Shown: positions 1 to 64,000 of the stretch, one piece after another
Layout: each line of letters begins with the position of its first letter
Position numbering within the stretch: the first letter of the stretch is position 1
Translations under genes and position numbers: made by a program
The notes under the pieces: generated by a model
Told to the model about the DNA's origin: nothing
Seen by the model: the letters and a program-made list of their open reading frames with translations, nothing else
Databases searched by the model: none
DNA from: an uncultured virus (IMG/VR IMGVR_UViG_2788500061_000001)
Lineage: Duplodnaviria > Heunggongvirae > Uroviricota > Caudoviricetes
Virus record (IMG/VR): IMGVR_UViG_2788500061_000001
Length of the DNA: 64,000 nt
Reading direction: 5' to 3' (one strand)

Positions 1-965
1 GTTCGGGGCTTCGGGATCAGCCACCGGACCCGCTCGGAACTCTCCAGAATAAGCTCTCTCCCGACCCTGTATTCCCGCAAACGCTCCCGTCCATGCTGAT
101 CGGTTTCCTTCGAAAAGCAATTCAAAATCTTGGATACGGGCGCATAGGATAGCCGGTCCGATGGCCCTTCACGAAAGGGGACATACTGGCCGTTCCGGAC
201 GGTCGTCGTTAGAAGGGTGAGGATGTCTCCTTCTCCCATCAGGATCCGGCCTGGCACTGTGAACTCCACTTCTCCAGTCTCCAGGGGCATCATTGTTCGC
301 TCGGTTCCCTCGCTCTTCATATCCATTGTCCTGTAGGCGACCTTGATGGGATTGAACACCCTGATGGCTGCGTTGACCAAACCGGTTTTCCGCTCCGCCA
401 GGGTTATATGCTGAAATCCAAAGCCGGTCCAGTTCAGGGGTGCGCCATCGATGTAGAGTTCATCTACGCCAATCAGAACCCCGTCAATCGGTAGATCCAG
501 GCGTTCCGAGTTTTCGATGGGCAATTCTTGGAGAGTCATTCTTTCGACCAGGTCCACGTCATAGGCGGCGACAACTGCATGCCAGTCCTCCAGATACTCC
601 TCCACCTGGATCCGCTCGGACTCTATACGCTTGATTGAGAGCGGTCTGCCTTCTCCTTCGCCCAGCCATTCCGTAGACTGCACTCCGGACACCGGTGCAA
701 AACGGGGATAGATATAGTTCCCATCACAGTAGACCTTTTCATTCTCGATGGTTATGGAGTCCTGGAAAGACTTCACGTAGCCGTCTATGCAGGCACGGCA
801 ATCCGGTGTACGTTCCTCGGGAGGGCAGGGGCACGGCTGCAACCGGAACCAGAGCGCGGATTCTCCCTTGCGCTCGATTAAATCCTCGACTCCGACCGGG
901 CTGAAGATGTTGGGCCGGATGGTCGGGTTAAAGGCTGTAAATCCGCCCCTGCGTACCCTTCTCAT
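1..965 (-). CDS. Virion neck/head-tail completion-type protein, 3' truncated by window edge
   Basis: Translated by hand (absent from ORF track): MRRVRRGGFTAFNPTIRPNIF...LWFRLQPCPCPPEERTPDCRACIDGY..., open to position 1. The CPC-x8-CxxC motif resembles myophage neck proteins. Confidence 0.55.
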   Translation of the reverse strand, partial: MRRVRRGGFTAFNPTIRPNIFSPVGVEDLIERKGESALWFRLQPCPCPPEERTPDCRACIDGYVKSFQDSITIENEKVYCDGNYIYPRFAPVSGVQSTEWLGEGEGRPLSIKRIESERIQVEEYLEDWHAVVAAYDVDLVERMTLQELPIENSERLDLPIDGVLIGVDELYIDGAPLNWTGFGFQHITLAERKTGLVNAAIRVFNPIKVAYRTMDMKSEGTERTMMPLETGEVEFTVPGRILMGEGDILTLLTTTVRNGQYVPFREGPSDRLSYAPVSKILNCFSKETDQHGRERLREYRVGRELILESSERVRWLIPKPR

Positions 966-968
966 GAA

Positions 969-1262
969 TCAGTCCTCTACCGGCCGGGCGATTCCTTTTC
1001 TTGCGAGCCGGTCGATGAAGGACCGGCGGTGCCGGATGGTCCGAGTTCCAATCCTGCGGACTATGCGCTTGTTCTTTCGGGGGATCAGCGGATGGCGCAT
1101 GTATACGTCCTGCTCTGCATTGCTCCAGGGATCGACCAGGTCCAGATACTCCCTGTGAACTCGTTGTTTCAGTGTTGTGACCTTGATAAGGCCCGCCGTG
1201 CGCCAGCGTGACCCGAAGGCGCCGCGCCAGAGGGCCAGGGCAAAGCAGCGGATTCGTTTCAT
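969..1262 (-). CDS. Small basic hypothetical protein
   Basis: ATGA overlap with the upstream transglycosylase; sits between two co-oriented genes. Confidence 0.55.
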   Translation of the reverse strand: MKRIRCFALALWRGAFGSRWRTAGLIKVTTLKQRVHREYLDLVDPWSNAEQDVYMRHPLIPRKNKRIVRRIGTRTIRHRRSFIDRLARKGIARPVED

Positions 1263-1828
1263 ATCAGAAACCCTCCGCCGGAAAGCCTCAGAAGGGGAGT
1301 ATATCGCCGGGCCTCCTCAAGTAGGCTCATTGTCTCTTCCAGTTTCTGCTCAGGAGTCCTCTGCTTCAGGCGGTAGTACGCTGCACGGAATTTCCGGATG
1401 TAGGAATAGGCCCGCTTCGGGATCCGGTATCCATTCCGTTTCACGGTTCCCGGGCCTGTGTAATAGCCTGCCAGGGCCAACGGTAATGAGCCGTTGAACT
1501 TGTCCAGGAGGTATCGCAGATAGGCAGTGCCGCAATGAACGTTATTTCTGGGCACGAAAAGCGCCCGGCCCCGGAGGCCGCAGAACCATGCTCCCGTCGC
1601 TGGCATGATCTGCATGAGTCCAAGGGCTCCAGCATGGGAGATTGCATAGGGCCGATGAGAAGACTCGATTTCTGCGACAGCACGGACAATGTCCGGATCC
1701 AGTCCATTCAAGAAGGCCGCTTCCAGGTATAAATCTCTTTGTGGTTCGGTGTCCGCTGCGGGGAGGGGATGCAGGCAAATGCCGATAAGCAGGGTTGCCA
1801 GCAAAGTCGTGAGAATAGTGCGATTCAT
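1259..1828 (-). CDS. Lytic transglycosylase (SLT family) with N-terminal signal/TM segment
   Basis: AVAEIES catalytic Glu, GALGLMQIMPAT, ALAGYYTGPG; GGAGG SD upstream. Confidence 0.9.
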   Translation of the reverse strand: MNRTILTTLLATLLIGICLHPLPAADTEPQRDLYLEAAFLNGLDPDIVRAVAEIESSHRPYAISHAGALGLMQIMPATGAWFCGLRGRALFVPRNNVHCGTAYLRYLLDKFNGSLPLALAGYYTGPGTVKRNGYRIPKRAYSYIRKFRAAYYRLKQRTPEQKLEETMSLLEEARRYTPLLRLSGGGFLI

Positions 1829-1872
1829 AGGGCACCTCCGGTTGCCGTTCGGAATTTCCGAACGTGGATGGC

Positions 1873-3528
1873 TTACCCTACAACAACCGGAAATCTTCGG
1901 GCAATATACTCCCGCACCCAGGACGGTCGGTCATCATGGGCCGGATCCTCGCAAGCGCAGGTCCGCTCATGCCAGACACCGCGCACTTCCATAGGAGCGA
2001 TCCGAGATTTCCCGTAGTATTCTTCTTCGGCCTTCTGTTGGCGTTCGGCCATGCGCCTGTCCAGGTCCGCAAAGTGCTCGCTGAAGTCGTAGTCTTCTTC
2101 ATCCGGGGGCTCCCAGGATTGGTAGCTGTGATTGCAGTTAGGGTGGACCGGTGTGCAGATCCACCAGTCTGAATAATGCCGGTTGGCGTTCGTCTTGCCG
2201 GGCCAGACCGCATACTCTGCGTAGGGATCATTCTGCATCAGATCGCCGCCAGCATAGAATTCCGACCGTGCAAACTCCGCGTAGCTGGCAAAGACTCGCA
2301 GGATGGGTTGGGAGGCTTCCCACTCTCGGCAATACTCGCACATCTTTGGAACGAGGCCTGCTTTCTGGACCTGGTAGGGCGGCGGGGTTTTCTGTTTGAT
2401 TTTGTTGAATCCTGCCGTATTATTTTCGATACCGGCCAAGTGGGAGCCTGGTGAACTACTGGTTATAGTGCCCGGGGTCGGTGGTAGATGCCGGTTCGGC
2501 GATCCAGGCTCATCCCGCTCCTTGGTGGTGGGACTGGCTTCATAGATCACTCGGGGTAGTGATGATTTCTGTTGACTGTTTCCGGGTTTTTTGCGATCAT
2601 TATTTTGATCGGCCAAACTGGAATCGCCTGGGCTCCCGGGGGAATTAGAGGCGTGGGTCGACGCCTGATTCGCGGGCTGTAGTCCAGGCTTTTCCTCTAC
2701 TTTGTGAGTATAAAACATGAGTACTTCTTGCCGGTTACGATCCACCGTTCGGCAGACAATGTCCACCTTTCGCTTTTTTCCATCGATTATAGCTTCTGCA
2801 GAAAAGTAATCTATTCCGTAGACGTTAGTGCGTCCCCTTGAATCTGGGGCCGCTCCTGTTTTTTTGGCCGTTGCAACTAATGCAGGCAACGACGGGACGA
2901 CGGCAAAGTCAGATGTAGTCCTTTGCTCGCTGAGTGCCTTCTTGAATCCTCTGTTTGAAGGAAAAGTGATTTCAGACCCCGTGGAAAGATTCAGGACCTT
3001 ACTCTCGGTGAATCTTTGCGCTGCCTTGCTGGCCCTTTCCCGTGCTGCTTTATGACTTAAATGCCTCCATTCGTCCGTGGAAATGCTAATGTTGCCAGAG
3101 GTGGCATCGTAACCTTGCAGCTCCGAAAGATACTTAGGTTTCCCCGACGGCCAGTAACCGACCACAATTCCGCCGCGCGATCCGGGGCCGCTTTCCTCGG
3201 ATTTCGTAATATCGAAGATAACACGGGGCAGGCCTGATTTCTGTTGACTTTCGCTGAAATTCTTGCCACTCTCGATACTGAGGCTGGAATCAGAGAATCC
3301 CGCTGATTCACCGTCATCGGCATCGGGGCCCATCTTGCCGTCAGCCTCACCTCCTTTATCAATTTCCCATTGACCCTTGACGGAAAATGGTACATCCATA
3401 GAATCAGGAAGGTCAGAGGCAGCATACAGTGCTTCCGGGTAACTCTGAAGAATGCCAATCCTGCTCTTCAGGGCCTCCTTTTCTCTTTCACGGTCTCTGT
3501 GGTGTCCGGATTCACGTGAATATAACAT
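1873..3528 (-). CDS. C-terminal part of MuF-type head morphogenesis protein carrying a large inserted (LPD3-like) domain
   Basis: C-terminal CEYC...PVHPNCNHSY resembles the MuF HPNCRC motif; likely start MLYSRES at 3528, or a +1 continuation of 3512..4393. Confidence 0.65.
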   Translation of the reverse strand: MLYSRESGHHRDREREKEALKSRIGILQSYPEALYAASDLPDSMDVPFSVKGQWEIDKGGEADGKMGPDADDGESAGFSDSSLSIESGKNFSESQQKSGLPRVIFDITKSEESGPGSRGGIVVGYWPSGKPKYLSELQGYDATSGNISISTDEWRHLSHKAARERASKAAQRFTESKVLNLSTGSEITFPSNRGFKKALSEQRTTSDFAVVPSLPALVATAKKTGAAPDSRGRTNVYGIDYFSAEAIIDGKKRKVDIVCRTVDRNRQEVLMFYTHKVEEKPGLQPANQASTHASNSPGSPGDSSLADQNNDRKKPGNSQQKSSLPRVIYEASPTTKERDEPGSPNRHLPPTPGTITSSSPGSHLAGIENNTAGFNKIKQKTPPPYQVQKAGLVPKMCEYCREWEASQPILRVFASYAEFARSEFYAGGDLMQNDPYAEYAVWPGKTNANRHYSDWWICTPVHPNCNHSYQSWEPPDEEDYDFSEHFADLDRRMAERQQKAEEEYYGKSRIAPMEVRGVWHERTCACEDPAHDDRPSWVREYIARRFPVVVG

Positions 3529-4393
3529 ACTTCCCGCCCTCATGGACTTGCTGCAGTAGTAGGCCGTTGTTGAATGATATTGCTGCCTCGGTAACAGCCA
3601 CGCGGACCATGTCACGGTTCAGGTGCTTAAGCATGAGCTCCTGGAATCCCTTCTCATCGATGGATCCGTCAGGATTGATATACCTTCCGGACTGTGCTTC
3701 CGTACTGGCGTAGATCAGTTCCTGGCGGATCTCATCCAGGGACAGATCATTGTCTATAGCGATCTGCACGATGTCGCGCACCATGTCCCTGGTAACCTCG
3801 TAGCTGCGGCCTGCCCTCTGGCCGTTTTCGTCGTAGATGGCAAGCCAGCGGGCTCCCTCGGACTCATTGAAGATGGAGGCGTAGATTGAGGATTTCCGGA
3901 CGCCGGTCTTTTCCAGGAAGTCGTCCAGGTTTCCCAGACCTGCGTATCCTTCGGATTGCATCTCCGAGTCCAGGTCCTGGAGGCTCAATTCCTTCAGTCG
4001 GTTCAGGTCGAATCCCTTGCGCTGGAAGTGCTGGGCGATCATTCCGAGCACGGTACCCTTGTAGTTCTCGCCCCGGTAGACTTCGTTGTAGTTCACCCGG
4101 AGCCAGTCGAAGGCCTCCGATTCGTATTCATTCAGGGAATCTTCATCCAGCTCGGTGCCAACCTGGATTGATGGGGCAGGGAAGGGATTGCGCTCCATGA
4201 GGCGCCCCAGGAAGCCGTTGGCCCGCTTCCAGACATCGCCGAGCATGGATTTGTTGATCTGTATTCGGGAGACGGTCCCGCCTACAAGGGTCGCCTGCAT
4301 CCAGGCATAGTACTCCAGCCAGGCGTACTGCCATTCCCGGAGAAACCTGAAAGGCAGGAACGGACCCTCGAACTGTTCGCGCTTCTCTGCCAA
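3512..4393 (-). CDS. N-terminal part of MuF-type head morphogenesis protein
   Basis: RDMVRVAVTEAAISFNNG matches the MuF RIARTE-type helix; ends before the CxxC/HPNC motifs. Confidence 0.7.
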   Translation of the reverse strand: MAEKREQFEGPFLPFRFLREWQYAWLEYYAWMQATLVGGTVSRIQINKSMLGDVWKRANGFLGRLMERNPFPAPSIQVGTELDEDSLNEYESEAFDWLRVNYNEVYRGENYKGTVLGMIAQHFQRKGFDLNRLKELSLQDLDSEMQSEGYAGLGNLDDFLEKTGVRKSSIYASIFNESEGARWLAIYDENGQRAGRSYEVTRDMVRDIVQIAIDNDLSLDEIRQELIYASTEAQSGRYINPDGSIDEKGFQELMLKHLNRDMVRVAVTEAAISFNNGLLLQQVHEGGKYVIFT

Positions 4394-4397
4394 CGCC

Positions 4398-4709
4398 TCA
4401 GTTGCGCAGTTCGGCCTCGATTGCTCTCACAGCCAGATTCAATGCCGTGGCGGGCGGCAATTTCTGGGTGGCATAGGACTGGATCTTACTCCAGAGCCGC
4501 TGCTGAATGAAATCGTCCAGGCTGGAAATGTGGTCTGCCAGGACGCTCGCATAGCTGGCCGCTTGCTCGGATTCCTTCTCAGGCTCGGGCTCTGGATCCG
4601 GCGGCACTCCTTCAGTGCTTTCGGTTTCCTGTTCGGTATCCTCAGCAGGGAGTTCCGGATTCCCTGGCTCCGATTGCTGAATGTCTTCGGCTTGTGTTTC
4701 GTTTTCCAT
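4398..4709 (-). CDS. Acidic hypothetical late protein
   Basis: 103-aa ORF directly behind a late-promoter motif. Confidence 0.7.
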   Translation of the reverse strand: MENETQAEDIQQSEPGNPELPAEDTEQETESTEGVPPDPEPEPEKESEQAASYASVLADHISSLDDFIQQRLWSKIQSYATQKLPPATALNLAVRAIEAELRN

Positions 4710-4715
4710 GGCCGG

Positions 4716-4740
4716 AGCATACAGAGTTTCGCTTTATCGG
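4716..4740 (-). promoter_or_regulatory. Putative late promoter
   Basis: CCGAT-N14-TATGCT-N6-ATG(4709). Confidence 0.7.
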
Positions 4741-4980
4741 GCAGTGCGGATTCAGTTGGTCGATCTGCCAACTTGACATTGTGCCTACTGCCGAAGTGAT
4801 TTCGACGACGCTCTGACTCTCGCCGTGCACTGGGTTAGCCAGGTTCTCAATTGACGAGGTACGAAGCCTTGGTGGGTGCTTTGTCTAACCATAGTGGTTG
4901 CAGGAAAAAACGTGAAAAAACGCTTGCGACTGGACCGATAGTAGCGACATAAAGGGTCAATTAGAGGAAGGGGGTAGGCT

Positions 4981-5196
4981 ATGGAGATAGTTGGATCACT
5001 GATACTTGGTGCATTGTTTGGCTTTTTACTCTCTACTGGGCTTATGGCAGGCAGAGTCGCCAAAAAGGAAGCTGACCAGTCTATCGAAGATGCAAAAAAG
5101 GAGGAGTCTAGGGTGGTATATGAAAACAAGGAACTCCTCCGCACGGCAATTCGAAAACACCAAGCCTCCGAAGCAAAGCTCTTGGTACGGAGTTGA
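4981..5196 (+). CDS. Small single-TM protein (moron)
   Basis: N-terminal hydrophobic helix and charged tail; purine-rich upstream region. Confidence 0.5.
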   Translation: MEIVGSLILGALFGFLLSTGLMAGRVAKKEADQSIEDAKKEESRVVYENKELLRTAIRKHQASEAKLLVRS

Positions 5197-6148
5197 GTCT
5201 ATAATTACCAAGGCGTACCGGTTCGTAAACAGTCATGGGGTTCTGAGTAGCTTCCTATCTTCGGCGTTGTGGGCCTTGGGTGCTTTTTTCTTTGCGCCTT
5301 CCGGAAAGGTTTTCGAAGAGAAGATCCGGAATAGCTTTGAGTGGCAGTTCGGATTAGCCGCTTGTGCTATTTCTTCCTTTATAGTCATTGGGTTCAGCGT
5401 CTACTACATTGCTGCCGCAATGGACAAGAAGTCCATGCGCTTGGATCTGCAAGCAGCTCAGCGCCAGCTCGGCAAACACAATGAGCTTGGGCTGGTATAC
5501 ATTTGGGCCAGCCACAACGCCGAGCACATCGATATAAATTATCAAGAAATGAAGGACGCGATTGAAGAGTCTGCCGACCGAAAGCTGGAGCTGCTATTTA
5601 CAACGGGCTACGAAGCCATGAGTATGGATGCAGAGCATGAGACTATCCAGTTTAAGAACCGGTTTTCAGAGAAACCGGATGGCCAACCAAGAAAGGCGGT
5701 CCTGCACGAGCTTATTCAGAATCTAAAAGGTCCGGTTCGAGTTCTCCTGCTCAACCCGTTGTCGCAAACGGCTTTCGATCGAGGAAGGGAAATTATCAAC
5801 GATGGTGATCTGTATCGGCAACTCATCTATCGAACGATAGCGTTCCTGGAGCTGGCAAAGGAGAGGAATGAAAACCTCCATCTTGATTTCGGTTTCTACA
5901 GTCAAAAACCAGTCTGGAATGTAGTCAGGAATAACATAATCACTTTCGTGCAGCCGGTTTCCCCAAATTATGCCGCTCGTTTGAACGCTTGGCTATGTTT
6001 TGCAAACAACAATTTCGGCATTACAGAAGGCTTTGCCACCCTCTTCGAGAAGAAATGGGATGAGAGGCAGTTGGAGGATGTCAGCCACCCTGATTTTCGA
6101 ACCAATGTCGACAAGATCAAACATGAAATCGAAGCGAAGATGAAGTAG
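5120..6148 (+). CDS. Two-TM protein with DUF5919-like cytoplasmic domain (moron, possible defence)
   Basis: Two hydrophobic segments, then VRVLLLNP...FYSQKPVWNVV...FVQP...FEKKW; opposite strand to neighbours; start uncertain (5006 TTG or 5120 ATG). Confidence 0.6.
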   Translation: MKTRNSSARQFENTKPPKQSSWYGVESIITKAYRFVNSHGVLSSFLSSALWALGAFFFAPSGKVFEEKIRNSFEWQFGLAACAISSFIVIGFSVYYIAAAMDKKSMRLDLQAAQRQLGKHNELGLVYIWASHNAEHIDINYQEMKDAIEESADRKLELLFTTGYEAMSMDAEHETIQFKNRFSEKPDGQPRKAVLHELIQNLKGPVRVLLLNPLSQTAFDRGREIINDGDLYRQLIYRTIAFLELAKERNENLHLDFGFYSQKPVWNVVRNNIITFVQPVSPNYAARLNAWLCFANNNFGITEGFATLFEKKWDERQLEDVSHPDFRTNVDKIKHEIEAKMK

Positions 6149-6157
6149 TCTGAAATG

Positions 6158-7870
6158 CTAATCCCGCCTTAGTCTCGGATCATTCGGCCCATCGTAGCCC
6201 AGTTTCCGTAACAGGCTATCATACTGCCTGCTCTGAATCGTATTCTTTCGTCTTTCCTGCACCTGCCTTGCCGTGTTCTGGTTCGGCTGCTCTTTGGGCT
6301 TTGATGCCCGTATTCCCGGCATCTCCCGAATGAGCCGGACTCCCATTTCCAGGGCATCCGGCCCGTCCTTGTGCCGGTAGGGGAATTCGTTTAGCTGCTG
6401 AAAGAGCGTTTCAGAATCGTCCCGAAGCAATAGAAGGCCGGAGGCTACCAACGGCTGCAGTGCGCCCATGATCCTGGCTTCTTTGTCGGAGGTGTTGGAC
6501 AGCTCTACAATCGGAATGGTTATCTTGTTGGCACTGGTCTTATTGAACTCCGAAACCAATCGCCGGAAGTTCAGGAGGAAGTATTCCTGGTTGGCATTGC
6601 TTTCGATACCGCAGATATTCCAGGGAAGCGTCTGGAGTGCCAGCATTAGATCCCGTTCGATAGCATCCGGTCGCCGCCTCTGGATGTCGGAGTAAGCCTC
6701 GTAGAATTTCCCATCCGGACCGAGACCCACGCCTATTATGGCGCTGTAGTCTGATTTCTCGGACTTGCCGAGGGATAGGTCAACGGCCAGCGCAAGGGTC
6801 CAGTCGCTCCAGCTCGGTGCCGGTGGGAAACGGTACCTCTGGATCAGGCCTTTGAATCGCTGATCTACTTCGGCCAGGGGTTCATTCTGTCGTTCCTGGG
6901 CGAATCCGATCGGATCCTGCGCCCGTTCTTCCTGGAGTGCCTTCAATGGCCAGGTTTGCGGCCAGGTAGAGAACTCGTTTCCCTCTTCGTCCACCTCGAT
7001 GGCCTTGAACTTCTTCCGGTCCCAGTGCCCGTACTTCTGGTTATCCGTGAATATCTGCTCACCGACGCAATTCGGGGCGATGGTGGTATAGGCCACGATT
7101 ACATCCAGGCCCCAGGCTCCACCCAGACGTAGGGCTGCGCGGTCGAGCCACCGCATCTTGCGGACCATGGTCGATTCGCTGGCCACGTCCTTCTCTTCAT
7201 CCGGATCATCGATAAGCAATGCATCCGGCCTGGACTCTTTGCGCCGCTTACCACGGATACTGTTCAGGAATCCTTTCGCCAGGATCCGGGCTCCGCCCTG
7301 GAATACGATGTCCCCGTCTTTCCAGGAAACGGTCTGGCCCTTCTGATCCTTCTTCGGTCGCAGCTCCGGGTAATGCTCCAGGAGCACTGCATTGTCCTCG
7401 CATTCGTCGATGATCGCCTGGAGAAATCCTTTTGCAGATTCGAGGCTGCTGGAGATTATGATGGGGAAATTCCACGTCCGCGTGAGAATGAGCCAGAGCG
7501 TGCCGCAAAGCGTCAGTACCGTGGATTTACCGAATCCACGGGAGAGGGCTCGGGTCATCTTCACCGGATCCCTTTGCCGTCCGCGTAGGGCCTGGATGTC
7601 TTCGATCAGTGCTTTCTGCTGGGGGCCGAATGGGCTTCCAAAGTAGTGCCCGAAGTAGTGCCGGAGAAAGAAATGGAACTGCCCGCGCTTGCCTGTTGCC
7701 CGGCGCCTGCAGACGGACTTCTCCCGGTTCGTAGACTCGGTAATCTGGCCAGCATACTCCCGTTCCACTCTCCGGAAAGCCAGCTCAAGAACCTGCGGAG
7801 GAAAGCGATTCAGTCCGGAGGAGCCCAGCTCCGAAAGGATCCTCTGTCTAATTGACTGATTCGATGCCAT
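6158..7870 (-). CDS. terL: Terminase large subunit
   Basis: Walker A SRGFGKST, Walker B LLIDDPD, nuclease motifs AVDLS...SDYSAI and HKDGPDAL. Confidence 0.95.
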   Translation of the reverse strand: MASNQSIRQRILSELGSSGLNRFPPQVLELAFRRVEREYAGQITESTNREKSVCRRRATGKRGQFHFFLRHYFGHYFGSPFGPQQKALIEDIQALRGRQRDPVKMTRALSRGFGKSTVLTLCGTLWLILTRTWNFPIIISSSLESAKGFLQAIIDECEDNAVLLEHYPELRPKKDQKGQTVSWKDGDIVFQGGARILAKGFLNSIRGKRRKESRPDALLIDDPDEEKDVASESTMVRKMRWLDRAALRLGGAWGLDVIVAYTTIAPNCVGEQIFTDNQKYGHWDRKKFKAIEVDEEGNEFSTWPQTWPLKALQEERAQDPIGFAQERQNEPLAEVDQRFKGLIQRYRFPPAPSWSDWTLALAVDLSLGKSEKSDYSAIIGVGLGPDGKFYEAYSDIQRRRPDAIERDLMLALQTLPWNICGIESNANQEYFLLNFRRLVSEFNKTSANKITIPIVELSNTSDKEARIMGALQPLVASGLLLLRDDSETLFQQLNEFPYRHKDGPDALEMGVRLIREMPGIRASKPKEQPNQNTARQVQERRKNTIQSRQYDSLLRKLGYDGPNDPRLRRD

Positions 7871-8441
7871 GCTTGGATAGGATGTTGGCCATGATTCCAG
7901 CGGCCTCCTGGATGGCTTTTTCTCTGTCCGCCTGTTCGTCCGTCACATAGAGCAGGCCGGTGCGCTCCAGGTAGCGGAGGGCAATGGCATTATCCTGGGG
8001 GCTCTGTCGTTCAAAGGACTTCCGGAGTGCGGCCCTGGCCATCCGTGCGGTGATTCTCGCCTCGGCAAGAAGGTCCCCGTCTTCTTCATCCAGAAGAAAC
8101 TTCACAGCCTCGATGAAAGCGGTTTTCTTTCTCCAGCGGTACAGGGTCTTCCGATCTATCTGCAGGGACTTGGCGATTTTCTTGAAATTGATCCCAGAGG
8201 CAACGAGTTCCGCAGCCTTTGCTTCAGTCTCCTTTAGCCCGGGAAAACTAAGGGGCTCTTCTTTCTTTGCGGTCTGCTGCTCCTTCTTGGTGGCTCGCTT
8301 TGGCTTCTTCTGGCTTTGCCCGTTAGTCGCCTTAGTGCCTTTCTTTTTTGCAGCCTTAGAACGGGCACTTTCTGGGGCACCTGGGGCATTCTTGGGTAGG
8401 GGTGGGTGCTGTTTGGAAGTGGCTTTCTTTCTTGGTGCCAT
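7848..8441 (-). CDS. terS: Terminase small subunit (HTH)
   Basis: HTH KKIAKSLQIDRKTLYRWRK; overlaps terL start. Confidence 0.8.
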   Translation of the reverse strand: MAPRKKATSKQHPPLPKNAPGAPESARSKAAKKKGTKATNGQSQKKPKRATKKEQQTAKKEEPLSFPGLKETEAKAAELVASGINFKKIAKSLQIDRKTLYRWRKKTAFIEAVKFLLDEEDGDLLAEARITARMARAALRKSFERQSPQDNAIALRYLERTGLLYVTDEQADREKAIQEAAGIMANILSKHGIESVN

Positions 8442-8449
8442 AATGCAAT

Positions 8450-8475
8450 ATGATAAAGCCCTTGGTGGTTATCGG
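8450..8475 (-). promoter_or_regulatory. Putative late promoter (terS/terL)
   Basis: CCGAT-N15-TATCAT-N8-ATG(8441). Confidence 0.55.
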
Positions 8476-8650
8476 GTGGTATGCATCAATCGATCCCGTT
8501 CTGGTTTTAGGATGGTGGCTTTGGAGTAGTGGGTAGTGGTAGGTTTGGCCGATCAGTTCGGTCCACTACTGGGATGTTTATTGAGCTTTCTGGCCACATT
8601 AATGCTTTACGAGTATTGTCCTTCTGTCAGCTTCTCCCGAAATTGTTAGT

Positions 8651-9148
8651 ATGTCAGCAGAAGGTGGAAATATGACCGCCAGACCAATTCAGATTGCAGA
8701 GTACATATTGTCCGAATGCAAGAAAAGGTGGCCGGAGCAAGCGGTGAGTACAATGAAGCTGCAAAAGCTCTTGTACTACGCCCAAGCGTGGAGCTTGGTA
8801 TGGGATTCAACTGAGCTTTTTGAAGAAGATTTTCAGGCATGGGCAAATGGCCCAGTCTTGCCGGAGCTCTATCAAATGCATCGAGGCCGCTACAAAGTTG
8901 ATGACCAGTGGGCGGCCGCTCATAGAGAGGCCAGTGGTTTTCCACCGTTTATACCCTCAACCGAGCAGGGTGAAACTCTGGATTCCGTTATTGAATTCTA
9001 CGGGCCGAGATCTGCTCAGTGGCTTTCTGACCTTACGCATAAGGAGCAGCCTTGGATTGAGGCTCGTCGAGATTGTGGACCTCTGGAGAGATCCAATGAG
9101 GTAATTACTAAAGATTCGATGTATGAGTATTACGATTCTCTCGCTTAA
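8651..9148 (+). CDS. Panacea (SocA/DUF4065) antitoxin
   Basis: MKLQKLLYYAQ, FQAWANGPV, LSDLTHKEQPW; start may be MTARP at 8672. Confidence 0.9.
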   Translation: MSAEGGNMTARPIQIAEYILSECKKRWPEQAVSTMKLQKLLYYAQAWSLVWDSTELFEEDFQAWANGPVLPELYQMHRGRYKVDDQWAAAHREASGFPPFIPSTEQGETLDSVIEFYGPRSAQWLSDLTHKEQPWIEARRDCGPLERSNEVITKDSMYEYYDSLA

Positions 9149-9624
9149 TGGCAAAACGAAAAGGAAAGTCGAAAAACCCTGCTATTGGGCCGGGAGTCCA
9201 TCCGAAAGAGACCAAGACAGCGAACCACCATTTTGAATCGGATCCGGATCGAGACAATAAAAACCCGATCTCTTGGGTTCTTGGGAACATAGATTGGGAC
9301 GGTCCATTTGGGTGGCAGGCCTTTAAACCCGGAAACCATTTAGAAGAGCTATTAAAGCAATTGAAACATTTTGAAAAGACTTCTTGGGATGATCTCTTAA
9401 GGCAAACCGGGGTCAACCACTCTAAGAATCATCCTATCCCCATTGAGAAAATCCACAAGAAAGCTCGGAAACGATTGAAGCATCTCGGTTTTGAGGACCA
9501 GCAGACCTTCTACTCATTCACTGTTGGCGGTATCCCCCGAATGTGGGGGGTTAAGCAAGGGGCTAAACTTGTTGTTCTTTGGTGGGATCCAGAGCACAAG
9601 ATTTATCTCCGCTCCCACAAGTAG
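9148..9624 (+). CDS. Putative PanT toxin (RelE-like RNase fold)
   Basis: TAATG-coupled to Panacea; basic; YSF...RMWG...VLWWDPEH pattern. Confidence 0.7.
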   Translation: MAKRKGKSKNPAIGPGVHPKETKTANHHFESDPDRDNKNPISWVLGNIDWDGPFGWQAFKPGNHLEELLKQLKHFEKTSWDDLLRQTGVNHSKNHPIPIEKIHKKARKRLKHLGFEDQQTFYSFTVGGIPRMWGVKQGAKLVVLWWDPEHKIYLRSHK

Positions 9625-9856
9625 CCCATTTCATTGGCCAGCGTATCTCCGGATGATAAGAATTGACCCGACAAGGAGAGCTTGGCAAGCTTGGAGTGCC
9701 TGCGGCCCGGTTCTCGTTTACGGTTTATTCCCATCCTTCCAGAACGCACCGGATGCCAATAATTACCAGAGTCGTTATGCCGCCGCCAATGGCCCCTCCC
9801 AGGGCCGCGTATGCTATTGTCTCCCAGATCATCTCAAGTTTCCTCCCTTCGTTGTG

Positions 9857-10789
9857 TTATCGTAATTCCCGAACTTCTTCGCGGTAATCCTGCACCTGTT
9901 GTAGGATCGAGTTCGCAGCTTCATACATTCCGGCTTCCACCTCCGCAAGGTAGGATTGCGAGATCCCGAGAGCGTGGGCAAGGCCGGACTGGGTAAGCCC
10001 GAGCTGCTTGCGGATGGTTCGGATCTCCAGGCCGGTTGCGCTGTAGCGTGAGTCTCGTTCCCAGTACCGTGAGCGCGCTTTCTTCAGGCTGTCAGAGAGG
10101 ACTGCCTGCATCTTATCCGGACCTGAATTGATCTGCTGGCTGTGCAGGGATACCTGGCAGATGTAGAGTCCGTCTCCGGCATCGATCAGGTTCACCTTCG
10201 CCTTGCGATACTTTGAACGCCACTCCTGGGCGACCATTTCCTGAGTGACCTTTTCGCTCGTTTCGCCACGGATGTATGAGAGGTCTTTAAGGACAGTGTT
10301 TTCGGAGATCCCGATTTCCGGTGCAATCTCTCTCACTCTCTTTCGCGTGATTCGGGCCTCCAGGTCCCAGAACTCCGGCGCGATTCTCTCATAAATGCGG
10401 TTGCGGATCCGGCGAGTAACGGACTGCCGCCCGGTATTGGATCGAATGAGCTTTCCTATGCTGCCTTTCAGGGGGATATCCCGGATCTTCCCCGGGATCG
10501 CGGTCCATCCGAGCAGTTTGCAGGCCTTGACCCTTTTGTGTCCGGAGATTATATATCCTTCACGGTTTACGAGAATCGGCTCTTCTAAGCCATCCCGGGC
10601 AATGGAAGCGGCCAGGTTCTTGATGAATTGTGAACTGGCCTTGAATATGTAATTGTCTGGATGTTCTTTGAGGTCGGATATATCCAGATCTATGACCTTT
10701 TCGGCATGGTGGCTTTTCAATGTGTTCTGCCTCCCATACCCGGTATTCTTCTGATTTTTTCGTTTATCGGGCAATGTCTCGACTGGCAA
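9857..10789 (-). CDS. ParB-N domain protein with C-terminal XRE HTH
   Basis: SIARDGLEEPILV...IISGHKRVKA; IRKQLGLTQSGLAHALGISQSYLAEVEAG. Confidence 0.85.
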   Translation of the reverse strand: MPVETLPDKRKNQKNTGYGRQNTLKSHHAEKVIDLDISDLKEHPDNYIFKASSQFIKNLAASIARDGLEEPILVNREGYIISGHKRVKACKLLGWTAIPGKIRDIPLKGSIGKLIRSNTGRQSVTRRIRNRIYERIAPEFWDLEARITRKRVREIAPEIGISENTVLKDLSYIRGETSEKVTQEMVAQEWRSKYRKAKVNLIDAGDGLYICQVSLHSQQINSGPDKMQAVLSDSLKKARSRYWERDSRYSATGLEIRTIRKQLGLTQSGLAHALGISQSYLAEVEAGMYEAANSILQQVQDYREEVRELR

Positions 10790-10805
10790 TGTTCTTCACT
10801 CCTTC

Positions 10806-11198
10806 CTAAATCTCAAATTCCTTGCCGCAGTTCCAGCACCGGTAGGTATAGAAGTGCGCAGGCCATCCGGTGCCACCTTTATGGACCGAGTAATCATGGA
10901 AGTCTCTCTTGCCGGTTGACGCTTCGCAAATCTCGGGAACCCGGGCGATCCCGAGGTATAGGCGGACCCACTTAAATGCTTTATTCATCACTGCTTTGCC
11001 CGCATCCAGGATCCGCTTTCTTATGCAGATGCTCTCATCCAGAAAATAAGGAGGGACCCCGTATAGCCGGGCGTATGCATTGAGACGTTGTCGTTCTTGT
11101 CTGCACCGAACAACCCTCCCGGCCAGGGCTGCTATGGTATAGAGCGCAGAGGCGGATAGCAGGCCGAGGGCGAAGGGTAAAAGCTGGTCAACTGGCAT
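10806..11198 (-). CDS. Hypothetical early protein (N-terminal TM, C-terminal CxxC)
   Basis: In the tightly packed minus-strand early operon. Confidence 0.55.
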   Translation of the reverse strand: MPVDQLLPFALGLLSASALYTIAALAGRVVRCRQERQRLNAYARLYGVPPYFLDESICIRKRILDAGKAVMNKAFKWVRLYLGIARVPEICEASTGKRDFHDYSVHKGGTGWPAHFYTYRCWNCGKEFEI

Positions 11199-11490
11199 TG
11201 ACTGCCTCCGCGTCTTCCCTGGGTGAGAGTCCGAGGTCTATCTTTGCCCGGCGCAACATATCGCCCAGGTCCTTCGCCCGGGGATCGCGCTTATTTTCTA
11301 TGTCCGCGCAGGCATCCGCGTGAGCCCAGCCAACTCCGTAAATGACTGCTTTGGCTACCTGCTGTTCCAGCCTATCCAGGCACTCCGTCGTCGGGTAGAT
11401 TCCTTCCGGCGAAGGCGTATCGAGCATTTCACTGACGATCCTTGAAAGGTCTCTTCTCCAATCCGTCACACTTAAAGATTCTTCATTCAT
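11188..11490 (-). CDS. Hypothetical early protein
   Basis: Operon context. Confidence 0.6.
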   Translation of the reverse strand: MNEESLSVTDWRRDLSRIVSEMLDTPSPEGIYPTTECLDRLEQQVAKAVIYGVGWAHADACADIENKRDPRAKDLGDMLRRAKIDLGLSPREDAEAVNAS

Positions 11491-11496
11491 GTCTTT

Positions 11497-11865
11497 TCAC
11501 CATCCTTTCATTACTAAAGGCTCCAGCATGGCGGCCTCTCTATCGAGGCCATTATCCAGAAGCCAGAGCCACTTATCTCGAACCGTAATCTGTTTATCAT
11601 AGCATTCCGGGTTGCCTGGCCATGAGTGCCAGAACCGATGGAGCGTTGTTATCCACGCGGGATCATAGGCGCAATAATCCCGATGCGGAAACCTCCGGGG
11701 GAGGAGATGCGCTGAATCGCAGGGCTTTCCGCCGGTCTTTCTGCAGCGGCCCCCGTTCAGCTTCTTCCGTTTCCGCATTGCCCATTCGATCTTCACGGAG
11801 AGCTTTGCGAACTCCGGGAAGTCCGGGTAAATCTCGGCAAGGCGCTGGGAGTGCGTCAGGAGCAT
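11497..11865 (-). CDS. HNH/NinG-like nuclease-fold protein
   Basis: C...DSAHL...TTLHRFWH pattern; GGAGG SD. Confidence 0.5.
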   Translation of the reverse strand: MLLTHSQRLAEIYPDFPEFAKLSVKIEWAMRKRKKLNGGRCRKTGGKPCDSAHLLPRRFPHRDYCAYDPAWITTLHRFWHSWPGNPECYDKQITVRDKWLWLLDNGLDREAAMLEPLVMKGW

Positions 11866-12683
11866 ACCGGCACCTCCATGCGCTCCATTAGAGTCTTGAT
11901 TACTTCGGCAGCGAGGGGAGGGACTATCGCATTCCCGTAGGCGCGCAATCGTCCCATTCTTGCGGGTATCCCATGAGCCATCGGGCTAAGCCCGGATTGT
12001 ATTGGCCTCGGCCTGCCAATGGGGAAGGGGATGCGGTCAAATCCGTCCCAGGGGCCAGACCCGCTATCGCAGCCTGTCGTGGGAGCTGGTCCAGGCGGAC
12101 CCGGGGGGATCCGTCCGGGTTGACTCCGGCAATGCTCTGCCCCGGGGAGTCTTTCCAGTCCCGTGCTGCCGGTGTTCCCCAGCCACCCAACGAACCAGAG
12201 TCGCTGTCGGATGTGCGGTGCGCCGACGCTACAAGCTGGTAGTACTGCCGCCCCCGTGGAGTAACCTTCGTCTTCCAGTGCATCGAGTAGATCATCGAGC
12301 CAGGAGTCCTGGGCGACTGCAGCGGCAACCTGTTCACCAAAGATGAAAGGAGGCCGGAGGGCTCTGACCAGACGGATCCATTCGGGAGCAAGGTGCCTTT
12401 CGTCTCTGATTCCCGCCTGCCTTCCTGCGAGAGAGAACGGCTGACATGGTGGTGATCCTGTAAAGACGGGCCGATCATCCGGCCATCCTGCCTGTCGGAG
12501 GGCGATGCTCCAGCCTCCGATTCCCGCGAAGAAGTGGTGCTGCCGATACCCGGCAAGGTCGTCTGCTCTGACATCTGCGATGCTCCTGGTGTCCACGTCG
12601 CCATCGGCTATGAGTCCTTCATCTATGAGATTCCGGAGCCATTGTGCGGCGAAAGGGTCTATTTCATTGTAGTATGCCGTCAT
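11856..12683 (-). CDS. C5-cytosine DNA methyltransferase (alpha chain)
   Basis: FFAGIGG (motif I), GSPPCQPFS (IV), EQV (VI), PHIRQRLW (VIII), YGNAIV (X); motif IX absent; start MTAYYNE. Confidence 0.9.
11924..12574 (-). CDS. Nested alternative-frame ORF, putative C5-MTase beta subunit (TRD plus motif IX)
   Basis: [11 protein letters not shown]...LDQLPRQA...[16 protein letters not shown], wholly inside the MTase gene in another frame. Confidence 0.7.
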
Positions 12684-12685
12684 TG

Positions 12686-13519
12686 TTATCTCGTATGCGC
12701 GAAATCCGGGAAAAGATCCTGCTGGCCGAGGGCCTTCTGGCAGGCCGGGTTCAGCCACAGGCATTCGATTCTCTCATTCCGCTTGTTGTCCCTGGTTCGC
12801 TTCTCGACTCGCTTCCATCCCGCTCGCTCAAAAGTGATCTCGTAGAGCTTCGATGGATAGCCGCAGAGGACGATCATGGAGAGGCTTTTTCGGAGCCTGA
12901 GAAATAGAATGAAGTGCTCCCAGATGCTCATCATTTCATGCTGGTAGGCTCGCCCGGCTTTGCGGCAGATTCCGAGATAGGGTGGGTCGACGAAAAAGAG
13001 AGTCTCAGGGCTGGAGCACTCCTTGAGGAGCTTGCCATAGTCCTTGCTCTCGATTACCACTCCCCGAAATCGCATTGCAGCCCGGTACAAGGGCCGAAGG
13101 TCTGCAAACATGGAGGCCGGTCGGTAACCACCGCTGGAGAAGACATTTCCATAGGACCGGAAGGAGCCNCCNGCCCGGTTNTTGCTCATGTTCATCCAGC
13201 ANCGGGNATAGAATCGACGGGCNGTTTCCAGTTCGGATTCCGTCGAAGTCCGGGTTATCTCGAATTCGTCCCGGGAGTAAGCGGTGAATCGGATAGAGCG
13301 GATCAGCTCCCGGGGTCGATCCCGGAGCACTCGAAAGAAAGTGCAGAGCTCTCCGTCCACGTCGTTGTAGTATTCAAATCGGGCGCGGTCCTTTCGCAGC
13401 AGCACGGATCCGCCTCCGCCAAAAAGGTCAACATACACCTTGTGCGCCGGGAAGTGCTCGAGGATCCAATCCGTTAGTAGCCATTTTGAGCCGTTGTATT
13501 TCAGAACGGGTCTTTCCAT
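12686..13519 (-). CDS. Dam-family (D12) N6-adenine DNA methyltransferase
   Basis: LKYNGSKW, VDLFGGGGSV, FFVDPPY. Confidence 0.92.
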   Translation of the reverse strand: MERPVLKYNGSKWLLTDWILEHFPAHKVYVDLFGGGGSVLLRKDRARFEYYNDVDGELCTFFRVLRDRPRELIRSIRFTAYSRDEFEITRTSTESELEXARRFYXXCWMNMSXNRXXGSFRSYGNVFSSGGYRPASMFADLRPLYRAAMRFRGVVIESKDYGKLLKECSSPETLFFVDPPYLGICRKAGRAYQHEMMSIWEHFILFLRLRKSLSMIVLCGYPSKLYEITFERAGWKRVEKRTRDNKRNERIECLWLNPACQKALGQQDLFPDFAHTR

Positions 13520-13527
13520 GGATCCTC

Positions 13528-14280
13528 TCAGCGTTTAGAAACAATTACCTCGTTTATGGCTTTCCTGGCGGACTCCAGTTTTTGAATGTCCTCCTGCTTC
13601 AGGCCGCCGGTTGCCAGCTTGATGAATTCCCGGGCCGCATAAATGCGGTCTGGTTGTCCCGGATCGAATCCGGCTTCTCTTAGAAGATTCCAGAGCATCT
13701 CAAGCTCCTGGTTTCGGCGCTCAAGGCGGGCTTTGTCTCTTCCAAGGTTTAGAATCTTCTCTGCCGTTTTATAGGCGATGAAGTGGCCGAGTTCTCGGTC
13801 GCTCCGCTTTCCATCTTTGAGATCCTGGAAGTAGTCCCTTCGTGCGTCACGGCCAGATATGTCTCTGGTTATCTCACAGCGACACATCAAGAGATAGCGA
13901 TACAGGCTGTTCGGGATCGGTCCCTTTCGGTAGACCGCCTTCTTTTTCGTGAAGACTTTGGTTTTCGTGCTGGCTACGGTAAGCAGCCCGGCTTCCGGAG
14001 GCAGTTCGTCCGGACGGATGATTCCAGGAGGGGCTACAAAATAGAATTCATTGCAATAGTCCAGATACCCATGCCACTTTGAGTCCCTGGTGAAATCAGA
14101 GCGGGATACCTTGATTTCGTAGCCGATAGTACTCGGCCTGCTCCNGGACTTTTTCATGGCCCAAGCATCCAGGATAAGCAAGCCGTTACCGGTGGGTCCG
14201 GTCTTTACCTCATCGACAAAGACATCATCCTTGTGGCGGGAGCGGAGGAGCCGGAGGATTTCGCTCGCATTGCACTTCAA
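13528..14280 (-). CDS. MmcB-like PD-(D/E)XK nuclease
   Basis: LDAWA...GYEIKVSRSDFTRDSKW...YCNEFYFVAP. Confidence 0.75.
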   Translation of the reverse strand: MKCNASEILRLLRSRHKDDVFVDEVKTGPTGNGLLILDAWAMKKSXSRPSTIGYEIKVSRSDFTRDSKWHGYLDYCNEFYFVAPPGIIRPDELPPEAGLLTVASTKTKVFTKKKAVYRKGPIPNSLYRYLLMCRCEITRDISGRDARRDYFQDLKDGKRSDRELGHFIAYKTAEKILNLGRDKARLERRNQELEMLWNLLREAGFDPGQPDRIYAAREFIKLATGGLKQEDIQKLESARKAINEVIVSKR

Positions 14281-14588
14281 TTGCGCACCTCCCGGCCTCT
14301 CTGTTTTTGTGTATGGATAGAAAGCGGCCCGATTTCCTGGCCGGCCGACGCCCTGGCCAACGCCTGGACCAGTTCATCTCGGCGAAAGGAAAGAACGTGG
14401 TCTCCTTCTACCACAAGGATTACATAGTCGCGGTCGACCACTGTATAACCGTCGCCCTTTAGATGAAGGGAGCCTGCTGACGTGATCGCTGGTGGCTGAT
14501 CGACAAATTTGAATAGTGCCGACAAGCGAATTGCATCGGTGATTCTTCTTAGCTCCTTCCGGAACTGGGATTTGTTGGGGAGCTTCAT
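14277..14588 (-). CDS. Hypothetical early protein
   Basis: Start MKLPNK overlaps upstream stop (ATGA); GGAGG SD. Confidence 0.55.
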   Translation of the reverse strand: MKLPNKSQFRKELRRITDAIRLSALFKFVDQPPAITSAGSLHLKGDGYTVVDRDYVILVVEGDHVLSFRRDELVQALARASAGQEIGPLSIHTQKQRGREVRN

Positions 14589-15313
14589 TTTCGTACCTCC
14601 AGAACTTTGAACGATAGCACCCATACCGGAGGATTCTGTGCCCAACCGTATCGTCGCCGCTCCTTCGGGCCACGCCCGTTGTTAAGAAAATCCCAGAGGA
14701 TTCGGAACCTTTCGACTGCTGAAAAAGTCTTGTACTCACCGGTGATGGGAACCGGTCCACAAGTGGAAACGCCTTCGGCAATCGCATCGGCTTCGGTAAT
14801 CGAGCAGAGTCGTTCGGCTCTTAAGGCTGTGACCTCCAGCAAGATCCTGGAAGCCCATCGCGGCATGTGAATGGAGGGAACCTGGCCGCCAAAAATGGCA
14901 CCGTTGTGACTGGCCAGCCTGCCCCAGGCTTCGCTGGCTTCCTCGGAATTCTCAATAGGGATGAAGGAACCATCAGCCTCATATTGGACACCGTCCAATC
15001 CAGACTCCAACTCCCTNGCGCGGCAATTCTCACGAACCCACAAGCGCGTTCCAACTTGNCCATANGGNCATCGCTCNANNAGNTCNGCGTTNGTNAGGTT
15101 GTGNTACCGGCCCTGTTTATCCTGAATCAGCCAGTCNAANTGCTTGAANTCGCTTTCTCGNATGCTCTTGATNTGTCCCCANCCGGAAAGNCGNTTGATG
15201 ATCCGGCGGGTAATGGTCTTTCCGTTGCCGGGCGAGTAGTNCCCNTCCAGAATCCTCCGGACCATGTCTCCGCTNAAGATCATTGGCTTTTCCTGGACCT
15301 TTANGNCNNTCAT
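14585..15313 (-). CDS. ASCH/PUA-like phage protein
   Basis: KPMIxSGDMVRRIL...KTITRR, LWVRE, PSIHMPRWASRI, W..NPPVWV; many Ns. Confidence 0.75.
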   Translation of the reverse strand: MXXXKVQEKPMIXSGDMVRRILXGXYSPGNGKTITRRIIXXLSXWGXIKSXRESXFKXXDWLIQDKQGRXHNXXNXXXXERXXYXQVGTRLWVRENCRXRELESGLDGVQYEADGSFIPIENSEEASEAWGRLASHNGAIFGGQVPSIHMPRWASRILLEVTALRAERLCSITEADAIAEGVSTCGPVPITGEYKTFSAVERFRILWDFLNNGRGPKERRRYGWAQNPPVWVLSFKVLEVRK

Positions 15314-15807
15314 TTTGCGGCCTCCACGGCNAAGAGCTCCGGTTGNGATCGNTTTGATCGATTCAGGTAGGCCTCTGCNTCATCCATAAGGACCTCAAGA
15401 GCCCGGATGCACTTCTGGGGNAGAACCGGACCATCCATGTCGTTTAGGTCCTCTTCGGGGAGGTACGGAGTATTCAGGACCAGTGGNCTGTTGGAGTCGT
15501 TCAGNCCTCGCATCGATGTGATGCTGGCTCCCAGGATCTCGTCCTCACCTGCGTAGCCGAAGGTGACTCCACGGATGGAGTGGCGATAGAATTCGGCTTC
15601 CATGTCCTCCGGATGCAGTTCGCAGATTTCGATAACGGAAGGGATCAATCCCTGGAGGGCCTCCACAAAGTCTGGATGTGGTTCATCCAGGCTGCTCATG
15701 GAGTATTCGTCCCAGGCATCCCCGTTTGACTTCTCCCATACCAGGGAAACCCGAAGTGGATCCCCGGTGTATTTGATCTTTCTGAATCGAATTCTATCTC
15801 TGTTCAT
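15310..15807 (-). CDS. Conserved hypothetical phage protein
   Basis: AAGGAG SD before MNRDRIRF; operon context. Confidence 0.65.
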   Translation of the reverse strand: MNRDRIRFRKIKYTGDPLRVSLVWEKSNGDAWDEYSMSSLDEPHPDFVEALQGLIPSVIEICELHPEDMEAEFYRHSIRGVTFGYAGEDEILGASITSMRXLNDSNXPLVLNTPYLPEEDLNDMDGPVXPQKCIRALEVLMDXAEAYLNRSXRXQPELXAVEAAK

Positions 15808-16006
15808 TTCGCACTCCTTGATAGGTTGCAAGATGGATCAGTTGTCCATCTTCGGGAACGTTCTGCGGACGCTGTCGCGTAGCCGCCTCGATTTGCTTCC
15901 CCACTACAATGGCCCACTCGAAGCCCAGGATGTAGCAATGAGCAAGGCGACCGTCGAGGTCGATCCTGCCAGGGCCGTTCAGTATGTTGCTGGCCGATGT
16001 GTCCAT
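15794..16006 (-). CDS. Hypothetical early protein
   Basis: Operon context. Confidence 0.45.
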   Translation of the reverse strand: MDTSASNILNGPGRIDLDGRLAHCYILGFEWAIVVGKQIEAATRQRPQNVPEDGQLIHLATYQGVRNEQR

Positions 16007-16010
16007 GGAC

Positions 16011-16826
16011 TCACCCCGCGACGGCTGCTCTCGCCTCCAGATAATCCCAGACTTCTCCGGCCTCTTCGTCGCTCATTTCCCTCGCCGATTTGTGAAGGTT
16101 TCGAAGGATTCGAAGTGTTCGCTGATCTTCCGGGGGGTATCCTGGTACAGGCGGATAATCTGTTCCGGATCCTTCCCACCGAACCATGCCATCCATCGGA
16201 GGATCCCCGTTCTGTCTTTCTCTGGAATGGCTGATACGATTCTCTGGATCTGATTTAATTCCAGGTCGCTGTTTCTGGAAATCTCCATGGCATACGCTTT
16301 TCGGATGCGTTGAGTTTCCGACGGCCCGTTGTGGGTCTGGGTAGGTCTGGTTTTCGTTGCCTGCATGGCGGGCTCCTAATGCCTCCAGCCTGGGGCTGGG
16401 TGTTGTTTTCCCTGTGCCGTTTTGGAGTGATCTTTTATGTTCCGCACCTCTGGACCGCGAATCATGTCTCGCTGCTCTGAGCCGCGATTCTGGATTCTCA
16501 CGGGCGGTGAGATTCTCACTTCTCTGCGAATCAGTGTGAACTTGGTACAAGTTGCTCCTCCCATATCCGCGTCTCTGTACTGTAATCCAACCAGCTTGCT
16601 TGAGCTGCTGGATCACCTGGCTTATTCTGCGGGTTTTGATTTGCGACTGACCATGATCTTCAATTCGTTCGGCTATCGCCTCCAGAGTAGGGAAGCAGAC
16701 TTTGTCTTTTCCCTGAAAAGAGGCCAATGCCGCATATACCTGCAGTTCCTGCCGGGTCATTTGGGCAATCGCAGCAAGAGGAACCTTTGCCCATATTATG
16801 CTAATGTTTGGATTGTGACTCATCAT
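16011..16826 (-). CDS. Winged-HTH replication initiator-like protein
   Basis: VYAALASF...CFPTLEAIAE...IQQLKQAGWITVQRR...SNLY, typical N-terminus of phage replisome organisers. Confidence 0.7.
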   Translation of the reverse strand: MMSHNPNISIIWAKVPLAAIAQMTRQELQVYAALASFQGKDKVCFPTLEAIAERIEDHGQSQIKTRRISQVIQQLKQAGWITVQRRGYGRSNLYQVHTDSQRSENLTARENPESRLRAARHDSRSRGAEHKRSLQNGTGKTTPSPRLEALGARHAGNENQTYPDPQRAVGNSTHPKSVCHGDFQKQRPGIKSDPENRISHSRERQNGDPPMDGMVRWEGSGTDYPPVPGYPPEDQRTLRILRNLHKSAREMSDEEAGEVWDYLEARAAVAG

Positions 16827-16830
16827 TACC

Positions 16831-16992
16831 TCACCAGAGATGTATTGCGTAATAAACGGAGAAGATCAGCAAGATGCTGATTCCATAGGATATGACCAGG
16901 AACCGACGGTTTCGGTGTCGGTCCGCTCTCCGCCTTCTGCTGAGATACCGCATATCCGATGCGAAGAAGCTGGATCTTATCGTTGCTTCCAT
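16831..16992 (-). CDS. 53-aa basic protein with C-terminal TM helix
   Basis: Hand translated MEATIRSSFF...RRFLVISYGISILLIFSVYYAIHLW; fills the operon gap. Confidence 0.55.
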   Translation of the reverse strand: MEATIRSSFFASDMRYLSRRRRADRHRNRRFLVISYGISILLIFSVYYAIHLW

Positions 16993-16993
16993 T

Positions 16994-17290
16994 TTAGTCT
17001 CCCGTGTAATCGTGGCGGCGACCTGAAGGCCGCTCTCTGTTTTCTATCCGGATTGTATAGTCCGGAATCTCTATGACCTTCCCCGAATAGCGCTGCAGGC
17101 GCGTTATGGCAAAGGCCAGGTCTTTCTGTAGCTGAAGGGCCGTTTCTCTGTCCTCGATTGGATGACCGTCCAGAAGTAGCTGGAAGTCCGCGTACTGGAT
17201 CCGTCCTTCGAAGACCTTTCGACCATAATCGGGCGGCTTTGGTGCTACAGAGGGCCCATTGTCTGTTCGATTGATATTCAATGACTCCAT
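16994..17290 (-). CDS. Hypothetical early protein
   Basis: GGAG SD; operon context. Confidence 0.55.
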   Translation of the reverse strand: MESLNINRTDNGPSVAPKPPDYGRKVFEGRIQYADFQLLLDGHPIEDRETALQLQKDLAFAITRLQRYSGKVIEIPDYTIRIENRERPSGRRHDYTGD

Positions 17291-17331
17291 TGCTGCGTTC
17301 TCCCTCCAAACGGATGATTGCCGAAAGCGGC

Positions 17332-18162
17332 CTATGCGGCCGCGTCGGCGGAATCGCTGGGGTCGTAATTCTTCTGGATTGTCCAGATTCGGAAGGCAGA
17401 GGAGAATGCGGCCAGAGCCCTGGAGCGATCCTGGTCGGACCAGATCTTGCTGAAGTAGCGTCCAGGTTGGTTCTTGTCCATGACCAGGCTGGCGACGGCG
17501 TCAATGGTCATCATTTCCTGATGCTCCATGGCCTCTGCGTATGCAGACATCTGATAGCACCATTCTTCGTAGAAGTTGGGCTTGGGCTGGCCTTTCTTGT
17601 CGTCTTTCACATACTGGCTCTTTATATCTGCCAGGACGGTTCCTATGCCCGGAATCTCAAGAAGAAGGTCCGCAGTGCCCGCGTATCCTTCGGCGACCAC
17701 GACCTTTTCAGATGCCAGTATCCGGGCGTCCGTCTCCCGGAGCCATCGCCTGAAAGCGACTACGTGGCGAGCCACGGTTCGGAATTCCGGTGAGAGCTCT
17801 CCGGTTTTTGCGAAGTGTTCAATGGCCGCATGAATCTGCTTTCCGGTGTCCGCTGCGCTGCTGGCCTCGGATTCCATATCCTCAACCACTCGCTTTGCGA
17901 AGTCTTCCGTCGGTTCATCCTTCTTACGGGGGAGGGTAAGGGAAGCCATGATAGCCTGCTCCAGCTTCCAGGACTCCAGCCCCGGCTTGGCCACAACCTT
18001 CAGTACCGTGGTAACCGATGGCAGAAGGCCAAGTTTTCGAGCGTCAGCCAAAGTGGTTGGCTTTCGGTCCTTCCGCTTTTTGTCGGCATAGGGAACGGTA
18101 TGCATCGGCTCGCCGTCCCGCGTATACCAGTGGGCATCGCTTTTCCTCTGGATCAGACTCAT
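17332..18162 (-). CDS. PD-(D/E)XK exonuclease (recombination partner)
   Basis: PSVTTVL, GKQIHAAIE, YAGTADL...LADIKS, QMSAY. Confidence 0.85.
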   Translation of the reverse strand: MSLIQRKSDAHWYTRDGEPMHTVPYADKKRKDRKPTTLADARKLGLLPSVTTVLKVVAKPGLESWKLEQAIMASLTLPRKKDEPTEDFAKRVVEDMESEASSAADTGKQIHAAIEHFAKTGELSPEFRTVARHVVAFRRWLRETDARILASEKVVVAEGYAGTADLLLEIPGIGTVLADIKSQYVKDDKKGQPKPNFYEEWCYQMSAYAEAMEHQEMMTIDAVASLVMDKNQPGRYFSKIWSDQDRSRALAAFSSAFRIWTIQKNYDPSDSADAAA

Positions 18163-19040
18163 TTGGCACCTCCAGCAGGCGCGAATAGCCCCAGACCAGG
18201 TTCTTCAGAGGGTTCTACTGCATGGGACTGCTCTTCCTGTTCCTCGGAGTCACCCGGGCGTTGCACGTTCTCCAGGGCCTGGGTCACCTGTTGGATGGCC
18301 GAGTCTGCGGCATTTAGCAGGCTCTCCTTTTCGTTTTCCGTAACGATGCCTTCCAGTTTCTGCTCGATGTAGCTTCGGATTCGTTGTAGGCGTTCCAGAT
18401 CAAGTTCGCCCATGGCCTCTTCGATACCATTGTTTGCCCTGATGAACGTTTCGGAAGGCTCGGATTGAGGTGCTTCCGGCGCCTCATTAATGGTCTTTTC
18501 CGTACGGCCAGAGCCAAATCCTTCGCCGAAATCCATTACTTCTTCGGGAACATAGAGGCCTTCGGCGACCTCCGGTGCGAGTGCCTTTACACCTTCGGAA
18601 ATTACCCGGGCGGAAAGCATTTGCCTCGGATACATCTTCCAGTTCTGCTTGTCCGTAAGACCCGCCTTTTGTGCCATCTCCATCGTCCATTTGATTGTGA
18701 TGACATTCCCCTGGCGGTCTGCGAACTCGGCCTCGCATACGCGATCGTCTCTCCGGATCCATCGCACCTGGTTTCCGGCCTTCTTGAAGTCTGCCAGCAT
18801 TGTCTGGCTCTTTAATGCCGGTCGCCCCTGGATGATGTCATAACGCTGCACTGCCTTCATCGGGTGCATGCCCGATGCCTGGCAAAGAAGCATCAACGCC
18901 ATGGCCTGAGACTGGTCTTTCATCCCAAACAGGCCGGATTTCACTATTGTGTGGGCCATCTTTTCGAGCTCCGGCAGCGAATACTGCGCCGGAAGCTCGG
19001 GCGACTGGTCCTGTCGCATTGCTATGTCTTTCTCGGACAT
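18159..19040 (-). CDS. RecT/Beta-like single-strand annealing protein
   Basis: IIQGRPALKS, AGLTDKQNWKMYPRQML, GLYVPEE; start MSEKD with GGAG SD. Confidence 0.8.
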   Translation of the reverse strand: MSEKDIAMRQDQSPELPAQYSLPELEKMAHTIVKSGLFGMKDQSQAMALMLLCQASGMHPMKAVQRYDIIQGRPALKSQTMLADFKKAGNQVRWIRRDDRVCEAEFADRQGNVITIKWTMEMAQKAGLTDKQNWKMYPRQMLSARVISEGVKALAPEVAEGLYVPEEVMDFGEGFGSGRTEKTINEAPEAPQSEPSETFIRANNGIEEAMGELDLERLQRIRSYIEQKLEGIVTENEKESLLNAADSAIQQVTQALENVQRPGDSEEQEEQSHAVEPSEEPGLGLFAPAGGAK

Positions 19041-19078
19041 ACACTCCCTCCAAATTCTAAAGTCACGCAGCGGAAACG

Positions 19079-19309
19079 CTACGGTCTGTATGTATCGATC
19101 AACTGCTGTGATTCTCGAAGATCCGGCTCCAGGCACTTCCGGCACTTGTCGTACTGGTAGAGCTTTACTCCCTTCGCCCCGCACCCGGCGCAATGCGGTT
19201 CTGCAATGGCGGACTCCAGCATATCCTGGAAGCCCGTTCCTCCGCCCGCCGAAGGGGCCGGTGCGATTGCAGGTGGTGCGGTCATTCTTTCAGTGCTCGT
19301 TACGATCAT
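19079..19309 (-). CDS. Small Zn-finger protein
   Basis: CAGC...CRKC; GGAGG SD before MIVTS. Confidence 0.55.
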   Translation of the reverse strand: MIVTSTERMTAPPAIAPAPSAGGGTGFQDMLESAIAEPHCAGCGAKGVKLYQYDKCRKCLEPDLRESQQLIDTYRP

Positions 19310-19652
19310 GGTTTCCCTCCTTTGACTCGATGGCATTGAGCGTTTTGCTTCTGTAGCTCTCCTGATCTTGTAGCGGTAGAATAGGGCATTCGCTTGCCGG
19401 GTCATGCTCCAGCACCGAATCGATCACTCCGAATCGGACCTGTGCGAGGACCGTTGGGTGGTGACACTGGATCGAGATATAGGCATCGTGGATGTGATGC
19501 TCCAGCCGGACATGCGGGCAGTGGTAGCAATGGCTGCAGTCCTCTCGGGCAAGATAGGCGCGAGTCCATTTGTCCAGGGCACCAAGGGCCTTCTCATGTG
19601 CCCGATCGTGCTGGGTGGCCAGTGCTTTATGCATTGCAGGCCTCCGGTTCAT
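19290..19652 (-). CDS. Cys/His-rich hypothetical protein
   Basis: CSHCYHC...CHHP...CP. Confidence 0.55.
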   Translation of the reverse strand: MNRRPAMHKALATQHDRAHEKALGALDKWTRAYLAREDCSHCYHCPHVRLEHHIHDAYISIQCHHPTVLAQVRFGVIDSVLEHDPASECPILPLQDQESYRSKTLNAIESKEGNHDRNEH

Positions 19653-19992
19653 CGTCGCCGTAACGACGGTGGTGGATCGAAACCAGTGATGCGGTCACGA
19701 TGTAGAATAGGCCCGGGTGCTTGGACTCCAGCCGTTCCCTGCTGTTATCAAGAACCTGCAGGATGTAGTCCGGGGCGAAAATGCCGATCATGGCCAGGTA
19801 TTCCAGCCAGAGTGTTGTGTGCTCCGGTCTTACGACCTGCCCATATCGCTTGATCTCCGGGCGCATGCGTTCTGCCAGAGCAGGGGATAGCTGGAGGCCT
19901 TCCTGGTATTCCAGATACAGGGCCGACGAAGCCATGTTCTCTTCTTCCGCTTCCAGGTTTCCTTCAAGTCCAAGCAGGGTCCGTGCACTCAT
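19627..19992 (-). CDS. Hypothetical early protein
   Basis: ATGA-coupled to the antirepressor. Confidence 0.6.
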   Translation of the reverse strand: MSARTLLGLEGNLEAEEENMASSALYLEYQEGLQLSPALAERMRPEIKRYGQVVRPEHTTLWLEYLAMIGIFAPDYILQVLDNSRERLESKHPGLFYIVTASLVSIHHRRYGDDEPEACNA

Positions 19993-20720
19993 AACAGGCC
20001 CTCCCGTTTTAGGAGTTTCCGTATTCCGTCGACGCCCCGCTGGTAGACTCGGGTTCTATACGTGACCCCGGTTTCACCGTCCTTCTTCGGGTATTGCTGC
20101 TCCACGACTCGGAACCATCCGAGTTCGATATACTGCTGGCAGGGGAGGTTGTCGGATTTCAGGACCTTTTGTCTTCGCAGGAACTGGAAGAGCTTGTTTG
20201 GCCCCAGGCCCGGCACCTGAAGGTTTTTGGCCACGTCGCCGATGAGAAGGGTGTCTTTGGAATCTATGATGGCATCGTAAAACTCAACCTTCGGTTGCTG
20301 CTGCTCGATCTTGCGCTGGAAATCGGCGGCCAACTGCAGGGCATCGGCGAACGATTGAGGAACCTGATACCCACCCGTTTTACGGATCTGAGGAAGAACT
20401 TCGTGAGTCACCCAGCGTTTGAAAGCGCGCGCCTCTGCCAGATTGCTCCTCAAGATCAATGAATACAGTCCTGGCTCGTTTATGACCTGGATGTTTTGAA
20501 GTCCGCCGCGGGTGTAAACTTTAGTGACACCCTTTTCGTCAGCGTCCAGACGCTGCAAAGCCATGCGGCTGTTTGTATGTTTTAATGCCTGGCAAACATC
20601 GGTGGCGATCCACCATGGCTCACCGTTTCGAATCACCACTCGAACCGGGTTTTTGCCGAACTCGAAAACATGCGGTTTTTGCTCTGGCTGAACCGGGGTC
20701 AGGGTTGTCTGACTGCTCAT
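19989..20720 (-). CDS. ant: Phage antirepressor (Bro-N plus ANT/KilA-C)
   Basis: GEPWWIATDVC, INEPGLYSLILRS, FKRWVTHEVLPQIRKTGGY, GPNKLFQFLR. Confidence 0.92.
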   Translation of the reverse strand: MSSQTTLTPVQPEQKPHVFEFGKNPVRVVIRNGEPWWIATDVCQALKHTNSRMALQRLDADEKGVTKVYTRGGLQNIQVINEPGLYSLILRSNLAEARAFKRWVTHEVLPQIRKTGGYQVPQSFADALQLAADFQRKIEQQQPKVEFYDAIIDSKDTLLIGDVAKNLQVPGLGPNKLFQFLRRQKVLKSDNLPCQQYIELGWFRVVEQQYPKKDGETGVTYRTRVYQRGVDGIRKLLKREGLL

Positions 20721-20989
20721 CGCGCTACCTCCTGTGGTTGAATAAGGCAGACTGCGATATCGACTCCTTTCGCCCGCCCATGCCCCTGAACACAGTCTAC
20801 CAGCTCCTGGAATTGCTCATCTTCCCAGACTGAAGGTGAATCTATGCCGACGATAGAGGTGCTCGGCTTTTCTGGTATATATTCAATCCATGACCGGGTC
20901 GGGTAGTGATGCTCGATGTGATCTCGGATCGCTTCTGGATCCCGGCTCAGGACCGCATTGGCCAGGTAGAACTCTTCTGCCAGTGTCAC
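20717..20989 (-). CDS. Hypothetical early protein
   Basis: Coupled overlaps on both sides. Confidence 0.55.
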   Translation of the reverse strand: MTLAEEFYLANAVLSRDPEAIRDHIEHHYPTRSWIEYIPEKPSTSIVGIDSPSVWEDEQFQELVDCVQGHGRAKGVDIAVCLIQPQEVAR

Positions 20990-21243
20990 CGCTCCACCTC
21001 CAGAACCTGGATTCCGAGGTCGGACGGAGTGACGCCGAAGTCAGCTTCGAGGGCTCGGATCGCGCGGTAGGTTTCGGTACCTTTGAATGCGTATTTTGGG
21101 CGCCGATAGAAAAGCCTTGTCAGGATTGGATTGCGCAGGTTGTGCTTGCGGCACCATGGCCGAATGGTCCCATGTTCCCGGATTATTCGGGCCTTGACTT
21201 CATTTCCCGAAATGATTTCTGCTTGTGTTTTATTTTTGCTCAT
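20986..21243 (-). CDS. Cro-like small DNA-binding protein
   Basis: First gene of early operon, divergent from repressor; EVKARIIREHGTIRPWCRKHNL. Confidence 0.6.
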   Translation of the reverse strand: MSKNKTQAEIISGNEVKARIIREHGTIRPWCRKHNLRNPILTRLFYRRPKYAFKGTETYRAIRALEADFGVTPSDLGIQVLEVER

Positions 21244-21267
21244 GGTATTGCCCTGATTCGGTCGATG

Positions 21268-21331
21268 TTGTCTGTAGACAACAGATGGTGTCAGAGGGCA
21301 CAATTTCAAGCTAAAAATTGTCGGAGGACAA
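21268..21331. promoter_or_regulatory. Three operator-like palindromes TTGTC-N4-GACAA
   Basis: TTGTC-TGTA-GACAA (21268-21281), GTGTC-AGAG-GGCAC (21288-21301, degenerate), TTGTC-GGAG-GACAA (21318-21331), between the divergent regulators. Confidence 0.7.
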
Positions 21332-21728
21332 CTTTTTGACAGATTCTGAGTTACAAGAACGGATTTTGACAGAAACAGGGATGAAATACGCCGAGCTGGC
21401 TGATGCACTGAGTTTCAATCGAGCGCATATATCTCATGTGAAGTCTGGGAAAAAGGCGATTCTGGCCGAATACAAGATGCGCTGCGTAGAGCGACTCCGC
21501 CGACCAGGATACCGTTTCAATATTTTCTGGTTTGAGGATCCTGAGAAGCACCCGTTCTGGGTGCCGGAGGACTACTGGCTGAACCAATTCGATCCGGAAT
21601 TCCAGGTTCTTGCCCAGATGAAGCCTGATTTCATGGAGGCTCTAAAGCGTGTGGCGCGGCTGCCTCCGGAAAAACAGGAGCGATGGCTCAATATGGCCCG
21701 GGACTTGTTCAATCTGGGAGAGGGGTAA
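21318..21728 (+). CDS. CI-like XRE repressor without S24 peptidase domain
   Basis: HTH KYAELADALSFNRAHISHVKSGKK; short helical C-terminus; divergent from cro-like gene. Confidence 0.75.
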   Translation: MSEDNFLTDSELQERILTETGMKYAELADALSFNRAHISHVKSGKKAILAEYKMRCVERLRRPGYRFNIFWFEDPEKHPFWVPEDYWLNQFDPEFQVLAQMKPDFMEALKRVARLPPEKQERWLNMARDLFNLGEG

Positions 21729-21871
21729 GCGGAAGAAGAAACCCGTGGCAGGATTGTCCTACGGGTCGGTTATAGAAGAATTTGAAAAGTTGTGGAAAAC
21801 GTGTGTAAACGTTTGTGTAGTGTCTCTCTCGGATCCTACGATGTGCCGATCAGATAAAGAGAGGGCGCTCC

Positions 21872-22036
21872 ATGGACTTGGAAGACTACGCAGAGAAAAT
21901 GGAACAACTTATAGCATTACTGGAAGAATTGGAGGCGGAAACCGCCAGGGAAGCGGAAAACGGACGGCAAGCGGAGAGGAGCAAGGGGGTCTTGGATATG
22001 GCCAGGGGCCTCCTCGGGCTGGCCGGTGAGGATTAA
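21872..22036 (+). CDS. 54-aa acidic protein resembling the repressor C-terminus (candidate anti-repressor)
   Basis: Hand translated MDLEDYAEKMEQLIALLEELEAETAREAENGRQAERSKGVLDMARGLLGLAGED; GAGAGGG SD. Confidence 0.6.
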   Translation: MDLEDYAEKMEQLIALLEELEAETAREAENGRQAERSKGVLDMARGLLGLAGED

Positions 22037-22116
22037 GCCTTCTTTCTGGGCGGTCTCCAGGCCAGAATATGAGCTTGAAATCCTGGGGAATTCTTGGTTT
22101 CGTACCGAAATAGAGG

Positions 22117-22959
22117 GTGAAGCGCATCTATAGGAAGGTTATCGTGGGAGATCTCAAGCCAGACACATTTCTTCTCCTCAAAGGGGACGGCCTCTCTCCT
22201 GAGAGCGTACCTCTGGATGTATTAACAAAGCTCCTCGAGGCCTTTCGGAGCCTTTATCGTGGACTCCCTGCTGATCCACAGACGGGCGACCCTTTCTACG
22301 TTAGCTTGGTTGAAATCAAGAGCGGCAGTTCTGGCTACGGATTTGCGTTCCACGATCCAGACCTTGGGAAAAGGCGGACCGCCCTCCTGACGACTGCGAT
22401 TCGCGAGAAGGATGCGACCGCGCTTCCTCCGGAATTAATCAAACCAGCAAAGACCTTTTTTCGTACGGTGCAGAAGGATTTGGGCTACAGAGTAGAATGG
22501 TACATGGCTGGCCAAAAAAGCCCGGAAGTTAGCCTAGACCCAACAGACATGGTCGCCTTTCCGGAATCTGGTCGAGTCCGGGGGCATACCACCATCCGAT
22601 GCAAGGTAATAAAGGCTGGCGGAGTGAGATCCACAGTTTCTATTTCGATCCCGGGACATTCCAGACCACTAACTTGCCAAATTACTCGTGAGCTTGCCGA
22701 GGAGTTTGGCCAGAACCTCTACAGGACAGTAGATGTTCAGGGTATAGGAGAATGGACAACTGACACTATCGAATTGGTGAGCTTTGTTCCCGATGCCTTT
22801 TCGCAAGTTCCCGATAGCGATTTTCACAAGGCGCTCAAGACCTTGCGTTCGATACATACTAAAGAAATGAAAAGAATGGCAAACACTAACGGGCTTACCC
22901 TGCTCGAAACTACAAGTCGGATTCGTTCTGGGCTGCCGATTGATGAAAAGGAAGCCTAA
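22117..22959 (+). CDS. Hypothetical partner of PIN nuclease (C-terminal OB-like domain)
   Basis: 280 aa; ends 2 nt before the PIN gene. Confidence 0.65.
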   Translation: MKRIYRKVIVGDLKPDTFLLLKGDGLSPESVPLDVLTKLLEAFRSLYRGLPADPQTGDPFYVSLVEIKSGSSGYGFAFHDPDLGKRRTALLTTAIREKDATALPPELIKPAKTFFRTVQKDLGYRVEWYMAGQKSPEVSLDPTDMVAFPESGRVRGHTTIRCKVIKAGGVRSTVSISIPGHSRPLTCQITRELAEEFGQNLYRTVDVQGIGEWTTDTIELVSFVPDAFSQVPDSDFHKALKTLRSIHTKEMKRMANTNGLTLLETTSRIRSGLPIDEKEA

Positions 22960-22961
22960 TT

Positions 22962-23495
22962 GTGGACCCGGTTGTTCTGGATACGAATATTCTCGTTTTT
23001 GCCATTGAAGGTCCATCGGAGCCAAACCAGGACACAGATCTGAAGCAGCGCGCAGAACTCCTGGTTGAGAAAGAATTAGAGAAAGAATCTCGAGTGTTGC
23101 TGCCTACTATTTGTCTGGCAGAGCTCTTGGCGCATAATCAGCGCAATCGAAGCAAAGCGCTGGAAGCATATACGCGTCTAGGATTGGAAATACGGTCATT
23201 TGATACTCCGGCTGCCATGCATTATGGCAGACTATACAAAGCAGCGCTAGCAGAGCGGAAGTCGGCTTCTCCTTCCACTCGAGCGATTCTAGGCAACGAT
23301 GCGCTTATTGCCGCCACGGCACTCGCCAGCGGTGCAAGCAGAATTTATTCCCACAACACCAAGGACTTTAGGAAATGGGTAAAAAACTTGGGAGACACGT
23401 TGGCAGTGCTAGACATCCCACCACTGGCTGCACTCGTAAGCCCCGGGGATCCTGATCAGCTCATCCTTTCACAAGCGGAAGGTTTGGAGCCTTAG
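22962..23495 (+). CDS. PIN-domain (VapC-like) ribonuclease
   Basis: VVLDTNIL, LAELL, NDALIAATA, SHNTKDF. Confidence 0.88.
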   Translation: MDPVVLDTNILVFAIEGPSEPNQDTDLKQRAELLVEKELEKESRVLLPTICLAELLAHNQRNRSKALEAYTRLGLEIRSFDTPAAMHYGRLYKAALAERKSASPSTRAILGNDALIAATALASGASRIYSHNTKDFRKWVKNLGDTLAVLDIPPLAALVSPGDPDQLILSQAEGLEP

Positions 23496-23529
23496 TTTAC
23501 CCGTACACCTAGCATTGTCGCTGACTGGA

Positions 23530-23557
23530 ACGAGACATAACCTACATTATCGGAAGT
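23530..23557 (-). other. dif-like XerC/XerD recombination site
   Basis: Minus strand ACTTCCGATAA-TGTAGG-TTATGTCTCGT: 11-6-11 layout with ATAA/TTAT inner arms, intergenic. Confidence 0.7.
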
Positions 23558-23685
23558 TGTTGTATTTGAACCTTCCTCGCAGTTTTGATGCGAAGCCCAC
23601 CCGCAACAATACCTCCAAACATTTACCGCTTGACTCATGCCTGTTTTGGCGGGTAATAACTCCACCTCATTAATGGAGATCAGCT

Positions 23686-24834
23686 ATGAAATTAACATAT
23701 TTAGGTATATTGGTAATACTTTTGTTTTCAGGGTGCACCGTTTTTCGGACCGCTAAAGCAGAGCTTGGCTCTCGCACAAATGCCCCTATTAGCGAAATGC
23801 GCACTTTGAACGTTTGTCCGTCCGAATCGGCTCTACTCGAGAGGAAATGCCAGCCAAACAAAGAGACATGGCATTGGGCCGCAGGGGGGACGAATGAAAG
23901 ATCTCTGAAGGACGACAAATGGCGACCGATACTAACGGAATGGTCGAAGTTGAACAAGACAGAAAACCTGGGCCTGGACAATAATGAGCTCAGGGAAAAA
24001 GCTTACACTTCCTACATCGCCAGCCTCTACCTATACTACCCGGTGAATTACCCCTGGTATTCTTGGGTGGTCAGGGGCCGCCCAGAAATGATGACCGTTT
24101 CGCCAGCATTGCTGAGGGAATTATCCACCGATGAGGACGGGCCGGGCGAGCCCACTAAAGCGGGGACAAATCTGTCGGAACTAATGGAGGCCGTCGATTT
24201 GGGAGGAACCCCGGATTACGTCGAAATTGATGTCTTTGTGAAAATACAAATCATTAATAAGATTGTTTCAGAGATCATGAGTAGCATAGATGAAGGGCAG
24301 TTGGCGGGCGGCGTAACGCTGGAGAACTTAGAGGTCAGCCTCAAAGCAAATTTGGACGATGAACTAAACGCAAGCAGCTTCGGCACGCTTCAGATCGAGT
24401 ACGTTAGGATCGCAACCAAAGGTAATAGCGAATATAGTATAAAGGAAAGTTGGGCAGCTTGCAGACTGTATTCCTCCTACCTTGAAGGGGCACCATACAT
24501 CAAGTCTGTGAATGGATGGTTTGTTCAGGGATCAAGCTCTATCGACTCCGAGACGAGCAAACAAGAGATTGAGGCAGCCATTGGCTCTGCTATAGAAGCT
24601 AGTATCAAGGAACTTGAATTAGGTCCCGAAGTGGGCAACGCCTTAAAAGGACTGAAGGGGCAATTTGACATCAAGTATGTCAGAAAAACCGTAAAGGATG
24701 TTGTGGGATCTGCCTACACAACTCAGAATCCCGTATTCATCCCACTCCATATAGAGATCGTGGATTTTAACGAGAAGCTTCTCGGGGTGATCAAAGAGCG
24801 TTGCAATCCAACCTCAGGAACACCGGAGAAATAG
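23686..24834 (+). CDS. Lipoprotein moron
   Basis: Signal peptide with lipobox LFSGC; GGAG SD; own promoter-like TTGACT upstream. Confidence 0.75.
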   Translation: MKLTYLGILVILLFSGCTVFRTAKAELGSRTNAPISEMRTLNVCPSESALLERKCQPNKETWHWAAGGTNERSLKDDKWRPILTEWSKLNKTENLGLDNNELREKAYTSYIASLYLYYPVNYPWYSWVVRGRPEMMTVSPALLRELSTDEDGPGEPTKAGTNLSELMEAVDLGGTPDYVEIDVFVKIQIINKIVSEIMSSIDEGQLAGGVTLENLEVSLKANLDDELNASSFGTLQIEYVRIATKGNSEYSIKESWAACRLYSSYLEGAPYIKSVNGWFVQGSSSIDSETSKQEIEAAIGSAIEASIKELELGPEVGNALKGLKGQFDIKYVRKTVKDVVGSAYTTQNPVFIPLHIEIVDFNEKLLGVIKERCNPTSGTPEK

Positions 24835-25083
24835 ATACGCTCGCGGGGGTGTCGTGGAGGATTTCGGAGTCACCATGGCATCCCCCCTCCCCTGTCACGC
24901 GGCTAACAGCCGAGATGTGCCGGGGTGCAATTGAATCCGACCGCCTAGCCCAAGATTACCACTCAGTATCCAGATTCCGCATTCCGATTGGTGCGGGCAA
25001 AAGGATTGAATATCGGTGGACCCTCATGAACTGTAGGAGCCCGCTTTACTCTTGGATCGCGAATTTAGGACCGGCAATACCGA

Positions 25084-25302
25084 CTAGCTCCAGCTCCCTT
25101 CCCCTGGTTGATCGGTGATGGTCGCCGGAGCCCCGGCAGCATGTGCATCCGTCTGGCCGTTCACCGTTACATTGACGGTTCCCGACTTGATGAACCGCTC
25201 TACTATTGCTGCATATTCAGCATTGAATTGCTCCACCGTCTCGATATCATCCCGTTTCATTAGAGCATTCAGTTCAGATTCGAAGGTTGCTTTGTCCGCC
25301 AT
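25084..25302 (-). CDS. Small baseplate/spike-associated protein
   Basis: AAGGAGG SD; follows the spike gene. Confidence 0.6.
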   Translation of the reverse strand: MADKATFESELNALMKRDDIETVEQFNAEYAAIVERFIKSGTVNVTVNGQTDAHAAGAPATITDQPGEGSWS

Positions 25303-25317
25303 GGGATCCTCCTTTTG

Positions 25318-25977
25318 CTACGGTCCTACCTGCATGGGCTTCGAAGCTGGACCAGGGAACGATGCCTTCAGGTGTCCATGCTTGGAAGCTGGCATTTCTT
25401 CCGGAGTGCCTTTCTTCCAGGTCACTTCGCCGGTCACATCCAGATCCCCCTCTATGCGCACCTTGTCCGTCTTGATCGTAATTTCATCGCTGGAGAAATC
25501 GATCTTGAAGACCGTTTCCGTGCCCTTCTTGATTACGTACTCATCATCCTGGTAGCGGATGCTCCAGCCGGAAGGATGAAAGTCGGCAAAGTCTTCACTA
25601 TCTCCGGCTCCGACGAAGCTCCCAGAGTCGGGGGATTTCTCGAATTGCTCCAGATCCTTAGAATGCTTCTCCTGTCCAGGAGTAGGATACCAGTTCACGA
25701 CCACCGGGTTCTCCGGTGAGCCCCCGATGAAATCTATAAGGACTCTCTGGCCCTCCCGGAACTCTGCAAGTCGGCCCTTTGCCTCTGCGTCTATGACCGA
25801 TCCCCCCGGGAGCAGCACGTTCTCCAGATAATCTCCTGTCAGCGTCTGGACATTGCACCGGAATCGACTCTTCACTTCATCGATGTACCCCCAGAGCGCC
25901 GGTGCTCCCCGGCGGGTAAGTGGACCAGCCAGCGCCTTGAGGCCGATACCAATGGGTCGTTCGTCAATCATGCCCAT
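25318..25977 (-). CDS. Baseplate spike (gpV/gp45-like)
   Basis: N-terminal OB (GQRVLIDFIGGSPENPVV), HPSG, beta-helix VRIEGDLDVTGEV, HGH tip. Confidence 0.75.
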   Translation of the reverse strand: MGMIDERPIGIGLKALAGPLTRRGAPALWGYIDEVKSRFRCNVQTLTGDYLENVLLPGGSVIDAEAKGRLAEFREGQRVLIDFIGGSPENPVVVNWYPTPGQEKHSKDLEQFEKSPDSGSFVGAGDSEDFADFHPSGWSIRYQDDEYVIKKGTETVFKIDFSSDEITIKTDKVRIEGDLDVTGEVTWKKGTPEEMPASKHGHLKASFPGPASKPMQVGP

Positions 25978-27857
25978 CAGAAGACCTCCAGGAAGAAAGT
26001 TCGATTGCCGTTTATGGAGGTCACCCCGACAAGATAGACCAGAGAATTCCCATCCTGGCGGATTCCCGTTATTCGCGTAGACCGGATCCGGGGGTCCGCC
26101 TCTATCTTTGCCAGGAGTCGGTCTATGTAACGGTCTTTGAAGAAGTTCTCCTGGACTTCCCCTATCTTTGCGGGGTTGCCAAAATCAGGATACATGGGGA
26201 GCCCGCCCTCCGGCGTATCGATCTGGTCGATCACATTGTTCATCAGTGCTGGCTCGCCCTCGACCACATCCAGATCTCCGTTCGCAGCCACGGCAAAATC
26301 CCTCTGGTCCGTAAGTGCCAGGTCTTCCCCGAGCACTCCCCGTTCAATATCGGCATTCGTCGGGCTGGCCGGTTGGGAGGCCCACACCTGGAGGTTATGC
26401 TCGTAGGGGATCTTGATAGATTCGCTTACGATGCCCTGCCCTCTTCTCTTCCGATTGTATGCGGCCAGAGCGGAACCCAGATCAGGGTCTTGCATGTACT
26501 TCTCTGCGAGCGATTCCCAGGTATCTCCGCCTATGGCTTTGTGGATGATGTACTGATTGTCTGTCGCCGCCTTCTTTATGTAGGCTTCCAGATCAATGAC
26601 CGCTGTTTGCGCCTCCAGCAGTTGCTCATAGTACGGTATTTCTATCAACGATTCGAAGTTCGATTCCGGGGTTGCCGCATAGGATTCCAGTGGCTGGTTG
26701 GGAGAGACGGTAATCAGTCCGAGTTCATCCATGGCGGCCTGAATTTCCTGGGCCATTTCCCGGAGACGGCGCTGGAACTCGGCTCTCGCAGAATTGGCCT
26801 TCTGAATTGCATTTTGTTCTTCTGGCTCTTCCCGAAAGCCCCGACCCACGTTGGCAAACGCTTCGGTGAAGTTGTTGGAAGCCAGACGGCCATCGCTTGA
26901 AAAGACTCCCCGCATCGTATCCCAGGAATTCTGGAGCTCGGTTCCTATCCGGGAAAGGTTCTTGAAGGCACCCGACATTCNGAGGAACCGGCCTGATAGC
27001 TCTGTNGGGAAGTTGACGATGTCCTTCAAGTCCTGCATGACCCCGCCGATTCCAGCTTCAAAATTTGCATTGAAGTACCTTTCGAGCTTGTTGGGCAGCT
27101 CGAAAGCAGTGTCCTTTTCGTCCTGTATGACGACCAATCCGATTTCCCACTTGTATGTGTTCGTATCCTGAGTGCTTCGGGAAATCTTGAAGCCATCGGG
27201 CTGCACTACCACTTCTACATGGCGCCGCCTTGCGTAATCGTGGAACATTAACGCAAAGTTGGAATAGCTGAACGGGTCTTTCTTCTCCTTGAATTTTGTG
27301 AGAATTGCGGCTGCCTGCTTATCTTCCGGTTCATAGAGAATCTTCTCATCCCATACCCCGGACATGATTGCCAGGAAATCAAAGAACTCCATNTCNCCGG
27401 ACCGGAGNCCCCCCATCCCNGGNACCGGAATGACNCTTTCCATGTANCCNACNGAGCGATCNTATAGNNTNTTNGCNGTNCCCGAGTAATCNGTNACGAG
27501 CCCCTTTGCATCGTCATAGATTGACTTGGCACCTTCAGTAACATCGCCGAATCCCAGGCCTTCCTCTCCATCATCGAAACGATCCAGGAAGGATCCNCCT
27601 TCGGAGCCCTGGGGCGGTCGAGCCAGAAAGTGAATGTGAAACTCGCCTTCCAGGGAAAGTATGTTATTGTCCGGGCCGTAATCCACCGTGGAGGACCCGC
27701 GATGACCGAAGGTGGGCATTGTGCGGACTCGAAACTTGTATTGCTCGGAGTAGCGGACTGGCCCGTTCAATAGGAAATATTCTCCCAGGGTTTCACTGGA
27801 AGGCTGTCCGTTGTCCTTTCGGGATCTGAGTTCGAATGAGAACAGATTCTCGGCCAC
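25977..27857 (-). CDS. Baseplate protein: tube-initiator-like N-terminus, LysM-like segment, C-terminal gp25-like domain
   Basis: GDTWESLAEKY (LysM-like); GDLDVVEG...TPEGGLPMYPDFG...DPRI (gp25/W-like). Confidence 0.7.
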   Translation of the reverse strand: MAENLFSFELRSRKDNGQPSSETLGEYFLLNGPVRYSEQYKFRVRTMPTFGHRGSSTVDYGPDNNILSLEGEFHIHFLARPPQGSEXGSFLDRFDDGEEGLGFGDVTEGAKSIYDDAKGLXXDYSXXXXXLXDRXXXYMEXVIPXXGMGXLRSXXMEFFDFLAIMSGVWDEKILYEPEDKQAAAILTKFKEKKDPFSYSNFALMFHDYARRRHVEVVVQPDGFKISRSTQDTNTYKWEIGLVVIQDEKDTAFELPNKLERYFNANFEAGIGGVMQDLKDIVNFXTELSGRFLXMSGAFKNLSRIGTELQNSWDTMRGVFSSDGRLASNNFTEAFANVGRGFREEPEEQNAIQKANSARAEFQRRLREMAQEIQAAMDELGLITVSPNQPLESYAATPESNFESLIEIPYYEQLLEAQTAVIDLEAYIKKAATDNQYIIHKAIGGDTWESLAEKYMQDPDLGSALAAYNRKRRGQGIVSESIKIPYEHNLQVWASQPASPTNADIERGVLGEDLALTDQRDFAVAANGDLDVVEGEPALMNNVIDQIDTPEGGLPMYPDFGNPAKIGEVQENFFKDRYIDRLLAKIEADPRIRSTRITGIRQDGNSLVYLVGVTSINGNRTFFLEVF

Positions 27858-27863
27858 GGATTG

Positions 27864-27888
27864 AGTCTATAGTTGCAGGCTCCATCGG
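27864..27888 (-). promoter_or_regulatory. Putative late promoter
   Basis: CCGAT-N14-TAGACT-N6-GTG(27857). Confidence 0.7.
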
Positions 27889-27909
27889 TCCACGCAGCGA
27901 GCCGTTTGC

Positions 27910-27935
27910 CCGATGAGAATATAGCGTATTATTAT
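27910..27935 (+). promoter_or_regulatory. Putative late promoter
   Basis: TTGC-CCGAT-N15-TATTAT-N8-ATG(27944). Confidence 0.6.
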
Positions 27936-27943
27936 CGGGCGCA

Positions 27944-29092
27944 ATGGCGCTGAGCAGATATATCCCGCGTGCGGACGTAGAATACCGCCAGGCACTCGTC
28001 AACTACCTGATCTCCAGAGCTTCGCGCCTGAGCAATTTCGGTCCCGGATCCCGCATTGGCTCATTGCTGGAAGGTATAGCCATCGTCCTGGCCCGAGGTG
28101 ACCGGGAAACACTCCAGGGCTTTGAGGCTGAAGCGGTAAATGCCGTCTATGAAGTGTTTGGCTTTCCCCTCCTCCCGGGGCTAAAGGCAACCGGACTGCT
28201 CCGCCTGGAGAAATCCGGACATACCCAGGCAATCAATTATCCGATCTTTACGATCGATCTTTTCGGTCTGCGGTTTGAGACCGTGGAACCTATTACGCTT
28301 CCCGTCGGCCAGAATGTGGTTCTGGTAGAAGCCCGGGCCATAGAGCCCGGCGTTTCCGGAAATATTCGCGCCGGGGAGATCGATACCCTGGATGGTCGTG
28401 GAACGATATCCCCTCAGATCGAACCCGGAACTCGGGTCTGGAATCCGGCCCCTTTTGAGGGAGGCACCCAGCTTGAGACGGAGGAATCGCGAGCTGGTCG
28501 ATTCAGGGATTTCATCAACAACCTGGGCCGTAGCACCCTGCGGGGTATATACAATGCGGTCATTTCTATCCCCGGTGTGGCCGGCGCCGTAGTAAACGAC
28601 AACATCAACCCTATTTCTCTTCTGCCTCAGACCGGATGGGTCAATGTCTATGTGTCGGATGGAACCTCGAGCCCTCCACAATCGTTGCTTGATGAAGTGA
28701 AGAAGGTAGTCGTCGGCGAACTGAACCATCCAGACTACCTGGGGTATGCGGCGGGTGGGGCCAGAGTCTACGTTGGCTCGGTTGAGGTGACGGCCGTTAA
28801 TGTATCCTATGAATACGTCCTTGTAGAAGGAAGCTCCCTGACAGACCAGGAAGCGGAAGAGAAAATTGAGCAGGCGGCCATCGGATACATCAACTCCCTT
28901 CCCATCGGCCAGGACGTGCTCTTCGAAACTCTTCAGGCCCGGATGCTCACGGCTCATCCAGATATCCTGAGATTGAATCTACTGTCTCCAGGATCAGATG
29001 TCGTGATTCAAGATCAAGACCTCCCCCGAATAGGAGGTGCATCCGGGGGAACCATATCGGGAACGGCGCTGCCCCGGGAGGTCCCCGAGTGA
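27944..29092 (+). CDS. Baseplate J-like wedge protein
   Basis: NFGPGSRIGSLLE, AIEPGVSGNI, GGTQLETEESRAGRF, IPGVAGA. Confidence 0.9.
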   Translation: MALSRYIPRADVEYRQALVNYLISRASRLSNFGPGSRIGSLLEGIAIVLARGDRETLQGFEAEAVNAVYEVFGFPLLPGLKATGLLRLEKSGHTQAINYPIFTIDLFGLRFETVEPITLPVGQNVVLVEARAIEPGVSGNIRAGEIDTLDGRGTISPQIEPGTRVWNPAPFEGGTQLETEESRAGRFRDFINNLGRSTLRGIYNAVISIPGVAGAVVNDNINPISLLPQTGWVNVYVSDGTSSPPQSLLDEVKKVVVGELNHPDYLGYAAGGARVYVGSVEVTAVNVSYEYVLVEGSSLTDQEAEEKIEQAAIGYINSLPIGQDVLFETLQARMLTAHPDILRLNLLSPGSDVVIQDQDLPRIGGASGGTISGTALPREVPE

Positions 29093-29676
29093 GCGAAATC
29101 TTCCAGCTACTGCCCTTCTTTAATCAAACCGGTCCCGTGTTTCGGGATCTGGTCGGCGATCCGAACAGGAATGAACTGGATCCGGTCCAGGCAATCAATG
29201 ATATCAACAAGGGAGCCATTGAAAACAGTATCGAATGGCACCTCCGCTTCCAACGGCGGGCCGTGCATGAAGTGGATCTTCGGAATGCGCGGGGAATATT
29301 TCTACGAAAGTGGGCGGATATCTATGGGATACCGCGACCTTCATCGATGTCCGATGAAGACTTCATCGGATACATGATTGGCCGCATCCTCTCCGTAAGC
29401 TCAGCCCGACCGGCACTGGTGAGCATCTTTCCGGAGCCAAAGTATCAGGTCTTCGGCTGCGCACAGGTCGGGGCATTCCTGGATGTTTGTTACTACAATG
29501 TGGGTGTTCAAGACCCCAAGAAGACGAAAGTTCGCATGGCGAGCTCAGTTCTTACGTTCGGCACCAATTCGATCTATGTCTACGTAAAGGATCCGGACCA
29601 TATCGGCTCCGAGATTAAGAAGAAGTTATATGATACCCTGGCCGCCGGTTTCGCGGTCTACGCAGGAGTCTATTGA
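29089..29676 (+). CDS. Baseplate wedge protein (gpI-like)
   Basis: ARGIFLRKWADIYGIPR...SDEDF; follows J. Confidence 0.75.
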   Translation: MSEIFQLLPFFNQTGPVFRDLVGDPNRNELDPVQAINDINKGAIENSIEWHLRFQRRAVHEVDLRNARGIFLRKWADIYGIPRPSSMSDEDFIGYMIGRILSVSSARPALVSIFPEPKYQVFGCAQVGAFLDVCYYNVGVQDPKKTKVRMASSVLTFGTNSIYVYVKDPDHIGSEIKKKLYDTLAAGFAVYAGVY

Positions 29677-30446
29677 TGACAACGGTGGAAATCCCCTCTC
29701 AAGATAATGAAGTTAAGATCCTCTATGTGGAACCGCTCAGAAGGATTGAGTCTGAGGACATTAACACGGCGACCGGAGTGAACTTCGAGGGTTCTCAGCT
29801 TAAAATCGCAACCCTGGTTGCAAGAGCGATCATTGGCAAGGATCTAACGGACACTTGCTATCTGGGATTCAAGCCACCTTCATTTACATCTACGGAAATA
29901 ACCGTTCAGCGTGGTGTCATTATCACGGAAGAGGCAGTCTTTCAAATAGCCCCGACCACTTTGACGCCTACTCCGGAAGCCCACTATGGCATCTATGAAT
30001 GCGAATTTGTGGAAGAGATTGTGGACGAGGAGGCCCGNGACTTCTGGAACGCTGCCACAGAGGAAGCGGATCCTGCCATGAGCCCGACCCGAAAAAGATT
30101 CGGGATCAAAGTCTACGAGAAATACAATACGTCGGCCAGCTACCCGGCTGTCACCCCGGGCCGGTTTGAGCTTTTAAGATATCAAAAGCTGGCCGCATTT
30201 CAGGCGATTGACGATGTCCAGCTCCAGATCCAGACGGACTTTGATCTGATTACCGTGACCGACAATATTTCCCAGCTTTTCAGCGAACTATCAACGGAAA
30301 TAGCAGAACGGCAGTCNGCGGATGATCTGAAAAACTTTATCNGAACNAGNNTTCCNGGTCCTCCAGGAAACCAGGTATTNTTCCGGCAGGATGGAAATTA
30401 TCTCTACTGGTCTAACGATGGGAGTACCTGGCGCCCTTTCGCATAA
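29673..30446 (+). CDS. Tail fibre/baseplate attachment protein (short form; extendable by -1 frameshift)
   Basis: Position after wedge genes; ends at C CCT TTC GCA TAA. Confidence 0.7.
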   Translation: MMTTVEIPSQDNEVKILYVEPLRRIESEDINTATGVNFEGSQLKIATLVARAIIGKDLTDTCYLGFKPPSFTSTEITVQRGVIITEEAVFQIAPTTLTPTPEAHYGIYECEFVEEIVDEEAXDFWNAATEEADPAMSPTRKRFGIKVYEKYNTSASYPAVTPGRFELLRYQKLAAFQAIDDVQLQIQTDFDLITVTDNISQLFSELSTEIAERQXADDLKNFIXXXXXGPPGNQVXFRQDGNYLYWSNDGSTWRPFA

Positions 30447-30478
30447 CGCCCTCGTCTGGCCCGGTGGCGGGCGGGGGC
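30434..30478 (+). promoter_or_regulatory. Programmed -1 ribosomal frameshift signal
   Basis: Heptamer C CCT TTC (30434-30440), 7-nt spacer, stem GCCCUCGUCU/GGGCGGGGGC (30448-30478). Confidence 0.75.
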
Positions 30479-30970
30479 TTCAACGGGCATTGGGAGGGCA
30501 ATGTCAGNACAGCCAGATACGATGTGTTTCCGCAGGGAGCCTATAGCGTCGGCGATCAATGGTTCGCGGTGGACAGTCAGTTCGATGCCGGAGGCTCCTC
30601 TGTTCGTTGCCAGGAAACCGGGTTTGGATACGGAGGGTGTCTTCTCGGCTGCTGCCCCGGTGGGGGCGATCCTTTTTTGGGGTGCTTCCGTTGTAGTGTA
30701 ACCCTTCCGGATGGCGTAGAATACTGCAATGTTCAAGGTCTTCAGCCTTTTAAGGGATGGTACTTTGAGTCGAGAGCATGTGGCCTCGGATGCGAAAGCA
30801 ATTTCTATAAGCTCTGCTACAACCCGGATTGGAAAACGCGCTATAATGTATACGAATATCGTCCTGCCGAATGGCAGGAATTGAACGGGATCGAGTTCGA
30901 CCCCACGAACCCAATGCACGGATGGGTCTTTCGGTACCAGTCCGTGGTGGATGGCCTTGTTTATTCATAG
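30434..30970 (+). CDS. Cys-rich (10 Cys) C-terminal extension read in the -1 frame
   Basis: Frame opens after TAA at 30413; the only start is a GTG at 30464 with no SD, buried in the hairpin. Confidence 0.7.
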   Translation, partial: PFRITPSSGPVAGGGFNGHWEGNVXTARYDVFPQGAYSVGDQWFAVDSQFDAGGSSVRCQETGFGYGGCLLGCCPGGGDPFLGCFRCSVTLPDGVEYCNVQGLQPFKGWYFESRACGLGCESNFYKLCYNPDWKTRYNVYEYRPAEWQELNGIEFDPTNPMHGWVFRYQSVVDGLVYS

Positions 30971-31026
30971 GCGTATTTCAAATACTTGATTTTGGAATCC
31001 GGTGATGCCGGGAAAAGGAGAGAAAA

Positions 31027-31347
31027 ATGAACGAATCACAGATATTTCAATATATGAGCCAGATGGTTTTCAATGCCACGGCCAAGGGCCAGACCCGCGA
31101 AAAGGCTCTGGAGCAGGCCGAGGAAACCGTTTCCGGCATAGTCGACACATCGAAGAAGCTGGCCTCAGAGCTTGATTCAGAGGAGCTTGGCGAAAGCCAG
31201 ATCTTCCAGTACATGAGCCAACTGGTCTTTAATGATGTGATGAAGGGTAAGGACAGAGAAACGGCCCTGAAGGATGCAGCCAAAACAGTGAAGGCGATTG
31301 CAACGAAGACGAAAGCCCTGGCGGCCAAAGCACAGCCGAAAGAATAA
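31027..31347 (+). CDS. Helical protein made of two tandem ~53-aa repeats
   Basis: ESQIFQYMSQ(M/L)VFN...KG..RE.AL..A..TV..I occurs twice; AAGGAG SD. Confidence 0.8.
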   Translation: MNESQIFQYMSQMVFNATAKGQTREKALEQAEETVSGIVDTSKKLASELDSEELGESQIFQYMSQLVFNDVMKGKDRETALKDAAKTVKAIATKTKALAAKAQPKE

Positions 31348-31349
31348 TC

Positions 31350-31607
31350 ATGGCCTGCGGCAAGTGCGGCAGTTCTCCACCTGTGATTGCAGCCGAATCC
31401 GGAGATTGTCGAAAGAACACAACGGCACCCATCCCAGAAGGGTTCAGAGATAGGCGGAATGAACGTCTTGCAATCTGCCTGGAGTGCCCGGCATTGAAGC
31501 GATACGTCAAAATCTCGAAGATGGAACAATGCGGACTCTGCGCTTGTTTCGTTCGGGCCAAGACTGCGGTTCCATGGGAGAGGTGCCCGGCGGGCTTCTG
31601 GAAGTAG
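31350..31607 (+). CDS. Small Cys-rich protein (DUF6171-like)
   Basis: RLAICLECP...CGLCACFVRAK...CPAGFW. Confidence 0.75.
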   Translation: MACGKCGSSPPVIAAESGDCRKNTTAPIPEGFRDRRNERLAICLECPALKRYVKISKMEQCGLCACFVRAKTAVPWERCPAGFWK

Positions 31608-31610
31608 CTG

Positions 31611-33005
31611 ATGGCGTTTATATCACCCAGAGTTCGACTTATCGCTTACCGCCCCTTTGATAGAGAGCCAGTGGAGGTGCCTCTGGATCCGATTACAAAG
31701 ATCAGCTCCAGTCGAGGCTTCGGTCCGGGATCAATCAGTCTGACCTTTACTCGTGGCGTGGCCCCGGGAGAAATCCGGAAGGTCATGGATCTCCTGACGG
31801 ATCAGACCGTGGTCCAACTCCAGGTNAAGCGCAAGCCGGGGGATGAATGGAGACAATTAAANCTCTGCCATGTCAGNTCCGCGTCGACAACCATTCATGC
31901 GAAGGGTGAAGAATCCTGGAGTCCGGAACTGGTTACACTGGACGGAAAGCTCCAGAACCAGGTCTATTTCATTTCGTTACCCAACGGAGCAAAGAAGCTC
32001 ACTCCGGAGGAGGCTGCGGGCTTGCCGGAGGGGTCATTCCCCAGGGCTTTAATGCAGTTCGGAGAGTCCTTCAAGGGTGGAGTAAAGTCGCTGAAGCGCC
32101 TGATTGAAAACTTCTGGGATGAGATTATAGTAACGCTCATGAACCCGGAGCAGTATGGCACACGGACCGTGGTTTTCGGAGGGAAACGGCTTGCAGGTCC
32201 GGTCGGTTCCGACGATGCGCTGTCGACTTTGAAAGTGTTTTCTACTCCCTCCTACACCGAGCAGTTCATCTCATTCTTTAGCTTCCTGAATCAGATATCC
32301 ATTGGGAATAGCCCCAATTTCTACCAGATCATTTCAAGTCTGGCCACCGCCCCGCTGTATGAGTGGTTTTTCGATCCACTCCAGGGAAGCGGGGTGCTCG
32401 ACGAAGAATCAAAATACACGGTCAAGAATTCGCAGGGACTATTTATCTTCCGCAAGACCCCCTTTTTCGATATGTTCGACCAGTCCGGCAAATGGATCGA
32501 GCCGGCGGAAACAATTACGGACATCCACCAGTTGAATTACGGCCACAAAGACTCGGACATATACACCGGTGTGCATGTTGGGCTGACGGCCTTTGATCTC
32601 GGGGCCAATGCAATCGTTTTCAAACCGAAATGGTCCGGGCTCCTGGGGGCTACCCATGGCCATCGTCCACTCCAGATAAAGATGGATGGCATCAAACCGG
32701 GCGATATGGAACCGGATCAAATNACAGACGCACTCTCGAAGATCCAGGACAGGCTATTTGCGATATTCTGCGACAGTGAAGTGCCACGCCGCAATGCCAG
32801 CGTCTCGGCGAACTGTACTTTCGATTTCTTCCGGGTGGGACAATCCTACAAAATAGAAACTCCGAAATCCGCAAAAAAGGATTACGGCTCCTATGGTTAT
32901 GTAACCCAGGTCAAGGACACATTCAGCATTCAGGAAGCCGAAGCCTCCAGCAGCGTATCCCTGAAATGGATTGATCGCCTATCCGGAATTCCTTCCGAGC
33001 CTTGA
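31611..33005 (+). CDS. Baseplate hub-like tail protein
   Basis: 464 aa; C-terminal RVGQ...GYVTQVKDTFS typical of hub proteins. Confidence 0.6.
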   Translation: MAFISPRVRLIAYRPFDREPVEVPLDPITKISSSRGFGPGSISLTFTRGVAPGEIRKVMDLLTDQTVVQLQXKRKPGDEWRQLXLCHVXSASTTIHAKGEESWSPELVTLDGKLQNQVYFISLPNGAKKLTPEEAAGLPEGSFPRALMQFGESFKGGVKSLKRLIENFWDEIIVTLMNPEQYGTRTVVFGGKRLAGPVGSDDALSTLKVFSTPSYTEQFISFFSFLNQISIGNSPNFYQIISSLATAPLYEWFFDPLQGSGVLDEESKYTVKNSQGLFIFRKTPFFDMFDQSGKWIEPAETITDIHQLNYGHKDSDIYTGVHVGLTAFDLGANAIVFKPKWSGLLGATHGHRPLQIKMDGIKPGDMEPDQXTDALSKIQDRLFAIFCDSEVPRRNASVSANCTFDFFRVGQSYKIETPKSAKKDYGSYGYVTQVKDTFSIQEAEASSSVSLKWIDRLSGIPSEP

Positions 33006-33031
33006 CCGATTCCAGAGTTGGAGGGCACTCT
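33006..33031 (+). promoter_or_regulatory. Putative late promoter
   Basis: TTGA-CCGAT-N15-CACTCT-N5-ATG(33037). Confidence 0.6.
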
Positions 33032-33036
33032 AACGG

Positions 33037-33417
33037 ATGCCATACATCGGGCCATATATCCCGGAGGACTACGAGATAGAAGAAATGTTTGCTCAGCTTA
33101 CCCTTGCCAGAGGGGAAGTCTCATACAATGCNACNAACGTTGCCGTTGGAGACGCCCTGCCTAATGATTCGGTTATTGTTGCCTTATGTGTCCGCGTAGA
33201 AACGCCCTGGGACGTGCCCGCCAGCATGACAATCGGCAATAACAGCGATTCAGACCTCTATGCGGACGCGGATTCAATCGACCTGAATCAAGAGGGGCTC
33301 TACATGATCGATGTTTACGGGATTACCCTTGGCACATCAACAATCAACGCTTACATAAACGCTCCTGGTGCAGTAATCGGTAAGGCTACCGTCTTTGCCG
33401 TGGTACGCGTCGGATAA
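33037..33417 (+). CDS. Small beta-rich virion protein (decoration-like)
   Basis: 126 aa behind a late promoter motif. Confidence 0.6.
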   Translation: MPYIGPYIPEDYEIEEMFAQLTLARGEVSYNXXNVAVGDALPNDSVIVALCVRVETPWDVPASMTIGNNSDSDLYADADSIDLNQEGLYMIDVYGITLGTSTINAYINAPGAVIGKATVFAVVRVG

Positions 33418-33430
33418 TCCGGGATCTTGC

Positions 33431-33455
33431 CCGATAGTAAAAAACCAGCCCAAAT
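33431..33455 (+). promoter_or_regulatory. Putative late promoter (head operon)
   Basis: TTGC-CCGAT-N14-CCAAAT-N6-ATG(33462). Confidence 0.6.
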
Positions 33456-33461
33456 GCAGGC

Positions 33462-34329
33462 ATGGAATTTACCCATCCCTGNCATATTATCAAAGCCGAA
33501 GAGAATTCCGGACGGCTNAAAGTTCTGATTCGAGCCTCCACTGAAGGAGAAGACCGGCACGGCGAGCGTGTCCTAAAGAGCGCGTTTGCAGACCCGGANA
33601 TGCAACGGTCNTTTTCCAGGGAAGGCTACTACGACTANAACCACATAACAGATATTCTGGACAAACAGATGAAAGGTGTCTCCGGCACCGAACTTGTGGA
33701 NCTGCAGAAGGCCAAAGCAAGNGCNATCATTGGATATCCNGATCCCGACAAGTCGTTGTTNGTCGGGGATGATGGCGTNTATTCNCAGGGGTATCTATTC
33801 GCAGANAATGAATACGTCCAGGAAATCCGCAAGGGTCTTGAATCCGGCTGGTCNGGCTGGGGNGCTTCGATCTCNGGTTTTGCGAGCCCNNNGGACCTGG
33901 AAGGCAACACTTTCAAGAAGATTGNTCCTGAANAAGATCGCAATCGCCCCGCTCCAGGAAGTCATCAATCCGGATACAAGNGTTCAACTGGCCAAGTCNA
34001 ANCTCNTTCAGNTGATNAAGGCCGGTGAGGACTACTACACCGAAGAGCAGACGGGCGCAACCGACACCTTGCCCGATACAGAAATCCGTGACCAGATAAT
34101 TCAGGATCTACAGATGCAGGTCGGTCGGCTCACGCGATTGGTCCTTTCGCAACCTTCCATGCAGGAAGCTATCGCTCGTGAAGTGGTGGATGCGATCAAA
34201 TGCGGCACCCTGCCCCTGCAACACGATCCCATAGTCAGCTTTTTGACCGATAGCTTTGGCTTTGATACGGATTTAGCCAAGCAAGTCGCCAACGGCGTAC
34301 TGCTAACAGGTAACTTCGGAGCGGCATAG
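33462..34329 (+). CDS. Prohead protease (apparent frameshift near 33925 in N-rich sequence)
   Basis: ASTEGEDRHGERV...YDxNH...ASIxG, then KIAIAPLQEVINPDT in the adjacent frame; precedes scaffold and capsid. Confidence 0.75.
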
Positions 34330-34365
34330 CTCCTGAGAGTCCAGAGAAGAGGAGACACTGAACTT

Positions 34366-35052
34366 ATGAAATGGGCAGAAGAATTAATTGGAAAGATTCA
34401 ATCTTTAAGCGTTCGCAAAGCGGACGATCCGACCTCCGGCGATAAAGGCGGCGGATCCATCGAGGATCTGGCAATGGAGGCCGCGAACAAAATGGAGAAC
34501 GGCGAAATTGAACCGGATGCAGATTCCGCTAAGGACTTCCTGGTATCTAACGGTGTCGACGAATCTGAGGCCGGAGATTTTGCCAGAGATATCATAGATG
34601 CCTATTTCTCCGAGGATGATCCAAAATCCGGAGAAGGCGACGGGTCCGGGGACAAAGGAGACGTCAACAAGTCAAAGGATCCGACCCAGGATGAAGCCAA
34701 TTCGGACCAGATCCCCATTCAGAAGTCCATGGAGCGAATCGAAGAGGCCCTGAGTGTTCTCGGTTATGGCCTTACTCATATCCTGGACGAGCTGCAGGCA
34801 ACCCGCAAGGAGAATGCTGTCCTGAAAAGCCAGGTGGATGAATACCTCGGCAAGCCAGTTCGCAAGAGTACGGTTGAGCAAGTGGCCCCCGGTGCTGGCC
34901 AGGAGAGCGGCAGATCCACCTCCGAAACAAAGACCCTGATTCTGAAAGGAGTCCAGGCCGGTGAGCTTACCACTGAAGACATGACTGCCTTCGAAGTGGG
35001 TCGAGTGCTCACCGACAAAGCAAAGCATTACATCAATAAGGCAGGAGCCTGA
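34366..35052 (+). CDS. Scaffold protein
   Basis: Acidic/coiled-coil; between protease and capsid; multiple xKS/xKA sites. Confidence 0.7.
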   Translation: MKWAEELIGKIQSLSVRKADDPTSGDKGGGSIEDLAMEAANKMENGEIEPDADSAKDFLVSNGVDESEAGDFARDIIDAYFSEDDPKSGEGDGSGDKGDVNKSKDPTQDEANSDQIPIQKSMERIEEALSVLGYGLTHILDELQATRKENAVLKSQVDEYLGKPVRKSTVEQVAPGAGQESGRSTSETKTLILKGVQAGELTTEDMTAFEVGRVLTDKAKHYINKAGA

Positions 35053-35084
35053 TCCCTGAAAGCGCGACAACAGAGAGGATAGAA

Positions 35085-36506
35085 ATGAGAGAACTTAACG
35101 AACTACTGGAGATTAAGAAGGCCTTTGAGGCCAATCCGGGGATTACTGATGTGGCCGAGCTCTTTGACGGCCCGGCGCTCAGTATGCAATACATCGATGG
35201 AACCATGTCTTCCATCGTTGCAAGCGATGTTGACTTCGCTTTCCTGAATAAGCTGCCGAAACGATCGGTGGACCAGACCATTGCCGAATACAACAAAATG
35301 AAGAGCCACGGAGACTCTCCGTATCGCACTTCTTTCGTTGGGCAATCAGAGGATCCCCACTTCGCTGACGCATACCTGAAAAGAAAGTTCGATGAAATGG
35401 CGTACCTTTCTGAAGGGTTCACATATAACCGCGTAATTGCCCGAACCAGGAACACAAACGACCCGGAAATGGTATCGTCCACGTCCGCCATGCGCCGGAT
35501 GCTCACTTCCCTGTCCCGGGGCCTCTGGAATGGTGACCGTGACGCTCTATCCGTTGAAATGGACGGAATCGTTAAGAAGGTCTCTTCACTGGGCTCGGAC
35601 TTCGTTTACGATTGTCGTGGCCAGCTACCCGGTGCCGACGTAATCCAGCATTTTGCAGCTCAGATCCGAAGTAGATATTTCGGACTGGCCAACGAATTCC
35701 ACATGGCCGTCGGTTCCAAGAACCTGTTTGATCAGGCAGACCTCGGTGATAAGCAGTATATTTTCCTGGATGGCCAGAATGCCGGTGCAGGTCTGTATGC
35801 CAGCCGAGTTGTGGAGGGCCAGAAGGCTTCCTTCGCACTGAACAACAAGATTCAGTATGTACCGGATCTGTGGATCGATGAAAGCAATTTCGGCGTTCCA
35901 ATGGACTATGACCGGTCCACCGACTCCGTGGTCGAAAAGGCCGTAGGTGAAGCTCCTCCGGATACCCCTGCTCTGGCGGTCGCTGCTCAGGCTCCGTCCG
36001 TACCCGGCTCCAAATGGGAGGCTGGAGACGTTGGCACCGTAGCATACCGTGTGGCCGCTGTAGGCCCTAAAGGTGCTTCTCAGGCCACAACCTCACAATC
36101 CGCCACAGTAGCCGCAAATGGAGCCGTGGAACTGACCATCACTCCGGCTGCAGGAGGCAACTTCGCAGAGGCATTCCTGATCTTCCGTGAGACAGCTCCT
36201 GGCAACGGAGATTTCCGCAAGATTGCCCGTGTAAAGCGTGCAACCAGCGGTGACACTACCTTTGTGGACGTAAATGAGACAATCCCCGGAACCAGCGTCG
36301 GTGTCCTGGGCGACTTCAATAGCCGGTCCACTTCCGACGAAACCAGAACCATGGTTCTGAGTGAGCTTATGAGCCCGCTCAAAACCACATTCCCTCCGGG
36401 AGTTGGCGGCCTGCGACTGAACGTTGGCATGGTGGAGTATTTCACAACCATCCAACTCTTCGCCGAAGAGAAGTTCGTCGTATTCAAGAACATGCCAGTT
36501 ATCTAA
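35085..36506 (+). CDS. Major capsid protein
   Basis: 473 aa after protease/scaffold; IKKAF maturation-like site; followed by terminator. Confidence 0.85.
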   Translation: MRELNELLEIKKAFEANPGITDVAELFDGPALSMQYIDGTMSSIVASDVDFAFLNKLPKRSVDQTIAEYNKMKSHGDSPYRTSFVGQSEDPHFADAYLKRKFDEMAYLSEGFTYNRVIARTRNTNDPEMVSSTSAMRRMLTSLSRGLWNGDRDALSVEMDGIVKKVSSLGSDFVYDCRGQLPGADVIQHFAAQIRSRYFGLANEFHMAVGSKNLFDQADLGDKQYIFLDGQNAGAGLYASRVVEGQKASFALNNKIQYVPDLWIDESNFGVPMDYDRSTDSVVEKAVGEAPPDTPALAVAAQAPSVPGSKWEAGDVGTVAYRVAAVGPKGASQATTSQSATVAANGAVELTITPAAGGNFAEAFLIFRETAPGNGDFRKIARVKRATSGDTTFVDVNETIPGTSVGVLGDFNSRSTSDETRTMVLSELMSPLKTTFPPGVGGLRLNVGMVEYFTTIQLFAEEKFVVFKNMPVI

Positions 36507-36542
36507 TCTTCCCGGCATATCACTCCCAACAAGATACCCCCG

Positions 36543-36570
36543 GCCCCGGCAGTTTGCCGGGGCTTTTTTT
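36543..36570 (+). terminator. Rho-independent terminator after capsid gene
   Basis: GCCCCGGCA-GTT-TGCCGGGGC-TTTTTTT. Confidence 0.85.
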
Positions 36571-36575
36571 GAGCC

Positions 36576-37301
36576 ATGCAACCAATCAACCTACAAAGGC
36601 TACTGGATCGCGGCGAATTCCCACAGACCGCAAAATACCTGCACAGCCTTACCAGGGCTGCTAAGGCCAAGTATGAAAGCTACATCAGGAACTTCACACC
36701 TTCCTGGTGGGGCCGAATGGCACTGTCGACCGGGCCGGGTGGCGGTGGAGGCCTATTGATTCGCAAGGTACCCGGTGGCCTGGAGATTTACTATGCGAAT
36801 GCCGGAAAATACAACTACCTCGAAGTGGTAGAAAAGGGTCGAGGAACCTATGATATGAAACCAGCCCTCCTTAGATCGCCCCGGGCAAGGACGGGGAAGA
36901 ATGGTCGCTATATTATTATCCCCATGACCCGAAACAAAGACGGCTCCGAAGTCAATGAGGAGAATAATACGATCCATAGTGTCGTCCGAAGGACCGGCCA
37001 CTATATGGATCGAGAAGGAAAGAAGCGGATCAAATACGGGAAGGTTGAAGACCGCTCTGGCCGGGGCAATGTATATGCATTCGAGCAAGGGCCGGTGAAA
37101 TCCGGAGAGATGCAGTACAGCTATGCCAAGTTCCTGACCGTCTCGGAGAATTCCTCCGGGTGGATTCAAAAACCTATCCAGGGGGCGCGCATAGAACCAG
37201 AAATCCAGAAAGAGGTGGATAAGACAGTCCGGAGGGATCCGCGACTCCAGGAGGCGATCTCCAGGGACGTCGAAAAATTCCTGACCAGGTATTTCCAGTA
37301 A
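36576..37301 (+). CDS. Neck/tail-completion-like virion protein
   Basis: VEKGRGTYDMKPALL...GRYIIIP...FLTVSENS..W pattern of myophage neck proteins. Confidence 0.6.
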   Translation: MQPINLQRLLDRGEFPQTAKYLHSLTRAAKAKYESYIRNFTPSWWGRMALSTGPGGGGGLLIRKVPGGLEIYYANAGKYNYLEVVEKGRGTYDMKPALLRSPRARTGKNGRYIIIPMTRNKDGSEVNEENNTIHSVVRRTGHYMDREGKKRIKYGKVEDRSGRGNVYAFEQGPVKSGEMQYSYAKFLTVSENSSGWIQKPIQGARIEPEIQKEVDKTVRRDPRLQEAISRDVEKFLTRYFQ

Positions 37302-37324
37302 CCCTCTGTGCGGCACTCAGTTCC

Positions 37325-37349
37325 CCGATAGCCTTTTCTATGGCCTACT
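37325..37349 (+). promoter_or_regulatory. Putative late promoter
   Basis: CCGAT-N14-CCTACT-N7-ATG(37357). Confidence 0.55.
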
Positions 37350-37356
37350 CGGGTGC

Positions 37357-38058
37357 ATGAAAACCCTCCAAAAGACTCTGAATTTCATTTTCCAGTGTCT
37401 CTGGTTTGCCATCAAGGGATTGATTCCCAGAAAGATCGGCGCCGGAGATAAGATCATTCATTATGCCCCCAGACTCGTCGTTCAGTTATTACTGTCCTAT
37501 CTCGTAGGCGGTCCACGTCTCTTCCTGTTCGGAGATTCGAACAGTGAGGTAATGTCCCGCTTGAAAGTGATGATCGGTTTTGACGTGGTTGCCATTTCTG
37601 GCGGTATCGGTGGATCGAGGTTGGACCAATGGGTCGATTTCTTTGAAACATGGATCGGGAAACTCGTCCTATGGCTTGTTGGCGATGCTGAAACGGTCTG
37701 CAATCTTGGCGGCAACAATGCTCTCCATCGAAAGATGAAAACGGTTCCGGAATCTGCCCGTGAACTTCATGCGATTCGCCCGGATGCCTGGATCATCTTG
37801 ATACCGCCTATTCACTTCGATTTCTTTTCCTTTCTGGTTCAACCGAAACAACTCAGAAAGGATATCGAAAAAATCAACAAGGAACTACGCAAAGAGTACA
37901 AACCTCGAGTTATCGATCCAGAGCCCCTGGTGGACAAAGACGAGAACGGCGAACCGGATCCAGGTTCACTGAAGGATGCGGTACATTATGCAGACCGGCT
38001 TGTCTTTGAGATTCAGACTGTAATCGAGCTTACTGCCCTGGCCGAAGTGGACCGATAA
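37357..38058 (+). CDS. SGNH/GDSL hydrolase
   Basis: LFGDSN (block I), GIGG (II), LGGNN (III), DAVH (V). Confidence 0.85.
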   Translation: MKTLQKTLNFIFQCLWFAIKGLIPRKIGAGDKIIHYAPRLVVQLLLSYLVGGPRLFLFGDSNSEVMSRLKVMIGFDVVAISGGIGGSRLDQWVDFFETWIGKLVLWLVGDAETVCNLGGNNALHRKMKTVPESARELHAIRPDAWIILIPPIHFDFFSFLVQPKQLRKDIEKINKELRKEYKPRVIDPEPLVDKDENGEPDPGSLKDAVHYADRLVFEIQTVIELTALAEVDR

Positions 38059-38076
38059 GTCGATTGAACGTAGTAT
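38052..38076 (+). promoter_or_regulatory. Putative late promoter (cargo cluster)
   Basis: CCGAT-N14-TAGTAT-N6-ATG(38083). Confidence 0.7.
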
Positions 38077-38082
38077 CCGGCC

Positions 38083-41000
38083 ATGCGTCGGAAATTCCTG
38101 CAAGTGTTGAAAGAACGGATGGGGGCTGCCATGGCAGGCCCCCGCTCCAGAGCGCACCTCATTCGCAAGGTCATCACAAACCGGCGGGGCCACAAGCAAA
38201 CAGTATACGTCAGGCCAGACAAGGCCGGAAGCCCACCTTCTGCCCCTCAAAAACCATCACAGTCTTCATCCTCTGTCGCGGAGGCTCGAAAGGAGTTTCA
38301 AAGAGCCGATGCCGAATTCAGTGCAGCGCTGGAAGAGGCCTATGGCAAGCAAGCGGGAGACAAGCGGTATTCTCCTGGTCCCCATCCACCTGCAGTAGAG
38401 GCTGCAAAGAAGAAACGGATGGAGGCCCAGAAGAAGTGGCATGCGGCACAAGACCAGACTCGGGCTTCAGGAAAGGATCCTCTATCCGGGGCACCTGTTG
38501 AATCCGAGCAGTCAGAAGCCTCAAACAAAGAGAAGCCGGAGCCGAGTGATGGGGAGGACAAGACAGCATCCGATTCCCCGGCAACCGCCCTCTCCTTCGT
38601 TGGTCATGATCAGATCCGGGAGCTGTCTCAGTACACAGACAAGCGCAACTACGATAGAAAGACTATCGATGGCATCAAGGCCAGCATCTTGCGGAATGGT
38701 TACAATCCGGCCTTCCCTCTCCAGGTCGATACAGACAACGGAACCTACAATATCGTTTCGGGGCACCACCGATTCACAGCGGTAAAGGAACTGGTCAGCG
38801 AAGGGAAACTACCGGACAACTTTCAGATTCCCGTCATCGTAAAGCAGTATGGAAGCAAAGGCGACCGACTTATGGCGCAAATGTCGGAGAATGTTCGCCG
38901 CACTGTCAACCCATTGGACGAGGCCCGGGCCATCGGAGAGTTAACCGAGATGGGCCACAGTGTTTCAGAAATCGCAGAAAAGACCGGAATGAATCCGGGA
39001 ACTGTCCGGCGACGCAAAGCATTGACCGGGCTGCACAGTGACCTTCAAAAGCTGTTCTAGAAAAAGGACCGAAGTCTGCCCGTAGGTATCGCGGAAGCGA
39101 TCGGAACTCATGGCCTGAATCCAGACGGGTCTAAAAACGCAACCATCCAGAACAAGGCCCACCGATTCTACAATGCCAACCGACATCGTGGATTCGGAGC
39201 TGCTGAAGTGATTAGCTACATGCAGGAGCTCAAGTCGCAGAACTCCGATCAAATGTGGTCCGTAGATGAAACCCGTACGGAAGCCGAGAAGCAAGCCGTC
39301 CAGAGCCTCGGTTCAGAAGAAAAGGCAAAGCGGAACACAGCGCAAATAGACAAATTCCTGGGTAGCGTACAGAATTCGTTTCAGCGCCTTCTCGGGGACT
39401 CTATTAGCTCTCTAAACGAATCTACTCTCAAAGAACTCTCTAACAGCCTCCTGGCCACGGAAGGCGAGTCCGGGTTTCGCTCAAAAATGGATCAGCTATC
39501 GACACTGATGAACGACCTGGAGACAGTCAAGCGTACTCTCGAGCAGAATTTCAATAAGATCAAAGAGGAATCATCGAACCATAGTCTCGCATTCGCCCGA
39601 TCAATGGCAGTGATTGAAGCCAGCCAGGACGCCATTCATGTTCTAAAGTCGGCCCATAGAGAGACACGGGTAATCGAAAAAAGCAGATTTCTGGAAGTCC
39701 TCAAGGCCAAAGGCAAATCGGCGAGGAATCGGGCTCACCTCGTGCGCAAGGTAATAACCAACAAGAAGGGGCACAAACAGACAGTTTACGTGAACCCCAA
39801 TGAAACCAACCAGGCTCAGGCGGAACAAATCGGGGAGTTCACTCTGAAACGCAGAGGGAAATTCATCGATGTCCTCGGGAATCTGTTCAAAGAATCCGGC
39901 CTGTACATGGCCTTGAATTCTCTAACCGGCAAGAAGGGGAAGCCTATCGAAGGAGAAAACGATCAGGGTAGCATTGGTGCTACTTACCCTTACTCAGTCG
40001 CCAACTATAAAAAGATCCGGGAGCAGTTGCTGGGAGTTTCCCGGGGGCCTGCCGACAACCGAGAGCAGGATTTGAGCCCTGCGGATGTCAGGAATATACC
40101 GGATGAGATAGAGTCGGAAGTCAAGGGAGATAAGGCACGATCCCTCTGGAAGCGAGCGTCCGAGCGATTCCCGAACCTGGATGCCGGAACTTTTGTGGAT
40201 CATCTGGTTGAGTATTTGCTCCACCGTGACAAATACGAAGACCTTTTTTCGCAACAGAGCCTCTTCCAGGAGCCATCGGAAACTCCGGCGAACTCTGCAA
40301 AGGACTCGGGCTCGAAAGGAACGGTTAGCACTCCGAACCCAGCACCGTTCCGGAAAGACTTGCTTCGCTTCATCCATGAGCAATGGTCCGAATCGATCCA
40401 GAGCGATCCTCGTTCAATAGAGAAGGCTGAAGAAAGGTATAATGCAGCAGAACGAGACCTTGAAGAGTCCGCCCGGGAAGCCTACGGGAATCGTTCCAGC
40501 GACATGCTGGAATACGCAAACTCCAGGGTGCATCCTCCAGAAGTTCAGGAAGACCTGGATCAACGCAACGAAGCTCGGGTTTCTCTCCTGGAAACAAGGA
40601 AGGAGTCTCAGATTCGAGAATCCCGCATAAGGGCAAGCGTCGAAACAGGTAAAGCACGGGTCGGCGTTAAGACTCAGCATGCAATCAATGAAGAGGTCCG
40701 ACAGATCCTGAAATCTGTGCCATCGGAAAAGATGACCGAGGAGCAGAAGGAACTCCTTCGTCAGTACGAAGGCTGGGGCGGGCAGACCCGAAATGATAAA
40801 ACGGATTACTCCGGCAAGGGACTTCTTTATGAGTTCTATACTCCTGAGAAGGTCGTAAACAAGTCCTGGGAGCTATTGGAGAGATATATCCCCAAAGGGA
40901 GCAAGATTCTCGAACCCGCTGCCGGGACCGGACGATTCGCGGAGGGACGATCAGACTACAGTTTCGACATGCTGGAGGTAGACGGCACATCAAGCCAGAT

Positions 41001-44000
41001 TGCCGGTATTCTGCACCCGGATGCAAATGTCCGGAAGGGTCAATTCGAAGAGCTGTTCCTGGATAATCGGAACCGATCCAAGAAGCAATACGATGGTCCT
41101 CTGTACGATGCCGTGGTAACGAACCCGCCCTACGGCGAAATGGGAGGAAAATACAAGGCATCCGAAGGTCGAGGCTGGCAGCGCTATGAGGAATACTTCC
41201 TCCATCGCTCCCTCGACACCGTGAAGGAAGGCGGCATAGTTGCAATGGTCGTTCCTTCCAATTTTCTCCGAAAGGGGAAAACCAAAGCAAAGGAGAAGAT
41301 ATTCAACAAAGCAGAACTCCTGGAAGCCCACCGATTGCCGAATGGCGCTTTTGCTCATACGGACATCGGCACGGATCTGATCATCCTTAGAAAGAATACT
41401 ACGGAGCACAAAGACAATGCGATTGCCTTCGAGGATGAATACTTCAAGCGGAACCCGAATCATCTTCACGGAGAGGAGCACGAGACGACAGATCGCTGGG
41501 GCAAGCCAGACCTGCGGACAAAGGGCAATATTGATACCTTTCTCAATCATAGACCGGCGGCCCCCAAGGAAATGTCAAAAGCCCACAAGGATGCAATCTC
41601 CAGGGGATTGATCGGGAACCAGAACGCAAAGGGGAAGCACAAGGTAGCCAGTTCAAATCGGAAGACGGTTAAGAAGAAAGCCGTCCGAAATGCGACGAGG
41701 AAAACGAAGAATACGGCGAGAGAAAAGCAGAGTCCTCCCCCGAAGCTCCTGAATCAGGCGGAGTTCAATAGGAAATACGGGCTGAACTTCAGCGAATCGG
41801 ATGTAGAATTGCTGAAAAGTACCAATGCTCTCGGATACATTGATCCCCAGACGCCATTCGATCCGAAGTCGATGTCATTCCACAATGGCGGTGCAATGCC
41901 CGACTACCTGTATGCCACGGGCGATATTTATGAAAAGCTGAAGCAACTGGAATCGGACAGGGAAGAGATCATCGAGAAAGGTGGCCTGCAGCTATACCAG
42001 AAGCAGCGCCAGATGCTGGAAGATGCCATTCCGGAGCAAACCCCGCTGAAGGACGTCGTTCTGGATCCAATCGACCCTTTCTTCAAGACAGTCACCCTGG
42101 AAGACGGAAGTTCCCTTCTCGACCGGTTCAAGGAATGGGTCGGTGATCTGGACTACGAGACCTTTATGGACTACGCGGCCTCAGCCAGCGACGTTCGGGC
42201 TTACTGTGATGCCATACCTGTCCGGGGCAACAACAAGAGCCTGAATGAGAGAATCCGGCGAGAACGCCGGGAATTGGCAATGAAGCTGGCAGACAGGTTC
42301 GTCAAGGAATCCCTGGGTGAGGCCGAGCAGAGTCAGATCCAGCAGTCCTGGAATGAACGCTTCAACGCCTACGTTCAGGTGGATCCGGCGAAGGTGCCGA
42401 TTCCGATTGAGGGATTGAACGAAAAGTTCAAGGGTAAAGACTATGAATTGAGGGATGTCCAGCATCGATTCATTGCAAATTTCCTTTCAAAAGGCATCGG
42501 TTGCGCAGCCCACGAGGTGGGGCTGGGAAAAACCATGACCGGCATTATTGCCACAGTCTCCAATATGCAAATGGGACGGTCGAAGAGGCCTCTGTTCGTG
42601 GTCCCAACCTCGGTATTACCGAATTGGGAGGCCTCCGTTAAATCGCTTTATCCAAATCTCACGGTGAATACAATCGGCACCCCCGAACTGAATCAAATGA
42701 CCGAAGGCGGCAAGAAACTCGAGATCGAAGAAGGGTCGGTGACTGTAATGTCTTACGATGCGTTCCAGAGGATGGGCTTCAGCGAAGAGCGATTCAATGA
42801 ACTCACAAAAGACCTCCAGGATGCTCACAAGCCCTATGCAGAAGAACCGGCCACCAAGCGAGGGAAGGCAAAGAAAGAGGAGGAATATGAAGCCCTGGTA
42901 TCGAGAGCGAGAACGGGTACGTATAATGAAATACTATTCGACGAAGCGGGCTTTGACTCTCTGACCGTGGACGAAGCGCACAACTTCAACAATATCTTTG
43001 CTGACGTAAAACAGGAGAAGGATCAAGACACCGGGAAGGTCAAGACCCAGGCAAATGAATTCTCCGGTATCATTGGAGGGGCGACGAGCGACCGTGGGCT
43101 AAAAATGTGGCTGGCAGCCCAGCACGTGCTCAAGTCCAACGACAACCGCAATGTGATGATGCTCACAGCCACTCCCTTTACGAACAATCCGCTTCAGGTC
43201 TACTCCCTACTCTCCACGATGGCCAGGGAACGCCTCCAGAAGATGGGGATCTACAACGTAAAGGATTTCGTGGCGGCCTTTGTAGAGACTCAGACCGAAA
43301 AGGTTCTGGAGCCCAACGGAAAAATCAAAGAGAAACAGACGGTCCGCCGTTTCAAGAATGCCCATGCCTTTGCCTCGCTAATCAATGAATTCTTCGACCG
43401 AAAAACCGGAGAGGATGCGCATATCAAACGGCCGGACCTGGTAGAGAAGGAGATCGTTCTTCCTTCTAACAAGGAAATGGATCAGATCCGCCAGAGCCTG
43501 GAGAACTATTACGATATGGCTTTCCACCCCGATCCTGATGAGCGAGATCCCTCCGCTGCACTAAGGTCCATGACCATGCAGCAAAACCTGAATATCAGTC
43601 CGGCCCTCGTAAACGACTATCAATTCAACGATAACCGACAGGATTTCGTCGAACGCAGTCCCAAAATGAAATTTGTGGCCAAATCCGCTGCAGAATACTA
43701 CAAACGGATGAAGGAAGCCCAGGGGAATGCTCCGGGCCAGATCATCTTTCTACCCCGAGGGGTTGAGTATTTCAATGAAGTGAAGGCTTACATGGTTTCC
43801 CAGGGAATCCCGGAGGATGCCATCGAGATCATGACTCCCAAGGAGAAAGGGAAAAAGGCCAGGAGCAAGGAAGCAAAGGCGAAGGGGCAAAGTCGATTCG
43901 AAGAAATCAAGTTCGACTTCAATGATCCGAATGGCAAAACGAAAATCATAATTGGCTCCGATACGATCCAGGAAGGAGTATCCCTCCAGAAAAATACGGG

Positions 44001-44859
44001 GGTCATGTATAACTGCAGCCTGGCATGGAATCCGACATCGAACGAACAAAAAAAGGGCCGTGGATGGCGCCAGGGGAACACCCAGGAGCGTTGCCACATG
44101 TTTTACCCGGTCATGGAGAACTCCGTCGACACAAAACTGTACCAGAAGCATGCCGAAAAGGTTTCCCGAATCAACGATATCTTTAAGGCAACTGGATCCC
44201 CTTTCATCGAAACCACGGACATCAATCCTGATGAGCTGAAATACGAGATCGTGACCGACCCGGAGAAAAAGGCCAGGCTGGTTGCATCGGAAGATGAGAC
44301 GCAGCGTCTGGCCGCCATCAAGGATAAGACCACCGACCGGAACATTCTCCTATCAACCCTGAATCGAGCAGAAAATCTGGACCGACGCATTAGGGATGCG
44401 GAAGAGTCACTGAAGCGGTCACAGCGCTGGGCCGAAATGTACGGCAAGAACTCAACACTTGGTCGATTCCATGCGGAGGATGTAAACCGCATCAAATCAA
44501 GACTCAGTCGATTGAAGCGCGACAAAGAAGAGCATGAGACAATGATGCAGCAGAAGGGCATGACCGTGGAGAAGCTCCGTTCTCAGGCGGAGGCTCTGGA
44601 AAACGAGATCGCTCAAATGAAAGCAGATTCAACCAAAAAGAAGGAAGAGCTTGAATCAGAACTGGTAGAGCGCTACCGACGAGAAAAGGAAGAATATGAG
44701 AAGAGCCGTCCCAACAAGTCGATCGACCAGATGGTGGATGAGCATGTCTCAAAGCTGGTTGACTCTTCCCTCGGCAAGTCGGTATATAAGAGTCGAATCT
44801 ACGAAATAATACGGGGAGGGAGAATGCATGAACGCAGACGTAAAGCAGCAGCTCTTTGA
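38083..44859 (+). CDS. darB: DarB-like polyvalent protein: tag, ParB-N/HTH, N6-adenine MTase and SNF2 helicase; one in-frame TAG at 39058-39060
   Basis: IVSGHHRF/SENVRR (ParB); EFYTP, LEPAAGTG, NPPY (MTase); HEVGLGKT, VDEAH, LTATP, QKKGRGWRQGN (SF2). ORFs 38083 and 39208 share one frame and the gap between them is open. Confidence 0.85.
38149..38217 (+). repeat. Cargo-tag motif copy 1
   Basis: Encodes RAHLIRKVITNRRGHKQTVYVRP. Confidence 0.9.
39730..39798 (+). repeat. Cargo-tag motif copy 2
   Basis: Encodes RAHLVRKVITNKKGHKQTVYVNP. Confidence 0.9.
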
Positions 44860-45034
44860 AGCCGTGGAGGCAGACTTCCCGCACCTGGCAAGTCTGGGGC
44901 CGGACAGGGTCTACGATTCCCTATCCTCAATTTGTATGCAGGAGGGGAAGCCAGTAACGGTTGAACAAATGCTCCAATACGCGGTGATTCTGGACAACGA
45001 CCTGGAGATGGACGATCTACAGACCGGCGACTGA
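44828..45034 (+). CDS. Small acidic protein
   Basis: 68 aa; GGAGG SD inside the darB 3' end. Confidence 0.65.
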   Translation: MNADVKQQLFEAVEADFPHLASLGPDRVYDSLSSICMQEGKPVTVEQMLQYAVILDNDLEMDDLQTGD

Positions 45035-45046
45035 ATCGACAGATGC

Positions 45047-45071
45047 CCGATAGCCGTTTTCCGGCTATAAC
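45047..45071 (+). promoter_or_regulatory. Putative late promoter (zeta)
   Basis: CCGAT-N14-TATAAC-N6-ATG(45078). Confidence 0.7.
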
Positions 45072-45077
45072 GGGTCC

Positions 45078-46496
45078 ATGAATGGCATTCATATTCTCAA
45101 GGCGGCCAACAGAGCGCATCTGGTCCGCAAAGTCATTACGAATAAGAAAGGCCGCCGCCAGACCGTTTACGTAAACCCGGAACAGGAAAAGTCGAAAGAA
45201 AAAGGTCGAGGCCAGTCTGGTAAGGCATCCGAAAAAAAGGCCGAGGACAAGGAAGCCGGATCCTCCCGCCCCGACCAGTCCGCCCATAACAAAGAATCTC
45301 AACCGAGGAACAACGCGCCCGAGAAGAGCGGACAGAAAAAAGAGGGCACCGGGAAGAAACCGAAAGAACGTAAGTACAAAGACCCAGGGGTTAATCAGAT
45401 TTGGGCTCCTGCCGATGTTGAGGCAGCCAAGGCCCAAGCATTCTACAACATTGTAACCGACCCAGACATCGGTGATCCGATACCTCGCCCGGGTCGCTGG
45501 AATGAGGGGATTCCCGAGGGGATGCCCTCCGAAACCTGGGAAGAGCACTTCACCGGCCATCCAGATGAAGGCGGAAAGCCAAAGGAGGGCCGGGAGTTTC
45601 TCCACAACTTGATCAAACAGAGATTCCTCGAAGGGAAACCATCGGTGCCGTCCGGCGAAAAACCCGTTGCCATATTGATGATGGGCGGCCCGGCATCCGG
45701 GAAGTCGACCATGGTTAAGTCCGCTGGCCTGGAGAGTATGGAGGATTTCGTCGTCGCTGATGCTGATATAGTGAAGAACATGATTCCGGAATATCGAGTC
45801 GGGGTCAACAATCGCCTGAAACAGGCCGCATATATGGCACATGAGGAGTCCAGCTATCTGGTGAAGCAGATCAGAGAAGAAGCCATCAATACCCGGAAGA
45901 ACCTGGTTATCGATGGGACAGGTTCAAAGACAGCATCCTACGAAAAGAACATCCAGAAGCTCCGGGACCAGGGATACGAAATCAAGCTTATGATGGCTGA
46001 CACCCCGATGGATGTTGCTCTGAATCGCGCCAAACAGCGAGCGAGAAAAACCGGCCGCTACGTCCCAGACGGTGTTCTGAAAGGTGCTTATGCCGGTATC
46101 CCGAGCGGGTTCCAGAAGATCGCAGAGATGGTTGATTCTGCAGCCATCTATGATACAAACGTGAAGCTGGGAGAGCCTTCACGGCTTGTCTATACAAAGA
46201 CGAATGCCGCTGAAACCATCCATGACTCCGAGCATTATTCGAAGTTCCAGAGTAGGATCGGAAAGTCCTGGCTGTTTCAGATCATCAAGTCCAGACTCTC
46301 CCGTGAACAACGAATTGCTGTAACGAAAGGAGGAGAAGATATGCAGGAGAAGAAGCAAAAGCGAACCGATGACGAGCTACTACAGGCAATGGCCCGCGAC
46401 GAATGGGACTTCACCGAAGAAGAAATGAAACGAATTGAGGCCATGGAAGACGTGGCGGACGAAGGGGAAGGAGTGGAAATGGTAGTGGATGACTGA
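45078..46496 (+). CDS. Zeta-toxin family P-loop kinase with N-terminal cargo tag and acidic C-tail
   Basis: MGGPASGKST, VADADIVK, LVIDGT, RARKTGRYVP. Confidence 0.85.
   Translation: MNGIHILKAANRAHLVRKVITNKKGRRQTVYVNPEQEKSKEKGRGQSGKASEKKAEDKEAGSSRPDQSAHNKESQPRNNAPEKSGQKKEGTGKKPKERKYKDPGVNQIWAPADVEAAKAQAFYNIVTDPDIGDPIPRPGRWNEGIPEGMPSETWEEHFTGHPDEGGKPKEGREFLHNLIKQRFLEGKPSVPSGEKPVAILMMGGPASGKSTMVKSAGLESMEDFVVADADIVKNMIPEYRVGVNNRLKQAAYMAHEESSYLVKQIREEAINTRKNLVIDGTGSKTASYEKNIQKLRDQGYEIKLMMADTPMDVALNRAKQRARKTGRYVPDGVLKGAYAGIPSGFQKIAEMVDSAAIYDTNVKLGEPSRLVYTKTNAAETIHDSEHYSKFQSRIGKSWLFQIIKSRLSREQRIAVTKGGEDMQEKKQKRTDDELLQAMARDEWDFTEEEMKRIEAMEDVADEGEGVEMVVDD
45111..45179 (+). repeat. Cargo-tag motif copy 3
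   Basis: Encodes RAHLVRKVITNKKGRRQTVYVNP. Confidence 0.9.
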
Positions 46497-46516
46497 ACCC
46501 ACTGCAATGGATTTAT

Positions 46517-46541
46517 CCGCTTGAATGATGGAATAGGTTAT
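46517..46541 (+). promoter_or_regulatory. Degenerate late promoter
   Basis: CCGCT-N14-GGTTAT-N5-ATG(46547). Confidence 0.4.
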
Positions 46542-46546
46542 CCGGC

Positions 46547-47989
46547 ATGTTTGGTCTTGAAAGCCTTATTGACATACTGAAAGCTCGCGGCGCAGCTCTT
46601 GGTGAGATCCACCATTGGGCCAATGGCGATTATATGAAAACTCCGCAGGGCTGGAAGGAAGTCAAGAAAGACGTCCGGAAGCATCTGGACAAGCTCACAA
46701 AACGTATGGCTCCCGCAGACGAGAAGGCCCGCGAACACCGCTTCGCCATGGAGGACCTTAAGTCCAGGATTGACGGGATCAAGAGCAAACTCAGCGAGCA
46801 CCCCGATTCAGATTACTACAAAAATGAGCTCAAAGAGGCGGAGAAGCGCCTGATATTCCATAGCGTAAAGGCCGAACAAGTTGGAGGACGTGCCCGACGC
46901 CGTGCCGAGGATTATTTGGATCAGGTCCGCCAGTATCTAAAGGACCATCACGAAACCCAAATAAACGCCAAATATGCTGACGCACTGAAGAAGCTCGATG
47001 AGCGGATGGCTGCACTTGAAGAAGGTGGGGACCGTTACAATCAAATAATGGAGAACCATCGAAAGCTGGTAGGCTCTGAATACGAGGATGAGGACGATGC
47101 TGAGTCAGCAGCAGAAGATGAGATAGAGATCGAAAAAGAGATTATCGAGGATAAGCAAACGGACCTGCACGACCTGATCTGGGAGAAAGTTGGGAACCGT
47201 CATGATCAGATCGATGAACGTTTAGACAAATTGCTGGAAGACAGTGAAGAGGATACCCGCGAAGCATTTGAAACTCGTCTCGATGACTTCGAGGACATCA
47301 AGACCCGCTACCCAACCAGCATAGACCGGGACCCAGTTACTCCGATAAGCAAGGTAAGGGAGAGAATCAGGAAGAACCTCGGTTTTCGCAAGCGGTTGGC
47401 CGACCGATTGAATCTGAAATCCAACCTGGGCCGGATGCTCGCAGTATTCAAAGCCGGAAACCGGCAGGGTCTTGTTAAGAAGGTCATCACAAATCAGGCT
47501 GGGCACCGGCAGACGGTCTGGATTCGGCCGGACGAAAGCCCCGGCCCTCGCCCCGTAAAAAAGGATAGTGGCCCATCCTCCAAAAAACCCGGTGCAGGCT
47601 CAGTAAAGCGCACAATGGCGCCCCAGCGCGGCGGAATGCCGTCCAAGAAGCCCATGGCCGCAAAACCCGCCGAAGATCATGCTGTTGTCCAGCAGCGGCA
47701 TGAGGATTTTGAAAAGCGCGCCCAGGAGCAGCGAAAACGAAAAGGACCTAATGCAAGCATTGATGCCGCCGAAGCTGGCGATATAGTGCAAATCACCAAC
47801 CCGAAATCGAGAGTCCGCAACCAAATAGGAAAAGTGGTTCAGAAACTGGAGGACGGATTGAAGGTCATGATGGCCAACGGGATTTTCCAGGATTTCACTT
47901 TCGATGAACTGTCCTTCGCGAAGTCCCGGCCGCTCGGGTTTCGACCGGATGGAGTTCAAATCCTGAAAGCCCGTATCGAGTTGAACTGA
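46547..47989 (+). CDS. Coiled-coil putative internal virion protein with cargo tag and C-terminal KOW/SH3-like domain
   Basis: ILKA...VFKA...FAKS...ILKA sites; GDIVQITN...IGKVVQK. Confidence 0.75.
   Translation: MFGLESLIDILKARGAALGEIHHWANGDYMKTPQGWKEVKKDVRKHLDKLTKRMAPADEKAREHRFAMEDLKSRIDGIKSKLSEHPDSDYYKNELKEAEKRLIFHSVKAEQVGGRARRRAEDYLDQVRQYLKDHHETQINAKYADALKKLDERMAALEEGGDRYNQIMENHRKLVGSEYEDEDDAESAAEDEIEIEKEIIEDKQTDLHDLIWEKVGNRHDQIDERLDKLLEDSEEDTREAFETRLDDFEDIKTRYPTSIDRDPVTPISKVRERIRKNLGFRKRLADRLNLKSNLGRMLAVFKAGNRQGLVKKVITNQAGHRQTVWIRPDESPGPRPVKKDSGPSSKKPGAGSVKRTMAPQRGGMPSKKPMAAKPAEDHAVVQQRHEDFEKRAQEQRKRKGPNASIDAAEAGDIVQITNPKSRVRNQIGKVVQKLEDGLKVMMANGIFQDFTFDELSFAKSRPLGFRPDGVQILKARIELN
47462..47530 (+). 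repeat. Cargo-tag motif copy 4
   Basis: Encodes RQGLVKKVITNQAGHRQTVWIRP. Confidence 0.85.
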
Positions 47990-48017
47990 AAACTGGCAAA
48001 GAACGAACCTATTCAAT

Positions 48018-48107
48018 GAAATGATCCGCGCTTCTGCGGGGAAAAGTCTTGGCCATGCTCGCGTTTCCGGAAACCCTCCGGTTCACCCCCGCTCGGGCGG
48101 GGAAATG
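48018..48107 (-). CRISPR. Type I-E-like mini CRISPR array (repeat, 32-nt spacer, degenerate repeat); no cas genes in window
   Basis: Minus strand CATTTCCCCGCCCGAGCGGGGGTGAACCG (48107-48079), spacer 48078-48047, CTTTTCCCCGCAGAAGCGCGGATCATTTC (48046-48018); 29+32 = 61-nt period; repeats 18/29 identical. Confidence 0.75.
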
Positions 48108-48182
48108 GCTTTCGGTCATGAAACGCTGCCGGATCCAGAGACAAAGGAAGGCTGAAATCAAGCAACTGAAACTCGTTCGTGA

Positions 48183-48207
48183 CCGATAATCAGGAACGGC
48201 CCACAAT
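48183..48207 (+). promoter_or_regulatory. Putative late promoter (tail operon)
   Basis: CCGAT-N14-CACAAT-N6-GTG(48214). Confidence 0.7.
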
Positions 48208-48213
48208 CAGAGC

Positions 48214-48990
48214 GTGGCTGATCCCCGCCCGACAATTCTGACCGTTCATATTGCTCCGCCGGAGAATACGGTGAAGCTCTGGCTCCAGGGCAATCTCCCT
48301 CTGACCGGACTCAAAACACGCAACGTAGATGCGCCTGTAATCAATGGCCACCCACTGTTTGTCGAAGGGATCTCTGAGTCTGGATTCGACCGCAATTTTC
48401 CCCGAGTTGGGGTGGAGTGGACCAGAGATATTCGAGAAGACTATATAGGGCACAATTTCCGCCGTTTTAAGCCTACCGATCGTTTTCGGGCCGCCCTTCA
48501 TAACTACACTTCCTCCCTTCCACGTGAATCCCGTGCAGCTCCGGAGGCTGCGGCAGAGGAACTCGGTGAAGCCGACATCGTCGAAACCTGGCTGCACATG
48601 GTTCAATCTGAAGTCATCATTGCTGGCTTCACATCCGGAGGTGCAGGGCGTCCTACTCTCCGCATACTCTATGAAACGGTGGAATCGCTGATGGCTCCGA
48701 TGGCCCAGGATATCATGGAGACATTCCCCGGAGTCAAGGTTGATATCGATGAAACCCATGAGGTGAACATTGCCTCGAACCAATTCGCAAGCCCCGTCTG
48801 GGGATTCGAGATTCCGGTCAAACTACGCCAACCGCGCAGAGTCTTCCGCAAAAAGCCAGCCCACCTCTTCCCCGATATTACGGGCTTTGATATACACATG
48901 GAAGATAGCCGCACGGTTTTCAAGACCCGAGGGCTATTCGACTTCGATGCTGGGTACAGCGTCGTTCAAGGAGAATCCAATGGCCAGTGA
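48214..48990 (+). CDS. Tail terminator/completion-like protein
   Basis: Upstream of sheath; FPRVGVE motif. Confidence 0.55.
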   Translation: MADPRPTILTVHIAPPENTVKLWLQGNLPLTGLKTRNVDAPVINGHPLFVEGISESGFDRNFPRVGVEWTRDIREDYIGHNFRRFKPTDRFRAALHNYTSSLPRESRAAPEAAAEELGEADIVETWLHMVQSEVIIAGFTSGGAGRPTLRILYETVESLMAPMAQDIMETFPGVKVDIDETHEVNIASNQFASPVWGFEIPVKLRQPRRVFRKKPAHLFPDITGFDIHMEDSRTVFKTRGLFDFDAGYSVVQGESNGQ

Positions 48991-49201
48991 GCAGAAGGCG
49001 GAGCAGGCGCAGGACAAACCCAGGGAACCTGCGAAGCAAACAGCGAAGCGGCGCAAATACCCGCCCATGGAGCAATTCCTGACGGACCTTGAAAAGAAAA
49101 AAGGTCCGATCCCGGCCAAAGTAAAGGAAGTATTCCGCGCCCGTTGCGGATCCCGCAAGGACTTCGAAGCCGTATGGGCCGAACTCTGGAGAGGTAAGTA
49201 A
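48980..49201 (+). CDS. Small basic protein preceding sheath
   Basis: AAGGAG SD before MASEQK; TAATG coupling to sheath. Confidence 0.65.
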   Translation: MASEQKAEQAQDKPREPAKQTAKRRKYPPMEQFLTDLEKKKGPIPAKVKEVFRARCGSRKDFEAVWAELWRGK

Positions 49202-50976
49202 TGCCAACAAGAACAGTAGAATTTTTGGGACGCGGATTCATTGTTCCAGGATCTTACTCCGCATTCCGCGCCAAACCACAGTCCGGCGGGATCTCTCCGG
49301 ACTTCAATACGCAAATACTAATCGGCGAAGCGAACAACGGCTGGAATGCTCTGGATACCAGCCTTCCCATGCTCAAGCGAGTGATGGAATTCACTTCCTT
49401 TGAGGAAGCCAAGCAAGTTCTGGTTTCCGGTCCGCTACTCGATGCCATCAAAGCTGCCTTCTCCCCTTCCAGGGATAGCAGGTTCGCCGGTGGTCCATTG
49501 CTTATTCGAGCACTGAATCTGGCGGTCAATACAAGGGCCTCCGCAAGTCTGGACAACACCGCTGCGTCCCAATACTCCGCTAAGTATGTTACTCCCGGTC
49601 CCCGGGGCAATGAATCGCGAATCAGGATCTCGGCTGCGGGCGATTCAGTAGAGGTCGGCGACTCCAACGGCATCCAATCCGCAACCGGCCTCGATGCCCA
49701 GGATATTACAATCACATACAGCGGAGATGCTACCACAGCAGAGCTTTCCTTTGATGGATCCAACCTTACAACAACTCTCACCGGCCAGACCGATGGGACC
49801 GAAAACCTTGATATTCCGGTCGATAGCGTTCCAACCCTGGCCGACCTGGCCGTCCGCATCAATTCGATGGCCGGTTACAATGCCGTTGTCGACAGCTCAC
49901 CGGATATTCTTACCAGAAACCTGGACCATGTAAGTGGAGTCGATGCCAAGGCAGGGGCCGTGGTCAAGGCTCTCCTTTATCGCCAGGAACAGGCATTATT
50001 CAATCTCGGAAACGTCGAATTGGAGATTACCGGAGCAAGGAAGCCCCTGGCTGACACCGTGGGATTCGTATACCTCTCGGGTGGCGCATCGACTGCAGCC
50101 CAGCCCACGGACTACACAGATGCAATCGATATGCTGGAGAAGGTGCGAGGCTTCTTCATCAATCTCTGTTCCACCAATCAAGGTGCCGGGGCGTATCTCA
50201 CGGATTTCATCATCAAGTCCAACGGACCGGAAGGAGCCGATGAACGATTCGGAGGATTCGGTGCTGACCGTACCGACGATTTCACTACCCGGTGCGACAA
50301 CGCAAAGCAGATCAACAGTGAGTATATGGTCTACGGCCTTTCCCCGGTAACTGTTCGAGGGGCAGACGGTATTGCCACAAAGACCTATGATGGATGGCTT
50401 CTGGCGGTAATCCACAATGCAATCAAAGCGTCCTCAAACATGCGGGAATCCGCCCTCTACAAGGATCTGAACATTGAAGATGCGCCGGAGATCCCTGGAA
50501 CCGGCGACATCCGCAGAGCCATCCGGTCCGGGGGCCTTGTTGTGGATCGCAAACCGAACAATGGCCCATTCAAGATCACCTCGGATGTCACCACCTATCA
50601 GGCAACAAATCAGATTCTCAACAAGGCTTCAACTACCTGCACGGCCCTCGCACTGAACAAAGACCTGAGAGAATCTCTTCAGGATGCATTTCTCGGTGAA
50701 GTACCAACCGATCCAGATGCCTTCGGAACAACTCTCACGGATTCAGACATTCGCACTTTCATCGAGCTGAAATTCGACCAGGACTACGTCCGGAACTTCG
50801 GCTGGCTAACCCGTAACGTTTATACCGGCCAGCCAGCCTGGAGACGCGACTTCCTTATCAGGCGCGACGGCAACGCAATCTACTTCGAGTTCCCGGACGG
50901 GAAGCTCGTCACGTCGCTCGATTACATTTTCAGTCTGCTCAATCTGGACGTTGTCCGGGGGAGCGCGCAATCATAA
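49201..50976 (+). CDS. Contractile tail sheath protein
   Basis: 591 aa; IVPGSYS N-terminus, PGPRGN, YLSGG, ITSDVTTY. Confidence 0.9.
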   Translation: MPTRTVEFLGRGFIVPGSYSAFRAKPQSGGISPDFNTQILIGEANNGWNALDTSLPMLKRVMEFTSFEEAKQVLVSGPLLDAIKAAFSPSRDSRFAGGPLLIRALNLAVNTRASASLDNTAASQYSAKYVTPGPRGNESRIRISAAGDSVEVGDSNGIQSATGLDAQDITITYSGDATTAELSFDGSNLTTTLTGQTDGTENLDIPVDSVPTLADLAVRINSMAGYNAVVDSSPDILTRNLDHVSGVDAKAGAVVKALLYRQEQALFNLGNVELEITGARKPLADTVGFVYLSGGASTAAQPTDYTDAIDMLEKVRGFFINLCSTNQGAGAYLTDFIIKSNGPEGADERFGGFGADRTDDFTTRCDNAKQINSEYMVYGLSPVTVRGADGIATKTYDGWLLAVIHNAIKASSNMRESALYKDLNIEDAPEIPGTGDIRRAIRSGGLVVDRKPNNGPFKITSDVTTYQATNQILNKASTTCTALALNKDLRESLQDAFLGEVPTDPDAFGTTLTDSDIRTFIELKFDQDYVRNFGWLTRNVYTGQPAWRRDFLIRRDGNAIYFEFPDGKLVTSLDYIFSLLNLDVVRGSAQS

Positions 50977-51004
50977 GGCCCTGTAGCCACTGGAGGAATA
51001 ATAA

Positions 51005-51439
51005 ATGCCAGCACCCAAACTTGAAAATCCAGAGGTCCTCACTGGCTGTGATGTAACCATCAAGATGAACGGATCCCCGGTCGGCTTCGGGAAGAACGTC
51101 GACATCGAAGAGAATGTAAACCAACAACCAGTGGAGGCCATCGGCTACTGGAAGCCACGGGGGTTCAAATCGACCCGCTGGGATGGGACCCTCTCCATGG
51201 AGTTTCACATCCTTACTAAAAGGGGAACCGAGGGCGTAATACCGATCGACACCAGTTCCCCGACGGCCGCTTCTGCTGGCTTCTTCATGGAGTTCAACGA
51301 AAAGTCCACTGGAAAGCGCGTGGCAACTGCAATCGGGCACATTAACACCAGGGGATTCAANATCTCCAACAATGANCTGTCTGGCCAACGNTGCCAGTTC
51401 GTCCTCCGAGATATCGACTACAAGGAAGGNTATAACTAA
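51005..51439 (+). CDS. Tail tube protein
   Basis: 144 aa right after sheath; VGFGKNVDIEE...PVEAIG. Confidence 0.85.
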   Translation: MPAPKLENPEVLTGCDVTIKMNGSPVGFGKNVDIEENVNQQPVEAIGYWKPRGFKSTRWDGTLSMEFHILTKRGTEGVIPIDTSSPTAASAGFFMEFNEKSTGKRVATAIGHINTRGFXISNNXLSGQXCQFVLRDIDYKEXYN

Positions 51440-52053
51440 TGCATCAGAACATTCTGAACCCAAAGCGTGACTTNACNATCANNGTCCAGGGCTNCACTCT
51501 GTTCGGNCTNATNCCGCTGCCCAAAGAAGAGTTGGCNATCGATCTNAATGTATCCCGNAGACTNGANGGNCANCCNCTNCAGAGNATNCCGAANCAGACN
51601 TATCAATACGTNNTGATGGCAGAAACCCTNAACNTTGCNATCCGNGAAAANCCNGANGCNCTGGCCAATCTNNCCGACTGGATGGACTTTCCAGACCCGG
51701 AATTCGTGACAGAGGCCTATGAGCAATACATCAAGAAGCAGTCCGAGTTCTATGCGGGGTTAAAAAAAAATAGTGGGGGAGGATCTACAGAAACACCTGT
51801 ACAACCCGNACGTAATGATGGACCTGTTCATCCTCAACCGGTACAAAACTCTCCCGTCCAGCCAGGGACTGGACAACCTGTATCCGGAACAGAAGTGGTT
51901 CCTGATCGCGGCGGAGTCCCTGCTGGGGGACATGTCCAGCATAACCAANCGAGCCCAGGCTTCCCTGCGTCTCCAAATGTTAGAGTCCCTCAAGGATCCC
52001 CTGGAAATCCTGCCGAAGGGAATGGCCAGCAGTATCTCCCGGGCGGGAATTGA
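51439..52053 (+). CDS. Tail assembly chaperone (gpG-like)
   Basis: After tube; A9 run at 51762-51770; many Ns. Confidence 0.7.
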   Translation: MHQNILNPKRDXXIXVQGXTLFXXXPLPKEELXIDXNVSXRXXXXXXQXXPXQXYQYXXMAETXNXXIXEXXXXLANXXDWMDFPDPEFVTEAYEQYIKKQSEFYAGLKKNSGGGSTETPVQPXRNDGPVHPQPVQNSPVQPGTGQPVSGTEVVPDRGGVPAGGHVQHNQXSPGFPASPNVRVPQGSPGNPAEGNGQQYLPGGN

Positions 52054-52129
52054 TCCCGTCCAGGAAGGCCTGAATAAGATAGAATTGCAGAAGAAAGCCC
52101 TGGAGAAACAACTCAGGGGCGATGATTAG
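51764..52129 (+). CDS. Chaperone frameshift extension (gpT-like)
   Basis: +1/-2 frame opens at the A9 run: KKIVGEDLQKHLYNP...EQKWFLI. Confidence 0.65.
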   Translation, partial: KKIVGEDLQKHLYNPXVMMDLFILNRYKTLPSSQGLDNLYPEQKWFLIAAESLLGDMSSITXRAQASLRLQMLESLKDPLEILPKGMASSISRAGIDPVQEGLNKIELQKKALEKQLRGDD

Positions 52130-52207
52130 TTTCAGCGACTTGATTTCAAGAGCCGGTAATGCTGTTTCATCAATCCAGACAAGCGCATGGATGAATGCCG
52201 AGATTGA

Positions 52208-52888
52208 TTAGGGATTAGAAATCCTCTCCAGATCCTTCGCGATTTCCTGCTGAGTGGAGTATTTGTCTGCGCGGATTCGATCGATTACATCCGTAACAGT
52301 CGCAGGCTCGTTTCTTTCCTTCTCATTCTCGGGATCACTCGCCTTGCCAGACGGCACACTTTCAAGGGACAAAATTTTGGCTTTCAGTATATGGGCATCT
52401 TCCTTGTTGATTACCTCTATCTTGTCCAGGTCTACTTCAAAGACTTCTATCGTAGCTTGCAGGACCGAGTCGTCATCCCTTGCGGCCCATTCCTCTAATC
52501 TCATCTGAACAGACCGAGGTGTGCGTTCAGATGCAGAAAAACGATCTGGGAAGAAAGTACTATAGCTTGTTTCTGCTTCCACATACCAGCCGAAGGCATC
52601 ATCGCACCTCAAAACCAACCCGCCGCTACCGGAATAATGGAAAGGATTTGCCTTAGTTGATTTGATTTGAATCCCCGGCCGGAGCAATTCAGAAAAGGCT
52701 TTATTGGCTTGCTTCGCGACCTCTGCTGCCCGTAATTTGAGCCCTTCGCCGGATAGATCGCGCTTCTCTTCCATGATCGGGGCAAGGACCGAACAAATTC
52801 GGTCTGTAGTCAGCACTTCTGGTGGCTGGGCCAGAATCGAGGATCCCGATACACAGAGTGCCAGAAAGACATTTGCTACAACTCGCAT
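52208..52888 (-). CDS. Exported hypothetical protein (moron)
   Basis: Signal-peptide-like N-terminus; GGAG SD. Confidence 0.65.
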   Translation of the reverse strand: MRVVANVFLALCVSGSSILAQPPEVLTTDRICSVLAPIMEEKRDLSGEGLKLRAAEVAKQANKAFSELLRPGIQIKSTKANPFHYSGSGGLVLRCDDAFGWYVEAETSYSTFFPDRFSASERTPRSVQMRLEEWAARDDDSVLQATIEVFEVDLDKIEVINKEDAHILKAKILSLESVPSGKASDPENEKERNEPATVTDVIDRIRADKYSTQQEIAKDLERISNP

Positions 52889-52945
52889 GCGTTGATACTC
52901 TCCGGAATCCTTTGTATTTCAACCATTTTGTTATGCGCCAGACAA

Positions 52946-54670
52946 CTATCCCAGAAAATCTGCCAGACCATCACCCACGTCCTTGATAGTTTCCGTCAGC
53001 TTATCCATTCCTTTAATGGCACCATCTATGCTCTTAAACAGTGTTCCTTGAATTTCCTGAATCCCCTTAGCAATGGGCTCCAAATTGCCGTCCATCGACT
53101 CCATGATTTTCAGAAGTTGCTTTTGAGAGTCATGGGCGATCTGCATTGCTCTTTTGGCCGTATCACTCCTCTCATAGGCCATATCAGTTTCATTTTTCAG
53201 CTTCAAAGGACTTAAACTATGGGTTTTAATGGAAGCGCTCCCTGCGGGCCGCCTCTTTGAAAAATCGACGTTCGCACCCTCCCCTACAGAGGTCGTGATC
53301 TGGGAGTTCCGCATCAACATGCCCCAGGAAAAATCATTTGCTGCGAAGTTACGCCGCTTGAAATTCTGAAGAATCTTCCGGTTTTGGTCATTACCGATCC
53401 CCTGCTCAGCCTGCCGGTATGCTTCAAGGGGGTCCATTCCGGATGCCAGAAGCCTCGAGAGAACGAGGGAGCCCAAGGGTCCACCCTTATCTGCAGCTCG
53501 AACGGACTTGTCGACCGCCTTAGCAATTTCCAATCCTCTACTTGCTGTGCTTCCATTCCTCGACTGGGTGGAGGACATCTGGGCAGCCAGACCGAGGAAA
53601 TTCTTCATCTCGGTCTTATCCATGGTGCCGTATCCCTGATCGCGCATCCCTTTGGTATGACCGGCAATCTCCTGGAGGTATTCTCCCTGGCGAAGGTTTT
53701 GTACATTCGCGGCCTTCATGTACCTCACAAACTCCATGGTCTTCATGTCCATGCCACCATAGCGAATCTTTCCCAAAGCGCTGGCTGCCTCCGAGGCTCC
53801 CATCCCCTGGGACGCTGCGAATTTCAGTATGTCATCATCACCGGTACCCTTATTGGAAACCTTGTATCCTCTTCGCATTCCCGATTGTTTCAGAAATTCA
53901 AGGTTGGCCATACCTACTTCCGGATGGTTAAAAAGGCCTCCGCTATAATGGGTAAATCCTATCGCACGATAAGACTGCTGCTGGGACATCAATACATTGG
54001 AGTATTTCTCGCCCATGGCCGAAATGGCCTTCATCAAGGCACCCGCTATCGCAAACACAATGCCTATGTAAGGAGCGGCTTTCCCCATCCCGGACATGGT
54101 TCCGCCGGGATTGCCCGGTCCCCCGGAACCCGTCCCGGAGCCACTACCAGACCCGCTTCCGCCAAGCCCTCTGGCATTTCGAAAGACGGCGTTCTGAACA
54201 TAGAGCCGCTGGATGGGCTTGTTCTTCTTGGCGTTTTTCTCGCCAAAGAGACGGCCGAACATTCCGCCTCCGGCGTTCGCTGCACTCTGCAAGGCATCGG
54301 GCCCACCACCGGCGCCTTCCGATTCCCCTGCCCTGTTGTCCTTGTCTTTGTCCCGGCGGAACATGTCCCGGGTGCGTTTCAGGGCATCGATCTTGTCTTT
54401 GGCGGCATTGTAGAATCCGCCTCGAAGAAACTCTTCTTCGCCGGACTGTGCCTGCTGGGCGGCTTGCTGTGCATTCTGATAGACTTCCCGCTTTTTCTGC
54501 TCCTGACGCTTCTCCTCCATGCGGCGGCGTTGCACAGCGGCATAAGATTGGGGTCCTGCCTGGCCAGCATCGACTGCCGTCCTAATGGGCTGACCGGCCT
54601 GCTTTCGGAACTTCTTGACCTGCTGCCTGGCCTGTCTATCGTCCAGGTCGAGTTTTACATTGATAGGCAT
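52946..54670 (-). CDS. Tape measure protein
   Basis: Start MPINVKLDLDD; Ala/Gly/Met-rich helical with hydrophobic segment; own late promoter. Confidence 0.7.
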   Translation of the reverse strand: MPINVKLDLDDRQARQQVKKFRKQAGQPIRTAVDAGQAGPQSYAAVQRRRMEEKRQEQKKREVYQNAQQAAQQAQSGEEEFLRGGFYNAAKDKIDALKRTRDMFRRDKDKDNRAGESEGAGGGPDALQSAANAGGGMFGRLFGEKNAKKNKPIQRLYVQNAVFRNARGLGGSGSGSGSGTGSGGPGNPGGTMSGMGKAAPYIGIVFAIAGALMKAISAMGEKYSNVLMSQQQSYRAIGFTHYSGGLFNHPEVGMANLEFLKQSGMRRGYKVSNKGTGDDDILKFAASQGMGASEAASALGKIRYGGMDMKTMEFVRYMKAANVQNLRQGEYLQEIAGHTKGMRDQGYGTMDKTEMKNFLGLAAQMSSTQSRNGSTASRGLEIAKAVDKSVRAADKGGPLGSLVLSRLLASGMDPLEAYRQAEQGIGNDQNRKILQNFKRRNFAANDFSWGMLMRNSQITTSVGEGANVDFSKRRPAGSASIKTHSLSPLKLKNETDMAYERSDTAKRAMQIAHDSQKQLLKIMESMDGNLEPIAKGIQEIQGTLFKSIDGAIKGMDKLTETIKDVGDGLADFLG

Positions 54671-54675
54671 ACCTG

Positions 54676-54700
54676 ATCCTATTGATGGATCAAACTTCGG
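54676..54700 (-). promoter_or_regulatory. Putative late promoter (tape measure)
   Basis: CCGAA-N14-TAGGAT-N5-ATG(54670). Confidence 0.7.
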
Positions 54701-54711
54701 TCCAGCCTTGT

Positions 54712-54736
54712 CCGATAGCCCTCTTCCAGGGATACT
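54712..54736 (+). promoter_or_regulatory. Putative late promoter (fibre operon)
   Basis: TTGT-CCGAT-N14-GATACT-N6-ATG(54743). Confidence 0.7.
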
Positions 54737-54742
54737 CCAGCC

Positions 54743-55129
54743 ATGGAAACACACCGCATTATTGTGGAGACTCTGGCCCGCAGCGAATCGCAGAAAGAAC
54801 GTTCTATTCTCCCGAAGATCGAGCTGGAGGCCCAGACTCAGGAACCACAGCACCTTACCTACTGGATCAATGACCAGGATAACCTGGTAAACATCCCGAT
54901 CATTCCTTCCACGCTAAACTACCTGATTATCCGAGCCACCTATACCCAGGATGATACGCAAGCTGGAGTCCAGGCCGGTGACCTTGCGCCTTTCCACGTC
55001 CGGGTGGATGGCGACACCCAGGATCGGGCGCGCAAAGGCCTGTATGTTCTGACTGGAGATGTGACGAGTCTGGAAGTCGGCACCCCTGTAACCAACGGCA
55101 AAGTTGAACTCAAAGTACTGATGGGCTAA
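54743..55129 (+). CDS. Small beta-rich virion protein
   Basis: 128 aa; first gene of fibre operon. Confidence 0.65.
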   Translation: METHRIIVETLARSESQKERSILPKIELEAQTQEPQHLTYWINDQDNLVNIPIIPSTLNYLIIRATYTQDDTQAGVQAGDLAPFHVRVDGDTQDRARKGLYVLTGDVTSLEVGTPVTNGKVELKVLMG

Positions 55130-55135
55130 CTGTAG

Positions 55136-56311
55136 ATGCTTCGGGAGAGTCGATTCACACTTTCCGGGCTTGCTTCCCTGGTCCGCTTCGGGAAAGGCGG
55201 GAAGGCTATCCGCTCCACCTCGGAAGGGTTGGAGGCTCGGACCAATGACGATTCTGCGCTGGAACGGTTCCGTGGGGCTGACCCGGCACTACCCCAGGAT
55301 CTCGTCCCCCTGGGCTATGCAGATAATCGATACGCGAACAGAGTAAACCCGGCAACCGGCGCAAAGCTCATTCGGACGAACCAGGCGGGCTCTTCCATCG
55401 AAGAGACCGGTATAGCCGTCGATGATGACGGCAATGTAACGATCCCCGGCAATCTGTTTGTGGAAGGCACTCAGACCCAGATCGATACCAGCACTCTCCA
55501 GGTAGAAGATAAGAACATCGAACTGGCTAAGAACGCCACCACGGATGCCGAGGCGGACGGCGGTGGCATTGATCTAATCGGCAACGTAAAGAAATGGATC
55601 CGGTGGATGCTGTCCAGAGATGCCTGGGTTTTCTCGGAAAACATCGACCTGGAATCTGGAAAAGAGTTTCGAATCGATGGAGTAGAACTCTTTGCTACCA
55701 GGTCCACTGACGATCTCCAGGAAGGATCGACAAACAAGTATTTCACTGACGGCATTGCCGACACCTGGCTGAACAACCGGAGCTCCGACGATATCCCCGA
55801 AGGATCGACCAATCTATTCTTCACAGATACCAACGCAGCCAACTGGTTTGCGGCGCGTACAACGGACGAACTGGCCGAAGGATCGATCAATCTCTACTTC
55901 AATAAATACCGGGTCAATGGCATGTTTCTGGTGGTAGACAGTGTCGGGCACGGTTTTTCCACGAATGATATCCTGGCAAAAGACCCGGTCACGGAGGCCT
56001 TTGTTCTGGCGGACTGCACGGATCCTCTGCGGACTCTACCGGCCGGAATAGTTGCGGCCGTCGTTACCCCAGACCAATTCGTTATGCTAACTTATGGCTG
56101 GCTCCAGGGAGATCCCGGCGACTACTCCTTTACCGGACGGGCCTATCTTGATGGGAGCACTCCCGGCGCCATTTCCGACACGGAACCGGCGACGGAAACC
56201 AGTGTAATCCTCGGCCAGATTGATTCCAACGGTGTCTTCCTGTTCCGGCCCCGGATAGACTACGGTACGGCCAATGGCTTCATAACTGAATTCGAGAACG
56301 GGCTGAACTGA
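55136..56311 (+). CDS. Tail fibre protein
   Basis: GNLFVEGTQTQIDTSTLQVEDKNIEL; three (S/T)DDLxEGSxNxYF repeats. Confidence 0.8.
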   Translation: MLRESRFTLSGLASLVRFGKGGKAIRSTSEGLEARTNDDSALERFRGADPALPQDLVPLGYADNRYANRVNPATGAKLIRTNQAGSSIEETGIAVDDDGNVTIPGNLFVEGTQTQIDTSTLQVEDKNIELAKNATTDAEADGGGIDLIGNVKKWIRWMLSRDAWVFSENIDLESGKEFRIDGVELFATRSTDDLQEGSTNKYFTDGIADTWLNNRSSDDIPEGSTNLFFTDTNAANWFAARTTDELAEGSINLYFNKYRVNGMFLVVDSVGHGFSTNDILAKDPVTEAFVLADCTDPLRTLPAGIVAAVVTPDQFVMLTYGWLQGDPGDYSFTGRAYLDGSTPGAISDTEPATETSVILGQIDSNGVFLFRPRIDYGTANGFITEFENGLN

Positions 56312-56913
56312 TGAAGGAATTCCAGAAAATCGCAGCACGTCTCCGTGCGGAGTTCAATTCAATCCGCGCTCTGTTCGGGAGTTCCAATGGTCTGGCCACC
56401 CTGGATGGCTCGGGACATCTCCCGGATACCCAGCTTTCACTGGCTGGCAAGTCTACGGATGATCTTGCCGAAGGAAGCAATCTATACTTCACCGACGCCC
56501 GGGCAACTGACGCCGTTTCCGGAGCGCTATCGGCAAAACAGGACACTTCCGAGAAAGGCCAGCCAAACGGATATGCTTCATTGGACGGATCGGGGCAAGT
56601 CCCATCCGCCCAGCTCCCGGCCGAGACAACTGATCATTTCCACCAGGACCCGGCCAGCGATCAGACCTGGTATTCCGTTCCCTCCCCCGGGACCTATTTG
56701 ATCTTCCTGTTCGCCGAAATTGCGGCAGGGGCCACGCACGAGCTCTCTATAAACAATAACACGACCCCCGTATTCTCAAAGAGCAATGGCACTGGTTCTG
56801 GCCCCATGCCCTTCGCATTTACAACGGTCCAGGCTATATCCGACGCCACCAACGCGCTCTATATCAATTCTGCAAATCGCAACATGATGCTGACGGCCAT
56901 CAAACTGGCATAG
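56311..56913 (+). CDS. Short tail fibre paralogue A
   Basis: NGLATLDGSG, STDDLAEGSNLYFTDARA, KGQPNGYASLD. Confidence 0.75.
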   Translation: MKEFQKIAARLRAEFNSIRALFGSSNGLATLDGSGHLPDTQLSLAGKSTDDLAEGSNLYFTDARATDAVSGALSAKQDTSEKGQPNGYASLDGSGQVPSAQLPAETTDHFHQDPASDQTWYSVPSPGTYLIFLFAEIAAGATHELSINNNTTPVFSKSNGTGSGPMPFAFTTVQAISDATNALYINSANRNMMLTAIKLA

Positions 56914-56930
56914 GAAAGTGAAGCTATACG

Positions 56931-57776
56931 ATGAATGAGCTAAAACGAATAGCAGGTCGGATACGCGATGAGTTCAATGCTCTCCGGGCTAACTTTGGCC
57001 AGGCAAACGGCGTTGCCACGCTGAATGCGTCCGGAAAACTCCCGGACTCTCAGCTTTCCCTTTCCGGAAAAACGACGGATGCCCTGGCGGAAGGGTCCAC
57101 CAATCGCTATTTCACCGATGCCCGTGCCCAAAACGCCCTGGCTACTTCCCTGGCTGCCAAGCAGGACATTTCAGAAAAGGGGACTGCCAATGGGTATGCT
57201 TCCCTGGACAGCTCTGGGACCGTTCCGTTAGCGCAGCTCCCGGCGGCAGCCACCAACAGCCGTGTCGGGGAAATTGGGATATTCATGACATCGACGCCGC
57301 CACAGGGAGTGGTCTACTTCAACCGGGCGAGCTTATCCCGGACCTCCTATTCAGACCTCTGGGCCTGGGTCCAGAACCATCCGGAACTATATGATGATAC
57401 GGGATCCGACAAACAGAAGTTCGGACCCGGTGATGACAGCACTACATTCGATTTACCGGACTGGAAAGGGATCGGAGTCCGTGGAGCGGGTACTTCGTCC
57501 GCTTTTCAAAAGGCAAACGGCAACTACTACGATGGAGGCAATCTGCTCGACGTACTCCTCGATGGCCTGAAGGACCACAGGCACTATGTGAGTGGATACG
57601 TTTACTATGGAAACTCCACTTTCTGGATCTATTATTCAGGCACCGGCCACCCAAATGAGGCAGTAACACAGACCTACACTGCCGGGCCTGCGAGCAACAG
57701 TTCAGGCGATCCGCGGTCCACCGACGAGAACCGTGGAGTCACGGTCGCGATCCACTGGGGGATTCGTTATGAATAG
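56931..57776 (+). CDS. Tail fibre paralogue B with collar domain
   Basis: Same N-terminus as A; VGEI...LSRTSYSDLW...GDDSTTFDLPD collar motif. Confidence 0.85.
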   Translation: MNELKRIAGRIRDEFNALRANFGQANGVATLNASGKLPDSQLSLSGKTTDALAEGSTNRYFTDARAQNALATSLAAKQDISEKGTANGYASLDSSGTVPLAQLPAAATNSRVGEIGIFMTSTPPQGVVYFNRASLSRTSYSDLWAWVQNHPELYDDTGSDKQKFGPGDDSTTFDLPDWKGIGVRGAGTSSAFQKANGNYYDGGNLLDVLLDGLKDHRHYVSGYVYYGNSTFWIYYSGTGHPNEAVTQTYTAGPASNSSGDPRSTDENRGVTVAIHWGIRYE

Positions 57777-58494
57777 AGCACTGGTTTTCGACCCCGACAC
57801 AGGAGAGTTCCTTCGTTATGAAACGGCAATACCGGATCAAAAGAATCCGGGTGAGTTTCTACTTCCACCGCATAGCGTCCTGGAGTCCGGCCTATCAATA
57901 CCGGAAAGCGGCCCAAACGAAACCTTAATTCTTCAGAGTGGATCCGTTCTGGCTGTCCCTGATTTCAGAGGTCTGGATTATTACAATAAATCAACGGGCG
58001 CAAAAGTAGAACTGGAACTGGGACAGAGCCCGGATTCTACAATGACCAGCGTGGTCCCCGGGGAATTCGAAACAGGCCCCTGGATCGAAGAAGAATCCAG
58101 GTGGACCGTCGACTCCAACAAGCTGGCGGAAGCAAAGTCCAACTTGATCTCGAAGCTTGAAGCTATTCGGCAATTCAAGGAATTCACTTACCGCTCCACG
58201 GTCGCTGTCCACTCGATAGACTGGGATTCCGGAGAGAAATACCTTCGAAACCTTGAAAGGGCCATCTCATTGTACTCCACCCACCCGGTTTCCGCTTGGT
58301 TGGATAGTAGCAACAACCCGCACCCGGTGCCGGGCGTAGCCTACCTCGAGGCAATCCGGGATGCAGTCGACCTCGATACCTTTCAGGCCGGACAGACTCT
58401 ATACAGTGTGAAATGGACAAAGCGAGATGAAGTCAACTCGCTGGGACCGGAAGGCGTGAAGAACTACAACGCGGAATCCGGATGGCCCTGGTAA
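57769..58494 (+). CDS. Tail fibre assembly chaperone-like protein
   Basis: FDPDTGEFL...FLLPPHS...VPDFRG; follows fibre. Confidence 0.75.
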   Translation: MNRALVFDPDTGEFLRYETAIPDQKNPGEFLLPPHSVLESGLSIPESGPNETLILQSGSVLAVPDFRGLDYYNKSTGAKVELELGQSPDSTMTSVVPGEFETGPWIEEESRWTVDSNKLAEAKSNLISKLEAIRQFKEFTYRSTVAVHSIDWDSGEKYLRNLERAISLYSTHPVSAWLDSSNNPHPVPGVAYLEAIRDAVDLDTFQAGQTLYSVKWTKRDEVNSLGPEGVKNYNAESGWPW

Positions 58495-58500
58495 GCTGCG

Positions 58501-60132
58501 TCAGCCCCAGTCCCCTTCCGGGGCATTCTCTTCCTTGGAAGGGTCATAGTCCTCGAAATCGAATTCCTGTTGCTCCGAGGCTTCTGGCGGCATCCCCATG
58601 TCGCCCTCTGCGCCACCGGCAAGATTCTGCACAAGCTGAGCTCCAGATTGAATCCAGTTTGTATCCATGACGACGGCCCCGGCGTACTTGACCTGTTCGA
58701 ATTTATCGTCTGGTAGCCCGTAAATCTTCCGGAGCGCCTCTCCCACTGTCGGCATATCCCGTCGGGTCCGAACTTCATCCATCAGCTCGATGGACTTGAC
58801 CAGCTTTTCGTCCCTTTCCAGGCGCTTATCTTCATCTTCCTTCTCAACTCCATTGAAAACGAAAACCAGTGGTTCATACTTGTCGACGGTCTCCTTGATA
58901 TCGTTGCATACGTCTGCAAAATAGGATAGCATCGATTTCTTTGCCCTGGTCATTGCGGCATCTATCCGCCCATCCATGGATCCTTCAGACAGTCCCTGGC
59001 TTCCCATCAAGCGCAGGCCAAGCTCAGCCTGATCCATTCCATGGGCGGCCAGAGTAAAGGTGGTGACCCATTGCATCAGCTTTTCGAAGGCCATGTCGCT
59101 CAGGGTATTGAGGTTGGTGAACTTGAGATCCTGGGCCTCGGACGTAATCAAGGGGATCCGGTGATTGTTATTGTTCCCCGAGAACATGTTCTCCCATTGC
59201 ACCTGGAGATCATCGAGGACTTCCTGAGGCATATTCCCAGGAAGGTAGAGAAACCCTGGAGGCGGATTATTGGAGAACCGATCCCGATTAAACTTCAGGG
59301 CATTCATTGTGGCGATGATTTCCATTACGGAAACCTCTGCAGGAGAGAGCCCCGAGTTTCGGTACCGGACATCGCTCAACTCATTTTGGTGCCGCACAAT
59401 GATCTCTTCATCTGTGAAGGTTTCGACCACTGTATTGTTCACGATCTGCACCCACCGGGTCCGTGGGTCATTCTTGTATCCGGACTCAATTGTGGGGTAG
59501 ATAGTTGCGGGATCCAGATATTTGACTTCGACAACCTGACCCCTCCGATTCCGGACCAGATAGAAAGCCACACTGTCAATGGCTAAAGTGTCCCGGATCA
59601 TGAACTGGAAGACTGCATGAAAGCGATCCCGGTTCTGCCAGCCCTCCACCTTGTCGCCCATGAACTCAAAGAATTTCCTGGCATCCCGGATTAGCTCCTT
59701 GTCCCCATCCCCCGGTGATTTGTCCGGATCTTCCAGGTCGAAATCGAATCCCTCCTTCTCTCGGAAGGGCCGACCGAATTGGCCCAGGTCATCGATTCGA
59801 ACCTTGTGGATGGCGCCGACCAGAGTATTGGAATAGGATAGTTTCCGGAGGTCATTGAAAGAGGGGCGGTCAGGATTGCGGAGCCGGATTCCCTGGTTGA
59901 TCAGGCTTTGCTCTTCGGATGTAAAGACCGGCTTTTTCTCTTCCTGCTCCCTGGATTGGACACCGTGGAACATGGACTTGGCCAGGGCGTACATTCTGGA
60001 GTCCTTGAATTCCCGGATATCCTCCCGGGCGCGCTGAGCCTGCGACTGTCGATTCCGGGCAGCCCGGAGTCTCTTCTGGAGGTTCTTTTCGTAGTTCGGG
60101 CCTCTGGGTCGACCGGGCTTTCCGTTTGCCAT
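58501..60132 (-). CDS. Portal protein
   Basis: 543 aa; YLDPATI, GLSPAE, FSNNPPPGFLY, QWENMFSG...RIPLI, DMAFEK. Confidence 0.92.
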   Translation of the reverse strand: MANGKPGRPRGPNYEKNLQKRLRAARNRQSQAQRAREDIREFKDSRMYALAKSMFHGVQSREQEEKKPVFTSEEQSLINQGIRLRNPDRPSFNDLRKLSYSNTLVGAIHKVRIDDLGQFGRPFREKEGFDFDLEDPDKSPGDGDKELIRDARKFFEFMGDKVEGWQNRDRFHAVFQFMIRDTLAIDSVAFYLVRNRRGQVVEVKYLDPATIYPTIESGYKNDPRTRWVQIVNNTVVETFTDEEIIVRHQNELSDVRYRNSGLSPAEVSVMEIIATMNALKFNRDRFSNNPPPGFLYLPGNMPQEVLDDLQVQWENMFSGNNNNHRIPLITSEAQDLKFTNLNTLSDMAFEKLMQWVTTFTLAAHGMDQAELGLRLMGSQGLSEGSMDGRIDAAMTRAKKSMLSYFADVCNDIKETVDKYEPLVFVFNGVEKEDEDKRLERDEKLVKSIELMDEVRTRRDMPTVGEALRKIYGLPDDKFEQVKYAGAVVMDTNWIQSGAQLVQNLAGGAEGDMGMPPEASEQQEFDFEDYDPSKEENAPEGDWG

Positions 60133-60139
60133 GGCTCGA

Positions 60140-60164
60140 ACAGTAGCAGAATGCAGGGCATCGG
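60140..60164 (-). promoter_or_regulatory. Putative late promoter (portal)
   Basis: CCGAT-N14-TACTGT-N7-ATG(60132). Confidence 0.65.
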
Positions 60165-60233
60165 AGAAGCGACGGAGGGTTTTTACCGGGTTTTTCCAGG
60201 TTTTTTCCGGGGAAAAATATCTGAAAAATCTGA

Positions 60234-60258
60234 CCGATTGCCCGTGGACTGCTATGGT
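60234..60258 (+). promoter_or_regulatory. Putative late promoter
   Basis: CCGAT-N14-TATGGT-N6-ATG(60265). Confidence 0.7.
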
Positions 60259-60264
60259 CCGGAC

Positions 60265-60546
60265 ATGCGCAAGACCCTACCCAATATCGCAGACATCGAA
60301 CGGAAATCATTGGAGAACCACTTCTCCCTGCCCCCTGGGGACGCCCTGTTTCAGGATCCGAAAAAGGTATTTATTGTCACCGCAATCGAAGCAGGGGCCG
60401 GGTGGACGCTTACCTATGACTGCATCAGCGGAAAAAGTGCAACTCGATCCGGGAGCGGGAACAGGGAGTTCCACCACCCGGTCACCGCCGCGCACTTCAC
60501 AGACACAACCGGCGTGGACCGGATTGTAGGATTCTACCTGGGTTGA
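60265..60546 (+). CDS. Small late protein
   Basis: MRKTLPNIADIERKS...; start fixed by promoter motif spacing. Confidence 0.65.
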   Translation: MRKTLPNIADIERKSLENHFSLPPGDALFQDPKKVFIVTAIEAGAGWTLTYDCISGKSATRSGSGNREFHHPVTAAHFTDTTGVDRIVGFYLG

Positions 60547-60559
60547 ATCCCCGCATTGC

Positions 60560-60584
60560 CCGAAATCATAGCGCTCGATAGGAT
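60560..60584 (+). promoter_or_regulatory. Putative late promoter
   Basis: TTGC-CCGAA-N14-TAGGAT-N5-ATG(60590). Confidence 0.7.
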
Positions 60585-60589
60585 TGGAT

Positions 60590-61480
60590 ATGGCTAACTG
60601 GCAGGGAGAATTCAACGATCAGTCCCAGGACTATGAGTACCGGGATCTGGGGATGCGCCTGTCACCGGGAGAGTATCCCCCTCCCCGCTGGGGCTGCCTC
60701 CTGCATCCCGACGAACTCCGAAGGGTCATTTTCGTTGGAAACAGCCTGCTCGTAACGGTAAACGGGGAACAGCTCACCAACTACCAGCTGAAGAACTGGC
60801 TGGACCATAATGTTCGGGTTCTCCAGGAAAGACTCCAGTTCGATATCTACCCCCGCCTCTGGAGATCCAGGCCGGTTCGCAACATCAATCATCGGGAGAT
60901 CGAGCCCTATGCCGAATGGGACGATTTCTATATGTTCGACGGCAATCAGCACGATAAGAACTTCTTTGTGAAGCTCCGGCGCCGTCCTCTGGCCAGGCTT
61001 CACAACTGGGAAGTGAAGAGTCCTTTCACCGGAGAAACGCTGATCAATCTGACAGACTATGCCCTCATCAATTACCGCCGGGGAACCATGAGAGCCGCTC
61101 TCTTTAACACCGGATCCTATGCCGGATACAGCGGGATGCCCATTGCCCAATGGCGGTTCGGAACCGGACGGCATGCAGCCGCGCATTTCATCGATTACAC
61201 AACGGGCTATGATCACGCGGATCGGGTTCCCCGAGAACTCAAAGAGGTACTGATCAACCGCATGACCATCGATGTAATGAGCGCCTACGGGGATGGGATC
61301 GTCGGTGGCCTGGCCAATTCCAGTGTTTCTGTCGGCTCGCTATCTGAATCCATCGGTACCACCATGTCCGCAACCAGCGCCTACTATGGTGCCCGGATTG
61401 CCGAAAAGCAGAAGTGGGAGGAAAACTGGTTCAAGACTCGCGCCCACGCCTACTCTGGAGTCGGTTTCAAAGTCCTCTGA
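60590..61480 (+). CDS. Head-tail adaptor/neck protein
   Basis: IDYTTGY...VPRELKE...GLANSSVSVGSLSESI...YGARI. Confidence 0.7.
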   Translation: MANWQGEFNDQSQDYEYRDLGMRLSPGEYPPPRWGCLLHPDELRRVIFVGNSLLVTVNGEQLTNYQLKNWLDHNVRVLQERLQFDIYPRLWRSRPVRNINHREIEPYAEWDDFYMFDGNQHDKNFFVKLRRRPLARLHNWEVKSPFTGETLINLTDYALINYRRGTMRAALFNTGSYAGYSGMPIAQWRFGTGRHAAAHFIDYTTGYDHADRVPRELKEVLINRMTIDVMSAYGDGIVGGLANSSVSVGSLSESIGTTMSATSAYYGARIAEKQKWEENWFKTRAHAYSGVGFKVL

Positions 61481-61486
61481 CGTTGC

Positions 61487-61511
61487 CCGATACACCGTTC
61501 CCTGCAATGGT
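61487..61511 (+). promoter_or_regulatory. Putative late promoter (lysis)
   Basis: TTGC-CCGAT-N14-AATGGT-N5-ATG(61517). Confidence 0.7.
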
Positions 61512-61516
61512 GAAGC

Positions 61517-62086
61517 ATGCCCGCAGCAGGCCTCCCATTAAACTTCGCCGGATTGCTCCCGGAAGCCTCCTGGATTTTCTGGACTACGCTGATTACAGCC
61601 TTTGCAACAGGCTTCTGGAGATTATCCATCTGGGGAGCCCTCCGAAAGACTGAAAAAGAAATCCTTCCGAAAGTAGAGAAGGTCAGGACCGACCTTGCAG
61701 ACAAGATCACGGAGTCCGAAGACCGGACGGAAAAGCGCATCAACAACCTCGAAGAGCATAGCTCAGCGTCCGTAAAGGAACTGAACGATAAACGTGAACG
61801 CCTTGAGCGTGAACTGGAAACGCGCCTCGATAGCATGCGCGAACACTCCCTGAACCTCCACCATTCCCTGGAAATCGACAACGCAAAACTCCGTCAGCAG
61901 ATGGAGGGCCTTCAAAGCTATTCCAATCAAATCATGGGCCGCATCGATGAAGTCGAGCGCCGTATGGAGGACCGGGTCGGTCGTTCTGAAAAGGCCATAC
62001 TCCAGAAACTGGAAGATGACCAGAAGCATTTCCACGACGGCCTTTCGGAGCTAAAGAAAGAGATCAGATCCTGGAGGAACCAATGA
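61517..62086 (+). CDS. TM plus coiled-coil lysis-cassette protein
   Basis: N-terminal TM, long heptad region; first gene of lysis unit. Confidence 0.65.
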   Translation: MPAAGLPLNFAGLLPEASWIFWTTLITAFATGFWRLSIWGALRKTEKEILPKVEKVRTDLADKITESEDRTEKRINNLEEHSSASVKELNDKRERLERELETRLDSMREHSLNLHHSLEIDNAKLRQQMEGLQSYSNQIMGRIDEVERRMEDRVGRSEKAILQKLEDDQKHFHDGLSELKKEIRSWRNQ

Positions 62087-62298
62087 GCATCGGAATGAAA
62101 CTACTGGCAGACCTGGTCGCAAGCCGGTTTGGCCCCTATATCATCATCTTCGCACTACTTCTTCTCATAGTGGGCGGCTGGTGCGGATACGCCTGCGCGT
62201 CTCAAGCAATCAATTCTCCGGAGGAACCAAATGAAGTTCAGGATGCTATCATCCCTGCTCCTGGCGACTATGATCGTCTTAAACTGCCAGAGCAGTGA
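62083..62298 (+). CDS. Small TM protein (i-spanin-like)
   Basis: Single TM; overlapped by the following lipoprotein gene. Confidence 0.5.
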   Translation: MSIGMKLLADLVASRFGPYIIIFALLLLIVGGWCGYACASQAINSPEEPNEVQDAIIPAPGDYDRLKLPEQ

Positions 62299-62596
62299 AA
62301 ATCAGATTCGGGAAACCAGGGACTCCTATTGCTCGGACATTCAGATCCCCGATGCAGCCAGGGTCCGGCCAGGGCAACGGCTGCAGAACTCCCATTACAA
62401 TGCCCTGGTAGATCACTGCGCCGATCTGGCCCGGTGCCTCCGGTACGAGCAATGCGTAAGAAAGATCACTGAATGGGAGCGCGACTGCCAGACCGAAAGA
62501 GTCCGCGCCCTGGAAGACCAATGGCTCCCCGGAGCCTTCACCCCCCGCTTTAAGTGCGGGATCCCAAAACCGCTCTGCGGACTGGAGGAAGACTGA
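62231..62596 (+). CDS. Cys-rich lipoprotein (o-spanin-like)
   Basis: Lipobox IVLNC; GAGG SD; lysis context. Confidence 0.6.
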   Translation: MKFRMLSSLLLATMIVLNCQSSENQIRETRDSYCSDIQIPDAARVRPGQRLQNSHYNALVDHCADLARCLRYEQCVRKITEWERDCQTERVRALEDQWLPGAFTPRFKCGIPKPLCGLEED

Positions 62597-62898
62597 TGGT
62601 AGAACAAACCCTGATACAACAAATCCTGAACCTGATCGACCTGAAAGCAGTGATCGGTATAGTCCTGATCTGCTACTGGCTATTTGACCACTCCCCGAAG
62701 ATCATCCGGAAGAACTTCCGTTATCCCGGTGCGAAGACCTACGGTACCATGATTGTAGCGGTCATTGTGTCCGTGGCTTCCTACTGGATCGATCCTTCCC
62801 GCCCGGAGGCCAATGTTATGGCCTACTTCCTGGCTACGAGCTTCTACGAAGCCATCATCAAGCGAATCAAAGCCAATTTCCAGGGACCAGAAGTATGA
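62596..62898 (+). CDS. Holin-like membrane protein
   Basis: 2-3 hydrophobic segments; directly before the amidase. Confidence 0.65.
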   Translation: MVEQTLIQQILNLIDLKAVIGIVLICYWLFDHSPKIIRKNFRYPGAKTYGTMIVAVIVSVASYWIDPSRPEANVMAYFLATSFYEAIIKRIKANFQGPEV

Positions 62899-63674
62899 GC
62901 CAGTCGGTACTGAGCAGAGCGGCAGAGGTCGCCGTGGAGACAATCACGGAAACGCTCCACAAGCAATGGAAAGAATCCATCGTGGAGATGCCCTGGGATG
63001 AGCGGGCCTACTACCAGGAACAATATCCTAAGGACCAGCTATTCCTCCATCACACGGATGGTCGAACTTCGGCCGCCGCCAGTGCCCGCTACCTGGAAGG
63101 ATCCTCTATCAAGACCCGGGTAAGCGGGGATAGCCGGGGGCAGCACTATTCCGTCGGGGTACCATGGTGGGTGGACCGGGATGGCACGACAATCAGGACA
63201 TTCGATGACCGATGCTGGGCACACCACAACGGCACGGGGCGCAGAGGAGCCCGAAGGTCCATTGCCATCGAGCTGGAGAATCTGGGCTTCATCAATGAGC
63301 GCGGAGGTAACTTCTACAATCGATACGGGGAAGAGATCGCAGAGGAACAGTATCCCATCCATGAGCATCCAGAACCCTGGAGAGGAAGCCGCTTCTATGA
63401 AGCCTACACGGATGCCCAGGTGGACAGCCTGATTCTCTTGATAGATGATATCTTGCGGCGGCATCCAGGGATCCCCCGAAGAATCCCGCAGAACTTCTTT
63501 CCGGAAGTTCCCCTCACCCGCACCCAGCTCGCCCGCTTCAAGGGGATTCTGGCTCACACATTCACGGTCGGATACATTCCGAAACGCTACGCCAAATATG
63601 ATGTGAGCATTGCCCTTCGGCCGCATATGGATCGAATATGCAGGGCACTGAAGCTGCAACGAGTGAGGATCTAA
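62895..63674 (+). CDS. Endolysin, N-acetylmuramoyl-L-alanine amidase (Amidase_2)
   Basis: LFLHHT, WAHH, SIAIELEN, YTDAQVDSL, ILAH...KYD. Confidence 0.88.
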   Translation: MSQSVLSRAAEVAVETITETLHKQWKESIVEMPWDERAYYQEQYPKDQLFLHHTDGRTSAAASARYLEGSSIKTRVSGDSRGQHYSVGVPWWVDRDGTTIRTFDDRCWAHHNGTGRRGARRSIAIELENLGFINERGGNFYNRYGEEIAEEQYPIHEHPEPWRGSRFYEAYTDAQVDSLILLIDDILRRHPGIPRRIPQNFFPEVPLTRTQLARFKGILAHTFTVGYIPKRYAKYDVSIALRPHMDRICRALKLQRVRI

Positions 63675-63736
63675 ACAATACCCCACATCCGTTTAGCCTT
63701 GCACCACCCTGAGGCGATCCGATCCCGAGAAACGGA

Positions 63737-63765
63737 TTGACATTTTCCGCCCTGGACAATATAAT
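63737..63765 (+). promoter_or_regulatory. Consensus sigma70 promoter
   Basis: TTGACA-17 nt-TATAAT, exact consensus. Confidence 0.85.
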
Positions 63766-63771
63766 AGTGGT

Positions 63772-63817
63772 GAACCACTGAAAGCGCGAATGCGCTGTAG
63801 GTGGTGTTTCTTTATTT
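63772..63817 (+). ncRNA. Candidate small structured RNA convergent with DUF3800-like gene
   Basis: ACCAC-UGAA-AGCGC-GAAU-GCGCU-GUAG-GUGGU then a U-rich tract, directly after the promoter. Confidence 0.55.
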
Positions 63818-64000
63818 GGGGTAGACTACAATTCCAAACCGATCCGTTTTCGATGCCTTTAGGTTCAATACCGGCTCGAGCCTCCTCAACCACCGATCCA
63901 ATCGTGCAGAGTTGACCAAAGGAGGGATTCTTCCAGCCAAATTACCAACTCCCAATTGCAAAAGCTTATGCATATAAACAATGTAGGCCGCGCAATCGCA
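63812..64000 (-). CDS. 3' end of a DUF3800-like (RNase H-fold) protein, 5' truncated
   Basis: Hand translated CDCAAYIVY...RLEPVLNLKASKTDRFGIVVYPK*, resembling DUF3800 C-termini. Confidence 0.6.
   Translation of the reverse strand, partial: CDCAAYIVYMHKLLQLGVGNLAGRIPPLVNSARLDRWLRRLEPVLNLKASKTDRFGIVVYPK

Follow-up and report, generated by a model that had tools for sequence, protein, structure and literature searches.

Known Systems for Packaging and Injection of Proteins

In phage T4, unrelated proteins that are packaged and injected (IPI-III and Alt) share an N-terminal leader that ends in a prohead-protease site and is removed by gp21 processing inside the prohead (cited portions of PMC9024508 and PMC10052503). 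The locus described here resembles this system in that unrelated cargo proteins share a short leader ending in a prohead-protease site, here putative. The differences lie in the site, which ends in Glu and goes with an S77 protease in T4 whereas it is of the hydrophobic-x-Lys type and goes with an S78-like protease here, and in a retained basic peptide whose internal copies would split precursors, neither of which is known from T4. In phage P1, DarB is packaged by means of an N-terminal signal of 30 residues, which also carries a reporter into capsids, and the Dar proteins are reported to lack a common consensus (cited portions of PMC9024508). The main cargo protein of our locus is a DarB homologue. 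The P1 system differs by a DarB N-terminus that is devoid of the tag (no similarity in its first 60 residues) and by a capsid protein cut between E120 and S121, whereas here one recognisable tag is common to several cargo proteins and to hundreds of phage lineages.

The polyvalent proteins (Iyer et al. 2017) were proposed to be anchored by MuF or portal and processed by a built-in metallopeptidase (cited portions of PMC5512222). Our locus and its relatives share with them the effectors (ParB, DarB-type methylase-helicase, zeta, InPase, ART, PBECR, RadC, LPD), the portal fusions and the idea of processing. They differ from them in that neither MuF nor a polyvalent-type metallopeptidase was found in any of the 149 tagged proteins scanned with Pfam, portal being present in 15. 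The cited main-text portions of PMC5512222 make no mention of the tag or of prohead-protease sites. In the giant phages (SPN3US gp245/phiKZ) the prohead protease cuts 14 sites in nine substrates, itself included, and, similarly to what is proposed below, N-terminal propeptides are removed from many internal and ejection proteins at a single short motif. However, this motif ends in Glu, most of the propeptides have 111-254 residues and no shared retained tag is described in the cited portions of PMC10052503.

The capsid protein of the locus is homologous to those of PDB entries 5lii, 9row and 9vel (E 1.1e-10 to 3e-4), with which it shares the K-S or K-A position at the start of the mature chain, and its protease is remotely related to the S78 protease of SPG24. 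These three capsid proteins are presumably from Herelleviridae. The entries cover the capsid only, and searches among cultured relatives yielded no tagged cargo. A further comparison is provided by encapsulins, whose cargo-loading peptides are short shared sequences that mark diverse enzymes for an HK97-fold shell. The likeness is a short peptide common to diverse cargo of such a shell, but encapsulin peptides are C-terminal, uncleaved and bind the shell, while the tag is N-terminal or internal and stands beside a putative protease site.

The Head Module and Its Tagged Genes

The window, a DNA stretch of 64,000 nucleotides in which positions are counted from the first letter, would comprise the head module of a prophage that is LE1-like and resides in a Leptospirales genome. 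Its relevant features are listed in Table 1.

Table 1. Genes, tag copies and putative protease sites of the prophage head region.
Feature	Position	Strand	Remarks
Putative prohead protease gene (remote S78 type)	33462-34329	+	Copy disturbed by N and by a consensus artefact of one base
Acidic scaffold-like protein	34366-35052	+	pI 4.47; 7 hydrophobic-x-K-(S/A/G) sites
Major capsid protein	35085-36506	+	IKKA at 35112-35123; predicted cut between K12 and A13
ParB-DarB polyvalent protein gene (ParB + N6-methylase + SNF2 helicase)	38083-44859	+	2258 codons, one TAG inside
VLKE site before tag 1	38104-38115	+	Putative protease site; leader end, residues 8-11
Tag copy 1	38149-38223	+	ParB-DarB gene
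In-frame TAG of ParB-DarB	39058-39060	+	Two related viral contigs have GAG (Glu)
Internal VLKA site before tag 2	39697-39708	+	Putative protease site
Tag copy 2	39730-39804	+	Internal in ParB-DarB, between ParB part and methylase
Zeta-toxin-domain kinase gene	45078-46496	+	N-terminal leader, ILKA (45093-45104), tag
Tag copy 3	45111-45185	+	Zeta-toxin-domain kinase gene
Coiled-coil protein gene	46547-47989	+	No Pfam family
Tag copy 4	47462-47536	+	Coiled-coil protein gene
Portal protein	58501-60132	-	No tag in this phage

The ParB-DarB gene is placed between the genes of the capsid and of the sheath (49201-50976). As in polyvalent proteins, at least two unrelated effector domains are combined in one polypeptide encoded among virion genes. 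Its ParB part has a weak match in Pfam and a strong one in PHROGs, its methylase and helicase regions match P1 DarB in BLASTP (2e-31, 3e-23 and 1e-10), and the protein matches phrog_10089 (4.3e-70). Neither a MuF or portal anchor nor a zincin-like processing peptidase was identified by Pfam in the four proteins of the window. The first-pass annotation had placed two tags in a ParB-DarB protein; homology and tags hold, but the frame is interrupted by a TAG codon in this copy. The ORF is intact in two related viral contigs (2258 and 2262 aa), and the frame is open over 2263 aa in two genomes of the same genus. On these comparisons the TAG is treated as a point mutation or an assembly error. Recoding was rejected as its origin: reading TAG as Gln merges no genes generally, and the relatives have GAG.

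The zeta-toxin-domain kinase is well above the curated cut-off of PF06414 (8.5e-33; 113.9 bits for a cut-off of 22.3). The coiled-coil protein has an N-terminal ILKA followed by a second hairpin-like module, an internal VFKA (47444-47455) followed by the tag, and a C-terminal ILKA five residues from its end. A late-promoter motif, previously assigned to each gene, was located for two of the three: CCGATAR is found 31 nt upstream of 38083 and of 45078, while the gene starting at 46547 has none. An RNA hairpin was discarded as a common upstream element of late genes, strong hairpins being present in only 3 of 8 cases.

The 288-residue neighbour protein is, judging from its relatives, a predicted remote S78-type prohead protease. 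All 21 homologues retain H61 and S136, 19 of 30 matches of a language-model search belong to Peptidase_S78 clusters, and hhalign pairs the protein with the head maturation protease of Bacillus phage SPG24 (85% probability, E 6.3e-6), which itself matches PF04586 (2.8e-7). The Pfam S78 model has no match at E<=1 to the 288-aa protease or to any of the 21 family members. The gene is intact at 288 aa in a related contig (L005). A programmed frameshift was considered for the window copy and rejected: 143 N where two related strains differ, together with a merged extra base, are an assembly artefact. The scaffold-like protein has a net charge of -20. The capsid protein has a single conserved site that is preceded in every homologue by a leader, whose length varies, and that aligns with the K24-S25 junction of PDB 5lii_P, which is the start of the 439-residue mature chain 9row_B.

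Sequence of the Tag and Its Distribution in Other Phages

The basic tag, 24 residues long, occurs four times in three unrelated proteins, twice in ParB-DarB and once each in the zeta kinase and the coiled-coil protein, at exactly the start positions given originally. A degenerate DNA pattern for K-V-I-T-N has four matches in the whole genome (4,866,126 bases), all of them in the tag region, while the reversed control pattern has none forward and one reverse; no further copy was detected with this pattern in the 4.87 Mb. Pairwise identity of the copies is 56-84% for residues but no more than 55-68% for bases; each pair has 14-21 identical residues, of which 9-15 are encoded by different codons. 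Selection therefore acts on the peptide and not on the DNA. The consensus is L-V-K-K-V-I-T-N-K-x-G-H-K-Q-T-V-W-V-x-P, followed by a flexible linker rich in Lys and Pro. The 20-residue core has a mean charge of +5.2, and the peptide would probably form a beta-hairpin. The Ala that precedes the tag is conserved even when the Lys is missing, and may thus belong to the tag.

A profile built from the four tags identified 203 protein clusters (E<=1e-3) among 1,835,955,588 cluster representatives, with E values that reach 1e-39 to 1e-10. Fifty-seven of the 149 tagged proteins scanned with Pfam have a family and 92 have no known domain. The fused domains include polyvalent effector domains, in front of which the tag stands, and portals: RadC (6 proteins), LPD1 (5), InPase (4), ART-PolyVal, methylase+SNF2, topoisomerase IB and SAM lyase (3 each), zeta toxin (2) and phage portal (15), the tag standing after the portal domain in these last 15. 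In multi-tag proteins a domain follows each tag. No family matching the tag exists in Pfam, PHROGs or the PDB sequences. No described function had been recognised for it at first, and no published description was found in the limited literature searched.

Tagged genes are found in head modules, where six lie in tandem (L015), five or six stand between terminase and portal (L010), or they come directly after the portal gene (L011-L013). In five metagenome loci the tagged gene adjoins a homologue of the prophage protease. A K-type site is present at 12 of the 15 tags located beside this protease family and at none of the 16 tags in lambda- or Mu-type portal fusions, which have L-S-E-A, F-A-D or F-E-D instead. 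The tag sequence is constant while the site upstream from it varies with the head lineage. Five further metagenome loci (L054-L058) were dismissed as false positives, having only G-G-R-R-Q-T-V-W-V-N-P in an unrelated 617-aa family. By comparison, the tagged proteins fall in the class of putative virion-packaged polyvalent effectors, with genes located in head modules; this supports in part the loading of effectors into the head proposed in the first-pass annotation.

Cultured phages are essentially devoid of the tag. A tblastn search with 30 residues of it returned eight weak matches, all with E>=2, in 50,697 records, and megablast returned none. These eight correspond to a 103-aa hypothetical protein of Pseudomonas jumbo phages. 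In cultured phages the coiled-coil protein had no tblastn match and the zeta protein was matched in its zeta domain only. Residues 1-40 of the zeta protein, used in a word-based search, retrieved only two near-identical proteins among four candidates, nothing usable came from a language-model search with the tag, and a scan of viral contigs found no relatives of a portal-fusion protein.

Putative Prohead-Protease Sites

A leader and a site are common to the three cargo genes (3/3), the motif having Lys where that of T4 has Glu. The distances reported between sites and tags were confirmed: VLKE, VLKA, ILKA and VFKA precede them by 11, 7, 2 and 2 residues, respectively. All other hydrophobic-x-K sites listed at that stage exist, but the MuF protein that was named with them was not found, and the 464-aa candidate at 31611-33005 has no site. 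The first ParB-DarB site has Glu after Lys, not A, S or G; homologues carry ILKE or ILKD at this position. Cleavage is unlikely for at least one site, a VLKS located inside the helicase core.

Site numbers were compared with those of shuffled sequences. In this phage the enrichment is strong for the scaffold (7 sites for 1.6 expected) and the protease fragment (4 for 0.8), modest for DarB (19 for 10.7) and zeta (7 for 3.3), and not seen for capsid (2 for 2.3) and portal (3 for 1.8); the sheath has 5 for 1.9. Among homologues, which are mutually related and not independent, hydrophobic-x-K-(S/A/G) sites are four- to five-fold enriched in eight scaffolds (49 for 11.9) and eight proteases (54 for 10.7), modestly in large cargo proteins (72 for 53.1), and not in capsids (15 for 12.1), sheaths (10 for 8.3) or a neighbouring protein (9 for 9.1). 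A strict site within the first 22 residues, a pattern picked after seeing the data, is present in 5 of 79 contig ORFs, namely scaffold, capsid and the three cargo genes, for a background of 45 in 1904 host ORFs. The protease ORF, left out of the 79, also has such a site. In other genomes 92 of 151 tags (61%) are preceded by a site at a distance of at most 18 residues, compared with 7.9% for random windows from the same proteins; the former value is biased upward by a first tag profile that took in sequence preceding the tag. Sites of the hydrophobic-x-K-(S/A/G) type seem genuine: the motif, read from the start as a prohead-protease site, behaves like one, being enriched in scaffold and protease and matching the mature N-terminus in the capsid.

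Possible Roles of the Tag

The reading that we favour, and to which we give about an even chance, is that of a leader, a cut site and a retained basic tag carried by effectors that would be packaged and injected. Each packed effector would have a short amphipathic leader that ends in hydrophobic-x-Lys, followed by a small residue (A, S or G) and by the tag. The head-maturation protease would cut at the junction between Lys and the small residue. The same S78-type enzyme would trim the capsid N-terminus, shred the scaffold and cut itself. At internal cassettes of precursors like ParB-DarB it would split the chain into separate effectors inside the prohead, and the tag would stay on the new N-terminus of each mature effector. 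The observations behind this scheme are tag conservation, domain fusions, gene contexts, site enrichment and the alignment of the capsid site with a mature N-terminus. The charge of the tag and its constancy across head lineages suggest that it most likely holds cargo on a polyanion, which would be the acidic scaffold at first and later the packaged DNA. Cargo would then leave with the DNA on infection.

It appears unlikely that the tag itself is the capsid-targeting sequence, binding scaffold, capsid interior or portal, with a K site that merely removes the leader or separates domains. Such a role would suit a tag common to unrelated proteins of one phage and to tandem cargo genes elsewhere; MuF, the usual head anchor, is absent from the 149 tagged proteins scanned and could thus be replaced by the tag; the tag-portal fusions could be the fused form of a tag-portal contact; and there is the precedent of the P1 DarB packaging signal (cited portions of PMC9024508). 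Yet phages with lambda-type, Mu-type and other portals have nearly the same tag while scaffold and capsid diverge, and portal-fused proteins keep it though targeting is superfluous for them. The tag also follows the putative cut, while in T4 the signal precedes the cut and is removed, and it is not part of the P1 DarB N-terminus. Constancy across lineages and presence in portal-fused proteins fit a role after assembly at least as well as targeting, and by analogy with T4 the short leader before the cut site is an equally good candidate for the targeting sequence. An improbable alternative is a tag that serves merely as a recognition element (exosite) for the prohead protease, with no later role. 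Its position 2-11 residues after a site in 4/4 copies here, with a site at that biased 61% elsewhere, and its location at domain borders of multi-tag proteins are in agreement with this. However, the same motif is apparently cut in capsid, scaffold and protease, which have no tag, the tag is kept where the upstream motif, and presumably the protease too, differs, and other hairpin-like modules follow some cargo leaders in its place.

We consider it quite improbable that the tagged proteins are not packaged and act in the cytoplasm late in infection, for instance as plasmid-prophage partition and addiction or host-takeover factors, with the tag as a general nucleic-acid binder. Plasmids classically encode ParB and zeta domains, LE1 relatives replicate as plasmids, the contig has a ParA-like gene at 64.7-66.2 kb, and the tag is basic. 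Their genes are nevertheless found between those of capsid and sheath, ParB is fused to a homologue of DarB, which is an antirestriction protein known to be packaged, portal extensions and typical injected-effector domains carry the tag, and the N-terminal site of the cargo is common to capsid and scaffold. That the pattern is chance, low complexity or a functionless scar of a recent duplication, the K sites reflecting helix composition, is scarcely credible and already largely refuted. A site of four residues carries little information, and there is an excess of it in the sheath of this phage, but the enrichment is confined to scaffold and protease when eight homologues of each are considered, sheath homologues showing none; the capsid site matches the mature N-terminus of a solved structure, and both the profile E values and the different codons used for most identical residues speak against chance. 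The favoured scheme of leader, cut site and retained tag might be taken further, in a possible but rather doubtful generalization: the tag would be a universal, portable address label of tailed phages, independent of head lineage, that holds a protein on the capsid DNA and sends it into the host, a lineage-specific protease site freeing the effector.

Implications for Phage Biology

Injected proteins decide the first minutes of infection through antirestriction, anti-defence and host takeover, and are not easily identified from sequence. The signals known from T4 and P1 are phage-specific and without a consensus. Here one recognisable peptide marks likely injected proteins in more than 200 protein clusters, many of which have no known domain, and its cassette comes with a testable rule for the positions cut by the head protease. 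If the favoured scheme is true, one small profile would predict the sets of injected proteins of uncultured phages, the splitting of polyvalent proteins that have no built-in peptidase would be explained, and a compact cassette would be available for loading chosen proteins into phage heads.

A conserved basic tag in putative head cargo genes

The first-pass annotation had placed a basic peptide, the tag, at four positions in the cargo region of the window, and copies were found exactly there. A degenerate DNA pattern for its K-V-I-T-N core gave four matches genome-wide, all in the tag region. Residues identical between the copies mostly use different codons, so selection acts on the peptide. 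A profile of 42 positions built from the four copies retrieved 203 proteins at E ≤ 1e-3, 19 of them at E ≤ 1e-10, from 1.84 billion cluster representatives; the ten matches looked up were all unnamed metagenomic proteins. The upstream half of the consensus is hydrophobic-L-K-A, a few residues and D/N-R-S/T-H/G/K. It leads into the core L-V-K-K-V-I-T-N-K-x-G-H/K-K/R-Q-T-V-W/Y-V-R/K-P, after which comes a stretch rich in Lys, Pro and Gln with few hydrophobic residues. Other genomes hold 154 copies of at least 25 bits in 143 proteins (two or three copies in eight proteins), 65 of them inside the first 45 residues. Neither Pfam (searched to E 10) nor PHROGs nor the PDB sequences hold a match that covers the tag, and it is practically absent from cultured phages (50,697 records). 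On viral and metagenome contigs elsewhere, tagged genes lie in head modules, often several together. Within the host's order the tag is present in 9 of 156 genomes, including five of the six other genomes of the same genus.

Proteins that carry the tag

The Pfam scan covered 149 of the 150 listed tagged proteins and identified a family in 57. The families beside the tag in these belong to the repertoire of phage polyvalent proteins: InPase, ART-PolyVal, PBECR, RadC, LPD1, methylase with SNF2, zeta toxin, topoisomerase IB, SAM lyase, 2'-5' RNA ligase and lysozyme. A polyvalent-type metallopeptidase was detected by Pfam in 0/149. Fifteen of the 149 have a phage portal domain (12 of lambda type, 3 of Mu type), with the tag 123–772 residues past the portal match and followed by 198–1240 more residues.

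The domain calls made earlier for the three cargo proteins of the window agree with the searches. ParB-DarB is a single frame of 2258 codons interrupted by a TAG; two relatives whose ORFs are intact have GAG at this position, and the frame is uninterrupted in same-genus genomes. General TAG recoding in this genome is not supported. Its ParB-like part (weak Pfam match, strong PHROGs match) precedes an N6-methylase and then an SNF2 helicase, both homologous to P1 DarB. A zeta toxin domain is present in the second protein, and Pfam has no family for the third, a coiled-coil protein.

The element and its sequence

The window represents bases 1–64000 of a 75,035-base contig from a 4.87 Mb genome of 20 contigs. 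Close relatives of the element are found in Leptospiraceae and Leptonemataceae assemblies and among viral contigs (62.9 and 71.6 kb). Its capsid protein is 32–41% identical to capsids of LE1-type Leptospira phages and ~24% identical to those of Herelleviridae. Baseplate, head, sheath, tail-fibre and portal genes lie within 27.9–60 kb. Near a terminase-like gene, an ORF of 580 aa carries an LPD3 polyvalent-protein domain (6.4e-14) but no tag. In the part of the contig past the window, the phage genes give way to ORFs resembling ParA and RND pumps. The prophage may be either an LE1-like plasmid or integrated. The contig is a strain-mixed consensus of at least two strains. The window has 143 N, at positions that differ between two related viral contigs, with none in the cargo region (38083–47989), and one extra merged base disrupts the protease gene.

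Coordinates of features in the window and in other contigs
Feature	Sequence	Coordinates	Strand
Tag copies (start)	window	38149, 39730, 45111, 47462	
ParB-DarB gene (two tags)	window	38083–44859	
TAG within ParB-DarB	window	39058–39060	
Zeta kinase gene	window	45078–46496	
Coiled-coil protein gene	window	46547–47989	
Second leader-site module	window	46547–46670	
Terminal K motif	window	47960–47989	
Terminal K motif	L030 scaffold, LE1-0026		
Terminal K motif, cargo ends	L021, L012/L013, L049		
Protease gene	window	33462–34329	
Extra merged base	window	near 33920–33930	
Scaffold gene	window	34366–35052	
Capsid gene	window	35085–36506	
233-aa protein	window	37357–38058	
CCGATAR before late genes	window	33431, 37325, 38052, 45047, 48183, 54712	+
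N-bearing intervals	window	12001–16000, 26001–36000, 50001–52000	
LPD3-domain ORF	window	1873–3615	-
Terminase-like gene	window	6158–7870	
ParA-like, RND-pump-like ORFs	contig C1	63812–75035	
Cys-x-x-Cys ORFs	L045; L049	2065–2313; 10435–10659	
1368-aa cargo protein	L021	14348–18454	
Protein with repeated basic units	L010	14624–15383	
Cargo proteins with similar ends	L015; L049	5810–9953; 3924–9292	
885-aa protein (LE1-0025)	L030	10478–13135	

A putative prohead protease and its candidate sites

The gene preceding the scaffold and capsid genes codes a 288-residue protein in an intact relative. It has no direct Pfam or PDB match and has 29 homologues, mostly in Leptospira prophages; 21 aligned family sequences all keep H61 and S136. 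By language-model search it falls among S78 prohead proteases, and hhalign pairs it with the Bacillus phage SPG24 head maturation protease (85% probability, E 6.3e-6), which itself matches Peptidase_S78. On this evidence we treat it as a putative remote S78-type prohead protease. The family co-occurs in seven of the nine tag-bearing genomes of the host's order; the assemblies of the other two are 58% and 77% complete. Small Cys-x-x-Cys ORFs lie between cargo and protease genes in contigs L045 and L049 and may resemble Mu Com-type zinc fingers.

In eight scaffold homologues the sequence hydrophobic-x-K-(S/A/G), hereafter K site, shows a 4.1-fold enrichment, and in eight homologues of the protease a 5.0-fold one; both are significant alone. 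No enrichment is seen in capsids (1.2-fold), a neighbouring protein (1.0) or sheaths (1.2). This distribution is the one expected if scaffold and protease were degraded and the capsid protein trimmed once. The protease family conserves a K site near the N-terminus and two just past the catalytic domain. All homologues examined, LE1 and SPG24 among them, keep the lone capsid site, behind leaders that differ in length. It aligns to K24/S25 of chain 5lii_P (463 residues). Chain 9row_B has 439 residues, is shifted by exactly 24 and begins at the Ser aligned with S25; in the SPO1 capsid protein Gp6.1 this column reads L-N-K-A. In its strict form, a pattern picked after the data were seen, the motif occurs in the first 22 residues of only the scaffold, capsid, three cargo and protease genes of this contig, against a background of 2.4% of 1904 host ORFs. 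At their C-termini, several scaffold and cargo proteins have hydrophobic-hydrophobic-K-(A/S) with 2–10 residues beyond it, which may be a trimming or docking motif.

Coupling of site and tag

Of 151 tags in other genomes, 92 have a K site at most 18 residues before them, a figure biased upward because the first profile covered residues upstream of the tag; for random windows taken from these proteins the share is 7.9%. Counted by eye, the site precedes 12 of 15 tags at loci with this protease family (14/15 when loosened to K-E, or to a hydrophobic residue only next to Lys) and 0 of 16 in portal fusions, where the upstream motifs are Y-x-L-L-S-E-A, F-A-D or F-E-D. The motif upstream thus follows the head lineage; the tag itself is unchanged.

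Other modules

Some cargo leaders of LE1-like phages lead into other short hairpin-like modules, so that the general design would be a leader, a site and a basic module of small size, with this tag as the best-conserved form of the module. The first 40 residues of the window coiled-coil protein are such an alternative: I-L-K-A, then G-E-I-H-H-W-A-N-G...G-W. This module also opens a 1368-aa cargo protein (L021), with looser variants in contig L024 and in LE1. In contig L010, a protein that starts with I-I-K-A continues in repeated basic K-G-x-hydrophobic-V-K-x-H-x-R hairpin-like units, which may be distantly related to the tag. Cargo proteins of two unrelated contigs end alike in G-I-(K/R/E)-(I/V), a possible second tag. 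The start of LE1-0025 resembles the mature N-terminus predicted for the LE1 capsid protein. Next to the cargo genes in the window, in L021 and in L028 lies a gene for a protein (233 aa in the window) that has a hydrophobic stretch at its N-terminus and weakly matches GDSL hydrolases (E 0.0047); it may help in packaging. CCGATAR is found 31–32 nt upstream of six plus-strand late-gene starts without a Shine-Dalgarno sequence and may be a late promoter or activator site; overall it is not enriched (19 seen, 14.8 expected), with a hairpin at only some copies.

Proposed role of the cassette

From these sequence patterns, the S78-type protease would cut at the K site and the cassette of site and tag would mark head cargo, leaving the tag at the N-terminus of every released effector. 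Through internal cassettes, the head protease would be able to cut apart polyvalent proteins that have no peptidase of their own. Alternatively, as the first-pass annotation proposed, the tag itself may be the targeting signal. The absence of MuF (Pfam, 0/149 tagged proteins) fits this alternative and a role retained after assembly alike. The constancy of the tag across head lineages, its presence on portal-tethered proteins and its basic character (+5.2 over 20 residues; the acidic scaffold has a net charge of -20) argue for the retained role and for a partner common to all tailed phages. Packaged DNA would be the obvious candidate.

Among known systems, the nearest are the T4 capsid targeting sequence, the packaging signal of P1 DarB, polyvalent proteins and the propeptide processing of giant-phage head proteins. 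What is new here is a recognisable, widely conserved tag that the searched family libraries lack, its coupling to a lineage-specific putative protease site, and internal copies that would permit polyvalent proteins to be split by the head protease.

Follow-up and report, generated by a model that had tools for sequence, protein, structure and literature searches.

A zeta-like kinase of a spirochete phage head module carries a mobile partner peptide, a candidate inhibitor, as its acidic tail

Results

A tagged kinase precursor is encoded between the capsid and sheath genes

The window, that is, the whole stretch of 64,000 nucleotides analysed here, corresponds to bases 1-64,000 of a 75,035-bp contig (C1) within a 4.87-Mb assembly. 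A terminal overlap indicates that the contig is circular, and the element is a circular LE1-like phage-plasmid, or plasmid-prophage, of about 75 kb. Pfam and PHROG matches identify genes for terminase, portal, capsid, sheath and baseplate in the window, and the capsid protein is 32-41% identical to those of LE1-type leptophages. Near-identical proteins were found in MAGs labelled Leptospiraceae, Leptonemataceae or Spirochaetaceae; the host group of this temperate phage is marine spirochetes. The window contains 143 ambiguous bases, clustered between positions 13169 and 51949, with none in the region considered below, and the RNA contigs amount to eight short pieces at low depth. Outside the window, at about 68800-74700 of C1, lies a 1,048-aa ORF with neighbouring host-like genes; by eye, we take its product to resemble a heavy-metal efflux transporter.

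Between a DarB-like methylase/helicase gene and the sheath gene, and thus in the head module, lies an ORF for a protein of 472 residues. Among PHROGs it matches a family of minor head proteins best (E 1e-27), and from its position alone it would be a late gene. Its product starts with a leader, a hairpin tag and a basic, low-complexity linker, continues with a kinase domain, and ends with a short linker and a tail containing 19 acidic (D/E) and 7 basic (K/R) residues in 51 (Table 1). The identical protein is present on 159 contigs, and all members of its eight-member cluster are 472 residues long. The tag recurs in the ORFs at 38083, 39208 and 46547. An earlier note on this DNA had described the N-terminal ILKA and tag, the C-terminal IGKS and IIKS, and the highly acidic 51-aa peptide, and its coordinates and motifs are all correct; it overlooked a further motif, MVKS 212, inside the kinase just past Walker A. 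A relative with 51% identity (P0006) keeps the same spacing of IGKS and IIKS.

The note was also right that the gene start has no Shine-Dalgarno (SD) sequence (duplex energy -1.7, versus -11.6 at the internal ATG discussed below). A -10-like hexamer lies close to the ATG; the consensus scan gave it no promoter score. Its placement suggests a leaderless transcript of the full-length gene. The tagged cargo genes at 38083, 45078 and 46547 (and also 27944) have no SD; their ATG is preceded at a distance of 6-8 nt by a TAnnnT hexamer, which suggests leaderless late transcripts. Each end of the unannotated 480-aa protein encoded at 46547-47989 has an ILKA, and a copy of the hairpin tag lies internally, following VFKA; the protein is probably a two-part cargo.

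Table 1. Features of the kinase locus and the head module, in window coordinates
Feature	Position	Strand	Basis or remark
Putative prohead protease, scaffold and major capsid genes with the same K-S/A motif	33462..36506	+	motif content
68-aa acidic ORF, SD energy -12.1	44828..45034	+	SD within last codons of DarB-like gene
-10-like hexamer, 6 nt 5' of ATG	45066..45071	+	same TAnnnT placement at 38083 and 46547
472-aa precursor: leader, tag, basic linker, kinase, K-S linker, acidic tail	45078..46496	+	ORF
ILKA, putative prohead-protease site, residues 6-9	45093..45104	+	motif
Hairpin tag, residues 12-32, candidate head-targeting signal	45111..45173	+	4 copies in window and in C1
Zeta/AvrRxo1-superfamily P-loop kinase	45480..46253	+	K209, S210, D230, K233, R321; clade motif H255-x-E257-S258
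IGKS (394) and IIKS (402), putative C-terminal cleavage sites	46257..46292	+	spacing kept in P0006
Shine-Dalgarno AAGGAGG for internal start	46327..46333	+	kept in L001, L024, L071, L072
51-aa acidic tail, kinase-partner peptide family	46341..46496	+	profile matches

The kinase resembles AvrRxo1 as closely as zeta

Residues 182-359 match the Zeta_toxin family (PF06414; E 8.5e-33, 113.9 bits against a cut-off of 22.3). An AlphaFold model of residues 135-472 (mean pLDDT 88.6, pTM 0.80) finds its best fold match in AvrRxo1 (Z 20.0-20.6, rmsd 3.7-3.9, 275-278 residues aligned), followed by zeta (Z 19.5, rmsd 3.4, 234 aligned) and PezT (Z 17.6, rmsd 3.8, 228 aligned), with the next family at Z 12.3. 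Zeta catalysis has been ascribed to K46, T47, D67, K70 and R158 (PMC4938570), and the alignment retains all five positions, as K209, S210, D230, K233 and R321. The residues that contact UDP-GlcNAc in zeta, E100, T118, R120, T121 and T128 (PMC3062530), correspond here to K263, T281, S283, K284 and N291, of which only the first threonine position (T118) is identical, and the score against the PezT family is 28.8 bits at a cut-off of 470. AvrRxo1, described as an NAD 3'-kinase (PMC5491322, PMC5087710), aligns with a clade-invariant H-x-E-S motif (HxESS) and with an N-terminal helix containing PERxxLH; of its predicted substrate site (G227, R247, S249, R250, Y257), one residue in five is identical here (S249 = S283). 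Being as close to AvrRxo1 as to zeta and keeping one UDP-GlcNAc contact in five, the protein may act on a substrate of either kind or of another. The UDP-GlcNAc substrate implied by the earlier note is weakened by the same count of contacts, and the protein, by its sequence and model a probable small-molecule kinase of the zeta superfamily, is not to be classed among the UDP-GlcNAc kinases. The MuF domain (PF04233) is absent from it and is fused to 9 of its 103 homologues.

Linker motifs covary with the N-terminal motifs of the same protein

Motifs of the form [ILMVF]xK[SA] occur 9 times in the 416 residues of the putative protease and scaffold (2.16 per 100 aa), as compared to 34 times in 10,718 residues of non-head proteins (0.32 per 100 aa), a roughly 7-fold higher density in two proteins that were named from position and motif content, without a named family match. 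Two such motifs fall within the 29-aa linker between kinase and tail (P about 0.004). IKKA is found at residue 10 of the major capsid protein and FMKS at the matching place of the LE1 capsid, and the same pattern is seen in LE1 and in a prophage of a Leptospirales genome, G190. Capsid, scaffold, protease and cargo termini thus have the motif in common, an arrangement of the type known from T4 Alt and the T4 internal proteins. Capsid proteins of the LE1-like type are cut after the lysine of this motif; the literature searched yielded no usable paper on such cutting.

The linkers of fused relatives contain three classes of motif (hydrophobic-x-K-S/A/G, L/I/V-x-E and NP), and in 21 of 29 cases the class of the linker is that of the fused protein's own N-terminus, whereas permutation gives a mean of 9.3 and windows of the kinase would lead one to expect 6.1. 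This set consists of 35 rows minus three incomplete and three unclassed ones, two rows having been replaced by complete versions and three added; a first pass that included truncated starts gave 17 of 29 (permutation mean 9.0, p 0.0005). With one protein per tree cluster, about 12 of 16 agree (6.1 expected, 90th-percentile p 0.006), with the qualification that the classes were set after data inspection and that the NP class is a single clade. Any of the motif classes is present within the first 32 linker residues of 31 of 35 fused proteins, as opposed to 3 of 19 tail-less kinases, whose C-termini are shorter. As far as sequence comparison can speak, this covariation supports cutting by each phage's own head protease.

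Such C-terminal motifs also end the DarB-like protein, the product of the ORF at 46547 and the LE1-0015 cargo, none of which carries a fused peptide, and motifs alone therefore do not imply release of an inhibitor. The clipping in the head that the earlier note proposed thus gains from the covariation and loses from the occurrence of the motif at the end of unfused cargo. In addition, MVKS 212 would have to escape cutting, and the model places IGKS and IIKS in a predicted helix. The NP clade (L014, L041, L044, P0038, P0041, P0049, P0053, P0054) has R-x-NP both at the N-terminus and in the linker; the motif also occurs in ORFs neighbouring the L014 kinase, and the tail of the clade is shorter and has no profile match. 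R-x-NP is a possible third head-protease code.

The tail belongs to a peptide family that is encoded fused or free

Most of the 103 homologues end right after the kinase, and an acidic C-terminal tail is found in a minority. A profile built from 15 fused tails alone was compared with 7,483 six-frame segments from 58 loci. It matched 12 small ORFs directly 3' of tail-less kinases, ten at iE<0.01 and two at 0.06 and 0.24, and its sole off-target match stood at 0.97. Hence 12 of 23 tail-less kinases have an adjacent partner gene with its own SD, and what the earlier note had suggested looking for, the tail as a separate gene in homologues, was found. Seven of the partner genes are on the same strand as the kinase, some of them overlapping its stop codon, and five converge on it from the opposite strand with SD energies of -10 to -13. 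For the other 11 tail-less kinases, no profile-positive partner was detected; most have short downstream ORFs below significance. The tail and the free L003 peptide are 48% identical in an alignment of 46 aa (E 3e-11). In a quickly built tree of 62 kinase domains, with the fused and free labels assigned by eye, the two forms interleave, also inside the starred clade that holds the query, and the opposite-strand form needs two origins.

A profile search of 1.84 billion representatives returned 56 matches (47 short stand-alone proteins, seven kinase fusions and two repeat artefacts), which include the query members and for the rest of which no gene context is known. Two contigs, possibly at their edges, have the identical 51-aa peptide called by itself. 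A word-based search for tail-bearing proteins of greater length found none among 8,000 scored, two scans of viral contigs with degenerate motifs yielded 0 and 62 matches, one of the latter being an already known family member, and the ESM Atlas gave no usable match. None of 45 family members has a Pfam match at E<=0.01, and the family was not found in the open-access literature searched. The tail, we conclude from these comparisons, appears as a mobile partner module of the kinase clade, fused or separate, and represents a hitherto undescribed peptide family.

One of the 12 free genes (L033) reaches 9/12 of the sigma-70 consensus, 3 nt from its start. Small ORFs 3' of two further tail-less kinases (L019:4724 and L049:4810) have sigma-70 promoters at 12/12 and 10/12 and lie below family-profile significance. 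In HVTV-1, inside gene 115 (L090:4219-4338), a 39-aa out-of-frame acidic ORF sits just past the zeta domain (tail-profile E 0.052) and is possibly an overprinted partner.

An internal start may yield the free peptide

The positions given in the earlier note for AAGGAGG and the in-frame ATG that follows it by 7 nt were confirmed (duplex energy -11.6). Skipping the first 60 codons of each ORF, a spaced GGAGG core precedes 3 of 257 internal in-frame ATGs in the 35 ORFs of the window, and only that at 46341 also reaches -11 kcal/mol. The encoded M422 falls at the start position of the free family genes. The SD is kept in all five distinct close relatives. In these relatives, variation affects 92 of the 187 fourfold sites, and GGA is the sole codon at 6 of the 32 Gly sites; with half of the fourfold positions differing over such a distance, the retention of two Gly codons is little proof, and the conservation of the SD is not significant. 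P0006, a fusion with both motifs, has a Met right after IIKS and no room for a GG-rich SD. A sigma-70 consensus scan revealed no internal promoter before 46341. Free translation from this start, as put forward in the earlier note, is accordingly plausible, but the SD is indistinguishable from a relic of a recent fusion, and we give a working signal and a relic equal chances. If it works, the leaderless appearance of the full-length gene implies that the two products could be controlled separately.

The 68-aa ORF is confined to near-identical phages

The acidic ORF that the earlier note placed at 44828 is indeed there, and it is preceded by an SD. It bears no relation to the tail family (probability 0.2%) and has no Pfam, PHROG, NCBIfam or PADLOC match, and it was seen in near-identical phages only; searches with the DarB-like protein and with the 68-aa ORF each returned two near-identical loci. 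An upstream three-helix antitoxin of the epsilon/PezA kind was not found, neither this ORF nor the tail having a Pfam or NCBIfam match. The alternative antitoxin that the earlier note had seen in the 68-aa ORF is thus left without support. At the end of the DarB-like gene (window 44770-45034), LGKS and VYKS are found together with the embedded SD and the out-of-frame acidic ORF, which is the anatomy of the kinase end in unfused form. To judge by this arrangement, the 68-aa product may be a partner of the DarB-like protein.

In the model the tail may take the place of the relatives' C-terminal segment

Within the fused model (pTM 0.80), the pLDDT of the tail is 67-80, and it is 75 for the tail modelled alone (pTM 0.33), so that pLDDT does not discriminate; two-residue strands (R327-Y328 and V466-E467) are seen only in the fused model. 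Structural alignments to AvrRxo1, zeta and PezT reach into the tail (to model residues 322-334), and those that enter it stop at the C-termini of AvrRxo1 (419-421) and PezT (253), which implies that the tail may occupy the place of the relatives' own C-terminal segment. The tail family has no sequence similarity to the C-termini of AvrRxo1 and PezT at E<=10. A likeness of the tail to the PezT C-terminus was not reproduced by sequence comparison.

An orphan family gene is held as a CRISPR spacer

Among 401 Spirochaetota genomes, the family profile matched in the source genome and in G190 only. The LE1-like prophage of G190 encodes a 967-aa cargo ending in a kinase, followed by a free 63-aa family gene. 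The second G190 copy lies in a CRISPR array of type I-MYXAN, as a spacer of 402 nt (L157:9550-9951; G190:C2 about 1390549-1390950) set between exact 36-nt repeats next to spacers of 36 and 39 nt. It holds a TTGACA-17-CATAAT promoter, an SD and an intact 62-aa ORF, and no kinase. Over 282 nt, the spacer and prophage copies share 72% identity, so that the former came from a related phage. Among the 114 genomes of that family it is a single case, and the gene may have been captured by chance. The spacer further includes the beginning of the phage cargo gene that follows. At the array, cas1 is split into two ORFs, and the three short G190 spacers match none of the compared loci.

Discussion

How might a phage produce a toxic kinase and still deliver it in active form? 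We envision that the leader and tag very probably bring the precursor into the prohead, that the tail would probably bind the kinase and keep it silent in the producing cell, and that the prohead protease is then likely to cut at ILKA and at IGKS/IIKS, so that the kinase, freed of its tail, is ejected into the next cell. Taken jointly, loading, silencing and removal of an attached inhibitor during maturation have about an even chance of being correct. With similarly balanced odds, the internal SD and ATG would also yield free peptide, which might protect lysogens or quench the injected enzyme. In the next cell, the kinase would phosphorylate an essential nucleotide metabolite, for which an NAD-type molecule is a tentative candidate, a compound of another kind an equally tentative one and a UDP-sugar a somewhat unlikely one, and metabolism might thereby be reshaped or defence blunted at entry. 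The full scheme, a zymogen switch of a virion-delivered NAD or nucleotide-sugar kinase with the antidote in the precursor, removal by the head protease, a free form for lysogens, repeated fusion under differing codes and host capture as an expressed CRISPR cassette, is rather doubtful as a whole.

The tail is a good candidate for an inhibitor, and probably is one, on account of the toxin-then-small-gene order, the opposite-strand genes, the free peptides that carry no tag and the orphan spacer copy. The inhibitor role proposed in the earlier note thus finds backing in the gene arrangement and the CRISPR copy, while the model, which puts the tail at the relatives' C-terminal segment, speaks against it. 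Conceivably, the tail might instead be a structural or activating C-terminal piece of a split kinase that stays bound or is co-packaged, its cleavage merely easing ejection. The alignments that run on to the C-termini of AvrRxo1 and PezT would fit such an architecture, as would the slower killing described for PezT without its last 11 residues (PMC3062530), and the strict linkage of the peptide to kinases is compatible with it as well. We nevertheless consider it quite unlikely, because the tail family bears no similarity to those C-termini, free genes lack a visible leader or tag and five of them lie on the opposite strand, many homologues stop right after the kinase, and a kinase-free, promoter-bearing CRISPR copy is hard to square with an activator. 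Moreover, a single-chain model may lean toward solved relatives, and HipS, a split-off kinase piece, acts as an antitoxin, that is, it inhibits (PMC9325769). Another scenario accepts the peptide as an inhibitor and regards the fusion as an incidental loss of a stop codon or a frameshift, tolerated thanks to pre-existing protease sites, with no selection for arming and with an SD that either works or is a relic. Here the unfused DarB-like neighbour of the same anatomy, the interleaving of forms within the closest, starred clade and the insignificant conservation of the SD are all in favour; the enrichment of linker motifs in fused over tail-less kinases, the recurrence of fusion with three motif classes and the full length of all eight cluster members make it unlikely.

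Might the kinase not be packaged at all? On a circular plasmid-prophage, an ordinary intracellular toxin-antitoxin or maintenance module, its kinase controlled by free antitoxin from 46341, would not be out of place, zeta and PezT being classic maintenance toxins (PMC10532202). The gene lies between capsid and sheath, however, and has its leader and tag in common with three further genes that probably encode cargo; with the minor head protein family as best PHROG match and MuF fusions among the homologues, this possibility appears very unlikely. Still more remote, to the point of being exceedingly improbable, is an antitoxin role for the 68-aa ORF in the upstream position of epsilon: it is small and acidic, has an SD and lies directly upstream of the kinase gene, but it resembles neither the tail family nor any family in the databases searched, is found in near-identical phages only and is coupled to the end of the DarB-like gene.

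Several known systems offer parallels to a packaged kinase with an attached inhibitor. AvrRxo1:Arc1, in which the toxin gene is followed by a small antitoxin gene (PMC4938570), is similar in its best-matching fold, the five catalytic positions, the PERxxLH and HxESS motifs and the order of toxin and small partner, the latter being fused here and adjacent in 12 of 23 tail-less relatives. It differs in its delivery by type III secretion rather than in a phage head, in its separate partner and in four of five predicted substrate-site residues; Arc1-type partners are described as having 81-121 aa and a double-tyrosine motif (PMC4938570), whereas the tail family consensus lacks that motif and has no Arc1 match at E<=10. 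The epsilon/zeta and PezAT kinases, which act on UDP-GlcNAc (PMC3062530), have in common with the present protein PF06414, the fold and the positions K46, D67, K70, T118 and R158 of zeta; E100, R120, T121 and T128 are not kept, and there is no upstream epsilon. EzeT of Escherichia coli, which is chromosomal, likewise joins a toxin and a presumed inhibitor in one chain, as a cis-acting antitoxin at the N-terminus of zeta (PMC10532202). Here the candidate inhibitor is C-terminal, behind putative head-protease sites and equipped with an internal SD; in the available part of the EzeT source, neither protease release nor a second start is described (PMC10532202). In ng_epsilon1/ng_zeta1, a short extended antitoxin wraps the zeta kinase (PMC5923241), and in HipBST, a split-off kinase piece serves as antitoxin (PMC9325769); no sequence relation to either was found, and neither is phage cargo.

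Phage cargo provides the other half of the comparison. MuF polymorphic toxins are encoded ahead of a small cognate immunity gene (PMC12226406), and a zeta-like kinase fused to MuF has been reported in phages (PMC5512222). The locus resembles these systems in its temperate phage, its place in the head module with a head-associated toxin domain and the small downstream partner gene; it differs in that a short leader and tag take the place of MuF and that the peptide is fused and, from its motifs, apparently cleavable. T4 Alt and the T4 internal proteins have capsid targeting sequences and are cut by the prohead protease gp21, Alt, an injected enzyme, being trimmed at both ends (PMC9026906), and here, too, short motifs, as putative sites, lie at both termini. 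The motif is hydrophobic-x-K-S/A rather than the L/I-x-E of T4, and the portion of the Alt source that is available gives no inhibitor role for the C-terminal propeptide (PMC9026906). An antitoxin released by a prohead protease or during head maturation was not found in the open-access literature searched.

Zeta genes have also been noted in haloviruses without a known role (PMC4284463). The zeta-like kinases of phage and halovirus head modules, role-less so far (PMC5512222, PMC4284463), now gain a candidate inhibitor family. Tying the release of an inhibitor to head maturation is a candidate way of making a toxic enzyme safely and yet delivering it active, and a host that keeps a complete antidote gene among its CRISPR spacers would be protecting itself against phages in an unusual way.

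Follow-up and report, generated by a model that had tools for sequence, protein, structure and literature searches.

The window, by which we mean the whole 64-kb stretch of viral DNA analyzed here, carries a CRISPR-like unit on its minus strand (48107-48018) in which a 29-nt repeat (R1) is followed by a 32-nt spacer and a second 29-nt repeat (R2). This unit occupies a 224-nt gap between two plus-strand genes, the last gene of a cargo cluster and the gene preceding that of the tail sheath (Table 1), so the original prediction of a cas-less, one-spacer type I-E mini-array between the cargo cluster and the sheath/tail genes holds as described. The predicted mature crRNA follows known I-E crRNA processing, and its ends assume Cas6e cleavage at the 3' base of each stem.

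Table 1. Features at the mini-array locus, in window coordinates
Feature	Position	Strand	Description and basis
Upstream flank gene	46547..47989	+	ORF of 480 aa, function unknown; closes the cargo cluster
Replaced interval	47980..48172	.	193 bp, allelic to the ~1.14-kb three-gene cassette of sister elements; junction alignments
Trailer	47980..48017	-	38 nt downstream of R2, unique to the array allele; self matches only
R2	48018..48046	-	CTTTTCCCCGCAGAAGCGCGGATCATTTC; degenerate terminal repeat, hairpin part kept, 3' handle decayed
Predicted mature crRNA	48026..48086	-	61 nt: 8-nt 5' handle, 32-nt spacer, 21-nt 3' hairpin; predicted from repeat geometry and I-E processing
Spacer	48047..48078	-	GAGGGTTTCCGGAAACGCGAGCATGGCCAAGA; 32 nt, same sense as the coding strand of the sisters' cassette gene C
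R1	48079..48107	-	CATTTCCCCGCCCGAGCGGGGGTGAACCG; intact 29-nt type I-E repeat: 5 nt, 6-bp stem (first side), 4-nt loop, 6-bp stem (second side), 8-nt 3' handle GTGAACCG; sequence, covariance model, fold
Region upstream of R1	48108..48172	-	65 nt, unique to the array allele; matches own copies only
Downstream flank gene	48214..48990	+	258-aa phrog_4666 protein; PHROG match
Tail sheath gene	49201-50976		Next gene after the phrog_4666 gene

The sole family match of the 480-aa ORF upstream of the array was a weak one to phrog_4162, and a distant blastn comparison of the segment 46547-50976 with annotated phage and plasmid collections returned no match. Searches against Rfam gave no family at the gathering score in the window; at E<=10, a spurious Xoo8 hit was the only one near the site. 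Two small ORFs (50 and 65 aa) that run across the array were dismissed; their likeness to gene C of the sister elements (see below) is limited to the spacer's 12 codons. The 32 nt directly upstream of R1 agree with the repeat at 7 of 29 positions by hand count, i.e., they are not a repeat, and when searched as a possible relic spacer they matched the element's own copies only.

The window further encodes terminase, portal, major head, sheath, baseplate, and fiber proteins as well as an amidase, and the cargo cluster comprises a 1883-aa DarB-like methylase/helicase, a zeta-toxin-domain protein, and proteins of unknown function. On the remainder of the contig we found ParA-like and ParB-like proteins, a replication initiator, an Ant anti-repressor, and a RecT/exonuclease pair, and there was no integrase-annotated PHROG among the scanned ORFs of the element. 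The first 50 nt of the contig recur 99 nt from its end, i.e., the contig ends overlap by 99 nt. Judged from its sequence, the element, at ~74.9 kb, is a complete genome that is either circular or terminally redundant, and the carrier is a circular phage-plasmid of the ParA/ParB type. Such a lifestyle, as indicated by ParA, ParB, the initiator, and the lack of an integrase hit, implies that sister elements would compete within one cell. The array has a single spacer and sits on a viral genome in which, over the whole contig, no Cas1, Cas6e, Cas7e, or Cse1 was found.

Type I-E features of the two repeats

R1 was scored with a covariance model built from 30 distinct type I-E repeats, 12 of them taken from host arrays linked to cas genes and 18 from IMG/VR arrays of three or more repeats; all came from true multi-copy arrays and none from this element. 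R1 reached 34 bits (E 1.1e-7) with this model, which leans towards R1 because its viral training repeats were fetched by an R1-derived pattern, and it was the only significant hit in the 64 kb on both strands, the next-best having an E value of 0.21. Consistently, R1 agrees with all 16 invariant columns of our repeat alignment (A2) and folds (-12.7 kcal/mol) into the expected tetraloop hairpin of 6-7 bp, thereby combining a length of 29 nt, a G+C stem of 6-7 bp, a 4-nt loop, and an 8-nt handle ending in AACCG. Its 26-nt core occurs a single time in the 4.87-Mb genome at up to three mismatches (reversed-pattern control, 0).

To place R1 among host repeats, we searched 42 genomes of the same bacterial family, which revealed arrays with a 61-nt period (occasionally 62) in G006 (34 repeats), G025, and G026. 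R1 is identical to the G006 and G025 repeats at 24 of 29 positions. The G025 array, with 63 repeats, adjoins Pfam-called Cse1, Cse2, Cas7e, Cas5e, Cas6e, and Cas1, and repeats that resemble R1 to this extent therefore belong to working-type I-E loci. Moreover, since the G025 array has an A+T-rich leader before its first repeat and a degenerate last repeat, the orientation of such arrays can be read from it, the ...GAACCG end of the repeat being 3'. Taken together, sequence, model score, and fold identify R1 as a genuine type I-E repeat, in line with the 29-nt minus-strand repeat and 32-nt spacer that had been predicted. The further suggestion that the repeat might identify the host did not hold: the nearest repeats (24/29) lie in other genera of the family, and a search for a donor at up to two mismatches yielded 0 hits in 189 other genomes of the class and 0 in 400 of the phylum.

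R2 starts exactly 61 nt after R1, matching the spacing of I-E arrays. The two repeats agree at 18 of 29 positions, a level reached by 9 of the 127,944 29-mers of the window. More specifically, most of the agreement falls within the first 21 nt (16/21), with 2/8 in the last 8 nt, consistent with the predicted second repeat of kept hairpin and decayed handle; the 16/21 level is attained by 2 of 127,960 window 21-mers, namely R1 itself and R2. Substitutions in R2 affect 1 of 12 stem bases versus 10 of 17 bases elsewhere (one-sided Fisher p 0.007), and its fold (-7.2 kcal/mol) has a stem weakened by one C.C mismatch. R2 alone gave no hit at E<=10 with the full-length covariance model, and we regard it as a repeat because of its register and its likeness to R1. 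The terminal repeats of the family's I-E arrays likewise decay at their 3' end. By its sequence, R2 retains the part of the hairpin that would stay on the preceding crRNA as the 3' hairpin, and 3'-end processing at R2 may be poor, given the C.C stem mismatch and the lack of recognition by the model.

The layout itself recurs elsewhere. We compared 40 IMG/VR loci, a copy of this element among them, that each have a single intact I-E repeat. In 19, a 29-mer resembling the repeat (17-28/29) follows 59-63 nt downstream, which indicates that the arrangement R1-spacer-R2 is a recurrent one; 17 of the 40 look solitary. As R2 differs from R1 at 11 of 29 positions and is thus far more diverged than the spacer is from its target (4 of 32, see below), we infer that the unit was captured with its terminal repeat already degenerate, and was not made by repeat duplication on the phage.

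The spacer target and the allelic cassette

Cascade leaves every sixth position of the target (e.g., 6, 12, 18, 30) unpaired (PMC4678831). We therefore scanned with a spacer pattern carrying N at every sixth base, as these positions are unpaired in I-E R-loops. In IMG/VR and the metagenome set, the scan retrieved only identical copies of the element (L013 and L088). In the genome set, it retrieved L089, an 82-kb contig assigned to a Leptospiraceae bacterium MAG. L089 is a sister element whose flanks are 90% and 97% identical to the window; homology ends at 47979 and resumes at 48173, and the intervening window segment is replaced in L089 by 1143 bp. The breakpoints of a second sister, L012, agree with those of L089. 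The L089 insert encodes three minus-strand genes, A (84 aa), B (~106 aa), and C (~108 aa). The cassette also occupies this place in the IMG/VR contig to which L012 belongs and in the copies from four further species of the genus (G035, G036, G039, and G040), the G039 cassette being identical to that of L089. On either side of the cassette, the upstream flank ORF shows 89-97% nucleotide identity in the sisters, and the downstream phrog_4666 protein has 98% amino acid identity in G035, G036, G039, G040, and L012.

Protein A gave weak HTH matches. For proteins B and C, comparisons with the Pfam, PHROG, and PADLOC families, with PDB sequences, and with the atlas were all negative, and they form only 2 and 5 clusters, respectively, among 5.8 billion proteins. 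A more distant relative, G038, retains A (50% amino acid identity) and C (67%) at the locus, so the cassette is ancestral and the array allele derived.

In all five close sisters, the protospacer lies in frame 0 of gene C. It matches the spacer at 28 of 32 positions in G039/L089 (mismatches at 6, 12, 18, and 30) and in L012, G040, and G036 (mismatches at 6, 15, 18, and 30), and at 26 of 32 in G035 (mismatches at 3, 6, 12, 18, 24, and 30), with AAA at the PAM position in every case. The corresponding site of G038, a 65% amino acid relative, matches at 22 of 32 (ten mismatch positions) and has GTT at the PAM position. Across the five close sisters, all seven distinct mismatch sites are third-codon positions, and every mismatch is synonymous except for a Glu to Asp change at position 3 in G035. 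The spacer-target differences therefore look like divergence of a coding gene under constraint, not like decay of the spacer. As to pairing, all four mismatches of G039/L089 fall on positions that Cascade leaves unpaired, an outcome forced by the search pattern for this hit. L012, G040, and G036 have one mismatch at a paired position, outside the seed; matches of this type would fail the every-sixth-N pattern and are thus independent of it. The seed is intact in four of the five close sisters, the G035 mismatch lying at seed position 3. By our own arithmetic, the chance expectation of a 28/32 match within a 1.15-kb insert is about 4e-10.

The carrier does not contain the target. Its genome has no homologue of A, B, or C, the sole tblastn trace being the translated spacer, and neither the window nor the carrier genome has a protospacer (best match, 13 nt), which agrees with the earlier observation that the window holds no full one. 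The spacer thus matches related viruses (26-28/32 in the five close sister phage-plasmids) and not the element that bears it. No gene C fragments were found beside the spacer, bar a 12-nt word (CAGTTGCTTGAT) from the region upstream of R1 that reappears downstream of gene C in L089.

All carriers of the array belong to one sub-lineage (the window, L011/L112, and L088) and are identical across it. The repeat was absent from the 13 other related loci that we scanned, and conservation in relatives, by which the original prediction was to be judged, therefore amounts to identical copies. Reciprocal arrays were found neither in the sisters nor in the genus. The exact array allele also occurs in 18 DNA runs from 5 studies, all of which are flagged as possible sources and hence do not count as independent evidence.

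An AAG/ATG-type PAM had been anticipated, and all five close targets carry AAA instead. In E. coli, AAA supports interference or strong priming in a spacer-dependent manner (PMC4678831), and certain genera naturally use AAA and AAN as I-E PAMs (PMC8482600). Type I-E systems prefer the template strand (PMC8482600), which in gene C is the one that the crRNA would bind, and both PAM and strand are compatible with type I-E. The AAA at the PAM position is a lysine codon, for which AAG would be synonymous. In E. coli, the final G of the I-E repeat derives from the PAM (PMC8482600). R1 has this terminal G, which makes a G at position -1 of the source protospacer probable; the A found there in all sampled sisters would then reflect either PAM escape or a source that was not sampled.

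Transcription and host CRISPR-Cas systems

We scanned positions 47700-48500 for signals of expression and found no sigma-70-like promoter on the minus strand near the array and no terminator-like site at the array on either strand. Neither the cTTTTAGy|repeat junction nor the TTGACT box, both common to leaders of the family, is present in the 65 nt preceding R1. One metatranscriptome yielded, within a 3-kb stretch, two 151-nt records (47854-48004 and 48026-48176) at depth 2 and without strand information, which may represent DNA carry-over and are at most a weak hint of transcription. In RNA library X20, only parts of the upstream gene were present, and X22 gave nothing; the uncovered parts are uninformative in both.

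The original prediction relied on a host Cascade that the array could borrow, and the sampled hosts did not supply one. Cas7e, Cas1, and Cse1 were each found in 0 of 7 genomes of the host genus (several of them in 4-20 contigs), and Cas6e, Cas7e, and Cas1 were absent from the window's own genome (92.9% complete); the families covered by the search were Cas1, Cas7e, and Cse1 in both, with Cas6e in addition in the window's genome. The same Cas7e search detected I-E systems in 5 of 42 family genomes and is therefore sensitive in this setting, and an E. coli control gave no signal for Cas6e, Cas7e, or Cse1. Likewise, no I-E-like repeat emerged from the remaining 6 genomes of the genus when 150 candidates from each were scored with the covariance model. 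R1 is thus linked to none of these cas families in its own genome, and no array was found in the host genus; the best counterparts of R1 (24/29) are those of other genera within the family.

The I-E arrays of the family supplied 132 unique spacers, and not one matched the phage; the longest matches, 17 nt to the phage loci and 20 nt to the host genome, are at chance level, and these spacers therefore provide neither a host link nor a PAM. The I-E genome G026 encodes a 46%-identical relative of the downstream flank gene, from which it follows that the wider phage group meets I-E hosts. Furthermore, the existence of the spacer shows that a gene C allele from this lineage was at one time sampled by an I-E host.

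Interpretation and comparison with known systems

By its composition, the unit is a captured, leaderless, cas-less I-E mini-array made up of a repeat, a 32-nt spacer, and a degenerate terminal repeat. Its anatomy, its target, and the self-sparing deletion match those of published cas-less viral mini-arrays, and for this reason we favor, with a confidence somewhat better than even, a role, effective in I-E hosts, as a weapon against rival sister elements. The proposed course would begin with minus-strand transcription of the repeat-spacer-repeat unit and, in an I-E cell, cleavage by Cas6e to a single crRNA of 61 nt. Once bound by Cascade, this guide would base-pair with the template strand of the sisters' gene C, and Cas3 would then destroy an incoming or co-resident sister, or prime adaptation against it. 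The carrier would be spared, as it lacks the cassette. Of the two roles originally proposed, redirection of Cascade against a competitor gains from the match to the sisters' gene C at the allelic locus, and service as a decoy loses by the specificity of that match.

The same facts could be left by an inactive relic, picked up once from an I-E array and now functionless in a CRISPR-less genus, for example by recombination with an I-E host immunized against gene C, in which case the loss of the cassette (escape) mattered and not the gain of the array. We consider this the main rival reading, possible but less probable than a weapon. The lack of Cas1, Cse1, and Cas7e in the genus fits it, as do the lack of a leader and of a detectable promoter, the degenerate and model-unrecognized R2, and the confinement to a single sub-lineage that offers no sequence variation on which to test selection; leaderless phage mini-arrays may indeed come from recombination with host arrays, as proposed in PMC6858448. 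A relic would not be expected, however, to keep R1 in agreement with every invariant column of real repeats, to accumulate changes in R2 that avoid the stem, or to hold a spacer of exactly 32 nt whose target differences all fall on third-codon positions rather than at random. Nor is there beside the spacer the gene C fragment that a simple spacer-protospacer crossover should leave, and neither a repeat nor a findable spacer occupies the 32 nt before R1.

Roles that bypass target destruction were weighed as well. If the spacer target were incidental, the transcript could act as an RNA anti-CRISPR or decoy that soaks up host Cas6e and Cas7e. Racrs of type I-E exist, crRNAs produced in quantity compete for Cas proteins, and interference is lowered even by a crRNA without a target (PMC10651486); in addition, the mini-array adjoins anti-restriction-type cargo (the DarB-like protein), and 17 of the 40 single-repeat IMG/VR loci look solitary. 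Against this stand a full-length spacer and an in-register second repeat in place of a solitary one, specific targets at the allelic locus, no promoter immediately upstream, unlike the SRUs described in PMC10651486, and sampled hosts that have no I-E system to inhibit; we rate a decoy as improbable. It is less probable still, and in our view very doubtful, that the product is a regulatory crRNA-like RNA through which Cascade binds gene C or its surroundings without cleavage and represses the cassette of a co-resident sister. Described crlRNAs, of which CreA is the type, pair only partially and with promoter regions, whereas the match here is nearly full length (28/32), has an intact seed in most close sisters, and lies inside a coding region. 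Mini-arrays with one degenerate repeat that encode crlRNAs have nevertheless been described, viral ones included (bioRxiv 10.1101/2024.10.29.618823, 10.1101/2023.03.03.530964), and the AAA PAM together with the mismatches might weaken cleavage. Lastly, the array could be no array, only chance hairpins or a terminator between plus-strand operons, given three palindromic stretches within the 224-nt gap and a 12-nt palindrome in the spacer; the model score, the exact 29+32+29 register, and the sister match, along with the absence of a called terminator, effectively refute this.

Cas-less viral mini-arrays directed against relatives are a known kind, and viral mini-arrays are reported to be directed at neighboring genes in closely related viruses while leaving the carrier untargeted (PMC6858448, PMC11656645, PMC8616872). 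The closest parallel to the weapon that we favor is provided by the portogloboviruses SPV1 and SPV2 (Medvedeva et al. 2019, PMC6858448), whose arrays are likewise cas-less, virus-borne, and intergenic, with 1-2 spacers that match close relatives near the array locus, the target in the carrier being mutated or deleted; the role proposed there is heterotypic superinfection exclusion via host Cas proteins. The SPV arrays are archaeal, have promoter-bearing host-like leaders, and reside in hosts with matching CRISPR-Cas (PMC6858448), whereas the present one is bacterial, of type I-E, and leaderless, with a degenerate R2, an exact replacement of the cassette, and a host genus in which no cas gene was found. 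The mini-arrays of bacteriophages and prophages (Faure et al. 2019, as cited in PMC6858448, PMC8616872, and PMC11656645) are leaderless too, and some of their spacers match adjacent genes of closely related viruses, the carrier itself being spared; their repeats are reported to be identical or very similar to those of the host CRISPR, in contrast to the 24/29 seen here with other genera. Racrs, including RacrIE1 and RacrIE2 (Camara-Wilpert et al. 2023, PMC10651486), are repeat mimics that reside on mobile elements without cas genes, often near anti-defense genes, but consist of a solitary repeat that directly follows a promoter, with no spacer for targeting. In ICP1, the anti-defense locus holds CRISPR-Cas in some strains and the Odn nuclease in others, as alternative alleles much like those described here; the ICP1 system is, however, a complete I-F system aimed at a host island, and ours is a one-spacer array aimed at the alternative allele (PMC11656645).

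What is notable in the present sequences is the exact allelic swap of array for target, in the setting of a bacterial I-E phage-plasmid and a host genus without CRISPR-Cas. As a bacterial instance of viruses turning CRISPR on each other, the locus would be unusually clear-cut, with target, reading frame, PAM position, allelic swap, and self-sparing deletion all readable from five close sister sequences. It also raises the question of what role a mini-array plays on an element whose sampled hosts lack CRISPR-Cas, which bears on how long captured units outlive their usefulness and on whether strain-variable I-E systems shape competition between phage-plasmids in marine bacteria.

Because the array sits at the locus of its own target between flanks of 89-97% identity, and because the element has a RecT-like annealing protein and an exonuclease, we also considered, as an unlikely addition to the weapon, a homing drive in which a Cascade-Cas3 cut in the sister cassette would be repaired from the array genome, so that the cassette allele would be turned into the array allele and the rival not simply killed. 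Where PMC8616872 speaks of "homing," the term refers to other things. The exact co-location of array and target makes such an allele-conversion model testable. If true, it would explain why the spacers of viral mini-arrays often target genes beside the array, a proximity that Medvedeva et al. (PMC6858448) call unexplained where they discuss it.

Phage-plasmid nature and cargo genes

At ~74.9 kb, this element represents a complete phage-plasmid. Its contig (G000:C1) has a terminal overlap, the first 50 nt being found again 99 nt from the end, and it carries ParA-like and ParB-like genes; no match to an integrase-annotated PHROG was found among the scanned ORFs of the element. The phage-plasmid was also found in five of the six other species of the genus.

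Within the cargo cluster, we found that the 1883-aa protein matches the DarB-like antirestriction family phrog_10089 (4e-70). It probably serves in anti-restriction and is packaged in the virion, as is the anti-restriction protein of phage P1. The 472-aa zeta-toxin-domain protein of this cluster has a further match, to a PHROG annotated 'minor head protein', and may be a virion-borne kinase.

Coordinates and strands of the features discussed (window positions unless another locus is named)
Feature	Position	Strand	Details
Two adjacent DNA methyltransferase genes	11856-13519	-	
RecT-like annealing protein with exonuclease	17332-19193	-	
ParB-like/phrog_4272 protein	38083-39060	+	precedes the DarB-like gene
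DarB-like protein, 1883 aa	39208-44859	+	N6-methylase, SNF2/ResIII helicase and Helicase_C domains
Zeta-toxin-domain protein, 472 aa	45078-46496	+	kinase domain PF06414, 8.5e-33
CAGTTGCTTGAT, upstream of R1	48152-48163	-	12 nt
CAGTTGCTTGAT, sister element L089	~1248-1259	-	12 nt
ParA-like and ParB-like genes	L110 1680-3169	-	on the element
phrog_4666 homologue (L096)	G026:C1:153908-154630		
N-rich stretches	13169-13223, 15017-15505, 27393-27597, 33482-34017, 51361-51673		

The array locus and its cassette alleles

A 12-nt word, CAGTTGCTTGAT, is common to the region upstream of R1, the intact repeat of the mini-array, and to sister element L089, in which it lies just downstream of gene C, the cassette gene containing the protospacer. 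This sharing may be microhomology left by a replacement event, or may have arisen by chance (E = 0.011). In sister element G035 (locus L107), seed position 3 of the protospacer carries a non-synonymous change (Glu to Asp); such a change would be expected of a CRISPR escape mutant, yet may also be plain divergence. The RecT-like annealing protein and exonuclease pair bears on the allele-conversion idea, in which a cut cassette of a sister would be repaired from the array-bearing genome.

We detected no I-E repeat within the 3.7-kb locus of L096, a 46%-identical homologue of the phrog_4666 gene downstream of the array; the family genome holding this homologue, G026, has a complete I-E system.

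Ambiguous bases

The window contains 143 single N's, most of them confined to a few genes and frequently spaced 3 nt apart. Their pattern resembles polymorphism at third codon positions that was masked or left ambiguous, i.e., strain heterogeneity within the assembly.
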